Shown here: one piece after another, positions 1-32,000 of the stretch | Position numbering within the stretch: the stretch's first letter is position 1 | Layout of the letters: each line of letters begins with the position of its first letter | Assembly (NCBI GenBank): GCA_963705375.1 | Contig: OY970071.1 | Location: 180,001-212,000 of the forward strand | Length of the DNA stretch: 32,000 nucleotides | Reading direction: 5' to 3' | Source: Candidatus Saccharimonadota bacterium | Lineage (GTDB): Archaea > Micrarchaeota > Micrarchaeia > Micrarchaeales > Micrarchaeaceae | Made by a program: the position numbers and the translations under genes | The notes under the pieces: generated by a model | Seen by the model: the letters and a program-made list of their open reading frames with translations, nothing else | Told to the model about the DNA's origin: nothing | Databases searched by the model: none

Positions 1-1
1 A

Positions 2-283
2 CTCGCTGAGCGCCTGCCAGCCAACATATACTGCTACTGTTGTAGCCGTAACAAGCGACAAAGATAGCACTACGAAACCGTACATTGGGACGCCGCCAAA
101 TACAAAACGAGAAGAAACCAGGCCTGCTACTGCCACAATAAGGCTATACGACAATCTGCCGAATATGTTCTTGGCGTGTCTGCCTTTTGCACCCTGCACA
201 GACTCTGCAGCGAACTTCTTGCTCGCTATCACAAAAGGATCAATTCCCACTCTGCCGCTTTCGGTTACGAAGTTGATCACCAT
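2..283 (-). CDS. Membrane protein, C-terminal part cut off by the window edge (first 94 aa present)
   Basis: Manual minus-strand translation from the ATG at 283-281 gives MVINFVTESGRVGIDPFVIASKKFAAESVQGAKGRHAKNIFGRLSYSLIVAVAGLVSSRFVFGGVPMYGFVVLSLSLVTATTVAVYVGWQALSE, with no stop before position 2. It has two hydrophobic helices and starts 8 nt after the lemA stop on the same strand. It is absent from the ORF track because it is open-ended. Confidence 0.45.
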   Translation of the reverse strand, partial: MVINFVTESGRVGIDPFVIASKKFAAESVQGAKGRHAKNIFGRLSYSLIVAVAGLVSSRFVFGGVPMYGFVVLSLSLVTATTVAVYVGWQALSE

Positions 284-291
284 ACGCGCAC

Positions 292-861
292 TCAAACATC
301 ACTAGAAACTTTGACGTTTTTCTTTTCTGCCTCAGAGGTTTGGAGGAACTGTAGTTTTGAATACCCCAACACTTTAGCGAAAAAATCATACGGGATTTGC
401 TCTATTCTTGTGTTGAACGCGTTCACTGAATCGTTGTAGAATTCCCGCCTGTCTGCTATCTGGTCTTCTACCTCAGTTATTGTTTTCTGAAGTTGCAGGA
501 AGTTCTGGTCTGCCTTGAGGTCCGGATAGTTTTCCGAGACCGCAAAGATGCTCTTCAGCGCAGCGGATATCTTATTCGACGTACCCATCCTCTGGTCAAG
601 GCTGGCGTCGCTGTTCTGCGACCATTGGATCCGCAACGAGGTTATGGAGGTCAGAAGTGTTTTCTCATAATTCTTGTAACCCTTGACAACGTCTATCAGC
701 TCACCTATAAGGTCATGCCTTTTCTTGAGCAGGACGTCTATGTCCGCATATGCGGCGTTGATGTTGTTTCTAAGAACGACAAGAGCATTGTACACCAGAA
801 CTACGCAAACTGCCAGGATAAGCAGCACAAAACTGGCAACAATAGGAAGTAATGGGAGCAT
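292..861 (-). CDS. lemA: LemA family membrane protein
   Basis: 189 aa with an N-terminal TM helix (LLPIVASFVLLILAVCVVLVY) followed by NALVVLRNNINAAYADIDVLLKKRHDLIGELIDVVKGY...ENYPDLKADQNFLQLQ...EDQIADRREFYNDSVNAFN. This is the characteristic LemA pattern, recognised from memory. Confidence 0.85.
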   Translation of the reverse strand: MLPLLPIVASFVLLILAVCVVLVYNALVVLRNNINAAYADIDVLLKKRHDLIGELIDVVKGYKNYEKTLLTSITSLRIQWSQNSDASLDQRMGTSNKISAALKSIFAVSENYPDLKADQNFLQLQKTITEVEDQIADRREFYNDSVNAFNTRIEQIPYDFFAKVLGYSKLQFLQTSEAEKKNVKVSSDV

Positions 862-1010
862 TACAACACATCAGTAGTTGATTGCGACAGCAGTAATAAA
901 TAACTGTGAGGTGGCGTCTGCAATTTCGACAGATGCAGATGGAGATCAATGCTCTGATTCTTAAGATTTTGCAGTGCATCATAACTCGGCCTTCCGGCGC
1001 AAGTGCAGGC

Positions 1011-1994
1011 ATGAATGTCATAGACGTAAGAAACATCAGGAAGCAGTTCAAGACATACGAGAGCAGGGGCACTGCAGGCATACTGCCTTTTGGCAGAAGA
1101 TGGTACTATAAGAAAGCACTCAATGGCGTCAATTTTAGCATAAAGAAGGGCGAGATCGTTGCGCTGCTGGGAAAGAACGGCAGCGGTAAGAGCACACTTG
1201 TAAAGACAATGTGCGGCATACTCCATCCTGATTCTGGAAAAGCAAGAGTGCTCGGCTTCGATCCGTGGAAAAACAGAATAGACATGGTGCGGAACATGGG
1301 CGTTGTTCTTGGCGCACACGGCCAGTTAATGTGGAATCTGCCTGCACTGGACACTTTTGAGCTGATGAGGCACATATACAAGATACCGCAAGAGGATTTC
1401 AGGAAGCGCCTAGATTACTTTCTGGGAATTCTTGATCTAGAAGAAGTGTACAGGAGACAGGTTCGCACGCTCTCTCTTGGAGAGCAGATGAAATGTAACT
1501 TTGTCGCGTCCGTGCTGCATTCGCCAGAGCTGGTAATACTGGATGAGCCCACGATAGGTGTGGACTTGCCATCGAAGCAGGCGCTCAAGGAGATGATCGT
1601 CACAATGAACAAGAAGAACGGAACAACGTTCATGCTTACAACACACATAGTTGAGGACCTTACAATGGCGGGGCGCATACTGGTGCTTGACAGAGGCCGT
1701 GTTATCTTTGATGGATCTAGGCGCAGGCTTGAGACCTTCTTCGGAAACAAAAGAGTGCTGCACATCAAATTCATAGGCAAGCCGAATTACTCGTCGTATG
1801 CAAAATATGGAAAGATAACCGAAATAAAGAATGATTATTTGAGAATGCTTGTGAATCAGAGTGTGCTGACCAAGAATGATTTTACCGAAATGCTGTCCAA
1901 AAAGAATGTATTGGATTACGACGTTAGCGAACAAGGGCTAAGCACAATACTGATGAAACTCTACGGAAGCGCGGAAAAGAAAAAGAAGGTCTGA
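1011..1994 (+). CDS. ABC transporter ATP-binding protein (ABC-2 type, COG4586-like)
   Basis: Walker A GKNGSGKST, signature LSLGEQMK, Walker B LVILDEPT. I prefer the ATG at 1011 (MNVIDVRNIRKQF, a typical ABC N-terminus) over the ORF-track start at 906, which adds 35 non-conserved residues. Confidence 0.9.
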   Translation: MNVIDVRNIRKQFKTYESRGTAGILPFGRRWYYKKALNGVNFSIKKGEIVALLGKNGSGKSTLVKTMCGILHPDSGKARVLGFDPWKNRIDMVRNMGVVLGAHGQLMWNLPALDTFELMRHIYKIPQEDFRKRLDYFLGILDLEEVYRRQVRTLSLGEQMKCNFVASVLHSPELVILDEPTIGVDLPSKQALKEMIVTMNKKNGTTFMLTTHIVEDLTMAGRILVLDRGRVIFDGSRRRLETFFGNKRVLHIKFIGKPNYSSYAKYGKITEIKNDYLRMLVNQSVLTKNDFTEMLSKKNVLDYDVSEQGLSTILMKLYGSAEKKKKV

Positions 1995-1999
1995 GATTG

Positions 2000-2803
2000 A
2001 TGAGCAGCAACGCAAATGCATACTTTGCAATCTTCAGGACGGAACTCAAGACTGCGACAGTATACTTGATGGGCTTCCTGATAAACATTTTCTCAAAAAT
2101 AGTCAGGCCCCTTATCATGCTCGTCGTATGGACTGCGATATTCACGAACACGCACACGTCAACAATAGGTGGCTTCACGCTCTCCGCAACATACGCCTAT
2201 TTTTTTGTAATATCTTTCCTTAGCATAATTTTCGGAACAAGCGTAGACCAGCACATGAGTGATGACGTTCAGAATGGGGCGATTTCTTCAATACTTACGA
2301 AACCCGTAAGGTATCCGCTAACCCTATTGGCGACAGAGCTGGGAGACAGGGTTTTTGATGTTCTACTGGTAGCAGTGCCGCTCACAGCGATAACACTGTT
2401 GGTCACGCGCATATCGATAACACCGACTGTTGCGGCGCTGCTTGGCATTGAGATACTGATAGGGTACTCATTGCAGAATGTGCTCGCATTCTTGATAGGC
2501 ACGTTCGCAGTCTACTTCATAAACATAGACGGCTTTTCGAGCATGATATGGACAGTCGAAGGTGCGCTTGCAGGCAGTATGATTCCGCTAAACTTCTTCC
2601 CCTCATATGCACAGCACATTCTGTTTCTGTTGCCGTTCCAGATAGTGACATACCTGCCAGCAGTCACTCTCCTTGGTTACGTAAGCTTCAACAACGCACT
2701 TATGGGCATAGCGTGTGCGATGGCCTGGACGCTGGCGCTGAGCATACTAGCGTATTTCTGGTGGGGGCACGTCTCAACGAAAATAAGCGCGGTTGGTGGC
2801 TAG
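2000..2803 (+). CDS. ABC-2 family permease (ABC2_membrane_6 / COG4587-like)
   Basis: About 267 aa polytopic membrane protein (at least 6 hydrophobic helices). The ATG at 2000 lies 5 nt after the ATPase stop (the ORF-track start at 1997 is TTG). Family assignment is from memory of the COG4586/4587/3694 three-gene arrangement. Confidence 0.75.
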   Translation: MSSNANAYFAIFRTELKTATVYLMGFLINIFSKIVRPLIMLVVWTAIFTNTHTSTIGGFTLSATYAYFFVISFLSIIFGTSVDQHMSDDVQNGAISSILTKPVRYPLTLLATELGDRVFDVLLVAVPLTAITLLVTRISITPTVAALLGIEILIGYSLQNVLAFLIGTFAVYFINIDGFSSMIWTVEGALAGSMIPLNFFPSYAQHILFLLPFQIVTYLPAVTLLGYVSFNNALMGIACAMAWTLALSILAYFWWGHVSTKISAVGG

Positions 2804-3598
2804 ATGGCAACGGACATCAAAGATGCAATAGCATATTACGTGAAGTGCCAATACTATAACACCAAGTCATTTCTTGCCTACGGATTTCAGGCAGCGTTCT
2901 TCATAATACAGAACTTCATTAGCATAGCGATGACGATCATCACCATATCTGTCATCTACAGCATATCAAAAGGAATAGCGGGATGGAGCTACTTCCAGCT
3001 ACTGTTCCTTACGAATCTGACGGGTCTGACGTTTGGACTGGCAGTCCTACTTTCAAATCCGAATGCACTGCCGCGAGTATTGAGAGAGGGCAGGATCGAC
3101 ACATATCTCACCAAGCCGTATGGGAAGCTCACGTTGTTGGCTGCCAATTCGGGGGCAGGGTCTTACCTATTTTCCTATATACTTGGCGGCACAATGATCT
3201 TGGCATATATCGGAATTCACCTGCACATCACAGCATCTGAACTGCTTAGCTTCGCTTTGCTGTACATATTCGGAGTTGCGGCATTAAGCATGCTGCTCTT
3301 GCTTCTTGGGCTTTTAGCATACATGTTGCTGAAAACTGGCGACTTTTACGATTCGCTGATGAGGTCGCTGCGCAGTCTGTCGAGCTATCCGCTAAACATA
3401 TACGGAATTCCGATACAGACAGTGTTCTCGCTTCTTATTCCGGTAGGCATAGCCACATACTATCCTGCAGAAACGCTTCTGGGCATCATCAAGCCAGAGT
3501 ATTATGCTGCATGCCTGGCAATAGCATTGTTTTTCATAATAGTGTGTTATAAGTCATTCAACTACCTCATGCGCTTCTACGAGAGCGGAGGAGGATAA
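2804..3598 (+). CDS. ABC-2 family permease, second subunit (COG3694-like)
   Basis: 264 aa polytopic membrane protein. Its ATG directly abuts the upstream stop (tag|atg at 2801-2806). It ends ...RFYESGGG, similar to the upstream permease, which ends ...AVGG. Confidence 0.75.
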   Translation: MATDIKDAIAYYVKCQYYNTKSFLAYGFQAAFFIIQNFISIAMTIITISVIYSISKGIAGWSYFQLLFLTNLTGLTFGLAVLLSNPNALPRVLREGRIDTYLTKPYGKLTLLAANSGAGSYLFSYILGGTMILAYIGIHLHITASELLSFALLYIFGVAALSMLLLLLGLLAYMLLKTGDFYDSLMRSLRSLSSYPLNIYGIPIQTVFSLLIPVGIATYYPAETLLGIIKPEYYAACLAIALFFIIVCYKSFNYLMRFYESGGG

Positions 3599-3599
3599 A

Positions 3600-4742
3600 A
3601 TGCCGATTATTTGTCCACGATGCGGAGCTCACAATAGCCTCTCAGCAGCTTCCTGCTACAGGTGCGGAATGTATCTGGCCCATAAGCCAAAAAAGATACT
3701 GCATCACGTCCCGTCAGGGCGTGTAGCCCCAAAAAGGGAGATACTTGCCGCAATACTAACCATAATGGCGGTCGGGGCCGTAATCGCTTTGGCGTTCGCA
3801 TTCATGCGGGTCATGCTGAACACGGCCACTACTTCGGCCGAGTTTACAACAACAAGCCCTGCCGTGACGCACACAACTGAAGAGTACACCACCACGTATA
3901 CGACCACAACCTATCAAACTTCATCGACCGTGACACCGACGCAAAACGGCAATCTCAATTTTGCATTTACTCTCTTGAACGGAACCCAAGGATCGTGGGC
4001 ATTCCCGATTTCGACTTATGATTATTATGTGCAAAAGGCAAGAATATCTCCGATCTTGCACTTCAATATCAGCGGAAAGTGGTATGAATATCCAGACTAC
4101 AGAGCAGTGGTCACGCCAAGCCTCTTCGCAGGTGTCGTCCCTACGCTAACAAAAGGTAGAACGGCAGGACAATTTGTGGATGAAGTCATAAACATCAAGA
4201 ACCAGATTACGACGTACAGCACAGTATTCTTAAACGAATCAACATATCCTGCAGAGATACTGGGCTCCAGAAGCGGAGATTGTAAGGATTTTGGAGTGCT
4301 GATGGCAAGCATTCTGGAAGCGGGCAATATTCAGGCAGGATATGGGATGAGACTCCAGTTTGTTTACGTCAATGCAGAACATTTAAGCAGTCAGAACCAG
4401 ATCCCAAATCATCTGATATTGTACATAGAATACGCCAATGGGACTACGGCCTTTGTTGACACAACCAACATACTGGAATATCAGAATTTTGTGAGAGGCA
4501 CCATATACGGCTGGTATGAGAACCTGACTTGCACGATGAGCGGCTGCCAAACGCAGACGTTGTGTTCTGGAGCATACTGTGACGGGGTCTTTTACTACAC
4601 GAGTGAGACGCATTACAACTATTGCGCAAACGCTTCATATGTCACAGGCCCGGATGACACATGCCACCCGTCATGCGGCGTTTGGGGATATTACTGCAGC
4701 ACAGGATATTCTTGCTCGAGTGATGGCTATTGTGTTTCTTGA
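3600..4742 (+). CDS. Membrane-anchored protein with a zinc ribbon, one TM helix, a Thr-rich linker, a transglutaminase-like Cys-His-Asp core and a Cys-rich C-terminal module
   Basis: N-terminal CPRCG..x13..CYRCG zinc ribbon. K/R-rich segment, then TM helix ILAAILTIMAVGAVIALAFAF. Linker TTTSPAVTHTTEEYTTTYTTTTYQTSSTVTPT. The core GDCKDFGVLMASILEAGNI...NHLILYIEY...FVDTTN matches the transglutaminase-like C...H...D arrangement. The last ~70 aa contain about 12 Cys. The start is 1 nt after the permease stop. Confidence 0.7.
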   Translation: MPIICPRCGAHNSLSAASCYRCGMYLAHKPKKILHHVPSGRVAPKREILAAILTIMAVGAVIALAFAFMRVMLNTATTSAEFTTTSPAVTHTTEEYTTTYTTTTYQTSSTVTPTQNGNLNFAFTLLNGTQGSWAFPISTYDYYVQKARISPILHFNISGKWYEYPDYRAVVTPSLFAGVVPTLTKGRTAGQFVDEVINIKNQITTYSTVFLNESTYPAEILGSRSGDCKDFGVLMASILEAGNIQAGYGMRLQFVYVNAEHLSSQNQIPNHLILYIEYANGTTAFVDTTNILEYQNFVRGTIYGWYENLTCTMSGCQTQTLCSGAYCDGVFYYTSETHYNYCANASYVTGPDDTCHPSCGVWGYYCSTGYSCSSDGYCVS

Positions 4743-4834
4743 ACGAACCAAGCCGGATAGAACCAGAAGATTATTTCGGATTCTCGCTTCGTAGAAGAAG
4801 GAGCAGTTTAACAGCGCTGCTCAGCACCTTCGTA

Positions 4835-5791
4835 TTATAATTGTCTTCTTATCTGCCTTAGCCCGTCAACGATCCTTTGCTGCCGTTCAAGCGCAGCCAG
4901 GAGCGCGTCTGTAGGTTCGAGAAGAACATTGTGATGGTCTGCACCTATGCAGTGGTTGTCCCGGATGTAGACAAACAAATCAGAAACTCTTTTTAGGGCA
5001 CTCACTTCATTCTCATGGATCCTCTCAATTTTTCTAATCTTACGGGATGTCGAAGAAAAAGAGATGGCAGTATTGTCGAGTTCAGCACCTGACTGACGGT
5101 CTGCAGCAACACCTAAGGGCTTTCTGGTCCAGCCATCCGTTTCAAGACTTTCTAATGCAGAAACGGCATCGCGCGTCAAAGAAGCTTCCATAGCACCCCT
5201 CATCAAGCGTGCGTTCTTGATATGGTGACCGTACTCTTGCCCTGCTTCAAGACCAAAAATAAAGTCCATATACGCCCTCTGGGCAGACTCGTAAGCATTA
5301 TAATGGATGGGATCTATCTCAATGTCTTTCTTTACTGTATCGCGCACTATTTCCTTAGTCGTGCTGCTGAGAACTTCATTATTCAAGAAAAGCACGTGTG
5401 ATGGATCAGAAGAGTCTGTAATTGAAACTACTTTTGTGAGATTGTAGTGCTTGTGGTCAGGGCCCAATTCTATGTATGGAATTGCTCCATGCCATACGAT
5501 GCCAGTAACTGGCGCACTCAAAACACATACGTCATTGTCATCATAAACAGGGCCTTCCGTATTAAGCAGTACGACATCTATCAGTGGCACGTCTTCTCCT
5601 TTCTTCATGTGCCTTATATTGGCTTTCGCGAGCTTTTCCAGGTGTGCAAGAGAATCAAGCCTGCCTTCTGGCGTGTCGAGCTGAGCGAGTGCCGAGTGTG
5701 CGGTCTTGTGCTTCGTCATTGCATCAAATAGTGTTGCATAGCCCAAGTACTTATATGCTGCTTTTTTGTGCATGTACATACTTTCATACAT
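4835..5791 (-). CDS. Hypothetical protein (318 aa, no recognised domain)
   Basis: Long uninterrupted ORF with non-repetitive, balanced composition. It converges on the upstream operon and is divergent from pcm. No motif recognised. Confidence 0.6.
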   Translation of the reverse strand: MYESMYMHKKAAYKYLGYATLFDAMTKHKTAHSALAQLDTPEGRLDSLAHLEKLAKANIRHMKKGEDVPLIDVVLLNTEGPVYDDNDVCVLSAPVTGIVWHGAIPYIELGPDHKHYNLTKVVSITDSSDPSHVLFLNNEVLSSTTKEIVRDTVKKDIEIDPIHYNAYESAQRAYMDFIFGLEAGQEYGHHIKNARLMRGAMEASLTRDAVSALESLETDGWTRKPLGVAADRQSGAELDNTAISFSSTSRKIRKIERIHENEVSALKRVSDLFVYIRDNHCIGADHHNVLLEPTDALLAALERQQRIVDGLRQIRRQL

Positions 5792-5872
5792 TCGTGCTCT
5801 TTGATTGTGACTCGTGGCTACAGATTAAGGCAAAATACTTAATTCGAACTATCGTTATACTTCTGTGTTTTT

Positions 5873-6529
5873 GTGAATGAAGAGGCACTGGACCGCAAGT
5901 ATAATGCTTTGATAGACCATCTTATAGAAACTGGAATGCTTAAGACTAGTACAATAATAAGAGCGTTTAGAAGAGCCCAACGCTACAAGTTTACTCCGGA
6001 AGAGTACATGGGCATTTCGAACGAAGACACCCCAATTCAGATAGCAGTTGATTCGACAATATCACAACCTTCCACTGTCGCTGTGATGCTTGAGGAGCTA
6101 AATCCGAAATCCGGAGAGAAGGTCTTGGAAATAGGAACGGGAAGCGGGTGGCAGGCAGCCATACTCTCATTTTGTGTCGGTGCTAAAGGCAAGGTAGTAA
6201 CGGTCGAGATCGACAAAGAGGTTTTCAAGTCAGCCCAAAGAAACATAAACAAGTTTGATGTCGACAATATAGCCATTGTAAATGATGATGGGGCAGAGGG
6301 TTACCCGAAAGAATCACCTTATGACAAGATAATATTTACTGCAGCTTTACCCGAGAGACCGATAACAGTCATGAAGCAGCTTAAAATAGGAGGCATATTG
6401 ATCGCACCTGTAGGAGATTATCCGCAGACAATGGTCGTGCTCACCAAGATTTCAGACAGCAAGTATGGAGAAAAAGACATAAACTCGTTTTTATTTGTCC
6501 AGATAAAACGAGCTGGTTCGACCAAATAA
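5873..6529 (+). CDS. pcm: Protein-L-isoaspartate O-methyltransferase
   Basis: SAM motif I VLEIGTGSGWQAA, TISQPSTVAVMLE, GKVVTVEI, DDGAEGYP...YDKIIFTAA, LKIGGILIAPVG. The start is GTG at 5873. The N-terminal helix ALIDHLIETGMLK aligns with the PCMT family, so the later ATG (M22) is less likely. Confidence 0.9.
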   Translation: MNEEALDRKYNALIDHLIETGMLKTSTIIRAFRRAQRYKFTPEEYMGISNEDTPIQIAVDSTISQPSTVAVMLEELNPKSGEKVLEIGTGSGWQAAILSFCVGAKGKVVTVEIDKEVFKSAQRNINKFDVDNIAIVNDDGAEGYPKESPYDKIIFTAALPERPITVMKQLKIGGILIAPVGDYPQTMVVLTKISDSKYGEKDINSFLFVQIKRAGSTK

Positions 6530-6578
6530 TGGGCAGAAGAGCACTTATTCCACAGGAATTACCCTCTACGCGTTACCG

Positions 6579-6941
6579 TCAATATTCAGTATATTTCTTG
6601 TTTGTTCCTTTTGACTTTGCAATTGGATACTTCAAGCCTGTATCTGCCATTTTGCTCTTGAATGCTTCAGACATGTCTATGCCATACATCTGGGCCATCA
6701 GGCATATGTTGAACAGCACGTCTGAGAGCTCGTCGCGCACATGCTTTGCGAACTTCTTATCCTTGAGAAGTTCCAGCGCCTCTCGCTCGGTAACGAAACG
6801 GAACGGCTCTAGGAGCTCTGACGCTTCAAGCGCAGTGCTTATTGCCAGGTTCTTCGGGTTATGGTACTTTGACCAATCTCTTGCCTTGCAGAACTTCACT
6901 GAAGCGTCTTTTATCTCCTGAAGGGTCACATCGTCGTCCAT
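6579..6941 (-). CDS. MazG-like / DCTPP1-like all-alpha nucleoside triphosphate pyrophosphohydrolase
   Basis: 120 aa. ...FCKARDWSKYHNPKNLAISTALEASELLEPFRF...ELSDVLFNICLMAQMYGIDM matches the MazG-type EExxE/D four-helix motif pattern (from memory). Confidence 0.8.
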   Translation of the reverse strand: MDDDVTLQEIKDASVKFCKARDWSKYHNPKNLAISTALEASELLEPFRFVTEREALELLKDKKFAKHVRDELSDVLFNICLMAQMYGIDMSEAFKSKMADTGLKYPIAKSKGTNKKYTEY

Positions 6942-6980
6942 AAAACAACCTCACGGTACAGTACAGTATCACAAAAGAAA

Positions 6981-7000
6981 GATATATATATTATAAAAAG
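6981..7000. promoter_or_regulatory. A/T-rich TATA-like element in an 81-bp divergent intergenic region (MazG-like gene / orphan at 7023)
   Basis: gatatatatattataaaaag lies about 25-40 nt upstream of both divergent start codons (6941 minus, 7023 plus). This spacing fits archaeal TATA boxes driving leaderless or short-leader mRNAs. Confidence 0.4.
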
Positions 7001-7022
7001 CTGACAGAGTCCCGTGATTTGA

Positions 7023-7547
7023 ATGGCAGAACAGCCAAAACAAAAACTAGCAGTGCAAAAAACAGAATCACCGTTCCTAAGACAGGAGCCTTCACCACGG
7101 ACACAGGCAGAAATGATGAAGAACATGCCAGAAGGGACAGACGCTGCGAGCCTCAAGACACTTTTTATCGAGAATGAAGATGTTAAGGACGTACTCTATA
7201 AGCTACTGGCTAATCGAGACAATTGGGTAATGACACCAGATAGAGGCGTGTATTTCAACGGCCCAGCAGAGCTATCCAGCGACGGGACGCTGAAGCCATT
7301 GCATACAGGAGAGAAGAAATGGGAAAGCCTCTCTACTGAGGACCAGGATGCGTTCTGGTACGAGTGTGTAAGAACACATCCAGGATCGACAATAATCCTT
7401 ACTCATGGCGGCAAAGGCTGTGACGGTCCAGTCGTAATAGCCTTATCGCAAGATGAAAAACACAGGATTGTTGCGGTGGCGATGGGAGAAGAGTTCAGAG
7501 GCAACGTGCTTTATGTGCCAAAAGACATGCTGAGAACAGAAGAGTAA
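7023..7547 (+). CDS. Hypothetical protein (174 aa)
   Basis: Clean ORF with an ATG start about 25 nt downstream of the TATA-like box. The N-terminus MAEQPKQKLAVQKTESPF resembles the N-terminus of the next gene. Confidence 0.6.
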   Translation: MAEQPKQKLAVQKTESPFLRQEPSPRTQAEMMKNMPEGTDAASLKTLFIENEDVKDVLYKLLANRDNWVMTPDRGVYFNGPAELSSDGTLKPLHTGEKKWESLSTEDQDAFWYECVRTHPGSTIILTHGGKGCDGPVVIALSQDEKHRIVAVAMGEEFRGNVLYVPKDMLRTEE

Positions 7548-7626
7548 CTGGCACATATCTGTTTGAAATACGGGCTATGAAAAGCAACCATGGCCCATTA
7601 CTTTTATTTCTATTGCTCGTGGTGGT

Positions 7627-9039
7627 GTGGCCGAAATAACAAAAGACAAGCAGAAGGCGGATAAGGCACCTTCAGATTCAACAGGCACTAACCCCTCTAA
7701 ACAAGAGTCTCCTTTTGAGCCCAGAATGCAGAGGAACTTCCAAAGGCTAGAGACAATGTTGAGGGACTCTGACAGCTCGTGCAACATAGAGTTGATGGGC
7801 GTCGCACATGTCGGCAGAGCCGGACAGGGGATAATAGACGCTGCAAAGAGCGCCCAAATATTGACTCTGGAGCTTCCAAGAAACATAGTGCATATCGGTC
7901 TTGCAGGAGAGCAGACCAGGATTCTGGAGAAGAATGCATTCTGGCGATCGCTAATAAACGGCATCAGGGACCAGGCAGGCACGCAGATGGTCCGCGGCAT
8001 AGAGGTTAATCAGACGATGCGGATAGCGTACAAGCGGCTGATGCCCCATTATGGGAGCGGAGGCCTCTCACCCTCCATGTACATATTAGAAGTAGAGGAT
8101 ACGCACAACAAAACTCTAGATTTTCTAAAAAAACACAGACTCCTCAGCAAAGATGACCTTTTGGCGCTGCAACAGTACAATTGGGCAATAGTTGACAACA
8201 AAAGACTCTTTTACACAGTATACAATGCGATGAGGGACGTGCTTAAGCACGGAAATAATGAGCACCTAAACAAGCACAGCTTTGACATGCGATGGCACAG
8301 ACACTTCTCCACAGAGCTCCGTCTAGCTGCAATATCAAACGAGATTCCAAAGAATGGCAGGTATCTTACCACGCTGATAAAAGAAGTGGACAGCTCTTTG
8401 GTAAGGTCTAACGCACTCATAGTCAAATCATTGGCAAGAATGAACCTAGGCCTTACGGTATCTGAGAGATATACGATAGGCCTCTGCGCGCTGCAAACAG
8501 TATTGCTTTCCCATGCAGAGCTCAAAGATGCTGAAGAGATATTCACGTGCACTTACCAATATGCCAAGCAGCATGGCGGTGAGAACATACGTCTGCTCCA
8601 CATAGGAGGTGCGGCACACACCGCGCTTATACGAGATATGCTTATGTCCAGCATAAGCGAAGGCTCCAGGATAAACGTTTCTATGATGAATGATCCGCGC
8701 TTTGAGGCTTCTAGCGTAGACGTTATAACTGTGAGCATACCTGCCTTCTTCCGCAGGCACATACCTTTCAACGAACTCCTATCTTCGGTGTGGGCAGACC
8801 ATTATGAGGTTTATGCAGATCCCAAAAACATAGTTAGCATGGTCAGGAAGGCAATAACAGAAAACCTTGCAGAATTCTACAAGATTCTATTCATAGACAG
8901 GATGGTTGGCGGCAAGGATGACACTCTTTCAGACTGCAAGAAAATAAACAAGAAAAAATCAGATCTTGATGCGCTTCCTATCAACGTGCTTTATGCGAAG
9001 TACATGAGAAGTGTGCCAGAGCTTGGAGACAAAGAATGA
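7627..9039 (+). CDS. Hypothetical protein (470 aa, no recognised domain)
   Basis: Long ORF with a GTG start at 7627, about 20 nt downstream of cttttatttctattg (7601-7615). The N-terminus MAEITKDKQKADK...QESPF parallels that of the upstream gene, which supports this start. Confidence 0.6.
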   Translation: MAEITKDKQKADKAPSDSTGTNPSKQESPFEPRMQRNFQRLETMLRDSDSSCNIELMGVAHVGRAGQGIIDAAKSAQILTLELPRNIVHIGLAGEQTRILEKNAFWRSLINGIRDQAGTQMVRGIEVNQTMRIAYKRLMPHYGSGGLSPSMYILEVEDTHNKTLDFLKKHRLLSKDDLLALQQYNWAIVDNKRLFYTVYNAMRDVLKHGNNEHLNKHSFDMRWHRHFSTELRLAAISNEIPKNGRYLTTLIKEVDSSLVRSNALIVKSLARMNLGLTVSERYTIGLCALQTVLLSHAELKDAEEIFTCTYQYAKQHGGENIRLLHIGGAAHTALIRDMLMSSISEGSRINVSMMNDPRFEASSVDVITVSIPAFFRRHIPFNELLSSVWADHYEVYADPKNIVSMVRKAITENLAEFYKILFIDRMVGGKDDTLSDCKKINKKKSDLDALPINVLYAKYMRSVPELGDKE

Positions 9040-9081
9040 CCTCCGGATTACAGAGCATCTGAGTTTGCACGAAGATATTGC

Positions 9082-9372
9082 CTACTCCACGGTTTTGTTC
9101 CTTGTTATGTAGTAGAGCAGATACACCTCGACAACAACGTTGCCTAGCGCGAAAAGGAGGTATGAGCTCATCTTGATGGCTACGATGTACAGGCAGAGCA
9201 AGCCCAGAAGCACCCCGACAACTGCGAAGTTCCTGATTGGCAACTTCTGGGCGTCCTTCACGGCCTTCCTGCTTTGGCGGTACAGGTACACGCTGACCAG
9301 CACTATGAACACTATGCTCCACGTTATAACTAGCGAATACCAGCCGAACAGAGCACTATATGTGGTTGCCAT
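9082..9372 (-). CDS. Small 3-TM membrane protein immediately downstream of mgtA
   Basis: The in-frame ATG at 9372 (MATTYSALFGWYSLVITWSIVFIVLVSVYLY...) lies 10 nt after the mgtA stop (9383-9385). The ORF-track start at 9432 would overlap mgtA by 50 nt. Three hydrophobic helices. Confidence 0.5.
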   Translation of the reverse strand: MATTYSALFGWYSLVITWSIVFIVLVSVYLYRQSRKAVKDAQKLPIRNFAVVGVLLGLLCLYIVAIKMSSYLLFALGNVVVEVYLLYYITRNKTVE

Positions 9373-9382
9373 GGCATCACGC

Positions 9383-12037
9383 TTACAGGTTCTTGCATAT
9401 CTTGTAGAAGAACACTTTTCCCATGTCGACAAGCAGCAGGTACGTGATGGTCATCAGCACCAGCAGAGACCAGTAGCCAATTGGCAGCGGCACGAAGCCT
9501 AGGAAGCTCCCGAACGACGTTAGAGGCAAGAGCGTACCAAAGGCGACCAGCGCCAGCGTGAGCAGCACCACCCACTTGCCTGGCTTGCTCGAGAAGAAAG
9601 GTACCTTCCGCGTCCTTATAACAAATATTATCAGCACCTCGGTCCAGAAAGATTCGACGAACCAGCCGCTCTGGAAGATTCCCGCAGCAATCTTCAGTTG
9701 TTGCGGATTGGCGAGATTGAGGTGCATCGGGGCTATGAATATGAAAAGCATTATGCCAAAGGTGAGGAAGTCGTAGACCGAGCTGAACGGACCGAAAAAC
9801 AGCGTGTACTTCCGCACAAAGTTTATGTCCCATTTCTTCGGCTTCTTTATGAACTCCTGGTCGACGTTGTCAGTTGGCAGCGTCATGTTCGATGTGTCAT
9901 AGAGCACGTTCATGAAGAGTATCTGCACAGGAAGCATAGGCAGAAACGGAAGGAATATGGACGCAGTCGCGGCGCTGAACATGTTGCCGAAGTTAGAGCT
10001 TGTTCCCATCAGTATGTACTTAAGGGTGTTCTCGAAGGTCTTCCTTCCTTCCTGTATGCCGTTTGCAAGCACCATCAGGTCCTTTTCCAACAACACGATG
10101 TCAGCGGCGTCCTTCGAAACGTCGACCGCAGTGTCCACGGAAATGCCGACATCAGCCTCGTACAGTGCAGGCGCGTCGTTCACGCCGTCGCCCATGAAGC
10201 CGACGACGTGCTCATTCTCCTTCAATGCCTTTATAACGTCAAGCTTCTGCTGAGGGGTTATCCTTGCGAATATGGTGGTCTCTTCGGCCGCTTGCTTCAA
10301 CTGAACCCAGCTCATCTTCGCCATGTCCGATCCGCGGACAACACGTTTCACGCGTATTTTCAGCTCCTCGCAGATCTTCTTCGCGACGAGTTCGTTGTCG
10401 CCAGTGAGTATCTTCACATCGACGCCCATCTGGTTCAGCATTTCGACCGCGTCGTGCGCACCGCTTTTTGGCAGGTCAGTGAACACCAGCAAACCAAGGA
10501 AGGTGAGCCCTGCCTCGTCACCGGTACTATGGTTCTTGTGTTCTGAGGTTTCCTTGTATGCGACTGCCAGCACCCTGTAGCCCGCTTCGGAAAACTTGTT
10601 AAGTTCTGCTTCAATCTGCTTTGTCGCATGCGAAAAGTTCTCCATTTTGCCTCCGATTTCAGCATATTGGCATTTCGGAAACAACGACTCCGGAGCGCCT
10701 TTTGTGATGAAGATGTGCTCGTCGCCCCTCCTGACCGCAACAGACATCATCCGTCTCTGGTAATCGAACGGAACCTCATCAATTCTTTTGTACGCTTTCA
10801 GGCCGTCTTGGAGCATGTTGTCAATAGAATACTTCCATATTGCGGCATCCATTGCATTTCCTTTGGCACCCTCTAGGCTTGATGCAGAATTGCAGAGTGT
10901 CGAGTAATCCACTATCTTGGTGTCTCTTACGTCGTTGAGCAGCCAGTACTCCCTCATTGTTATGTTGCCGTCGGTGAGAGTACCCGTCTTATCCGTGCAC
11001 AGGACGTCCATGTTTCCGAAGTCCTCAATTGACACGAGCCGCTTCACGACAACTTTCTTCTCTGCCATCCTGCCTGCACCATGCGACAGGCTTATGGTCA
11101 CAATGGCGGGCATGAGCTCAGGCACGAGGCCCACAGCAACAGCAAGAGAGAAAAGCAGAGAATCGAAGAACGGGTGCCCTATGAGGGTGTTCAAGACGAA
11201 TATGGCAACTACCAGCGCACCGGTCAGCGTCATCAGCATGTTGCCGTACGCCTTTATCCCTTTCTGGAACTCTGTCGGAGGGTGCGGCCTTGCAAGGCTT
11301 CCGGCTATCGCGCCGAATTCGGTATACTTTCCTGTCGCGACCACTACGCCCTTGCCGCTTCCATGGTCTATGCTGGTGCCCATGAAGAGATAGTTGCTAA
11401 GCTCATGAGGCGTCGGCTGTTCAGAATGCACTCTGCCAGTCTGCTTGTCGACAGGAAATGCCTCTCCTGTAAGGTTCGCCTCGTTCGCCTGCATCTCCTT
11501 CGAACTGAGTATCCTCAAGTCTGCAGGCACGATACTCCCGATGTAGACAGAGACAATGTCTCCAGGCACAAGCTCCTCGGCGTTGATCTCCAGCTCCTTG
11601 CCGTTCCTTATTACGATGGCCCTTGTCGAGACCTTGTGCTGCAGCGTCTCGACAGTCGCCTCAGCCTTGTACTCGTTATAGAACCCGAGCACCACCGCGA
11701 GCACGATCATTAAAAGTATTACTGCAGACTGGTCCAATTCGCCAAGGAAACCTGTGATTACCGCACAGAGCACCAATATGACAAATATGGAGTTGTTGAA
11801 CTGCCTGAGAAAGACCTTCATCTTGCTTAGGCTCTTGCCAGGCAGCAGATTGCGGCCGTAGGACTTCAGCCTTTTTTCTGCCTCTTCTTCGGAAAGCCCG
11901 TGTTCGTAGGTGTCCAGAGACTTGCAGACATCCTCGTTGCTCAAGGACCAGTAATCCTTACGTGATGCCGTACTATAGGTGGTGGTTTTCATTTTCCATC
12001 CCAAGTTATCAAGCAGGCTCCTGGTGTATGTCGACAC
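9383..12037 (-). CDS. mgtA: Magnesium-translocating P-type ATPase (MgtA type)
   Basis: Phosphorylation site CTDKTGTLT, TGDN, MGDGVNDAPAL. The MgtA-specific segment NVLYDTSNMTLPTDNVDQEFIKKPKKW compares with E. coli NLLYDVSQVAIPFDNVD...KPQRW (from memory). An alternative start is at 11992 (MKTTTYS). Confidence 0.9.
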   Translation of the reverse strand: MSTYTRSLLDNLGWKMKTTTYSTASRKDYWSLSNEDVCKSLDTYEHGLSEEEAEKRLKSYGRNLLPGKSLSKMKVFLRQFNNSIFVILVLCAVITGFLGELDQSAVILLMIVLAVVLGFYNEYKAEATVETLQHKVSTRAIVIRNGKELEINAEELVPGDIVSVYIGSIVPADLRILSSKEMQANEANLTGEAFPVDKQTGRVHSEQPTPHELSNYLFMGTSIDHGSGKGVVVATGKYTEFGAIAGSLARPHPPTEFQKGIKAYGNMLMTLTGALVVAIFVLNTLIGHPFFDSLLFSLAVAVGLVPELMPAIVTISLSHGAGRMAEKKVVVKRLVSIEDFGNMDVLCTDKTGTLTDGNITMREYWLLNDVRDTKIVDYSTLCNSASSLEGAKGNAMDAAIWKYSIDNMLQDGLKAYKRIDEVPFDYQRRMMSVAVRRGDEHIFITKGAPESLFPKCQYAEIGGKMENFSHATKQIEAELNKFSEAGYRVLAVAYKETSEHKNHSTGDEAGLTFLGLLVFTDLPKSGAHDAVEMLNQMGVDVKILTGDNELVAKKICEELKIRVKRVVRGSDMAKMSWVQLKQAAEETTIFARITPQQKLDVIKALKENEHVVGFMGDGVNDAPALYEADVGISVDTAVDVSKDAADIVLLEKDLMVLANGIQEGRKTFENTLKYILMGTSSNFGNMFSAATASIFLPFLPMLPVQILFMNVLYDTSNMTLPTDNVDQEFIKKPKKWDINFVRKYTLFFGPFSSVYDFLTFGIMLFIFIAPMHLNLANPQQLKIAAGIFQSGWFVESFWTEVLIIFVIRTRKVPFFSSKPGKWVVLLTLALVAFGTLLPLTSFGSFLGFVPLPIGYWSLLVLMTITYLLLVDMGKVFFYKICKNL

Positions 12038-12779
12038 GTTCCATTCTCGGGAAACGGTTCTTTATCTTGATCTCGAGCTTGCTTACGATGTCGTGCGCCT
12101 TGTTTATGCTCATATTTGGGTCGAAATAGCATTTCATGACAAGATGCTGGTTGCCCGCTATGCTCCTGATCGAAACGACTTGGGCTTCCTTGATCTCAGG
12201 GAAGCTTTCTGCCATGTCCTCTATCATCGAGCTCAGCTCCAGCGGCGTGTCTGCCATTTCTTTTGAAACCAATTCAGACACAGGCTCCATGTGGACGGAT
12301 ATGTCCCCGATGTTCTTCACGCTTCTCCTGAGCTTCGCCTCGATCTTGTCCGCTATGGAATGGGCATCCCTTATGCTTATATTGTCGCTCACTTCGAGGT
12401 GCATGTCGATGCAAGTCTTCCCATCTATCTGCTGGATGTGCACGTCGTGAACGCCCCTTGTGCCAGGCACCCTGTCCGCGATTTCCTTAACGGTTTCCCA
12501 TAGGTTGCCGCCAGCACCCTTGAACGGTTCTGTGTGCACAGTCACTGTCGAATCGGGGATTATCTTCTTGGTCACCTCCTCGACCTCTGATGCGATCTGG
12601 TGCACCTCGTCAAAGCTCAAATCGCTGTCCAACAGGACGTGCATCGTCACGGCATACCGCCTTCCGGTCATCCGCACATCGATGTCGTGGCAGCCCCTCA
12701 CTGCCTTGAGAGCCTCGACACGGGCCTTGATCCTCTTGGCGATATCCTTCTCAGAACGTTCTACTAGTGGCAAAGACAT
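12009..12779 (-). CDS. Stand-alone protein of three tandem cation-diffusion-facilitator cytoplasmic (ZT_dimer-like) domains, with no transmembrane domain
   Basis: Three ~85-aa units each follow the CDF C-terminal-domain pattern and end in H-x-E-P: (1) VRGCHDIDVRMTGRRYAVTMHVLLD...EVHQIA...VTVHTEPF; (2) TRGVHDVHIQQIDGKTCIDMHLEV...DAHSIADKIE...ISVHMEPV; (3) IKEAQVVSIRSIAGNQHLVMKCYFD...KAHDIVSKLE...VDIHQEPA. There is an SD-like AAGAGGT 6-8 nt upstream of the ATG. The stop overlaps the mgtA long-form start by 29 nt. Confidence 0.75.
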   Translation of the reverse strand: MSLPLVERSEKDIAKRIKARVEALKAVRGCHDIDVRMTGRRYAVTMHVLLDSDLSFDEVHQIASEVEEVTKKIIPDSTVTVHTEPFKGAGGNLWETVKEIADRVPGTRGVHDVHIQQIDGKTCIDMHLEVSDNISIRDAHSIADKIEAKLRRSVKNIGDISVHMEPVSELVSKEMADTPLELSSMIEDMAESFPEIKEAQVVSIRSIAGNQHLVMKCYFDPNMSINKAHDIVSKLEIKIKNRFPRMERVDIHQEPA

Positions 12780-13135
12780 ACAATTACCTCTTGTTTATTT
12801 TGTCTTAAAGAGAATTGATAAACAGATGCATGACAGATAAAACTACCCAATACGGGAAGGGGTAGTCTAGAAGTAATATCTAAAGAATCAGATGCGCTGC
12901 TGCGCAATGGACTTCTGTCTGCACCAGTCTTGGTCCAAGATCCGATATGTTTCATTATTTTTGCTGCCCTCAGTGCTTGCCTTATGCTCTGCTTCTCCCG
13001 AGCGCGCATACCTAGGTACCAAACCCTTAAAAGAGTTTCTGCTAAGCAGGAATGATTGTAGCAGCTGCCGGAACGTTTCTGCACGGAACCGGCGCATGCT
13101 CAACGAAAGTCAACTCCGAGCCGTAGAATCAAAGA

Positions 13136-13381
13136 TTATTTCTGACCGCAGTTGCAGTTGCAACCACCACGCATCCTGCCTCCGCACAGCACAGCGAGCA
13201 TTATCAACGCAGCAAACCACGTCGTGATGCTGTATGCTATGTTAAGCCCAAACAGCGCGTCTAAAGCCCATATGAAAGCCAGTGGAACTAGCGCTACGAG
13301 CACCAGTGCTGCAATCACGATGATAGGTATGGCCCACATCGGAGGCATGCGATTTTTCTTTATAGGCATCTTTACACCCAT
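13136..13381 (-). CDS. Small 2-TM membrane protein with a Cys/Gly-rich C-terminal tail
   Basis: 81 aa: MGVKMPIKKNRMPPMWAIPIIVIAALVLVALVPLAFIW...WFAALIMLAVLCGGRMRGGCNCNCGQK. Hydrophobic helices and a positive N-terminus, but no homolog recognised. Confidence 0.45.
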   Translation of the reverse strand: MGVKMPIKKNRMPPMWAIPIIVIAALVLVALVPLAFIWALDALFGLNIAYSITTWFAALIMLAVLCGGRMRGGCNCNCGQK

Positions 13382-13908
13382 TTAGAATAAAGACGTCAAG
13401 CTTATAAACTGAACGTCCTGCGCACCATGAAGTAAGAAACTGAAGCTAGAAAGTGCACCAGGATGATCCAGGCATACCATCGACGCGACACGAAATAACA
13501 CAAAATGCATATATATCTATTCCAGCACACACACGCGGTAAGTGATACTGTGCACATGAATAATAAAACGGACCATAAGCAAACGAATCAAGACGAGCAT
13601 AATGAAATAATGCCAGCCCCGCAGCGTAGGACGGGCTCTCTCGATGGCATAGCCTACTTAAAGCGGCAAGAAGACCAGGAACGAAAAGACAAGGACAAGG
13701 AGGATGAAGGCTCGGATGAAGATATCGTGCTGCCATAGGCTGTGATATCAAAAGCACGCATTCTGCAGAGAACACAGACTTCACCCACCTTGAATTGCTA
13801 AAAAGACACGGAGCGTGAGCGCACTTTGATTTAGCAGACACGCACGTATACAGATAAGATAGTGGTGCTTTGCATTTCAGCAAAAATGACTGACGCAGAC
13901 TGCCGTAA

Positions 13909-13926
13909 GCAAAATGTATAAATATC
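13909..13926 (+). promoter_or_regulatory. BRE/TATA-like element upstream of the multi-HTH gene
   Basis: gcaaaa-tgtataaatatc, with tataaata at 13917-13924. An in-frame GTG at 13948 sits about 27 nt downstream of the box centre (leaderless geometry). The first ATG is at 14086. Confidence 0.35.
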
Positions 13927-14085
13927 TTGAAAAATTGCAGCATTCGCGTGAGAACGCATTCACACAGCGATGATGCAGGTCCCGTCTTCCACCATGATGG
14001 TTGTACGTCAGACATTAGGTTGCGTACCGACTCTTCCATTAATGCGCGCGAAGGCACACATAATCCGCACAGCCTCTGCGAGGAG

Positions 14086-16044
14086 ATGAAATGGCTCTTC
14101 GAGTCGAAACATCTAGACATAGACGAAGTGGCACATAAATCCAAAGTGAGCCGAAGTACAATCTACAATGTTCTAAACGGCACCATTCCACACCGGCAGA
14201 TACTTTACGCACTAGCTTGCGCAATGGATCTGGATGAAGAGGAAATTAAGCACGTGCTAGGGCTTGGCGGATATGCTACGGAGCGCGGCAACACTCTAGG
14301 AGAAAGACTGAAGTGGTTCTTGGAAATTGAAGGGATAACAGAACAAAAGCTGAGTGAAGACGCGGGCATTAACCGACGCGCCATAGCCAGGGTCATCCAC
14401 CACAATGTCGTGCCATACAAAAGCACCGTCCTCGCGCTGGCCGCTGCCATGAAACTTGGTGATGATGAAAAGAATGAGATGTTGGAACTTGCCGGCTATG
14501 CTGCTGAGAAAAGATGCACGTTGGGGGGCGAGCTGGAAAGACTTTCGATGCAGAAACATCTCACTAAAAAAGACTTGAGCGAACGCTCTGGATTGGGTCT
14601 GAGCACAATATACGATGTTCTTAACGATGCAGTGGCACCTCTGCAGTTAACAGTCCTAAAGATAATCGACGCTATCGGGCTTAGCGAGGAGGAAAAGCGG
14701 AGCGTCCTGGAATTGGGCAACTACGTTGAGCAAAGAGGCACGTTGGGCGGAGAGTTGAAAAGACAGGCGATGGAGAAAAAGCTGACGAAGGACCAATTGA
14801 GTGAGCTTTTTGGCGTTCATGAAGATACCATGAACCACATTTTCGCCAATGAAACTGTTCCTAAGTTCGAAACGCTTTTTGCGCTGACGTCGGCCATGAA
14901 AATAGAGGGCACAACTCAGAGATACATTTACAAACTTGCAGGATATGATCTGTGCACATTAGGAGGTGAACTGAGGTTGCTTGCCGCACAGAGAGGGCTT
15001 GCAAAGGACAATCTCTCAGCCCTCACAGGCATAAAGATACGAAAGATACGCGCGATATTCCTGAATTCGGTCATGCCGAAATTTGAGGACATTTCTGCGT
15101 TGGTCTCTGCCATGAAACTTGATGGTGCCGCGCATAGGTATATAGATAATCTTGCAGGACGCGGTACGTGCACATTAGGATGCGAACTGCATATGCTTGC
15201 AGCAGAGAGAGGTTTCACCGAAGACGCTCTGGGAGATTCGGCCGCGATAGGCAGAGACACTGTGAGGGGGATTCTCCGCGATGAGATAGTGCCCAAGTTC
15301 GAGGACATTTTTGGGCTGGTCTCGGCGATGAAACTAGAAGATATGGAGCTGAGGTACGTTTACAAGCTTGCAGGATACGATCTGTTCACACTAGGGGGAG
15401 AACTGAGGCTGTTTGCTGCAGAGAGAGGATTTTCAGAGGATGCGTTGGTGGCGCTTTCGGGCGTTGTTCATCGTAGGTTAAACGCGATCTTCCATAATGA
15501 GGCAGCACCGTCCACATGGGACCTCCTAAAAATAGCCAACAGCCTCGAGCTTGGCGACGCTGAAATGAGCTATGTATTAAAACTTGCAGGAATTAGCACA
15601 GAGAGAAGAAGCACGTTAGGTGAAGAGCTGGAGAGATTGGCCATACTGGGACGGTTAGACAAAAACATGTTGAGTGCGACTGCAAAGGTTGGTCGCAACA
15701 CATTAGACGGCATCCTTCACAACGAGACCACGCCATCCCTAGAGGCCCTCACAAGAATAGCGAACGCAATGAATCTAGAGTATGAGAATAGGGAGTATGT
15801 ATTAGAGCTGGTAGGTGGTGCAGAGCGGAGCGAAACGCCGGGCGGAGAGCTTGAGCGGCTCATGTACCTGAAAGGCATGACACAAGCGACGCTGTGCAAG
15901 GACTCTGGTGTGCACCGCACTTTCATAATTGAAGCACTCCGTAACAAAAAGGCAATAGGGGACAAGACAGCCCGAAAGCTCATCGGTGCACTTCACCTTG
16001 AAGAGGAAGACCTGGAATACGTATACAAGCTGTTGGGTTATGAC
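14086..16044 (+). repeat. Nine in-frame tandem coding repeats (207-225 nt each) encoding the HTH modules
   Basis: Unit boundaries, set by the recurring T(L/P)G(G/E)(E/R)L: 14086, 14293, 14518, 14740, 14956, 15172, 15388, 15613, 15835. The units are diverged at the DNA level (an old duplication, not an assembly artefact). Units 4-6 share PKFE(T/D)(L/I)xxLxSAMK(I/L). Confidence 0.8.
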
Positions 16045-16698
16045 GTTGCGCGCATAGAAAAGATGCTGCGCAAAGAAGAAGAGACAGTTGCTTGCGTCAA
16101 GAAGAAAAGCATAAGCGAGAGACTGAATGACATGGCAGACACACTTAATGGCGCAGGAATACCTGTTACAGAAGAGGCAAGGAACAAAGCCGCAGAATAC
16201 GTCCAAAAATGCGTTAACGACGGTTTCATTAGAGGGAGCAGGGCATCTGCCAACGTGGCAGCAGTGGCACTGTACGCATCATGCAGGAATGCAGACGTCG
16301 TAGTGGTCCTTGAAGACATTACGCAGGCGTTGGGACTCAAGCACGACGCAGTCCACAACACCTATGAAGCTATGCGAAGTGAGCTCGGGATTGCGGCAAA
16401 ACCCCTTGACACTGCGAGCTTTGTGGAGTACTACCTTAGCAAGCTTGCACGCAGAGACGTTCTAGATGACGCACTGAACCTGCTGAATGACCACGCAGGG
16501 TCAATGTTCTCAGGTAAGGACCAGAGGAAAATCGCAGCGACAGTGATCTGCACTGCAAGCATAAGGTCAGACGCAGGGCACATAGATCCTGCGGATCTAA
16601 TGAAAGAATGCGGCCTCGTTACGTCACCTAACGTCAAGCTTGAAACACTATTGGACATGTGCAACAAGCTAGAGAAGAGGATTCGGGAAGGAAATTAG
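14086..16698 (+). CDS. Chimeric regulator candidate with nine tandem Cro/C1 (XRE)-type HTH modules fused to a TFB/TFIIB two-cyclin core (no Zn ribbon, no B-reader)
   Basis: Nine 70-75-aa units each fit the pattern TLGGEL+.L....G.....L....G+....+..+.......P....+..+..A+.L......Y+..LAGY. The C-terminus (16111-16695) fits the TFB cyclin repeats: ARNKAAEYVQKCVNDGFIRGSRASANVAAVALYASCRNADVVVVLEDITQALGLKHDAVHNTYEAMRSELGI, then FVEYYLSKL...ALNLLN...FSGKDQRKIAATVICTASIRSDAGHIDPADLMKECGLV. The 5' end is uncertain: ATG 14086 is preferred, the alternatives are GTG 13948 or TTG 13927 (ORF track). Confidence 0.8.
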   Translation: MKWLFESKHLDIDEVAHKSKVSRSTIYNVLNGTIPHRQILYALACAMDLDEEEIKHVLGLGGYATERGNTLGERLKWFLEIEGITEQKLSEDAGINRRAIARVIHHNVVPYKSTVLALAAAMKLGDDEKNEMLELAGYAAEKRCTLGGELERLSMQKHLTKKDLSERSGLGLSTIYDVLNDAVAPLQLTVLKIIDAIGLSEEEKRSVLELGNYVEQRGTLGGELKRQAMEKKLTKDQLSELFGVHEDTMNHIFANETVPKFETLFALTSAMKIEGTTQRYIYKLAGYDLCTLGGELRLLAAQRGLAKDNLSALTGIKIRKIRAIFLNSVMPKFEDISALVSAMKLDGAAHRYIDNLAGRGTCTLGCELHMLAAERGFTEDALGDSAAIGRDTVRGILRDEIVPKFEDIFGLVSAMKLEDMELRYVYKLAGYDLFTLGGELRLFAAERGFSEDALVALSGVVHRRLNAIFHNEAAPSTWDLLKIANSLELGDAEMSYVLKLAGISTERRSTLGEELERLAILGRLDKNMLSATAKVGRNTLDGILHNETTPSLEALTRIANAMNLEYENREYVLELVGGAERSETPGGELERLMYLKGMTQATLCKDSGVHRTFIIEALRNKKAIGDKTARKLIGALHLEEEDLEYVYKLLGYDVARIEKMLRKEEETVACVKKKSISERLNDMADTLNGAGIPVTEEARNKAAEYVQKCVNDGFIRGSRASANVAAVALYASCRNADVVVVLEDITQALGLKHDAVHNTYEAMRSELGIAAKPLDTASFVEYYLSKLARRDVLDDALNLLNDHAGSMFSGKDQRKIAATVICTASIRSDAGHIDPADLMKECGLVTSPNVKLETLLDMCNKLEKRIREGN

Positions 16699-16849
16699 GC
16701 GGCAAGACGGCCATCTTCACCCTGTTCTTTAGCAGAACTACAACGCAGATATACATAATTACTTTACAAAAACGCAGACATACCCAAATAAATTTACACA
16801 AATAATACTGCTTTAAGTATCTGATGTTTCTCATCTTCACCGTGACATT

Positions 16850-17209
16850 ATGGACAAGTTAAACAAGACAACTGAGGAAAGAGCGCAGAAAATAACAGAG
16901 TACATGGAAGCAGCCAAACCGTTACTTGAGAGCAACATAGTCGTTCATAGAGATTTCGGCATATGGGTCAAAAAGCACATAGATTACGAACAAATAATTA
17001 ATGGCACTCTTTTTGTGCTGGCAGAACTCAAGGACGATACAAGTCCAGATAAAATTCTAAAGAACATGCATTTGTATGGTTATGACATAAAAAACATGGA
17101 CGCGATAGTCTCTGCCGTGAGCAGCTTCTCACCTAAAGGAGAGGCGTTCAGCAGATACTATTGGGAAATGAGAGTGGAAGACATCAACAAAAATCACTTG
17201 CGTAAGTGA
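16850..17209 (+). CDS. Hypothetical protein (119 aa)
   Basis: Clean ORF with an ATG start and the A/T-rich sequence tttaagtatc about 35 nt upstream. No recognised motif. Confidence 0.55.
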   Translation: MDKLNKTTEERAQKITEYMEAAKPLLESNIVVHRDFGIWVKKHIDYEQIINGTLFVLAELKDDTSPDKILKNMHLYGYDIKNMDAIVSAVSSFSPKGEAFSRYYWEMRVEDINKNHLRK

Positions 17210-17401
17210 GGTCATCGCCCAGAAACAAGCAGCACACACTTCACGGATGCAAATCAGCATGCTTTTGCTTTATTGAAATTGCACGCGTATTGGTAACGCT
17301 AGCTAATCCTTTCAATGTTGCCAGATACTTCCTCAACCGCAGGGCACCAAGCATACGCATAAAAAAGGACACTCACAAGGCAGGAACAATATAAAGTGCA
17401 G

Positions 17402-18208
17402 ATGATGAAAGAAGGCAAAAACAAGACAATATTCATAACAGGCTGCAGGGGAGGTATCGGCAGATATTCGGCAATAACTCTTGCGAAAAGAGGGCACAGA
17501 GTGATTGCGACCACTCACACTTCCGCTTCTGCAAAAGAAATAAATGCGCTGGCCGCAGCTCAAAAATTGAATATAGAGTCTTTCAAGTTGGACGTAACAG
17601 TGCCCAAAGACAGAGACAGGATACGTGACTATGACATCGACGTCTTGATAAACAACGCCGGAATAGGAGAATCCGGACCGTTGGCCGAAATCAACGTTGA
17701 CAGAGTAAGGAACAATTTCGAAGTGAACGTCTTTGGTCCATTGGAATTGACACAGCTAGCATTAAAAAAGATGATGAAAAAGGACAGCGGGACTGTAATC
17801 TTCGTAAGCTCTTTGATAGGACGCATCGCATTCCCATTCCTTGGCTCGTATTCCATGACCAAATTCTCCGTTTCGTGCGAGGCCGATGTCCTTCGGCAGG
17901 AATTGTACAGGATCACAAAGAACGTCAACGTTTCGGTAGTGGAGCTTGGAGCGTATCATACTGGATTCAACCAGAGGATGCTTGCACGAAAATACGAATG
18001 GCTGAGAAAACGCTCGTATTTCAATGAAAAGATCAGAGAAATAAAGATGCGTGAAGAGAAGTTCTTCAGCACGATGGAATCGGAATCAGTACGAACAGCA
18101 GTCAATCAAATAGTTAAAGCGGCGGAATCGAGCAGACCAAGGTTCAGGTACGTGGCACCATTCTGGCAGGGGACCCTTGTGCAGCTTGGAAGAGCATTAG
18201 GCAAGTAG
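17402..18208 (+). CDS. Short-chain dehydrogenase/reductase (SDR) family oxidoreductase
   Basis: Cofactor motif TGCRGGIGR, NNAG (LINNAGIG), catalytic S...YSMTK. The ATG at 17402 is preferred over the GTG at 17396 from the ORF track. Confidence 0.85.
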   Translation: MMKEGKNKTIFITGCRGGIGRYSAITLAKRGHRVIATTHTSASAKEINALAAAQKLNIESFKLDVTVPKDRDRIRDYDIDVLINNAGIGESGPLAEINVDRVRNNFEVNVFGPLELTQLALKKMMKKDSGTVIFVSSLIGRIAFPFLGSYSMTKFSVSCEADVLRQELYRITKNVNVSVVELGAYHTGFNQRMLARKYEWLRKRSYFNEKIREIKMREEKFFSTMESESVRTAVNQIVKAAESSRPRFRYVAPFWQGTLVQLGRALGK

Positions 18209-18291
18209 CCACACTTCAAAAATCCAGAAACACCAGGTCTTTTTACTATATCCTAAAAGTCACTCTTGAGATTACAAAGAAAAAGAAGGCC

Positions 18292-18309
18292 GTTGCCCTG
18301 TCGGGCAAC
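18292..18309. terminator. Hairpin between convergent genes (SDR / Gly-rich membrane protein)
   Basis: gttgccc-tgtc-gggcaac forms a perfect 7-bp GC-rich stem with a 4-nt loop, in the 135-bp convergent spacer. A-rich 5' flank (aaagaaaaagaa). Confidence 0.35.
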
Positions 18310-18343
18310 AGACCGAATATCGAAATTGAAGAGGCAGATCTCA

Positions 18344-18658
18344 TCACATTGCTTCTAACTTGACGAATCTCACGATGACGAGATTGTAGATCAGAGCAAA
18401 TATCATGCCGCCTATCAATCCACCAACGGCAGAAGCGATTATCGTCACCACAGCACCGATGATGCCTATAGCGCCACCCAGCAAGCCACCCACGGCTGCC
18501 CCAAGAACGAGAGCAACTACCGCATACAGGACGCCTGCTATTAGCCCAGACACTGCAAAGACCTGCGCAGCAGATCCGTATGAGAGCTGATTTATCTTAG
18601 TTCCCATTACACCACCTGCGTAGACTGCCAAGGCAGTGTTTAAATCTCTTATGGGCAC
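18344..18658 (-). CDS. Small Gly/Ala-rich (glycine-zipper-like) membrane protein
   Basis: 104 aa with GxxxG-rich helices: GLIAGVLYAVVALVLGAAVGGLLGGAIGIIGAVVTIIASAVGGLIGGMIFALIY. An alternative start is M18. Confidence 0.5.
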   Translation of the reverse strand: MPIRDLNTALAVYAGGVMGTKINQLSYGSAAQVFAVSGLIAGVLYAVVALVLGAAVGGLLGGAIGIIGAVVTIIASAVGGLIGGMIFALIYNLVIVRFVKLEAM

Positions 18659-18836
18659 AGAGCAGCAAGAGGGCCAGGAGATAATTCAGGCAACTTGCGC
18701 AGGACATGACTTTTCTTGCGCGTTCGATTCGACGCGGACCGTAGCCAATAAATACCTAGAAGCCAATTCAAACTGTGATAAAAGAGCTAAGGCACTGCAG
18801 CCTTATATTCTTTCTTTTGCATATCGAAGTGCTTTT

Positions 18837-20270
18837 ATGAAAAGGATCGGAGACTTCCTTTGGGAACTTGGAAAAGAGGAGCGGGAAGGCATGAATGTCC
18901 CTGTACGCGTTTACGCTAATGAGAAGCTCTTCTCATCGATCCAAAAGGACAGGACGCTGATGCAGGCAAAGAACGCGGCCGCACTTCCAGGAATAGTGCG
19001 GAACATGCTCGTGATGCCGGACGGGCATGAAGGATACGGCTTCCCGGTAGGAGGCGTAGCTGCTTTCGATGCTGACAGCGGCATAATCTCTCCTGGCGCG
19101 ATCGGATTTGACATAAACTGCGGGGTACGCCTAATAAAATCCAACATAACTGTGGGTGATGCAAAGTCCAGACTGCCGCAGCTCATGGATCGCCTGTTCA
19201 AGAACGTTCCAAGCGGTGTCGGCAGCGAGATAAAGCTTGGATTCTCTCACAGCGACCTAGACAGGATTGCCACCGAAGGCGTCGAGTATGTTGTTAAGAA
19301 GGGTTATGGATTCAAAGACGATGTTGAAAGAATAGAGGAAAATGGTTGCATCGCTGGCGCGGATCCGGACAAGGTCAGCAACCTGGCGAAAGGCCGCGGC
19401 GTGAAGCAGATAGGCACCCTTGGTGCTGGCAACCATTTCCTGGAAGTGCAGAAAGTCGAACAGATATTCGACGAAAAGGCCGCAAAGGCATTCGGCCTTG
19501 AGGAAAACATGGTCGTGGTGATGGTGCACAGCGGTTCGAGAGGCTACGGCCACCAGATATGCAGTGACTACCTTCGCATTCTTACGGAGTATCAGCGCAG
19601 GCACAACATAAGGCTCCCGGATCCTGAGCTGGCATACGCGCGCATAGGCGACAAGGAAGCAGAGGAGTATCTGGCTTGCATGCGCTGTGCCGTGAACTTC
19701 GCTTTCACTAACAGGCAGGTGATGACACACCTAATACGCAAAAGCTTTTCGGAGGTGTTCGGCAAGAGCGCCGATGCGCTTGACATGCAGCTAATCTATG
19801 ATGTCGCGCACAACATCGCAAAATTGGAAGAGCACACGATAGACGGAAAGAGGATGAAGCTGTACGTGCACAGGAAAGGCGCAACAAGGGCTTTCTCGCC
19901 AGGAAGGGCAGAGGTCCCGCAGGTGTACAGGAGTGCAGGCCAGCCTGTGATCATACCAGGAAGCATGGGCACCGCAAGCTACGTGCTTGCTGGCAGAGAG
20001 GAAGCGATGCTCGAGACTTTCGGCTCGTCATGCCATGGCTCTGGAAGACTGATGTCGCGCCACCAGGCGGTGCGTGACATTCCTGTCGCAAAGACACTTG
20101 CCGATCTGAAAAGCAAGGGCGTAGAGTTCAGGGTCAGGGACAGAAAACTGATAAGCGAAGAGGCAGAGTGGGCGTACAAGAGCGTTGACGATGTTGTCGC
20201 AAGCATAGCAGGCGCAAAGATATCAAACATAGTCGCAAGGCTTGTGCCTCTCGGAGTGGCGAAGGGCTGA
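18837..20270 (+). CDS. rtcB: RNA-splicing ligase RtcB (3'-phosphate/5'-hydroxyl RNA ligase)
   Basis: MPDGHEGYGFPVGGV, GFDINCGVRL, GAGNHFLEVQ, HSGSRGYGHQ, IPGSMG, SSCHGSGR. The ATG at 18837 gives 477 aa (typical RtcB length) and lies about 30 nt downstream of ttatatt (18803-18809). The ORF-track start at 18636 adds 67 non-conserved residues that overlap the divergent gene. Confidence 0.92.
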   Translation: MKRIGDFLWELGKEEREGMNVPVRVYANEKLFSSIQKDRTLMQAKNAAALPGIVRNMLVMPDGHEGYGFPVGGVAAFDADSGIISPGAIGFDINCGVRLIKSNITVGDAKSRLPQLMDRLFKNVPSGVGSEIKLGFSHSDLDRIATEGVEYVVKKGYGFKDDVERIEENGCIAGADPDKVSNLAKGRGVKQIGTLGAGNHFLEVQKVEQIFDEKAAKAFGLEENMVVVMVHSGSRGYGHQICSDYLRILTEYQRRHNIRLPDPELAYARIGDKEAEEYLACMRCAVNFAFTNRQVMTHLIRKSFSEVFGKSADALDMQLIYDVAHNIAKLEEHTIDGKRMKLYVHRKGATRAFSPGRAEVPQVYRSAGQPVIIPGSMGTASYVLAGREEAMLETFGSSCHGSGRLMSRHQAVRDIPVAKTLADLKSKGVEFRVRDRKLISEEAEWAYKSVDDVVASIAGAKISNIVARLVPLGVAKG

Positions 20271-20381
20271 TCCCTATTTTTCTTCAGATGTAGATTTGCA
20301 CCCAGATTCGTAAGTTCCGCGTCGTCTCAGTAATAGCGCACAATTCTGTTTGCTGACTTGTTGCATGACACGCCGCTTGCC

Positions 20382-21314
20382 TCAATTATCTGTTTCGTTA
20401 AACAGTGCCCTCTTAGTCGAATCAAACGGATGGTCCTTGCAGAACGTTACCGCCAGCTTGCCCTCTTGTGTGAACCCCACATCATCCACCATTGACGCTA
20501 CACCAAGCGACTTCTGTTTTGACAGTGCGTCAATGCCAATATAAATTTCTCTTTTGAACCGGTCTCCCCAAACACCATGAATAGCATCTGTAGCCACGTA
20601 AAAGCCCCACTGCGGGTTCAGTGTGCAGAGCTGTTCCGTTGCAATTTGAGTGCTCATGTCCATTATTCGCCCGATAGTGGTTTCCGCTTCATAACCGACA
20701 GCAGCCATCGATGTTACATAATCTTCATTCCATTCGCCTCTTGCCTGCCGCAATAGTGCACAGGATAGAAGCCCTGCAAGCGTTTCTTCGAGGAATGGTC
20801 TATCCCAGGCGAGGTCCATAGTTTCAAACACATTCGATTGAGCGCAATCCAGAAATGAACCCCTTATGTCTGTTTCATTTTTTGATAATTTCCTGACTAC
20901 GAACCTATCAGGTATAACAAGCATTCCTTGCAGCGCAAATAAACCCATTGCCGGTGGCGATACGAATTGCGATCCATACCCGAATCTCTCATTTACTTCA
21001 ATTTGGTAATGATTCAAAGTGGGCAGGAATTCTTCAGGTGCCACTAGCTTCAGCGCGGGTAGTTCTCCTATTTCTGCGCCATATGTTTCCTGGACTTGTG
21101 GAATTAGCGCATAAACCATATTTTGTAGGCTTGAGTCATCAAGCACCACGGGCTCTTGCGGTTCCGTCCACTTCTTGCCTCTCAGCACCAGAAGTTTGCA
21201 TGCTTCCTGGTCGTTCGGCAACTGACAATCCCAGTTTACTGGTAAACTGCAATCCGCACTCCTGAGCAGGTCCTTGTGTGTCTGCCAGACCTCTTGAATA
21301 GACTTGGCCATCAT
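20382..21314 (-). CDS. Hypothetical protein (310 aa, no recognised domain)
   Basis: Long clean ORF of balanced composition, convergent with rtcB and divergent from the giant gene. Confidence 0.6.
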   Translation of the reverse strand: MMAKSIQEVWQTHKDLLRSADCSLPVNWDCQLPNDQEACKLLVLRGKKWTEPQEPVVLDDSSLQNMVYALIPQVQETYGAEIGELPALKLVAPEEFLPTLNHYQIEVNERFGYGSQFVSPPAMGLFALQGMLVIPDRFVVRKLSKNETDIRGSFLDCAQSNVFETMDLAWDRPFLEETLAGLLSCALLRQARGEWNEDYVTSMAAVGYEAETTIGRIMDMSTQIATEQLCTLNPQWGFYVATDAIHGVWGDRFKREIYIGIDALSKQKSLGVASMVDDVGFTQEGKLAVTFCKDHPFDSTKRALFNETDN

Positions 21315-22025
21315 TTCATCAACAGCTAGCCATTCCTTTCGTTCAGATATTTATGCGTGTCTTTTCGTTTGACTCTGGGACAAAAGTCCTTCTCACTCCT
21401 AGATAAGAACCAGAATAGAAAAGGCTACTTGCTGTTTTAAGATGCCTTCTGGGTTCACTCGGTCTAAACGACCTTTTTCTATCGTTCTTTGACGACAGAA
21501 CGGACATTATTACTGATCCGCCTTGCTCTGGTCAATATAATTTGGATGCAAAACGATAAAGATTTTGGCAGAGATAATATAGAAGACCTGAAAAGGTAGA
21601 GTGCCAAAATAATGGTTGACTTATGTCCCAGACTCTTTTCGTTTCATGTTGTTTGTGAAACTTTGTTTGATTGTGAAGGGCCTATTGCCTTCTTAATAAA
21701 AAAGTGGAAAAAGGTTAGCAAAACAAGCAATCCTACACTTCTAATACTATCTTGGTAATTTAAGGAATCTGAAAACTAGAAAGATATAAATATCTCCTGG
21801 AATGGATACTTCCTTGCGGCTTACTGTGGGGGTACATTAACAGTGTGTCGCTAATGTCAAACTTGCGTCAGTAGTATGCATGTTTGCCGACTGTAGTAGG
21901 CTTGGATAGCATGGAGAATAACTATACGTTAGCTGCAACGGCTTTGTTGCCGGTTTTAGGTGTTATGGTGCCTGTGGCATCTGCATCCGTGTCGGCCATA
22001 TGCATGTTCAAAATAGTGTGATACC

Positions 22026-25000
22026 ATGGCGACGCGCACCCGCAAGTTCAATCCGATGCTTCTTCTGATATCAGTGGTCCTGCTGCTTAAAGTTTGCCCC
22101 TACGTAGGGGCATGGACCAGCACAGGCGCCACCGTAACCTGGCAGGGGCACAGTTATCCAGTATTTGATGCGGGCATCGACGCCGGGTGCACATCCACAA
22201 TATACAACAATAATGCGAATTCTAATTCGAAAGTCACTTGCAACGAAGGTCCTTGGTATAATCCCGGTTCCGTATCTGTTACATTAACCTATGCCGGCAC
22301 TGGGCCAGATTTTTATTGCGACAATAGCTCTTGCGCTACCCAGAGCAGCTTACCCCAAGATTGGAAGTATGTCGATGCGTATAAAATAACAGGCACTTCA
22401 GGAGGATTCTCACCAGCTTCATGGTCCTCTTCAGATAATACCTCTGAACTTTATTTCATATTCAAGTACAATCCTGGCACTCTGGGAATAGGTGCGGGGG
22501 GCTTATCCGCAAGATTCTACACCACCACAATCCCACAGGGTCCTGCATCCACCAGCACCTCATTGGTCGCAAGCAACTCGACATATTATCCACAATACAA
22601 CAATTACTACGCGAATTATGGCACGCCCATAACAATCACAGCAACAGTCTCTCCCGCGCCGTCAAATGGAGATACAGTAACGTTCTATGATTCTTGGAAC
22701 TATGGCACGGCCTCCGTGCTGGGCACGGCCACAATACAGAACGGCGTCGCGAAATTCACAACCAGAGCATTACTTGGCGAATGGCACGGCATTACTGCAA
22801 ACTTTTCAGGAGATTCGTCCTATAAGACGAGCACAAGTCCTGCGCTCGGAATAACAATGTATAAGGTCAATTCCACGACATCTCTCTCTTCAAGTTCCAA
22901 CCCGTCGACATACACTTCTTCAATAACGTTCACAGCCACAGTAACACCGACACCTCCGAACGGCGAAACCGTAACGTTCTATGACAGCGGAACACAGATT
23001 GGCACAGGCACTACATCAGGCGGCGTCGTGACATTCACAACGACCACGTTAACACCTGGCACGCATTCGATCACCGCAAGATATCCAGATGACTATTATA
23101 GTCTATATACAAGCACAAGTCCTGCACTTTCACAAACAGTCAACAAGGAACCGACCGCAATAAGCCTCACCTCAAACAGTAACCCATCGACCTATGGCAC
23201 TTCGGTGATTTTCACAGCAACCGTGTCTCCATCCGTTCCGAACGGCGAGACAGTAACATTCTATAACGGAGGAACGCAGATCGGCATAGGAACAACATCA
23301 GGCAGCACCGCGACATTCACCGCGACAACGCTCGCTGCAGGCACATATTCCATAACTGCGACATACTCCGGAGATTCCAATTATATTGGCAGCACAAGCT
23401 CCGCAGTTTCCCAAGTAGTCAGCAAGGTGTCGACCACGACATCTCTCTCTTCAAGTCCCAACCCCGCAATACAGGGCACATCTGTGACATTCACCGCGAC
23501 AGTGTCGCCATCAGTCCCGAACGGTGAGACTGTAACATTCTATAGCATTAACAACGGAACTCAGATTGGAACAGGCACCACGTCAGGAAGTATCGCAACC
23601 TTCACCACTAACACACTTACAGCAGGCACCCGTTCATTCACCGCAACATACTCTGGCAATTCTAATTATGCAAGCAGTACAAGTTCTGCAGTTTCGCAAG
23701 CAGTCAATAAGGTGTCGACCACGACATCTCTCTCCTCGAGTTTCAATCCTTCAATACATGGTGCCTCTGTGACATTCACCGCAACAGTGTCGCCATCGGT
23801 TCCGAACGGCGAGACCGTGACGTTCTATGACAATTCTGTACAGATTGGCACAGGCACCACCACCTCTAGCAGTGTCGCAACTTTCACCACTAATGCACTT
23901 ACAGCAGGCACTCATTCGATCACAGCAACATATTACGGCGATGCACACTTCCTAGGCAGCAGCTCTACTCTATCCCAAACAATAAACGCTGGAACACCAA
24001 CAGCAACAAGCCTCACCTCGAGCATTAACCCATCGACCCATGGCACTTCAGTGACATTCACAGCAACAGTGTCCCCATCAGTTCCGAACGGCGAGACCGT
24101 GACGTTCTATAACGGCGGGACACAGATCGGCACCGGAACGACATCAGGCAGCGTTGTGACATTCACCACGGCCGTGCTAGCCGTAGGAACAGACCCCATA
24201 ACTGCGACATACTCCGGAGATGTCAATTTCTTCGGCAGCACAAGCTCTGCAGTTTCGCAGACGGTCAACAAGCAGCCAACCATAATCTCGCTAAATTCGA
24301 ATGCGACCCAATCGCTTTACGGCTCTGCAGCCACATTCACTGCGAGGATATCGACACCGATTATTCCGAACGGCGAGACGGTGACATTCTATGACGGCAC
24401 CAACCAGATAGGTACCAGCTTCACATCAAACAGCACCGCAATACTGACAACAGACGGACTTGCGGCAGGTACTCATTCGATAACTGCCACATATTCTGGC
24501 GATTCCAACTTTACAAGCAGCACGAGCTCTGCAGTCTCGCAGGTCGTCACAAAACTATCCGCATCTACATATACCCCATCTACATGGGTATTGCAAAGCA
24601 ACACGCTTTCTGTTGGCGAACAGGGTCAGAGCTGTGTAAAAGCAAACAGTTACATCTACTGCATGGGAGGTCTAAATTATCCCACTACGGTCCAATCCGC
24701 ACAAATATTATCGAACGGCGGGACCTCAGCATGGGCATCTTCCAGCAACACGCTTAGTTATTCAAGCGCATTCCATAGCTGCGTTTCAGCAAACGGTTAT
24801 GTGTACTGCATGGGCGGCGAGTATTCCCCTGCCGGAGTAGAATACGCGAAGATATTGGGCAATGGACAGCTCGGACAATGGCATGCCCAAAACGCGAGCG
24901 CACAGCTTAGCGCTGGCGTACAGGGCCTGAGCTGCGTCACAGTCAATAGCTACATCTACTGCATGGGAGGTTACAATGCCAGCACAAGCACTTATCTTGG

Positions 25001-28000
25001 AAATATCCAGTATGCGCAGATATCAAGTGGCGGCGGAGCTACAGGACCATGGCATTTGCAAAGTGCCAATACGCTTGTAGCGGGACTTGCTTATGGATCA
25101 TGCGTAACAGCAAACAATTACATCTACTGCATGGGAGGGGTAGGGTATCCTACCACAATAGAATATGCGCCAATAGTCGCAAACGGTGTAGTAGGTTCAT
25201 GGCAGACCATGAATCCCTCTAACATTTATCTTCCAGTTTCACTATATATGGGCAGCTGTGCTGCCGCTGCCGGCTCTATCTACTGCATGGGAGGCCAAAA
25301 TGCGAACGCTGTACAATATGCACGAATATTGAATGGTTCAGGAACATCTGCATGGACATTGCAAAATGCGAGCATGCAGCTCGCAGTAGGTGCAATGTAT
25401 CATAGCTGCATAGCGGCAAACAATTACCTCTACTGCATGGGCGACAATAACAACAGGAACTCTATACAGTACACGCCCCTAGTGACTCCAACAACCACAT
25501 CAGTAAACTCAAACAATAATCCTTCGACTTACGGAGCGTCAGTAGCGCTCACCGCGGCAGTATTTCCTGCAGTCCCAAACGGCCAGACAGTAACATTCTA
25601 TGACAATTCCATACAGATCGGCACAGCTACCACCTCAAACAGCAATGCAACTATAGCTTCAAGTACGCTTGCAATAGGCACCCACTCAATAACGGCCAGA
25701 TATTCAGGCTACACGAACGCCAAAGGAAGCATAAGCGCAGTCTTGTCTCAGATAGTCAAGACGCCAACCACCACAAGCCTTACATCAAGTGCAAACCCGT
25801 CAGCTTACGGCAATTCGATAACATTCACAGCCACAGTGTCGCCATCGATACCAAATGGCGAGACGGTGACGTTCTACGACAGCGCCAACCAGATCGGAAC
25901 AGGCACAACAGCAGGCAGCGTCGCAACATTCTCAACAAACGCACTCGCCACAGGCACTCATCAGATAACCGCGACGTACTCTGGAGATTCGAACTTCGTG
26001 ACAAGCACAAGTTCCGCAGTCTCGCAGGTCGTAAATACAAAAGCGACCACAACCTCTCTTGCTTCAAGTGCCAACCCGTCAACATATGGCAATTCAGTGA
26101 CATTCACAGCCACCATATCTCCATCCGTGCCAAACGGAGAGACCGTTACATTCTATGATAATGGCGCAACGATCGGCACGAGCACAACGTTTGCAAGTGT
26201 CGCCACTTTCGCAACCAATGCGTTCACAGCAGGCACTCATCCGATAACCGCGACGTACGCTGGAGATTCGAACTTCGTGACAAGCACAAGTTCCGCAGTC
26301 TCGCAGGTCGTCAACAAGAAGCCGACCGCAACGTCTCTTGCTTCAAGTGCAAATCCGACTACATACGGCAATTCAATCACATTCACCGCCACGGTGTCGC
26401 CATCAGTCCCGAACGGCGAGACAGTGACGTTCTACGACAGCTCGAATCAGATAGGCACAGGCACAACTTCTGCGAATGTCGCAACATTCACGACTAACGC
26501 GTTTGCAGCGGGCACCCATCCGATAACCGCAACATATTCTGGCGATTCCAATTTTGTTGGCAGCACAAGTTCTGCAGTATCCCAAATTGTCAACAAGAAG
26601 TCAACAACAAGCACTCTAATTTCAGGCGCCAACCCATCAACATACGGCAATTCGATCACATTCACAGCCACAGTGTCGCCATCAATACCGAACGGCGAGA
26701 CAGTGACGTTCTATGACAGCGCCAACCAGATAGGAACAGGCACAACGGCAGGCAGTGTCGCAACCTTCTCAACAAACACACTAGTCACAGGCACTCACCC
26801 AGTAACCGCAACGTACTCTGGAGATTCAAACTTCGTGACAAGCACAAGTTCCGCAGTCTCTCAGGTCGTCAACACAAGGTCGACATCAACAGCCCTCACA
26901 TCAAACTCAAACCCGTCAACATACACCGCTTCAATCACATTCACAGCCACAGTGTCGCCATCGGTTCCAAACGGTGAGACAGTAACGTTCTATGACAGCG
27001 CCAATCAGATCGGCACAGGCACAACATCAGGCAGCGTTGCAACCTTCTCAACAAACGCGCTCACGGCAGGCACTCATCCAATAACCGCAACGTACTCTGG
27101 AGATTCAAACTTCGTGACAAGCACAAGTTCCGCAGTCTCGCAGGTCGTAAACACAAAGTCGACAGCAACAGCCCTCACATCAAACTCCAACCCATCAACA
27201 TACACCGCTTCAATCACATTCACAGCCACAGTGTCGCCATCGGTTCCAAACGGTGAGACAGTAACGTTCTATGACAGCGCCAATCAGATCGGCACAGGCA
27301 CAACATCAGGCAGCGTTGCAACCTTATCAACAAACGCGCTCACGGCAGGCACTCATCCAATAACCGCAACATACTCTGGCGATTCCAACTTCATTACAAG
27401 CACAAGTTCCGCAGTCTCTCAGGTCGTAAACACAAAGTCGACAGCAACAGCCCTCACATCAAACTCAAACCCGTCAACATACACATCTTCGATAATGTTC
27501 ACCGCTACGGTATCTCCATCAGTTCCGAACGGAGAGACCGTCACATTCTATGACAATTCTATACAGGTCGGAATAGGAACAACCTCTTCAAGTGTCGCAA
27601 CATTCACGACCAATGCATTTACAGCAGGCACCTATCAGATAACCGCGACATACTCTGGAGATTCGAACTTCGTGACAAGTACAAGTTCCGCAGTCTCGCA
27701 GGTCGTAAACACAAAGTCGACAGCAACAGCCCTCACATCAAACGCCAACCCATCAACATACACTGCTTCAATCACATTCACAGCCACAGTGTCGCCATCG
27801 GTTCCAAACGGTGAGACAGTAACGTTCTATGACAGCGCCAATCAGATCGGCACAGGCACAACATCAGGCAGCGTTGCAACCTTATCAACAAACGCGCTCA
27901 CGGCAGGCACTCATCCAATAACCGCAACATACTCTGGCGATTCCAACTTCATTACAAGCACAAGTTCCGCAGTCTCTCAGGTCGTCAACACAAGGTCTAC

Positions 28001-31000
28001 AGCAACAGCCCTCACATCAAACTCCAACCCGTCAACATACACATCTTCGATAATGTTCACCGCTACGGTATCTCCATCAGTTCCGAACGGCGAGACAGTC
28101 ACATTCTATGACAATTCTATACAGATCGGTACGGGCATAACATCTTCAAGCACCGCAACCTTCTCCACAAACTCACTCATAGCAGGCACTCATCCAATAA
28201 CCGCAACATACTCTGGCGATTCCAACTTCATTACAAGCACAAGTTCCGCAGTCTCTCAGGTCGTCAACACAAGGTCTACAGCAACAGCCCTCACATCAAA
28301 CTCCAACCCGTCAACATACACATCTTCGATAATGTTCACCGCTACGGTATCTCCATCAGTTCCGAACGGCGAGACAGTCACATTCTATGACAATTCTATA
28401 CAGATCGGTACGGGCATAACATCTTCAAGCACCGCAACCTTCTCCACAAACTCACTCATAGCAGGCACTCAGTCAATTACGGCAACATATTCCGGCGATT
28501 CCAATTTCATAGGCAGCACAAGCACCCCAATATCTCAGGTCGTCAACGATAAATCCACCACAACAAGTCTTGTCTCTAACGCAAACCCATCAACATACAG
28601 CAACACAATCACGTTCACCGCCACAGTGTCCCCATCAGTACCAAATGACGAGACAGTAACATTCTATAACAGCGGAACGCAGATCGGAACCGGAACGACC
28701 TCTTCAAGCACTGCAATGTTCACAACCAACGCACTTGTTGCTGGAACTCAATACATTACGGCAACATATTCCGGCGACTCTAACTTCACCGGCAGCACGA
28801 GTTCCGCATTCTCACAGACAGTAGACAAGGAATCAACAATGACAAGTCTGATTTCAAGCGCTAACCCATCACTTTATGGCTCTAATGTAATGTTCACAGC
28901 CACAGTGTCGCCATCAGTTCCGAACGGCGAAAGCATAGTCTTCTATGCAGGCACTGTGACTCCTGCAAACCTCATTGGAAGCTCAACAACCTCTAGCAGC
29001 GCTGCAACACTGACAACGGCTTTCTTTAAGACCGGCACTGCGCAGATAACGGCTGCGTATGAAGGCGATGCCAACTTTGTAACAAGCAACAGCATTCCTC
29101 TATCACAGACGCTCAATCCAGTTACTGGACAATCCGTTCTGGTGAGCACCACGCTAAATTCCATAGACGTAGGCTCAGCAGCCACAGTATCTGCAAGCCT
29201 TTCAGGTCTCTTGTTCAACACTAGCGCGGCAACATACTCGTGGAGCACGACCGGCTCATGCCCTGATTATGTGAATCCTGGCAACGTTCAGTCGTTCGTT
29301 TACTATTCGACAGCGTTAGGGACAACAGCAAACTGCAGATTCTCAGTTTCAGTGCATGACGCATACGGCAATTCAGGATCGGGAATCTCAAACACATTTA
29401 CAGTAGACGCAATCCCAACAGTGTCTGTATCAGGCACAGCAATTGCAGATGATAGCCAAACAATAACGCTCACGGCGACGGCAACAGGCACGGGCCTCAC
29501 ATACCAGTGGTACAATGACACGACCAACACGCCAGCCCAGATTGGCGGTGCAACATCCAACGTATTTACTGAAACAGCGAACGTTGTAGGCACATTCTAC
29601 TATTATGTAGTGGTCACTGACCAGAACAATGCACAAGTCAGGTCTGGAGACTCTGAGGTCGTGGTATATGCACTGCCTACGGTCAGTGTCTCAGGCACAT
29701 CAGCCGCAGACACAGGTCAGACCATAACCCTTACCGCGGCAGCGACAGGCACGGGCCTCACATACCAGTGGTACAATGACTCCACAGGAACGCCTAGCCA
29801 GATACACGGTGCCGTGTCCAGCACACTAACAAAGACTGCAGTTTCGGCAGGCACACTCAAGTATTATGTGCTGGTCACAGACCTTAATGGCAAGCAAGCG
29901 CAATCAGCAAATTCGACTGTTATAGTCTCGGCACCTCCAACAGTCAGCACCTCAGGCACGACCACTGCAGACGTTGGCCAAACCATAACGCTCACAGCAA
30001 CAGCATCAGGAACCGGCCTGACTTACCAGTGGTACAATGATAGCACAGGAACACCAGTTGCAATCACATTAGGCGGAACATCGAACACGTTCACTGAAAC
30101 AGCGAACGTCGTAGGCACATTCTACTATTATGTAGTGGCCACAGACCAGAACAACGTACAGGCAAGGTCTGCAGATTCCGAAGTGATGGTTTCTGCACTG
30201 CCGACAGTCAGCATCTCAGGCACTTCTGCCGCAGACACAGGCCAGACCATAACCCTTACCGCGGCAGCGACAGGCACTGGCCTCACATACCAGTGGTACA
30301 ACGACACCAGCACACCAATCCAGATTCATGGAGCAGTATCTAACACATTGACAAAGACCGCAGGTGCGACAGGCACGTTCAAGTACTATGTCATAGTTAC
30401 AGATTCTAACAACGAGCAGGCACAATCCGCTGATTCGCAGGTTGTCGTTTCAACGGTGCCAGTGAACAGCGGAGTCGAAGTCTCAGGCACGACCACTGCA
30501 GACGTTAGCCAAACCATTACACTCACAGCAACAGCCACAGGCACAGGCTTGACATACCAATGGTACAATGACACGACCAACACGCCAGTTCAGATAGCAG
30601 GAGCAACATCCAACGTATTTACTGAAACAGCAAACGCAATTGGAACATTCAACTATTATGTTGTGGTCACAGACCAGAACAACGTACAGGCAAGATCTGC
30701 AGATTCCGAAGTGATGGTTTCTGCACTGCCGACAGTCAGCGTCTCAGGCACTTCTGCCGCAGACACAGGCCAGACCATAACCCTTACCGCGGCAGCAACG
30801 GGCACTGGACTCACATACCAGTGGTACAACGACACCACAGGAACGCCTGGCCAGATACACGGCGCAGTGTCCAGCACGTTAACAAAGACGGCAGGTGCGA
30901 CAGGCACATTCGAATACTACGTTCTGGTCACAGACCTGAACGGCAAGCAGGCACAATCAGCAAATTCACCTGTCACAGTCTCGGCACTGCCGACAGTCAG

Positions 31001-31868
31001 CACATCAGGCACGACTTCTGTCGACACAGGCAACATAATAACATTTACAGCAACGGCAACAGGCACTGGTCTGACATACCAGTGGTACAATGACAGTGGA
31101 GAGGCTCCGGCCCAGATCGCTGGTGCAACGTCCAACACATTAACAAGGACTGCTGGCGCTACAGGGGCTTTTGATTATTATGCTGTTGTGACCGACTCCA
31201 ACGGCGAGCACGCACAATCTTCTGATTCTGAGGTCCTGGTATCTCCTGCACCGACAGTAAGCGTTTCCGGCACAACTGCAATTGACACAGGCCAAACCAT
31301 AACGCTCACAGCAACAGCTACTGGCACGGGCCTGACATACCAGTGGTACAATGACACAACAGGAACGCCGATCAGGGTGCGCGGAGCGATATCCAGCACG
31401 CTAACAAGAAGGGCGGGCACAATAGGCACGTTCAAGTACTATGTAATGGTTACAGATCTGAACAACGAGCAGGTGCAGTCTGCAAACGCATCAGTGCTGG
31501 TTTCAGTACTGCCGGCAGTCAGCGCATCAGGCACTGCTGCAGCAGATGCAGGTCAGGCAATAACCCTGACAGCGTCAACAACGGGCGGAACAGGCCCAAT
31601 GTCATACCAGTGGTACAATGACAGCGGGGAAGCACCGGCCCAGATTGCAGGCGCAACATCCAACACGTTCGCTGAAACAGCGAACGTCGTAGGCACATTC
31701 TACTATTATGTAGTGGCTACTGACCACTATGGCAATCACGCACAGTCGTCTCCAGACCTGCAGGTGGTCGTGACACCTTCACCGACAGTAAGCGTTTCGG
31801 GCACATCTTCAGCAGACGTCGGCCAGAGCATAACACTTAACTCATTGCGACAGGGACAGACCCACTAA
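22026..31868 (+). CDS. Giant secreted/cell-surface modular repeat protein (3280 aa in this frame; continues in another frame to at least 31996)
   Basis: Signal-peptide-like N-terminus (MATRTRKFNPMLLLISVVLLLKVCPYVGAW), a unique ~150-aa domain, then the repeat arrays listed separately. The single ORF spans 9.8 kb. The composition is Thr/Ser/Asn/Gly-rich, as in archaeal surface proteins. No membrane anchor is visible before the window ends. Confidence 0.85.
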   Translation: MATRTRKFNPMLLLISVVLLLKVCPYVGAWTSTGATVTWQGHSYPVFDAGIDAGCTSTIYNNNANSNSKVTCNEGPWYNPGSVSVTLTYAGTGPDFYCDNSSCATQSSLPQDWKYVDAYKITGTSGGFSPASWSSSDNTSELYFIFKYNPGTLGIGAGGLSARFYTTTIPQGPASTSTSLVASNSTYYPQYNNYYANYGTPITITATVSPAPSNGDTVTFYDSWNYGTASVLGTATIQNGVAKFTTRALLGEWHGITANFSGDSSYKTSTSPALGITMYKVNSTTSLSSSSNPSTYTSSITFTATVTPTPPNGETVTFYDSGTQIGTGTTSGGVVTFTTTTLTPGTHSITARYPDDYYSLYTSTSPALSQTVNKEPTAISLTSNSNPSTYGTSVIFTATVSPSVPNGETVTFYNGGTQIGIGTTSGSTATFTATTLAAGTYSITATYSGDSNYIGSTSSAVSQVVSKVSTTTSLSSSPNPAIQGTSVTFTATVSPSVPNGETVTFYSINNGTQIGTGTTSGSIATFTTNTLTAGTRSFTATYSGNSNYASSTSSAVSQAVNKVSTTTSLSSSFNPSIHGASVTFTATVSPSVPNGETVTFYDNSVQIGTGTTTSSSVATFTTNALTAGTHSITATYYGDAHFLGSSSTLSQTINAGTPTATSLTSSINPSTHGTSVTFTATVSPSVPNGETVTFYNGGTQIGTGTTSGSVVTFTTAVLAVGTDPITATYSGDVNFFGSTSSAVSQTVNKQPTIISLNSNATQSLYGSAATFTARISTPIIPNGETVTFYDGTNQIGTSFTSNSTAILTTDGLAAGTHSITATYSGDSNFTSSTSSAVSQVVTKLSASTYTPSTWVLQSNTLSVGEQGQSCVKANSYIYCMGGLNYPTTVQSAQILSNGGTSAWASSSNTLSYSSAFHSCVSANGYVYCMGGEYSPAGVEYAKILGNGQLGQWHAQNASAQLSAGVQGLSCVTVNSYIYCMGGYNASTSTYLGNIQYAQISSGGGATGPWHLQSANTLVAGLAYGSCVTANNYIYCMGGVGYPTTIEYAPIVANGVVGSWQTMNPSNIYLPVSLYMGSCAAAAGSIYCMGGQNANAVQYARILNGSGTSAWTLQNASMQLAVGAMYHSCIAANNYLYCMGDNNNRNSIQYTPLVTPTTTSVNSNNNPSTYGASVALTAAVFPAVPNGQTVTFYDNSIQIGTATTSNSNATIASSTLAIGTHSITARYSGYTNAKGSISAVLSQIVKTPTTTSLTSSANPSAYGNSITFTATVSPSIPNGETVTFYDSANQIGTGTTAGSVATFSTNALATGTHQITATYSGDSNFVTSTSSAVSQVVNTKATTTSLASSANPSTYGNSVTFTATISPSVPNGETVTFYDNGATIGTSTTFASVATFATNAFTAGTHPITATYAGDSNFVTSTSSAVSQVVNKKPTATSLASSANPTTYGNSITFTATVSPSVPNGETVTFYDSSNQIGTGTTSANVATFTTNAFAAGTHPITATYSGDSNFVGSTSSAVSQIVNKKSTTSTLISGANPSTYGNSITFTATVSPSIPNGETVTFYDSANQIGTGTTAGSVATFSTNTLVTGTHPVTATYSGDSNFVTSTSSAVSQVVNTRSTSTALTSNSNPSTYTASITFTATVSPSVPNGETVTFYDSANQIGTGTTSGSVATFSTNALTAGTHPITATYSGDSNFVTSTSSAVSQVVNTKSTATALTSNSNPSTYTASITFTATVSPSVPNGETVTFYDSANQIGTGTTSGSVATLSTNALTAGTHPITATYSGDSNFITSTSSAVSQVVNTKSTATALTSNSNPSTYTSSIMFTATVSPSVPNGETVTFYDNSIQVGIGTTSSSVATFTTNAFTAGTYQITATYSGDSNFVTSTSSAVSQVVNTKSTATALTSNANPSTYTASITFTATVSPSVPNGETVTFYDSANQIGTGTTSGSVATLSTNALTAGTHPITATYSGDSNFITSTSSAVSQVVNTRSTATALTSNSNPSTYTSSIMFTATVSPSVPNGETVTFYDNSIQIGTGITSSSTATFSTNSLIAGTHPITATYSGDSNFITSTSSAVSQVVNTRSTATALTSNSNPSTYTSSIMFTATVSPSVPNGETVTFYDNSIQIGTGITSSSTATFSTNSLIAGTQSITATYSGDSNFIGSTSTPISQVVNDKSTTTSLVSNANPSTYSNTITFTATVSPSVPNDETVTFYNSGTQIGTGTTSSSTAMFTTNALVAGTQYITATYSGDSNFTGSTSSAFSQTVDKESTMTSLISSANPSLYGSNVMFTATVSPSVPNGESIVFYAGTVTPANLIGSSTTSSSAATLTTAFFKTGTAQITAAYEGDANFVTSNSIPLSQTLNPVTGQSVLVSTTLNSIDVGSAATVSASLSGLLFNTSAATYSWSTTGSCPDYVNPGNVQSFVYYSTALGTTANCRFSVSVHDAYGNSGSGISNTFTVDAIPTVSVSGTAIADDSQTITLTATATGTGLTYQWYNDTTNTPAQIGGATSNVFTETANVVGTFYYYVVVTDQNNAQVRSGDSEVVVYALPTVSVSGTSAADTGQTITLTAAATGTGLTYQWYNDSTGTPSQIHGAVSSTLTKTAVSAGTLKYYVLVTDLNGKQAQSANSTVIVSAPPTVSTSGTTTADVGQTITLTATASGTGLTYQWYNDSTGTPVAITLGGTSNTFTETANVVGTFYYYVVATDQNNVQARSADSEVMVSALPTVSISGTSAADTGQTITLTAAATGTGLTYQWYNDTSTPIQIHGAVSNTLTKTAGATGTFKYYVIVTDSNNEQAQSADSQVVVSTVPVNSGVEVSGTTTADVSQTITLTATATGTGLTYQWYNDTTNTPVQIAGATSNVFTETANAIGTFNYYVVVTDQNNVQARSADSEVMVSALPTVSVSGTSAADTGQTITLTAAATGTGLTYQWYNDTTGTPGQIHGAVSSTLTKTAGATGTFEYYVLVTDLNGKQAQSANSPVTVSALPTVSTSGTTSVDTGNIITFTATATGTGLTYQWYNDSGEAPAQIAGATSNTLTRTAGATGAFDYYAVVTDSNGEHAQSSDSEVLVSPAPTVSVSGTTAIDTGQTITLTATATGTGLTYQWYNDTTGTPIRVRGAISSTLTRRAGTIGTFKYYVMVTDLNNEQVQSANASVLVSVLPAVSASGTAAADAGQAITLTASTTGGTGPMSYQWYNDSGEAPAQIAGATSNTFAETANVVGTFYYYVVATDHYGNHAQSSPDLQVVVTPSPTVSVSGTSSADVGQSITLNSLRQGQTH
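22548..24554 (+). repeat. Ig-like array 1 with 7 tandem ~93-aa units (bacterial Ig-like group-3 / Big_3_5-like pattern)
   Basis: Recurrent ...NPSTYG.S(V/I)TFTATVSPSVPNGETVTFYD...QIGTGTT....ATF.T..L.AGTH.ITATYSGDSNF..STSSAVSQ.V.K. The first unit is degenerate and longer. Confidence 0.8.
24555..25487 (+). repeat. Six Kelch-like beta-propeller blades (49-56 aa period)
   Basis: The tac-tgc-atg-gg (YCMG) anchor occurs at 24657, 24804, 24957, 25125, 25281 and 25431. Each blade reads SC(V/A/I).AN.Y(I/V/L)YCMGG....... (Y/S)A.I...G....W, giving the Kelch-type GG doublet plus conserved Y and W. Confidence 0.7.
25488..29123 (+). repeat. Ig-like array 2 with 13 tandem 279-bp (93-aa) units
   Basis: 3636 nt = 13.0 x 279. 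Same unit consensus as array 1. The central units (about 26880-28480) are near-identical at the DNA level. Confidence 0.85.
27903..28470 (+). repeat. Apparently perfect back-to-back duplication of one 279-bp unit
   Basis: 27903-28181 and 28182-28460 read identically by eye, with 0 mismatches found. Identity continues for ~10 nt into the next unit and breaks at ggcactcaTCC versus ggcactcaGTC. Confidence 0.8.
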
Positions 31869-31996
31869 GATACCAGTGGTACAACGACACAAACGCGATA
31901 CGACATCGAACAACCCAAGCATCAGGAACAGCGAACTTCGTTGAAACCGCAGGCGCAACAGGCACATTCCACTATCAGGCAGTGGTCACTGACTAA
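29409..31996 (+). repeat. Array of at least 10 tandem ~87-89-aa YQWY-type Ig-like units
   Basis: Unit consensus (A/P)LPTVS(V/T)SGT..AD.GQTITLTA.ATGTGLTYQWYND(T/S)TGTP.QI.GA.S..(F/L)T.TA...GTF.YYV(V/L)VTD.N..QA.S..S.V.VS. The YQWY anchor occurs at 29502, 29763, 30024, 30288, 30555, 30816, 31077, 31338, 31605 and 31871. Confidence 0.85.
31841..31996 (+). pseudogene. Frame-shifted continuation of the giant gene (10th YQWY unit), ending in an in-repeat stop
   Basis: The frame beginning at 31841 reads LIATGTDPLRYQWYNDTNAIRHRTTQASGTANFVETAGATGTFHYQAVVTD*, a recognisable repeat unit, whereas the annotated frame reads ...SITLNSLRQGQTH*. This is either a real disruption or a sequencing/assembly error. 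Confidence 0.55.
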
Positions 31997-32000
31997 ACAG

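Follow-up and report, generated by a model that had tools for sequence, protein, structure and literature searches.

A soluble protein of three tandem CDF C-terminal domains encoded beside MgtA and a small membrane protein in uncultured archaea

We describe a three-gene cassette, recurring in more than 100 archaeal genomes and metagenome contigs, in which a soluble protein built from three tandem C-terminal domains (CTDs) of cation diffusion facilitator (CDF) transporters is encoded beside the P-type ATPase MgtA and a small three-helix membrane protein. The linkage of the triple-CTD gene to mgtA lies far beyond chance. We tentatively read the trio, at somewhat short of even probability, as one archaeal Mg2+-uptake module in which the triple-CTD protein would act in trans on MgtA as a cytosolic protein that senses or binds transition metals. 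The cassette was found in a window of 32,000 nucleotides, the whole stretch of DNA analysed (contig OY970071.1, positions 180,001 to 212,000); all features below lie on its reverse strand, and coordinates are those of the window.

A soluble protein of three CDF C-terminal domains

The triple-CTD gene (12009..12779) encodes 256 residues and has a Shine–Dalgarno-like GAGGT (12786..12790), of putative function, 6 nt 5′ of its ATG. Pfam ZT_dimer (PF16916) matches the protein in three stretches with 173.4 bits (cut-off 26.7, E 9e-52), and TIGR01297 matches its CTD part only with 99 bits. The AF2 model repeats an alpha-beta-beta-alpha-beta unit three times (pLDDT 82.8), with only moderate confidence in the placement of the domains relative to each other (pTM 0.60), and Foldseek matches each unit to the CTDs of MamM, YiiP and CzcD (rmsd 1.3–1.6 Å, target-normalised TM 0.82–0.89). 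One H-x-E-P motif closes each domain (HTEP at residues 82–85, HMEP at 163–166 and HQEP at 252–255). Pfam finds no Cation_efflux domain (PF01545), the highest 19-residue Kyte–Doolittle mean is 0.66, which leaves the protein with no hydrophobic segment, and a search of the 356 nt upstream of the gene found no membrane-domain remnant. The six-helix membrane domain with transport site A that defines a CDF transporter is thus absent, and an earlier note on this DNA, which had proposed a 256-aa soluble protein of three CDF CTD copies, each ending in H-x-E-P and none attached to six transmembrane helices, is borne out, including by the three ZT_dimer matches that it had predicted. For the same reasons, the label ‘divalent metal cation transporter’ that relatives carry in source records is misleading, and the mislabelling of these soluble proteins as transporters amounts to a systematic annotation error.

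The protein shares Pfam family, fold and, in domain 2, site-C ligand positions with the CTDs of YiiP/FieF, CzrB, MamM and Thermotoga maritima CzcD. Whereas those CTDs are parts of antiporters, here a single chain comprises three copies of the domain and no membrane domain, and its gene adjoins that of a P-type ATPase. Sequence and fold searches of the PDB returned no solved multi-CTD chain, the solved structures being single CTDs only. The nearest relatives are complete CDF exporters that carry three CTDs in tandem (450–495 aa; for example, MGQ9590096.1, a Planctomycetota ‘cation-efflux pump’, P0032 and P0035), along with a 653-aa form with five. Homology to the triple-CTD exporters is collinear (D1-D2-D3) across residues 5–255, but those proteins also possess the Cation_efflux membrane domain, and the stand-alone proteins group in a clade of their own; this family may descend from the C-terminal tail of such an exporter that lost its membrane domain. 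Our literature search found no paper on triple-CTD CDF exporters and no relevant description of stand-alone CDF CTDs, ZT_dimer or tandem CTDs. One candidate relative, P0018 (208 aa, 25% identity), was excluded as belonging to a different family; it is truncated at a contig end and its context looks bacterial.

Linkage to mgtA and a small membrane protein

Downstream lies mgtA (9383..11992), encoding a magnesium-translocating P-type ATPase of 869 aa whose translation shows the DKTGT motif. The open reading frame 9383–12037 scores 796 bits against TIGR01524 (cut-off 610.75) and aligns end to end with the Escherichia coli MgtA structures 8uy7 and 9ejn (E 6e-188, residues 18–863); by homology it is a true MgtA (P3B) and a pump. 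The start is most likely ATG 11992, 16 nt past the upstream stop, and not the overlapping GTG 12037, because the closest MgtA homologues are 869 aa long and begin at the equivalent ATG, and the TIGR01524 alignment starts with profile position 17 at residue 31 of the long form. The 29-nt overlap given in the earlier note hangs on GTG 12037 and is therefore disfavoured, in favour of the alternative ATG that it also named. The 16-nt spacer speaks for tight co-transcription and does not establish the translational coupling proposed in the earlier note.

In Bathyarchaeia, mgtA has an apparently conserved ACG start codon that is undescribed, and our search found no relevant literature on ACG starts in archaea. 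A start by frameshift from the out-of-frame xTG/ATK codons of a Bathyarchaeia motif was rejected, as this frame stops after four codons in locus L034. On archaeal or Bathyarchaeota MgtA, the literature search gave nothing relevant but a mention of mgtA in the acidophilic archaeon Nitrosotalea.

Conservation of the linkage, which the earlier note had anticipated, was found from every side of the cassette. Among 57 testable species-representative archaeal genomes, mostly Bathyarchaeia with others labelled Micrarchaeota, Aenigmatarchaeota, Nitrososphaeria and Asgard, 55 have mgtA directly downstream of the triple-CTD gene, and the same holds for six of the seven family proteins examined in their metagenome contexts. 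Searching from MgtA gave the cassette in two of two loci. Seen from the small protein, MgtA is its neighbour in 69 of 69 metagenome contigs, and the triple-CTD gene lies upstream in 26 of 31 mgtA–small-protein pairs; because it is absent from the other five, which are otherwise intact, we regard it as accessory and not obligate. Flanking genes differ in every cassette locus inspected, and the three proteins have correlated pairwise distance matrices over 64 loci (r 0.885 for triple-CTD with MgtA, then 0.794 and 0.793; Mantel p 0.001). Most Bathyarchaeia have a spacer of 90–150 nt with a TATA-like box between the triple-CTD gene and mgtA, and the two genes may therefore be expressed separately there. 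Judging by sample labels such as SPRUCE, the archaea that carry the cassette probably stem from peat, soil and sediment.

The third gene (9082..9372) starts at ATG 9372, 10 nt past the mgtA stop, and encodes a 96-aa membrane protein in which hydropathy and a 48-sequence alignment place three hydrophobic segments, in agreement with the earlier description. Its third helix carries an invariant F..GN..VE..L..Y motif, archaeal homologues range from 96 to 129 aa, and no Pfam or NCBIfam family matches. As its adjacency to MgtA is invariant, and tighter than that of the triple-CTD protein, we infer that it serves MgtA as a dedicated partner in the membrane, in keeping with the idea of a third partner and with its place as a conserved member of the cassette.

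Candidate metal sites and possible roles of the triple-domain protein

AF2 and alignment delimit domain 1 (residues 5–85; 12525..12767), domain 2 (90–166; 12282..12512) and domain 3 (180–255; 12015..12242), and only domain 2 has a complete set of interface-site ligands. Aligned to E. coli YiiP 217–286 and Shewanella oneidensis YiiP, domain 2 presents H111, H127, H140, H163 and E165 at the positions of YiiP site C (H232, H248, H261′, H283 and D285; PMC10617992), each kept at 84–99% across the stand-alone family, in addition to the family-invariant H114 and D125. The site of domain 1 itself is eroded family-wide: H60 (100%) and E84 (90%) are conserved, H82 is kept in only 42%, and position 78 is Arg in 94% of the stand-alone family compared to Asp in 76% of CDFs. 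Triple-CTD CDFs, by contrast, keep the domain-1 site (D45, D78 and H82) and lack H114 and D125. Domain 3 has partial ligands (H212, C217, H229, D250, H252 and E254). A further candidate, for docking, is the N-terminal peptide MSLPLVERS (12753..12779), with residues 1–4 at pLDDT below 50 in the AF2 model; its consensus (M-P-[LI]-P-[LF]-[VLF]-[ED]-R-S) is near-universal in the stand-alone family and specific to it, being unconserved in triple-CTD CDFs.

In our preferred reading, MgtA is the pump, the three-helix protein would be a membrane subunit or partner, and a divalent transition metal (Zn2+, Co2+, Ni2+, Fe2+ or Mn2+ class) would bind mainly at the intact domain 2 site, probably completed by H60, domain 1's invariant histidine in alpha-2, across a CDF-like domain–domain interface. 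Binding would close or rigidify the domain pair, as in CDF transporters, in which metal binding by the CTD leads to a scissor-like closure (PMC10617992). Site C binds Zn2+ with an affinity of 33 nM in full-length YiiP and micromolar in isolated CTDs (PMC10617992). The conformational change would be relayed in trans, perhaps by way of the MPLPLVERS peptide, to MgtA and would tune its activity or stability to the cytosolic metal status; a possible purpose is to shield the pump, when Mg2+ is scarce, from metals that inhibit it or leak through it. Several observations weigh against such regulation in trans: the best 150 relatives of the triple-CTD protein and the best 120 of MgtA include no MgtA–ZT_dimer fusion, five of 31 pairs do without the triple-CTD gene, one divergent homologue (34% identity) adjoins a CLC channel instead of MgtA, most Bathyarchaeia have the long TATA-like spacer, and AF2 inter-domain confidence is moderate.

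The absence of fusions and the dispensability of the gene would suit a metal buffer or acceptor, that is, a cytosolic sponge or chaperone like CopZ beside CopA, co-expressed with MgtA in no stable complex and exerting no allosteric control, which would mop up the Zn2+, Co2+ or Ni2+ that poisons or enters the pump, or pass metals to an exporter. MgtA is very sensitive to these three ions (PMC4758953), and the alpha-beta-beta-alpha-beta fold is metallochaperone-like, with as many as three His/Glu sites on each chain. In seven loci the cassette has a full-length triple-CTD CDF exporter no more than about 5 kb away, and in the closest relative (L001) a ZIP transporter is directly upstream. However, a single complete site and an eroded domain 1 would be odd under selection for capacity, and the conserved disordered N-terminal peptide together with E174, an invariant linker residue of the family, suggests a protein partner; the distance correlation with MgtA is compatible with buffer and regulator alike. 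We consider the buffer unlikely.

The earlier note had implied instead that the protein senses free cytosolic Mg2+ and feedback-inhibits MgtA, which we hold to be improbable. The genomic partner is a Mg2+ importer, and the protein has many conserved acidic residues (E67, E129, E147, E174, E236, D125 and D250) and a net charge of about −8. However, Mg2+ favours oxygen ligands, and the best-conserved residues are histidines at the YiiP Zn2+ site positions. Because the conserved residues form the His/Glu set of that site C, ligand chemistry, on which this judgement is founded, makes transition metals likelier ligands than Mg2+. Every CDF CTD characterised so far binds transition metals (PMC10617992, PMC7441159), which weighs against the Mg2+ sensor; in its favour, E. 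coli MgtA reportedly shows high sensitivity to free Mg2+ (PMC4758953).

A role unconnected to MgtA, with the gene a hitch-hiker in a mobile island for divalent-cation homeostasis or directed at another target (CDF, CLC or gene expression), strikes us as very improbable. The occurrence of the cassette in several archaeal phyla with MgtA proteins 56–79% identical suggests its lateral spread as a unit, and the CLC-adjacent homologue and the separate promoter-like boxes of Bathyarchaeia would fit as well. Yet order, strand and adjacency are kept in roughly 100 loci whose flanks are unrelated, even at identities as low as 35%, spacing in the window's clade is 9–18 nt, and hitch-hiking fails to account for lasting adjacency and purifying selection.

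Carried further, the preferred reading of a transition-metal sensor becomes a three-subunit archaeal Mg2+ pump of MgtA, the three-helix protein and the triple-CTD protein, in which a domain borrowed from CDFs would gate a P-type ATPase in trans as an allosteric transition-metal sensor; gating of the pump, with the protein as an intramolecular pseudo-trimer or a six-domain dimer, had also been put forward as a possibility in the earlier note. We regard this fuller version as rather doubtful; if true, it would provide the first known soluble metal-sensing subunit for a P3B pump and make the CDF CTD a portable regulatory or sensor module, possibly used with CLC channels too. Should regulation in trans hold, MgtA would also be protected against mis-metallation by Zn2+, Co2+ or Ni2+.

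Known systems and the control of Mg2+ uptake in archaea

CopZ/Atx1, a soluble ferredoxin-like metal binder that works with the P1B ATPase CopA and whose gene adjoins that of the ATPase, offers a functional analogy for a soluble protein of metal-binding fold encoded beside a P-type ATPase. The triple-CTD protein differs in having no HMA match (PF00403, none at E ≤ 1 with Pfam), three Cys in all and none in a CxxC, His/Glu in place of Cys ligands, and a P3B-class importer as its neighbour, not a P1B exporter. MgtS, MgtR and MgtU are single-helix enterobacterial peptides. At 28–31 aa, they are made with a Mg2+ P-type ATPase, bind it and control its stability (PMC10710835), whereas the archaeal partner, with 96–129 aa, three helices, an invariant intramembrane Asn/Glu motif and no family match, falls outside a class of single-helix peptides of about 30 aa.

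An Rfam covariance scan of the whole window returned no family at gathering score, M-box and other Mg2+ or metal riboswitches included, and the window thus contains no riboswitch or leader of a known kind. Scans of 8900–13500 for sigma-70 promoters and intrinsic terminators, with models uninformative for an archaeon, gave counts at shuffle level. Counterparts of the bacterial devices (PhoPQ, the mgtA leader, the M-box and MgtS/R/U) were not detected here.

To our knowledge, how Mg2+ uptake is controlled in archaea is essentially unknown. The cassette, widespread in Bathyarchaeia and other uncultured archaea, is a concrete candidate for such control, combining a CDF-derived soluble protein predicted to bind metal with a new three-helix partner of MgtA, and its analysis exposes further undescribed features in CDF exporters with three (or five) CTDs and in the ACG start of Bathyarchaeia mgtA. 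The trio itself is apparently undescribed and could represent a novel mode of metal-pump control.

Three consecutive genes in the window

On the minus strand of the window, ORF reading gives three frames in succession: the triple-CTD gene (12009-12779, 256 aa), mgtA (9383-12037; 884 aa from the GTG at 12037, or 869 aa from the ATG at 11992) and the gene of a small membrane protein (first ATG 9372, ORF end 9082; 96 aa), which starts 10 nt past the ATPase stop. This is the trio that the earlier note had described, and only the mgtA start needs correction. The 29-nt overlap of mgtA with the triple-CTD stop codon proposed there is probably a longest-ORF artefact, because the ATPases of the three closest homologous cassettes are 869 aa long and start at the counterpart of the ATG at 11992, with 9-18 nt between the upstream stop and that ATG. 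The start in the window is most likely an ordinary ATG.

What the earlier note had seen of the 256-aa protein is confirmed. Pfam matches it to ZT_dimer (PF16916) at 173 bits in three stretches and to nothing else of note, and NCBIfam models of cation-diffusion-facilitator (CDF) transporters align to it through their C-terminal ~75 positions only. The H-x-E-P motif is present thrice (HTEP at residue 82, HMEP at 163 and HQEP at 252), there are zero hydrophobic segments, and the 356 nt upstream of the gene contain no remnant of a membrane domain. The three domains (D1-D3) belong to the CDF C-terminal domain (CTD) family. The membrane domain that defines a CDF transporter was looked for and is missing, so the protein is not one.

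An AlphaFold2 model built from a 17-sequence alignment (pLDDT 82.8, pTM 0.60) folds into three alpha-beta-beta-alpha-beta units, which span residues 5-85, 90-166 and 180-255, with disorder at residues 1-4 and in the 170-178 linker. With Foldseek, the CTDs of MamM, YiiP and T. maritima CzcD fit single units at 1.3-1.6 Å over 74-79 residues, and PDB sequence and fold searches returned no solved chain with more than one CDF CTD. The three units share just 21-27% identity, which makes the triplication an old one.

The ATPase scores 796 against TIGR01524, the magnesium-translocating P-type ATPase equivalog (cut-off 610.75), and E. coli MgtA, whose structure is solved, aligns to its residues 18-863 (E 6e-188); by sequence, we assign it to the MgtA family. 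The 96-aa protein is the product of a real, conserved gene and has three hydrophobic helices, with zero family matches in Pfam and NCBIfam. Helix 1 contains LF.WW..SIS followed by a basic loop, helix 2 F.FVWVL..LL..YI and helix 3 an invariant F..GN..VE..L..Y. The positive-inside rule suggests that its N-terminus is out and its C-terminus in, and the invariant intramembrane Asn and Glu suggest a contact with the membrane domain of the pump or with an ion. Tiny membrane peptides control bacterial MgtA and MgtB (PMC10710835). The small protein is outside the MgtS/R/U class.

The cassette is closely preceded, on its own strand, by an 81-aa ORF (13136-13381, minus) whose product has hydrophobic helices and, at its C-terminus, the cysteine motif GGCNCNCGQK; this ORF has zero family matches and is not kept beside the cassette in other loci. 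Three further neighbouring ORFs (174, 470 and 318 aa; 7023-9039, plus, and 4835-5791, minus) have no Pfam match at E <= 0.001. Elsewhere in the window, a 923-aa ORF (13927-16698, plus) combines many tandem Cro/C1-type HTH repeats with a C-terminal TFIIB cyclin-like repeat, an unusual architecture, and a giant 3280-aa ORF (22026-31868, plus) probably encodes a surface protein, with ~20 Big_3_5 Ig-like domains as well as Big_7, Ig_7 and Kelch motifs.

Conservation of the cassette

A word-indexed protein search returned only 17 close homologues of the triple-CTD protein, all of 252-261 aa and with ZT_dimer alone. We inspected the contigs of seven family members; in six of them, the gene is followed by a P-type ATPase and an ORF of 96-117 aa, and the flanks of these six contigs are entirely different each time. 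Scanning one genome per species, we found 60 triple-CTD loci, mostly in Bathyarchaeia, with other labels covering Micrarchaeota (the closest, 66%), Aenigmatarchaeota, Nitrososphaeria/Conexivisphaerales, Thermoproteota and Asgard archaea (Atabeyarchaeia, Thorarchaeota). Three loci end inside the gene, leaving 57, of which 55 have mgtA (56-79% identical) immediately downstream on the same strand; the two exceptions are followed by a DNA methylase and an IS element, or by unrelated enzymes. Nearly all of the 55 with sufficient sequence have the small ORF as well, at a median gap of 10.5 nt.

Searching with the small protein recovered 80 metagenome contigs; MgtA adjoins it in all 69 with room, and the triple-CTD gene lies upstream in 26 of 31, the other five having OsmC, MoxR-type or unknown genes in its place. 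Two arbitrarily chosen MgtA homologues both came with the full cassette. The conserved linkage to mgtA, for which the earlier note had proposed a neighbourhood survey, is seen from the triple-CTD, the small-protein and the MgtA side. Across 64 loci, the pairwise distance matrices of the three proteins are strongly correlated (r 0.885, 0.794 and 0.793; Mantel p 0.001), so the three genes are inherited, or transferred, as one unit.

In the closest relative of the window cassette (L001:6965-7705), a gene for a ZIP-family metal transporter lies directly upstream of the triple-CTD gene on the same strand. At L007:8001-10005, the gene downstream of a divergent stand-alone homologue (P0017, 34% identity) encodes a Voltage_CLC chloride channel, not MgtA. 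Two cassette contigs, L022 and L043, are titled Candidatus Acidiferrales or Acidoferrum (Acidobacteriota-type bins); we suspect that they are mis-binned archaeal contigs, because L043 carries an archaeal-type TATA-like box and the GAGGCGGAT...ACG motif, which in L022 has ATC replacing ACG.

The mgtA frame of most Bathyarchaeia cassettes, and of some from Asgard archaea, opens immediately behind a stop codon. Where it opens at TGAGGCGGA, ATG, GTG and TTG are absent before the conserved N-terminal DYWS in 35 of 37 loci. ACG lies exactly 8 nt past an invariant GAGGCGGAT in 43 of 48 distinct contexts, with CTG or ATC at that position in two others and ATG in locus L017. Where the Shine-Dalgarno is the canonical GGAGG, ATG occupies the equivalent position. 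The pattern suggests that translation starts at a conserved ACG, 8 nt past GAGGCGGAU and preceded by an extended Shine-Dalgarno (for example, outside the window, at L009:3200-3260, L013:6845-6900 and L034:6825-6880 and in L040 and L046). As a canonical start is absent from these frames, gene calls shorten the MgtA proteins by 40-70 residues, to about 795-825 aa, and the N-terminal domain is absent from many database MgtA entries. The spacer between the triple-CTD gene and mgtA measures 90-150 nt in Bathyarchaeia (L005-L066), compared to 9-18 nt in the window's clade, and its TATA/BRE-like box (e.g. GCGTAATGCCTAAATACC), ~65 nt upstream of GAGGCGGAT, suggests that mgtA has its own promoter there.

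Descent from CDF exporters and the metal sites

An exhaustive profile search returned 3740 relatives of the triple-CTD protein, of which 113 fall below 1e-30. Among the best 150, about half measure 450-495 aa and carry a Cation_efflux membrane domain ahead of a C-terminal half that is collinear with query residues 5-255; these are full CDF exporters with three ZT_dimer domains (P0031, P0032, P0035, P0037 and ~70 other representatives). One CDF-fused relative, of 653 aa, has five such domains, and another is named 'cation-efflux pump [Planctomycetota bacterium]' at NCBI. Exporter genes of this kind occur, for example, at L132:502-1869, L032:11285-12691, L041:9933-11330 (minus) and L046:2815-4230 (minus), and in seven Bathyarchaeia loci such a gene is encoded ~5 kb or less from the cassette. 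A neighbour-joining tree places the 81 stand-alone, MgtA-linked sequences in a single clade, apart from the 70 CDF-fused ones. The simplest history would be that a triple-CTD CDF shed its membrane domain and was then captured beside mgtA. CDF exporters with three tandem ZT_dimer domains constitute a sizeable and apparently undescribed family.

We mapped residues onto YiiP using the coordinates of a PDB profile search, in which D2 residues 96-166 correspond to E. coli YiiP 217-286 and D1 residues 10-88 to S. oneidensis YiiP 213-291. D2 residues H111, H127, H140, H163 and E165 align with H232, H248, H261, H283 and D285, the site C residues in the numbering of the 2007 and 2009 E. coli YiiP structures. 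That site is binuclear and keeps the CTD dimer closed; in S. oneidensis YiiP, H234, H263 and D287 have been described (PMC10617992). The five D2 positions are 84-99% conserved in the stand-alone family, in which H114 and D125, the latter at the position of MamM D249, are additional invariant residues. In D3, H229, H252 and E254 persist, and H212, C217 and D250 are additions.

In D1, the CDF-fused relatives retain the site (D45 in 89%, D78 in 76% and H82 in 91%), whereas in the stand-alone family D45 is gone, residue 78 is Arg in 94% and only 42% still have H82. The alpha-2 histidine of this family, H60, is nevertheless 100% conserved; in CDF dimers, the equivalent histidine extends across to the partner's site. 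Such a move of constraint from D1 to D2 would be expected of a protein that had been cut off from its membrane domain and put to a new use. The N-terminus M-P-[LI]-P-[LF]-[VLF]-[ED]-R-S, near-universal in the stand-alone family, missing from CDF relatives and disordered in the AlphaFold2 model, makes a good docking-peptide candidate.

Proposed mechanism and its alternatives

This work establishes the fold, the descent from CDF tails and the conservation of both the ligand positions and the cassette. Going beyond these results, we tentatively propose that D2 would bind a transition metal, at a site probably completed by H60 of D1, and that the protein would relay its metal-bound state to MgtA. 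CTD pairs close on metal binding, with nanomolar-to-micromolar Zn2+ affinity at site C (PMC10617992). The ATPase of E. coli MgtA is half-inhibited by <5 uM Zn2+, 37 uM Co2+ and 100 uM Ni2+, and Ni2+ transport by this pump is reported (PMC4758953).

The main rival, a metal buffer or acceptor that forms no complex with MgtA, strikes us as less likely. Direct Mg2+ sensing by the triple-CTD protein would suit a partner of a Mg2+ pump, but we consider it improbable because the conserved ligands are histidines, and functional independence from mgtA, the least probable of these readings, sits poorly with the synteny. An obligate complex with MgtA is opposed by several findings: there are zero fusions of ZT_dimer to an ATPase among the best 150 triple-CTD and best 120 MgtA relatives, 5 of 31 cassettes are missing the triple-CTD gene, the Bathyarchaeia spacer and its TATA-like box separate the two genes, and the homologue of 34% identity adjoins a CLC channel.

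Among the papers searched, we found no description of stand-alone CDF CTDs, triple-CTD CDFs or archaeal MgtA partners, and the only archaeal mention found concerned Nitrosotalea, where mgtA was noted as possibly serving acid adaptation. What is new here is the format: several copies of a familiar regulatory domain, presumably acting in trans, linked to a pump of another class.

Follow-up and report, generated by a model that had tools for sequence, protein, structure and literature searches.

Transcription in archaea is usually described as being regulated by bacterial-type repressors and activators that act on a eukaryote-type basal machinery, with the two residing in separate proteins. Cro/C1 (XRE) repressors, such as CylR2, SinR, DdrO, C.Esp1396I, P22 c2 and 434 Cro, carry one helix-turn-helix (HTH) per chain and bind palindromes as dimers or tetramers, and XRE regulators often carry a C-terminal domain that does not bind DNA. 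To our knowledge, MBF1, which has one C-terminal HTH, an N-terminal Zn ribbon and no cyclin folds, is the only characterised protein that connects an XRE-type HTH with TBP. In TFB, the N-terminal domain recruits RNA polymerase (RNAP), and an engineered core without this domain (TFBc) forms the TBP/DNA ternary complex efficiently (PMC2602779). The HTH in the second repeat of the core acts as the BRE reader (PMC4581349). A natural partial paralogue, Sulfolobus TFB3, has the Zn ribbon but not the C-terminal DNA-binding domain; it enters TFB1/TBP/promoter complexes and works as an activator, serving as a regulator and not as a general factor (PMC6101594). The TFIIB core also tolerates fused extra modules, as in Brf1, Brf2 and Rrn7/TAF1B; Brf and Rrn7 have kept the Zn ribbon and added C-terminal domains.

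The gene described here comes from an uncultured Micrarchaeota (DPANN) archaeon and lies at 14086-16698 on the + strand of the window, which is the whole 32-kb stretch of DNA that was analysed. Its ORF (ATG 14086, stop 16696-16698) encodes an 870-aa product with, in order, nine XRE/Cro-C1 HTH units, an 18-aa helical linker and a TFB core of two cyclin folds. The parts of the protein, with the evidence used to delimit them, are as follows.

14086..14292, + strand: HTH unit 1 (aa 1-69); HTH_3 at 1.7e-7 when scanned singly, leave-one-out score 47.8 bits
14293..14517, + strand: HTH unit 2 (aa 70-144); leave-one-out score 67.8 bits, HTH_19 at 1e-4, AlphaFold model, Foldseek matches to XRE repressors
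14518..14739, + strand: HTH unit 3 (aa 145-218); best HTH_31 and HTH_26 stretches, leave-one-out score 66.4 bits
14740..14955, + strand: HTH unit 4 (aa 219-290); leave-one-out score 88.0 bits, 49-50% identity with units 5 and 6
14956..15171, + strand: HTH unit 5 (aa 291-362); the sole clearly basic unit, net charge +5; unit alignment and leave-one-out HMM
15172..15387, + strand: HTH unit 6 (aa 363-434); unit alignment and leave-one-out HMM
15388..15612, + strand: HTH unit 7 (aa 435-509); unit alignment and leave-one-out HMM
15613..15834, + strand: HTH unit 8 (aa 510-583); unit alignment and leave-one-out HMM
15835..16053, + strand: HTH unit 9 (aa 584-656); unit alignment, leave-one-out score 49.6 bits
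16054..16107, + strand: charged linker IEKMLRKEEETVACVKKK (aa 657-674); AlphaFold helix (model residues 2-33), alignment to the TFB consensus
16108..16386, + strand: TFB cyclin repeat 1 (aa 675-767); Pfam TFIIB at aa 695-764, NCBIfam, column counts
16411..16695, + strand: TFB cyclin repeat 2 (aa 776-870); phmmer alignments reaching aa 838-865, AlphaFold helices 120-213, Foldseek, column counts
16588..16692, + strand: degenerate BRE-reading HTH (aa 835-869), within repeat 2; comparison with 55 TFB homologues, model

A preliminary description of this DNA had proposed nine consecutive Cro/C1 units, and this was borne out. The units start at aa 1, 70, 145, 219, 291, 363, 435, 510 and 584, are 69-75 aa long with 6-9 aa linkers between the heads, and share 23-50% identity in a nearly gap-free alignment. 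When an HMM was built on the other eight, every unit was recognised (48-88 bits). In Pfam, the whole protein matched HTH_3 at 1.3e-38 and HTH_31 at 8.7e-35, and when the units were scanned singly (E<=1e-3), HTH_3 was found in five of the nine and HTH_31 likewise in five. The AlphaFold model of unit 2 has five helices in a lambda-repressor-like fold (pLDDT 84.8), and its nearest structures in Foldseek are DNA-binding repressors: DdrO, C.Esp1396I, SinR, P22 c2 and 434 Cro, at TM 0.67-0.82. The five-helix fold and the HTH_3/HTH_31 matches are common to these units and the Cro/C1 repressors, whereas the fusion carries nine diverged heads per chain in place of one, and the XRE hallmarks, the Q starting helix 2 and the E-x-G following helix 3, are mostly missing. 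The recognition helix begins with Arg in 6 of the 9 units, unit 7 having Arg at the second position, and comparison of the nine helices showed variable exposed positions and conserved core positions. Acidic recognition helices occur in units 3 and 4; most units have a net charge of -1 to -6, and only units 5 and 9 are basic. Decayed extra HTH units were looked for upstream and elsewhere in the window and none were found. The idea that the array might read periodic operators gained no support from a scan of the 32-kb window, in which there was no operator-like periodic motif, only coding repeats and one non-enriched two-copy 13-mer.

The C-terminal part had been read as the two-cyclin core of TFB, and profiles and structures agree with this reading. 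The Pfam TFIIB family matched the whole protein at 1.1e-9 and aa 657-870 alone at 2.3e-11, in two stretches, and the NCBIfam TFIIB profile matched both repeats (8.2e-14 over aa 680-829, profile positions 131-276 of 312); the second cyclin repeat scanned alone gave no Pfam match. A phmmer search of the C-terminus against 1.84 billion representatives returned 95 matches, and all 34 that were checked were TFB, TFIIB or Brf. The AlphaFold model of the core has ten helices (pLDDT 91.8) and its top PDB matches in Foldseek are 1vol_A (TM 0.75) and 1d3u_B (TM 0.72), the model having been built on a TFB alignment, which biases it towards the TFB arrangement. Overall, the core is 19-27% identical to TFBs. 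It shares with the archaeal TFB/TFIIB cores (PF00382; 1AIS, 1D3U, 1VOL) this fold and the hallmarks of repeat 1 (R716, R719, Y730, C733 and R734, in the RG-R and LYA-CR motifs); in repeat 2 the fold and SGK are kept, but the P, Y, T/Q and R-N-R-Y typical of the family have disappeared. The charged linker in front of the core is about 18 aa long, and not ~22 aa as first described, and is predicted by AlphaFold to be one helix running on into helix 1 of the core. It retains a vestige of the LRKWQ segment of TFB, the aligned residues being LRK.

Unlike archaeal TFB/TFIIB, the fusion has no Zn ribbon, B-reader or B-linker, and bears ~650 aa of XRE HTH repeats at its N-terminus. The absence of the Zn ribbon and B-reader had been claimed before and holds even for the longest N-terminal extension: no match to the Zn ribbon (PF08271, Zn_Ribbon_TF) was found in the 870-aa protein or in its longest upstream extension at E<=10, and the sequence contains no CxxC...CxxC pattern. 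The B-reader and B-linker are missing, as the match to the NCBIfam TFIIB profile begins no earlier than position 131 (of 312); HTH unit 9 sits directly upstream of the linker and core, and only the LRK vestige aligns to TFB there. No Zn-ribbon remnant was found upstream or elsewhere in the window, where the sole Zn-ribbon-like match lies in the N-terminus of a DUF553 protein, which is unrelated (E 0.025-0.25). No Zn-ribbon-only gene adjoins the fusion gene, and orf119 and orf81 have neither a Cys-rich motif nor a family match. The fusion is thus the mirror image of TFB3, which has the Zn ribbon without the cyclin core, and it was rejected as a TFB3-type truncated TFB, as opposite parts are retained. 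TFBc is also core-only and without the RNAP-recruiting domain; it is, however, an artificial fragment with its BRE-reading head intact, whereas the fusion is natural, has a degenerate head and has gained nine HTH domains.

The degeneration of this head is seen in comparison with the 55 TFB homologues (consensus TQ...GVTEVT-RNRYKEL). A 6-aa insertion in the turn of the BRE-HTH (aa 848-853, nt 16627-16644) is present in none of them, and the AlphaFold model has a 10-residue loop in place of the expected short turn. The changes from family to protein are T/Q to D/P, R to L, N to D, R to M and Y to C; the Q that is P here is conserved in 51 of the 55, and the R that is L here in 49. Conserved arginines on a repeat 1 helix are also replaced, so that basic DNA-contact residues have been lost in both repeats, and the net charge of the core is -5, against a median of +9; the proteins encoded in the window are, overall, not acid-shifted. 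Because the BRE-HTH is degenerate, the arginines are replaced and the core is acidic, binding of the BRE or of DNA by the core is unlikely as judged from its sequence. The preliminary description had assumed such binding, and the evidence points the opposite way; the HTH-like segment that it noted at the terminus does form two helices, yet as a reader of the BRE it has degenerated.

For the assumed binding of the core to TBP, the residues give a divided picture. R734, the equivalent of human TFIIB R169, is kept (R in 49 of the 55 homologues), and the equivalents of K188 and K189 are H753 and D754. In human TFIIB, R169E abolishes binding to TBP-TATA, and K188 and K189 also contribute to TBP binding; the mutational evidence for R169 and K188 comes from PMC6004067. 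The presence of H753 and D754 at these positions means that docking on TBP may be weaker or absent altogether. The strict retention of the repeat 1 hallmarks at 19-27% identity, on the other hand, argues for retained selection on a TFB-type interface, and docking of the core on TBP is plausible but unproven.

The start codon of the 870-aa ORF is uncertain. The homology of unit 1 begins at 14074, which is 4 aa upstream of ATG 14086, and the frame is open from 13909, with TTG 13927, GTG 13948 and TTG 14020 as in-frame alternative starts. Two features were recognised in this region.

13927..14085, + strand: possible N-terminal extension, rich in S/T/H/D and without a Zn ribbon; from the frame and its start codons
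13917..13924, + strand: TATA-box-like element TATAAATA with an A-rich stretch before it; candidate promoter, from the sequence

The element has the form of a strong TATA box ~25-30 nt upstream of GTG 13948, and similar TATA-like boxes lie 20-40 nt before many start codons within the 32-kb window. It is a candidate for the promoter of the fusion gene. The 700-nt upstream gap contains no match to an Rfam family.

All data on the fusion gene come from one sample, so the possibility of an artefact has to be weighed. A chimeric misassembly of XRE repeats with a TFB fragment, or a decaying pseudogene, would be in keeping with a singleton for which no orthologue was found, with the strong divergence of the second cyclin repeat and with the uncertain start codon. 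The frame is, however, uninterrupted over 2.6 kb, and between units the mean synonymous difference is 0.73 (saturated) and the nonsynonymous difference 0.47, with dN/dS of 0.17-0.44 where measurable. Synonymous sites are thus saturated and amino acids constrained, which indicates an old, selected gene and no assembly artefact. The units are at most 74% identical in DNA, which makes repeat collapse unlikely, and the junction has no repeat that could yield a chimera. The same 870-aa product was found on a 1.2-Mb NCBI contig and in a separate Logan assembly of run ERR11594402, and the GC content of the gene is like that of its neighbours. TFB homology reaches into the linker (LRK), as expected of an in-frame evolutionary fusion, and the diverged repeat was modelled confidently by AlphaFold. 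We therefore consider an artefact or dead gene very improbable; on this sequence evidence the fusion is a real, selected gene for a single polypeptide.

No counterpart of the nine-HTH and TFB-core architecture was found in protein, genome, metagenome, viral or literature searches, which upholds the earlier claim of novelty. A word-indexed search of 5.8 billion clusters returned nothing beyond the query for the full protein, and no match at all for the C-terminus alone or for the nine-unit profile. The phmmer matches of the C-terminus were only canonical TFB, TFIIB or Brf, with no XRE-array fusion, and the long ones were rejected as fusion relatives since they are intein-containing TFBs or Brf1. 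Pattern scans for the architecture in GTDB species genomes, JGI metagenomes and IMG/VR found nothing, and neither a match nor synteny was found in 80 Micrarchaeota RtcB neighbourhoods (1.25 Mb) by tblastn and the unit HMM. An orthologue search, which had been suggested together with a comparison of HTH copy number, was run and found no orthologue. Literature searches found nothing relevant on the architecture, on TFB paralogues without a Zn ribbon or on tandem XRE arrays, and we found no description of a nine-fold tandem array of XRE domains.

Several candidates were set aside. P0013 and P0071, which appeared to be TFBs extending into unit 9, are ordinary Zn-ribbon TFBs and the extensions are gapped-extension artefacts of tblastn; P0003 and P0007, from among the top matches, were rejected as the host's own TFB, as they lie on unrelated short contigs. 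In the metagenomic protein P0026 (424 aa), the TFB core follows ~230 aa that contain no Zn ribbon; this N-terminus has no HTH_3 match and is unrelated to the XRE array of the fusion. The fusion is not Brf1/TFIIIB, having no PF07741 or PF08271 match and a chain that ends at the second cyclin repeat, and Brf and Rrn7, unlike the fusion, have no XRE array. It is also not a member of MBF1 (aMBF1 model TIGR00270: score 10.8 bits, cut-off 110, E 0.32), so the link to MBF1 made in the preliminary description stands as a conceptual analogy and not as family membership. The neighbouring genes have no PHROG or PADLOC match, and there is no virus or defence context. The fusion protein's own matches in these collections were to generic HTH families and one viral TFB-like family.

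The fusion appears to represent a new type of transcription regulator in archaea. Our leading, though tentative, reading, to which we give somewhat less than an even chance, is that of a regulator derived from TFB, with the HTH array targeting DNA and the core docking on TBP but not recruiting polymerase. Sequence and model show that nine diverged XRE HTH domains have taken the place of the ancestral TFB's Zn ribbon and B-reader and of most of the B-linker, which bring in RNA polymerase and fix the start site. The two-cyclin core has retained its fold and the main TBP-contact arginine and has lost DNA-reading surfaces of its own: the BRE-reading HTH has degenerated, and conserved basic residues and positive charge are gone. 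DNA targeting would then fall to the array, with about one major groove per head, on a long composite site or on several sites, and the core would dock on TBP at the surface used by canonical TFB. As it has no Zn ribbon or B-reader, the fusion could not recruit RNAP, and the net effect would be locus-specific competition with canonical TFB, resulting in repression or poising of TBP-bound promoters. The decoy or repressor proposed earlier survives here in its premise, as a core-only TFB still forms a TBP/DNA complex (PMC2602779), but not in its BRE- and DNA-binding core. In favour of this reading are also R734, the Arg at the start of most recognition helices and the DNA-binding repressors as nearest structures of the units. 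This targeted regulator has no comparative support, because no orthologue was found. Weighing against it, too, are H753 and D754 at the K188/K189 positions, the slightly acidic charge of most units, the acidic recognition helices of units 3 and 4, the scarcity of the XRE hallmarks and the lack of an operator-like periodic motif in the 32-kb window.

Another possibility, rather less probable in our judgement, is that the core no longer serves the basal machinery and is instead the oligomerisation or partner domain of an XRE regulator, or part of a DNA-bridging (nucleoid-associated) protein, with the array on many sites or long tracts. The acidic core, the loss of DNA-contact residues in both repeats and the changed K188/K189 equivalents would suit this, as would nine heads for multivalent binding or bridging, and non-DNA-binding C-terminal domains are common in XRE regulators; the strict conservation of the repeat 1 hallmarks, including the TBP-contact Arg, speaks against it. 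The fusion could also be a positive, promoter-specific initiation factor, in which the array picks promoters and the core nucleates TBP, with RNAP recruited in trans by a Zn-ribbon/B-reader protein or TBP handed to canonical TFB. Loss of the BRE head and gain of DNA-binding modules would fit a move of promoter recognition to the array, and TBP-recruiting activators do hand TBP over to canonical TFB. Trans-acting split or truncated TFB paralogues such as TFB3 also exist (PMC6101594). However, the window offers no candidate partner, as neither orf119, orf81 nor the DUF553 protein qualifies, and a fusion sitting on TBP's TFB site would exclude canonical TFB, so we consider this unlikely. A sigma-like form of initiation factor, in which the HTH chain recognises an extended promoter where TBP and RNAP are then assembled by the TFB-type core, through a trans Zn-ribbon partner or a ribbon-independent route, is very unlikely. 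If true, it would be a natural case of promoter recognition shifted from BRE/TATA to a multi-HTH array, and would give an experimental handle on the proposed relationship between sigma and TFB (PMC4581349).

As a singleton in one uncultured DPANN genome, the fusion says little about archaea in general. It welds bacterial-type DNA-reading heads to a TBP-docking TFB body in one protein, and has dropped both the polymerase-recruiting part and its own BRE-reading head. With its nine-fold XRE array, it also poses the question of how DNA is read by arrays of this kind. If TBP is bound, the fusion would represent either the first 'targeted anti-TFB' found in nature or a TFB variant specific to particular promoters, and could provide a simple in vitro system for the action of a promoter-bound TFB core without its N-terminus. 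It would then also show general factors turning into gene-specific regulators.

The fusion is encoded in a single long forward-strand ORF, which specifies 870 aa from an ATG at 14086 and ends at 16698. A T-L-G-x-E-L motif recurs at aa 70, 145, 219, 291, 363, 435, 510 and 584, and splitting the protein at this motif gave nine units of 69-75 aa, which aligned nearly gap-free with pairwise identities of 23-50%. A leave-one-out HMM, built from eight units at a time, recovered each ninth unit (48-88 bits); therefore, the nine-fold repeat is not a reading artefact. The full-length protein matched Pfam HTH_3 (1.3e-38) and HTH_31 (8.7e-35), each of which was also found in five of the nine units when these were scanned one by one at E<=1e-3. 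The AlphaFold model of unit 2, for which the nine units themselves served as the input alignment, showed five helices (pLDDT 85), and its top PDB matches (DdrO, C.Esp1396I, SinR, P22 c2 and 434 Cro; TM 0.67-0.8) are classical Cro/C1 DNA-binding domains sharing its fold. By sequence, the top PDB match of an HTH unit was CylR2. The nine Cro/C1-type units reported in the preliminary description were thus confirmed by the Pfam matches, the leave-one-out HMM and the five-helix model.

The C-terminal part (aa 657-870) matched Pfam TFIIB at 2.3e-11 and NCBIfam TFIIB at 8.2e-14, with aa 680-829 covering profile positions 131-276 of 312. An exhaustive phmmer search with the core against 1.84 billion representatives returned 95 matches at E<=1e-3 (best 7e-10); all those checked belonged to the TFB, TFIIB or Brf proteins, and the long sequences among them were Brf1 or intein-containing TFBs. 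The AlphaFold model of the core has ten helices (pLDDT 91.8) and resembles the cores of human TFIIB (1vol_A, TM 0.75) and Pyrococcus woesei TFB (1d3u_B, TM 0.72), its top PDB matches; its alignment consisted of 55 of the phmmer matches, which biases the model toward TFB, and the evidence for a TFB core from sequence comparison stands apart from this bias. Zn-ribbon models found no match in the 870-aa fusion, nor, even at E<=10, in its longest possible upstream extension, so that the claim of a TFB core without a Zn ribbon was borne out by the profile searches. The 18-aa linker between array and core is predicted by AlphaFold to form a single helix running on into the first core helix, and its 'LRK' aligned with the 'LRKWQ' segment of TFB; therefore, the evolutionary break point lies just N-terminal to the core.

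Judged by its residues, the core differs from a generic TFB core. With 55 TFB homologues as the reference, the hallmarks of cyclin repeat 1 were retained (R716, R719, Y730, C733 and R734), and nearly all of those of repeat 2 were gone: P (50/55) is replaced by Q, Y (53/55) by C, and T and Q (39/55 and 51/55) by D and P. In the repeat 2 recognition helix, R (49/55) is replaced by L, N by D, R by M and Y by C, and the HTH turn carries a 6-aa insertion present in 0/55 homologues. It is the HTH of the second cyclin repeat of TFB that reads the BRE (PMC4581349). The last helix of repeat 1 has also lost conserved arginines (GR.YR to HNTYE), and the net charge of the core is -5 compared with a homologue median of +9, an acid shift not seen in the remaining proteins of the window. 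By alignment, R734 is the equivalent of human TFIIB R169, at which the R169E substitution abolishes TBP-TATA binding (PMC6004067), while the equivalents of human K188/K189 are H753 and D754. The BRE and DNA binding that had been assumed for the core is therefore contradicted by the lost repeat 2 hallmarks, the insertion and the acidic charge.

The start codon of the fusion is uncertain. Homology to unit 1 begins four residues 5' of ATG 14086, and the open frame extends back to 13909 and includes possible starts at TTG 13927, GTG 13948 and TTG 14020. The best TATA box upstream is:

13917-13924: TATAAATA, about 25-30 nt 5' of GTG 13948

Many window genes have a TATA-like box at a comparable distance from the start codon. 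For the fusion, transcription is predicted to begin near 13946-13948. The upstream homology, open frame and TATA box make an N-terminal tail of 22-53 aa possible, which would be rich in S/T/H/D and without a Zn ribbon. Across the window, TATA-like boxes lie 20-40 nt 5' of many start codons (e.g. 861, 7023, 13381, 16850 and 21314), and no obvious ribosome-binding site was seen there, which suggests that leaderless mRNAs are common in this genome. The ~700 nt 5' of the fusion (13382-14085) hold no convincing gene and no Rfam match, an unusual gap for a compact DPANN genome; an antisense ORF at 13446-14144, for which the Logan assembly annotates a gene of 189 aa, is Cys/Ser/Leu-rich and has no family match.

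The RtcB encoded 2 kb downstream of the fusion shares 82% identity with its counterpart in an uncultured Micrarchaeota MAG, and nearly all of its best 80 matches are from Micrarchaeota; the host is therefore assigned to the DPANN archaea, and its genome is ~1.2 Mb in size. The genes around the fusion are housekeeping or without a known role (P-type ATPase, ZT_dimer protein, SDR, RtcB and a giant Ig-repeat protein), and no virus or defence signature was found among the immediate neighbours. Gene order in the RtcB region (12000-21500) is not conserved in 80 other Micrarchaeota, in whose RtcB neighbourhoods the fusion, the SDR and the nearby genes orf119 and orf81 have no counterpart. Other features of the window were:

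3600-4742, forward: 380-aa transglutaminase-like DUF553 ORF; its first ~40 residues weakly match TFB Zn ribbons (tblastn, E 0.025-0.25) and are probably an unrelated Zn ribbon
12009-12779, reverse: 256-aa protein with three tandem ZT_dimer (cation-efflux C-terminal) domains and no membrane domain; at its 3' end the gene shares 29 nt with the P-type ATPase ORF (9383-12037), overlapping the predicted GTG start of the latter
16742-16754 and 16771-16783: both exactly AACGCAGAYATAC and 29 nt apart, located after the fusion stop codon and before orf119 (16850-17209); not enriched in the window (same count in 26/100 shuffles at <=2 mismatches)
22026-31868, forward: 3280-aa ORF with ~20 Big_3_5 Ig-like domains, Big_7, Ig_7 and Kelch matches, and tandem DNA repeats of 279 nt x10.4 (25778-28674) and 261 nt x7.3 (29455-31369); a probable adhesin or surface protein of the DPANN cell

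Two assemblies encode an identical product, the NCBI contig of 1.2 Mb and a Logan assembly (30.6 kb) of run ERR11594402; both probably derive from the same reads, and their agreement is therefore weak independent support. At the DNA level the HTH units are only 60-74% identical, no repeat was found flanking the array/core junction, and the GC content of the gene is like that of its neighbours. Between units, synonymous change has reached saturation (mean difference 0.73), the nonsynonymous difference is 0.47, and dN/dS is 0.17-0.44 where estimable; it follows that the duplications are old and that purifying selection acts on the units. We consider an artefact or a dead gene very improbable.

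The core of TFB binds TBP and DNA, while its N-terminal domain recruits RNAP. The fusion lacks the polymerase-recruiting part and has also lost the DNA-reading features of the core itself, and it retains repeat 1 with the key TBP-contact arginine and has gained nine DNA-binding-type heads. A core-only TFB fragment forms TBP/DNA complexes very well (PMC2602779). We tentatively favour a reading in which the HTH array has taken over DNA targeting and the core serves to dock on TBP, so that the fusion would fill the TFB site without recruiting RNAP, resulting in targeted repression or poising. Most HTH units are mildly acidic overall, the recognition helices of units 3 and 4 are acidic and part of the XRE signature residues is absent, which speaks against all nine heads binding DNA. 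That the cyclin domain has been put to new use in an architectural XRE protein, serving there only for oligomerisation or partner binding, is possible, if rather doubtful. TFB3, a Zn ribbon without a core and thus the mirror image of the fusion, works with TFB1 and TBP in a regulatory role (PMC6101594); an activator that would work with a Zn-ribbon partner in trans, or hand over TBP, seems distinctly unlikely here. Returning to targeted repression or poising, the decoy proposed earlier loses the BRE and DNA binding of its core, but a decoy role as such remains plausible; the preliminary interpretation is partly supported, and the observation beneath it is confirmed.

In word-indexed searches across 5.8 billion clusters the protein matched only itself, the exhaustive phmmer search with the core gave nothing else under 1e-10, and no relatives of the fusion emerged when GTDB genomes, JGI metagenomes and IMG/VR were scanned. 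Searches of the literature turned up no account of such a domain arrangement, nor were tandem XRE arrays or natural TFB regulators lacking the Zn ribbon found described there, and the claim that the protein has no characterised counterpart holds. Among the proteins in the data, those most similar to the fusion in architecture are metagenomic: the 424-aa P0026 (1907-3181 of locus L082), which like the fusion has an N-terminus (~230 aa) without a Zn ribbon before a TFB core, although the two N-termini are unrelated, and core-only TFB-like proteins of ~200 aa starting with Met (P0005 and P0014). The P0026 gene adjoins a DUF87 ATPase. As a singleton in one uncultured genome, the fusion is of limited wider significance; it is a TFB paralogue whose domain architecture is without precedent, of interest to specialists in archaeal transcription.

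Follow-up and report, generated by a model that had tools for sequence, protein, structure and literature searches.

A giant gene on the forward strand of the 32,000-nt stretch of DNA analysed here (the window) encodes what is probably a Sec-exported, fibrillar archaeal surface protein that attaches to another cell (the host) or to a matrix. The protein is genuine and of a type already known from genomes, and its modules would suit a function in adhesion or cell contact. It is encoded by a single ORF (22026-31868; 3,280 aa) and is identical to the public protein P0036, whose gene call likewise ends at 3,280 aa. The first-pass annotation had rightly described one ORF of at least 9.8 kb. It was wrong to let this ORF run into the window edge, as a TAA stop lies at 31866-31868, 132 nt before the end.

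The modular map drawn from the translation (seven plus 13 Ig-like units, a propeller and a second Ig-like family) is correct by Pfam and unit alignment. The profile searches proposed in advance as a check bear it out, with Big_3_5 at 984.9 bits, Ig_7 at 63.4 bits, and Kelch_6 and Kelch_1 both above their cut-offs. The modules follow a coherent order, which relatives share. The composition (S+T 34 %; D+E 4.0 % and K+R 1.8 %, i.e. 5.8 % charged) is that expected of an extracellular protein and sets it apart from the cytoplasmic neighbours. There are fewer N-glycosylation sequons than expected (27 vs ~73), a weak count given that the repeats are not independent.

Genomic context and probable source

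The window sits within an archaeal contig of 1,209,602 bp (1.21 Mb), and the neighbours of the giant ORF, which include RtcB and a TFIIB-repeat protein, indicate an archaeal context. Searches of the window for marker genes, tRNA and rRNA found none. By this indirect taxonomy the source is an archaeon, probably a tiny, symbiotic Micrarchaeota (DPANN) cell with a genome of ~1.2 Mb. The earlier guess of an episymbiont fits this context, as well as the best genomic match of the propeller, which is in Micrarchaeota. In the cultured Micrarchaeon Mia14, very large, strain-specific secreted proteins combining a PKD fold with Kelch/YVTN propellers have been proposed to act in cell-cell interaction or host contact (PMC5498576). 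Cryo-ET has also shown filaments running between a Micrarchaeon and its host (PMC8975820).

A divergent intergenic spacer of 711 bp (21315-22025) lies between the giant ORF and a 310-aa gene on the reverse strand (20382-21314). It contains a hydrophobic small ORF of 36 codons (21911-22021) and, at 21784, a TATA-like GATATAAATA. This region had been described as ~0.7 kb long and A/T-rich. Its length stands, but its A/T-richness is not exceptional: the GC content of 39.9 % (vs 48.6 % for the window) is no outlier among the window's other intergenic spacers, which span 33-51 %.

N-terminal region

The protein begins with a putative Sec signal peptide (22026-22112, aa 1-29), recognised by inspection of the sequence, which reads MATRTRKFNPMLLLISVVLLLKVCPYVGA|W with a cleavage-like site at VGA|W. 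The segment could instead be an uncleaved N-terminal anchor in the membrane, which would reverse the orientation of the protein. The signal peptide is followed by an orphan domain (22113-22559, aa 30-178) with four Cys (aa 55, 72, 98 and 103), in keeping with the unique Cys-containing domain of ~150 aa first described. An exhaustive phmmer search with aa 1-205 against 1.84e9 representative proteins matched only the protein itself, and searches of PDB and Pfam with the domain returned no matches. Its single-sequence AF2 model is unusable (pLDDT 32.7).

Big_3_5 stalk repeats

Much of the chain consists of Big_3_5 Ig-like units, here called A units. A1-A7 (22560-24551, aa 179-842; A1 is divergent) precede the propeller and A8-A20 (25491-29111, aa 1156-2362) follow it; A9 to A19 keep strictly to a 93-aa period. 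The seven plus 13 copies of a ~93-aa repeat reported at first are thus all present: unit alignment gives 20 units of 92-95 aa, and Pfam assigns Big_3_5 (PF16640) in 20 stretches (E = 0). TRF finds a 279-nt period with 10.4 copies. The median dN/dS between A units is 0.16, showing that purifying selection acts on the stalk.

One block, A13-A18 (26868-28541), has been duplicated recently, with DNA identities of 95-99 % among A13, A14 and A16 and 94 % between A17 and A18. It also holds the longest exact repeats, of 290 nt (27903/28182) and 221 nt (27207/27765). A13-A18 is the sole part in which mis-assembly may have altered the copy number; collapse or chimerism may have occurred there and is unlikely elsewhere.

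An in-line Kelch propeller

Between A7 and A8 lies a six-bladed Kelch propeller (24552-25490, aa 843-1155). As shown by unit alignment, it is set between complete stalk domains and not within a split one. Each blade spans ~50 aa and carries two conserved Cys in the pattern C-x8-C...YCMGG. The Kelch-like assignment is well supported by Pfam (Kelch_6, 5e-13; Kelch_1, 8e-5), by a PDB sequence match to the designed Kelch SAKe6 (2e-9), and by a confident AF2 model (pLDDT 90.2, pTM 0.91). The top Foldseek matches of this model in PDB are all Kelch domains (LZTR1/KLHDC/KLHL, TM 0.75-0.79), the best being LZTR1 (E 3e-14, TM 0.79). The model places strand E11-12 (W11) ahead of blade 1 and gives the last blade just three strands from the C-terminus. 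The last blade is therefore completed by the N-terminal W-strand, so that the chain enters and exits side by side in one blade. With its termini adjacent, the propeller should sit as a side knob on the stalk with its loop face free.

By sequence comparison, the propeller falls in an archaeal subfamily whose blades each have two conserved Cys and which occurs mainly in Micrarchaeota. Family members occur in Micrarchaeota, Nitrososphaerales and Marsarchaeota, and the best genomic match (39 %) is in Micrarchaeota. Across the family the Cys residues are nearly invariant, the other invariant residues being Y, G and W, and the loops vary.

Six-bladed Kelch enzymes exist, and the propeller could be a stalk-displayed, carbohydrate-active enzyme, in the manner of NanM or members of the galactose oxidase family, instead of a binding head. 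Weak matches to the NANM and Glyoxal_oxid_N profiles in some relatives speak for this reading. It is very improbable, however: every top structural match is a Kelch domain that binds proteins or peptides, the profile search of the giant protein returned no enzyme family at cut-off, and the invariant C, Y, G and W residues are structural.

Linker domain and Ig_7-type repeats

The A units are followed by a divergent linker domain of ~100 aa with two Cys (29112-29411, aa 2363-2462). A divergent domain had been noted here as Ig/PKD-like. The segment itself stands, but its Ig/PKD identity lacks a significant match: Pfam returned none, PDB returned none below E 0.3, and hhalign against the profile of the following repeats gave E 0.055.

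The second repeat family (B units) comprises B1-B9 (29412-31760, aa 2463-3245), which alternate between two subtypes. Instead of the at least ten units counted at first, there are nine intact YQWYND units of 87-89 aa and a tenth that is present but frame-broken. Pfam assigns Ig_7 (PF19081) in eight stretches and a K319L-like PKD at 31.9 bits. A PDB search matched an Ig-like domain protein (9ncf_S, 1e-5), and TRF reports a 261-nt period.

A broken 3' reading frame

By comparison with its sister units, B10 (31761-31996) is one base short after about position 31839, which is why the giant ORF stops at 31866-31868. It terminates mid-domain (…SITLNSLRQGQTH*). Past the deletion, homology to B units continues in another frame (..LIATGTDPLRYQWYND..FHYQAVVTD) until a second stop, TAA at 31994-31996, removes the last strand of the domain. 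B10 is also the most diverged B unit, with a mean DNA identity of 62 % (66-73 % for the others) and at most 65 % to any unit. The C-terminus of the giant protein is thus either broken or mis-sequenced, and, as first noted, the ORF as assembled has no C-terminal anchor in the window.

One tentative explanation is that the gene is truncated or decaying, a genuine frameshift having cost it the C-terminal part, including the anchor, with the downstream sequence degenerating. A stretch of ~160 nt at the 3' end holds two frame-breaking lesions, whereas the 9.8 kb before it have none, with ~123 expected there at the rate of the tail (P(0) ~ 5e-54). In addition, B10 is the most diverged unit, and the remaining genes of the window look intact. 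Against this, the upstream 9.8-kb ORF is intact with a dN/dS of ~0.16, so any truncation would be recent or the truncated product still functional, and just ~130 nt of the tail are visible. In L022, a relative whose assembly looks similar, a giant gene that is intact in other respects is likewise split by one frameshift, suggesting that indel errors occur in such assemblies.

This split relative also bears on a second explanation, which appears somewhat unlikely: that the number of units is wrong (collapsed or expanded), or that the 3' frameshifts are consensus errors arising in a repeat region, and that the true gene is longer and intact. The exact repeats and near-identical units of A13-A18 would favour such an artefact, as would the 1.2-Mb single metagenome contig, which suggests a long-read assembly. 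However, most units are merely 56-85 % identical in DNA and hence unambiguous to assemble, the low identity of B10 to other units makes mis-mapping there unlikely, and the domain order is coherent, as in relatives.

Relatives and known systems

Two relatives provide an indication of how such proteins end. The paralogue P0039 (1,812 aa, on a contig likewise 1,209,602 bp long) and L022 (an upstream gene plus P0037, ~3,530 aa) share with the giant protein a signal peptide and have Big_3_5 units nearly identical to its own (67 % identity in P0039, 54 % in L022). L022 also has propellers of the disulfide-type Kelch family, though several at its N-terminal end rather than one mid-stalk, whereas P0039 lacks a propeller and differs in its N-terminal domain. 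The B (Ig_7) array is absent from both. Unlike the giant ORF, both carry a C-terminal module plus a TM anchor, and their chains end with a linker rich in T/S/P, a single TM helix and a basic RR/KK tail. Archaeal proteins with B-type repeats share this ending.

The Mia14 proteins MIA14_0152, _0331, _0793 and _0946 are, by description, similar: very large, secreted Micrarchaeota proteins with Ig/PKD-fold repeats and Kelch-type beta-propellers (PMC5498576). They differ in their CARDB-like modules and YVTN propellers (PMC5498576), neither of which Pfam detected in the giant protein, whose stalk consists of Big_3_5 and Ig_7 units and whose N-terminal domain is an orphan.

The layout is less unusual than the first reading implied, as mid-chain Kelch repeats inside Big_3_5 arrays recur in bacterial giants. 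For example, the bacterial Ig-like domain repeat proteins P0058 (3,688 aa) and P0108 (Ca. Angelobacter, 2,843 aa) have the same stalk-propeller-stalk order, with 18-24 Big_3_5 units (43-47 % identical to those of the giant protein) and one interruption of 400-620 aa bearing Kelch repeats. However, their Kelch repeats are of generic Kelch_1/4 types missed by the archaeal propeller HMM, and their terminal modules (DUF11, DUF7933) differ.

Fibrillar adhesins follow a logic of stalk, adhesive domain and anchor (PMC8286594). Fibrillar and RTX adhesins such as SiiE, MpIBP and an Aeromonas RTX adhesin are likewise monomeric giants whose long tandem Ig-like stalks project ligand-binding modules, and in RTX adhesins these may sit inside the stalk and not just at the tip (PMC8286594, PMC12077191). 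In contrast to the Sec signal and TM helix of the archaeal relatives, they use T1SS or sortase. The giant protein, for which adhesion is suggested by analogy, has no Ca-binding RTX repeats and differs further in the position of its propeller between whole stalk domains, and Kelch is absent from the main text of the fibrillar-adhesin survey (PMC8286594). Among other archaeal surface proteins, Methanobrevibacter and Methanosphaera have adhesin-like ones whose tandem Ig-like domains, termed 'archaeal big', fall under PF16640 among other Pfam families. Their TM-helix anchors are N-terminal, C-terminal or both, mostly N-terminal (PMC11532034). Alongside the Ig domains they carry right-handed beta-helix repeats; they lack a Kelch propeller and are far shorter (PMC11532034).

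Proposed role

An alternative role is structural: the protein would belong to the envelope or matrix, as a fibre of a biofilm or one associated with the S-layer, and would space, protect or cross-link cells without recognising a specific partner. The Mia14 study places such proteins under 'surface layer' architecture (PMC5498576), the assembled ORF without a membrane anchor could be released, and low charge with high S/T content fits a matrix polymer. We nevertheless consider this improbable, since the unique tip domain and the propeller with its family-variable loops resemble recognition modules, and since the paralogue and relatives are tethered to the membrane as single chains and do not form lattices.

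In the preferred reading as an attachment protein, ~30 short-linked Ig-like domains (20 Big_3_5, one unassigned, and 9-10 Ig_7-type) would form a thin stalk whose length, at an assumed ~4 nm per domain, is on the order of 100 nm. The endings of the paralogue and relatives suggest that a C-terminal linker rich in T/S/P, one TM helix and a basic tail hold it in the membrane, or once did. With such an anchor, the candidate binding parts would both lie distal to the cell: the lineage-unique N-terminal domain at one end, and the propeller in line behind the seventh stalk unit. The likeliest role of the protein would then be attachment of this probable Micrarchaeon to another cell, its host, or to a matrix.

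Domain architecture and Ig-like stalk

The single plus-strand ORF at 22026-31868 encodes 3,280 aa. Its product is best read as an adhesin-like, fibrillar protein of the cell surface, from an archaeon that is probably of the Micrarchaeota type; function, orientation and taxonomy are what we infer. The feature itself is real and its domain assignments hold. The module map drawn in the first-pass annotation proved accurate, comprising a unique domain, seven plus thirteen Ig-like units, six blades, a divergent segment and a series of YQWYND units. Profile searches bore out the Ig-like and Kelch assignments, with all five families scoring above their cut-offs. Big_3_5 (PF16640) reached 984.9 bits (cut-off 35.5) over 20 stretches, as full-length matches to positions 2-88 of 88, and Ig_7 (PF19081, a CHU_C-associated Ig-like family) reached 63.4 bits (cut-off 27.3) over eight stretches. 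Kelch_6 (48.9 bits, cut-off 25.3) and Kelch_1 (22.6 bits, cut-off 20.1) had no individually significant stretch, and a K319L-like PKD profile matched one stretch at 31.9 bits (cut-off 27). The segment of ~100 aa at 29112-29411, described earlier as a divergent Ig/PKD-like domain, is at most putatively so, as it has no significant match in Pfam, hhalign or PDB. Weak Pfam and NCBIfam matches inside the Big_3_5 units (tRNA_Me_trans_C, DNA_binding_1/Ogt and Ada) were set aside as repeat-driven noise; most lie under the cut-off and none has a significant individual stretch.

The stalk consists of about 30 Ig-like units joined by linkers of ~5 aa. Units of the first family (A units) are 92-95 aa long, with seven before the blades and thirteen after. 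Nine intact units of the second family (B units, 29412-31760) measure 87-89 aa, each with YQWYND, and their Ig-like character is seen in a match to PDB 9ncf_S at 1e-5. Tandem Repeats Finder recovered two arrays, one with a 279-nt period (10.4 copies, 82 % matches) and the other with a 261-nt period (7.3 copies). DNA identity between most units is only 56-85 %. The exception is A13-A18, which share 94-99 % DNA identity and contain exact repeats 290 nt and 221 nt long, so copy number is uncertain in that block only. The median dN/dS between units is 0.16, which argues that the stalk evolved as constrained coding sequence.

The B units fall into two alternating subtypes (B1, 3, 5 and 9, and B2, 4, 6 and 8), with DNA identities of 75-87 % inside each subtype and 65-70 % for neighbouring units. 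As judged from these identities, the alternation indicates duplication in two-unit steps, with low identity between adjacent domains. Composition is also distinctive: Ser and Thr make up 34 % of the protein and charged residues less than 6 % (20-28 % in its cytoplasmic neighbours). The ORF contains 27 N-X-S/T sequons where ~73 would be expected from composition, a comparison in which the repeats are not independent, and no sequon occurs in the consensus Big_3_5 unit, even though it has six Asn and ~40 % Ser/Thr. Antisense ORFs at 25825-26103, 28943-29248, 29303-29593, 30656-30907 and 31178-31435 were taken as by-products of the biased composition.

A Kelch propeller of putative disulfide type

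The propeller (24552-25490) is built from six blades of ~50 aa, each with C-x8-C and YCMGG, and its six YCMG motifs are spaced 49-56 aa apart. Its sequence matches in the PDB include the designed Kelch protein SAKe6 (2e-9) and Plasmodium (Pf) Kelch13 (5e-6). The earlier assignment as a six-bladed Kelch-like propeller agrees with an AlphaFold (AF2) model built from an alignment of 24 relatives (pLDDT 90.2, pTM 0.91), in which the six blades are four-stranded. The 50 best PDB fold matches of this model are all Kelch domains (TM up to 0.79), and the top ones are the six-bladed Kelch domains of LZTR1, KLHDC2/3/10 and KLHL proteins. A W-strand at the N-terminus precedes blade 1 in the model, and the last blade takes only three of its strands from the C-terminus, so that the chain would enter and exit at a single blade. 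Standard Kelch topology would then leave the loop-rich face of the modelled propeller free. The paired Cys of each blade face each other on neighbouring hairpin strands (for example, C27 and C36 on strands 26-30 and 33-37) and are nearly invariant across the propeller family. This geometry fits one predicted disulfide per blade, as expected for an extracellular protein.

Propeller family and archaeal setting

In reference genomes, the propeller family occurs in Micrarchaeota, Nitrososphaerales/Conexivisphaerales and Marsarchaeota, with the best match (39 %) in Micrarchaeota. Nitrososphaerales carry it in proteins of ~365 aa with an N-terminal TM helix, and in Micrarchaeota it is also found within proteins of 1,800-2,750 aa; at locus L004, for instance, it directly adjoins Big_3_5 and MBG_2. 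Every match in the homologue searches was ~0.55-1.75 times the query length, pointing to a length filter. The impression from these searches that propeller relatives are all short is therefore biased, as it was a genome scan that returned the 1,800-2,750-aa proteins. Neither the identical public protein P0036 nor P0037, part of a close relative, was returned for the propeller query, yet each contains a propeller of this family.

Some stand-alone homologues (P0001, P0002, P0008 and L016-L018) begin with a charged stretch and (K)GQSA-x-EYL, such as KGQSALEYL, followed by a hydrophobic helix of ~20 residues. These N-termini resemble the type IV pilin-like signal of archaea, though no class III signal peptide family was reported in them by Pfam or NCBIfam. 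If the likeness is true, the same propeller would also be mounted on pilin-like proteins. The giant protein's own N-terminus appears to be of an ordinary Sec type. An archaeal disulfide-type Kelch subfamily, shared between small, possibly pilin-like proteins and giant stalks, goes beyond the ordinary.

The giant ORF has archaeal neighbours, including RtcB and a TFIIB-repeat protein, and three proteins of the window map to one NCBI/ENA contig of 1,209,602 bp. With the best propeller match lying in Micrarchaeota, the source is probably a Micrarchaeota-type archaeon. The window holds no marker gene, scans of it for tRNA and Rfam families gave no match, and a neighbouring 310-aa protein was found in only one contig on record, a 1.4-kb Logan contig. 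The organism is present in run ERR11594402.

Three other genes in the window were also noted. The TFIIB-repeat protein (13927-16698, plus strand, 923 aa) consists of about nine or ten tandem Cro/C1-type HTH units of ~70 aa (HTH_3/HTH_31) and a C-terminal TFIIB cyclin-like repeat at aa 748-817, which is unusual for an archaeal transcription factor. A 256-aa protein (12009-12779, minus strand) has three ZT_dimer (cation-efflux C-terminal) domains without the membrane part, and the 3' end of its gene shares 29 nt with the start of a P-type ATPase gene (9383-12037, minus strand). A 380-aa protein (3600-4742, plus strand) has a zinc ribbon at its N-terminus, a single TM helix, a linker rich in Thr, a transglutaminase-like DUF553 domain and a Cys-rich tail, and may be another surface protein.

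N-terminal region and upstream spacer

The spacer ahead of the giant ORF, previously noted as unusually long and A/T-rich, is indeed long (711 bp), but its GC content (39.9 %) is like that of other spacers here. Its sole TATA-like element, GATATAAATA at 21784, lies 242 nt 5' of the ATG, a distance that would imply a long leader. A hydrophobic small ORF of 36 codons (MENNYTLAATALLPVLGVMVPVASASVSAICMFKIV*; 21911-22021, plus strand) ends 4 nt ahead of the same ATG.

The giant protein begins with a basic and then hydrophobic stretch that ends in VGA|W and resembles a Sec signal peptide. A Cys-Pro follows directly after the hydrophobic core (LLKVC-P, aa 21-25, window 22086-22100), and the same position is occupied by LLAAC-P at aa 8-12 of P0039, a 1,812-aa relative. 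The P0039 sequence is lipobox-like (L-A-A-C), raising the possibility of N-terminal lipid anchoring. The putative signal peptide is followed by a domain of ~150 aa with four Cys. This domain has no match in PDB or Pfam, and a search with the N-terminal 205 aa against 1.84 billion representative proteins returned only the giant protein itself. An AF2 single-sequence model, built with no alignment, folds poorly and is unusable. This orphan tip domain, too, is out of the ordinary.

A broken 3' end

The first-pass annotation had the ORF running to the window edge; instead, it ends at a TAA stop at 31866-31868, and P0036, the public gene call on the same contig, likewise stops at 3,280 aa. Alignment of the tenth B unit (B10, 31761-31996) with its sister units shows one base absent after 31839. 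Past this lesion the B-type repeat resumes in another frame (…LIATGTDPLRYQWYND…FHYQAVVTD), before a second stop at 31994-31996, ahead of the domain's last strand. Two frame-breaking lesions thus fall within the final ~160 nt, with none across the 9.8 kb before them, a distribution far from random, and B10 is the most diverged unit. Programmed frameshifting was considered and rejected: the stretch from the out-of-frame stop (31838-31840) to the frame-1 stop holds no slippery heptamer, and the second lesion downstream counts further against it.

Shortly before the window ends, the 3' end of the gene is therefore either broken or mis-sequenced. Either the tail is truly decaying after a truncating mutation, or the spot is locally mis-assembled. 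Locus L022, which holds the closest full-architecture relative, bears on the second alternative. In this similar-looking assembly, a 1-nt frameshift in a Kelch blade (9800-10120) splits a gene for ~3,530 aa into two calls (7770-9947 and 10001-18424, the latter being P0037), and a frameshift in an otherwise intact gene makes indel errors a live possibility. The other genes of the window appear intact. A search of metagenomes at the protein level, with the 3' end as query, returned only relatives at <=44 % identity, and scans of genome and metagenome contigs with exact 52-mers gave no match that would extend the window. A B-unit search for a downstream ORF fragment found none from the window's own contig, although this search would pass over one of ~750-1,800 aa.

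Membrane anchoring

In line with the earlier observation that no C-terminal anchor is visible, aa 30-3280 contain no TM helix or sorting motif. The T9SS sorting domains CHU_C and Por_Secre_tail found no match in the giant ORF, which ends mid-domain, and an archaeosortase/PGF-CTERM signal (PGF motif, TM helix and basic tail) is also absent from it. The relatives are differently equipped. P0039, whose contig is likewise 1,209,602 bp long, is very probably a paralogue from the same genome. After a signal peptide and an N-domain of its own, it carries ~16 near-identical Big_3_5 units and a C-terminal module, and it ends in a T/S/N/P-rich linker, a single TM helix and a basic tail. This tail recurs in P0037/L022, which has its propellers at the N-terminal end. 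Archaeal relatives with B-type repeats also end as P0039 does, with a TM helix in place of CHU_C, and across the paralogue and relatives the TM helix and basic tail are present and the PGF tripeptide absent. By analogy, the anchor of the giant protein has plausibly been lost or lies beyond the window. Because these proteins end as they do, we propose that the giant protein would be tethered to the membrane at its C-terminus, with the N-domain and propeller held distal to the cell.

Comparison with known systems and outlook

By definition, a fibrillar adhesin pairs a stalk with an adhesive domain and an anchor (Monzon et al. 2021, PMC8286594). Of these, the giant protein has the stalk of tandem repeat domains, whereas the assembled ORF contains no anchor. 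Its only non-stalk modules, the Kelch propeller and the orphan domain, are the candidate adhesive parts; the words 'Kelch' and 'propeller' do not appear in the main-text portion of the survey (PMC8286594).

One precedent is the cultured Micrarchaeon 'Ca. Mancarchaeum acidiphilum' Mia14, whose very large secreted proteins are strain-specific and join PKD-fold repeats to Kelch/YVTN propellers. Together, four such proteins occupy 2.5 % of its genome, and a role in host contact has been proposed for these proteins (PMC5498576). The combination of PKD/Ig-fold repeats and a propeller in a secreted giant is common to both, secretion being predicted for the protein described here. Mia14 differs in its CARDB-like adhesion module, which has no counterpart in the giant protein at E <= 0.01. 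The plan also recurs in bacteria. Among the best full-length matches, six bacterial giants (P0058, P0071, P0073, P0074, P0108 and P0119) have a Big_3_5 array with one gap of 400-620 aa, and Pfam places Kelch repeats in that gap in P0058 and P0108, so the stalk-propeller-stalk plan is not unique to the giant protein.

Giant Ig-repeat surface proteins are common, and given the bacterial recurrence and the precedent in a cultured Micrarchaeon, the finding extends the known picture rather than changing it. Cryo-ET of another Micrarchaeon has revealed unassigned filaments between symbiont and host (PMC8975820). It is tempting, if unlikely, that the propeller, stapled by disulfides, is a portable host-recognition head of Micrarchaeota-type archaea, used on small pilin-like proteins and giant stalks alike, that the giant protein forms one of the filaments linking Micrarchaeota to wall-less hosts, and that the orphan N-domain sets strain-specific partner choice.

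The gene for this ~330-kDa protein fills 9.8 kb of 1,210 kb, or ~0.8 % of a 1.2-Mb genome. This share, together with a paralogue and relatives on the same plan, makes it a reasonable candidate for the host interface. No protein has been assigned to the filaments that join Micrarchaeota to host cells, and little is understood of how small-genome DPANN archaea attach to their hosts and choose them; here the giant protein contributes two concrete candidate modules, its propeller and its orphan tip domain.
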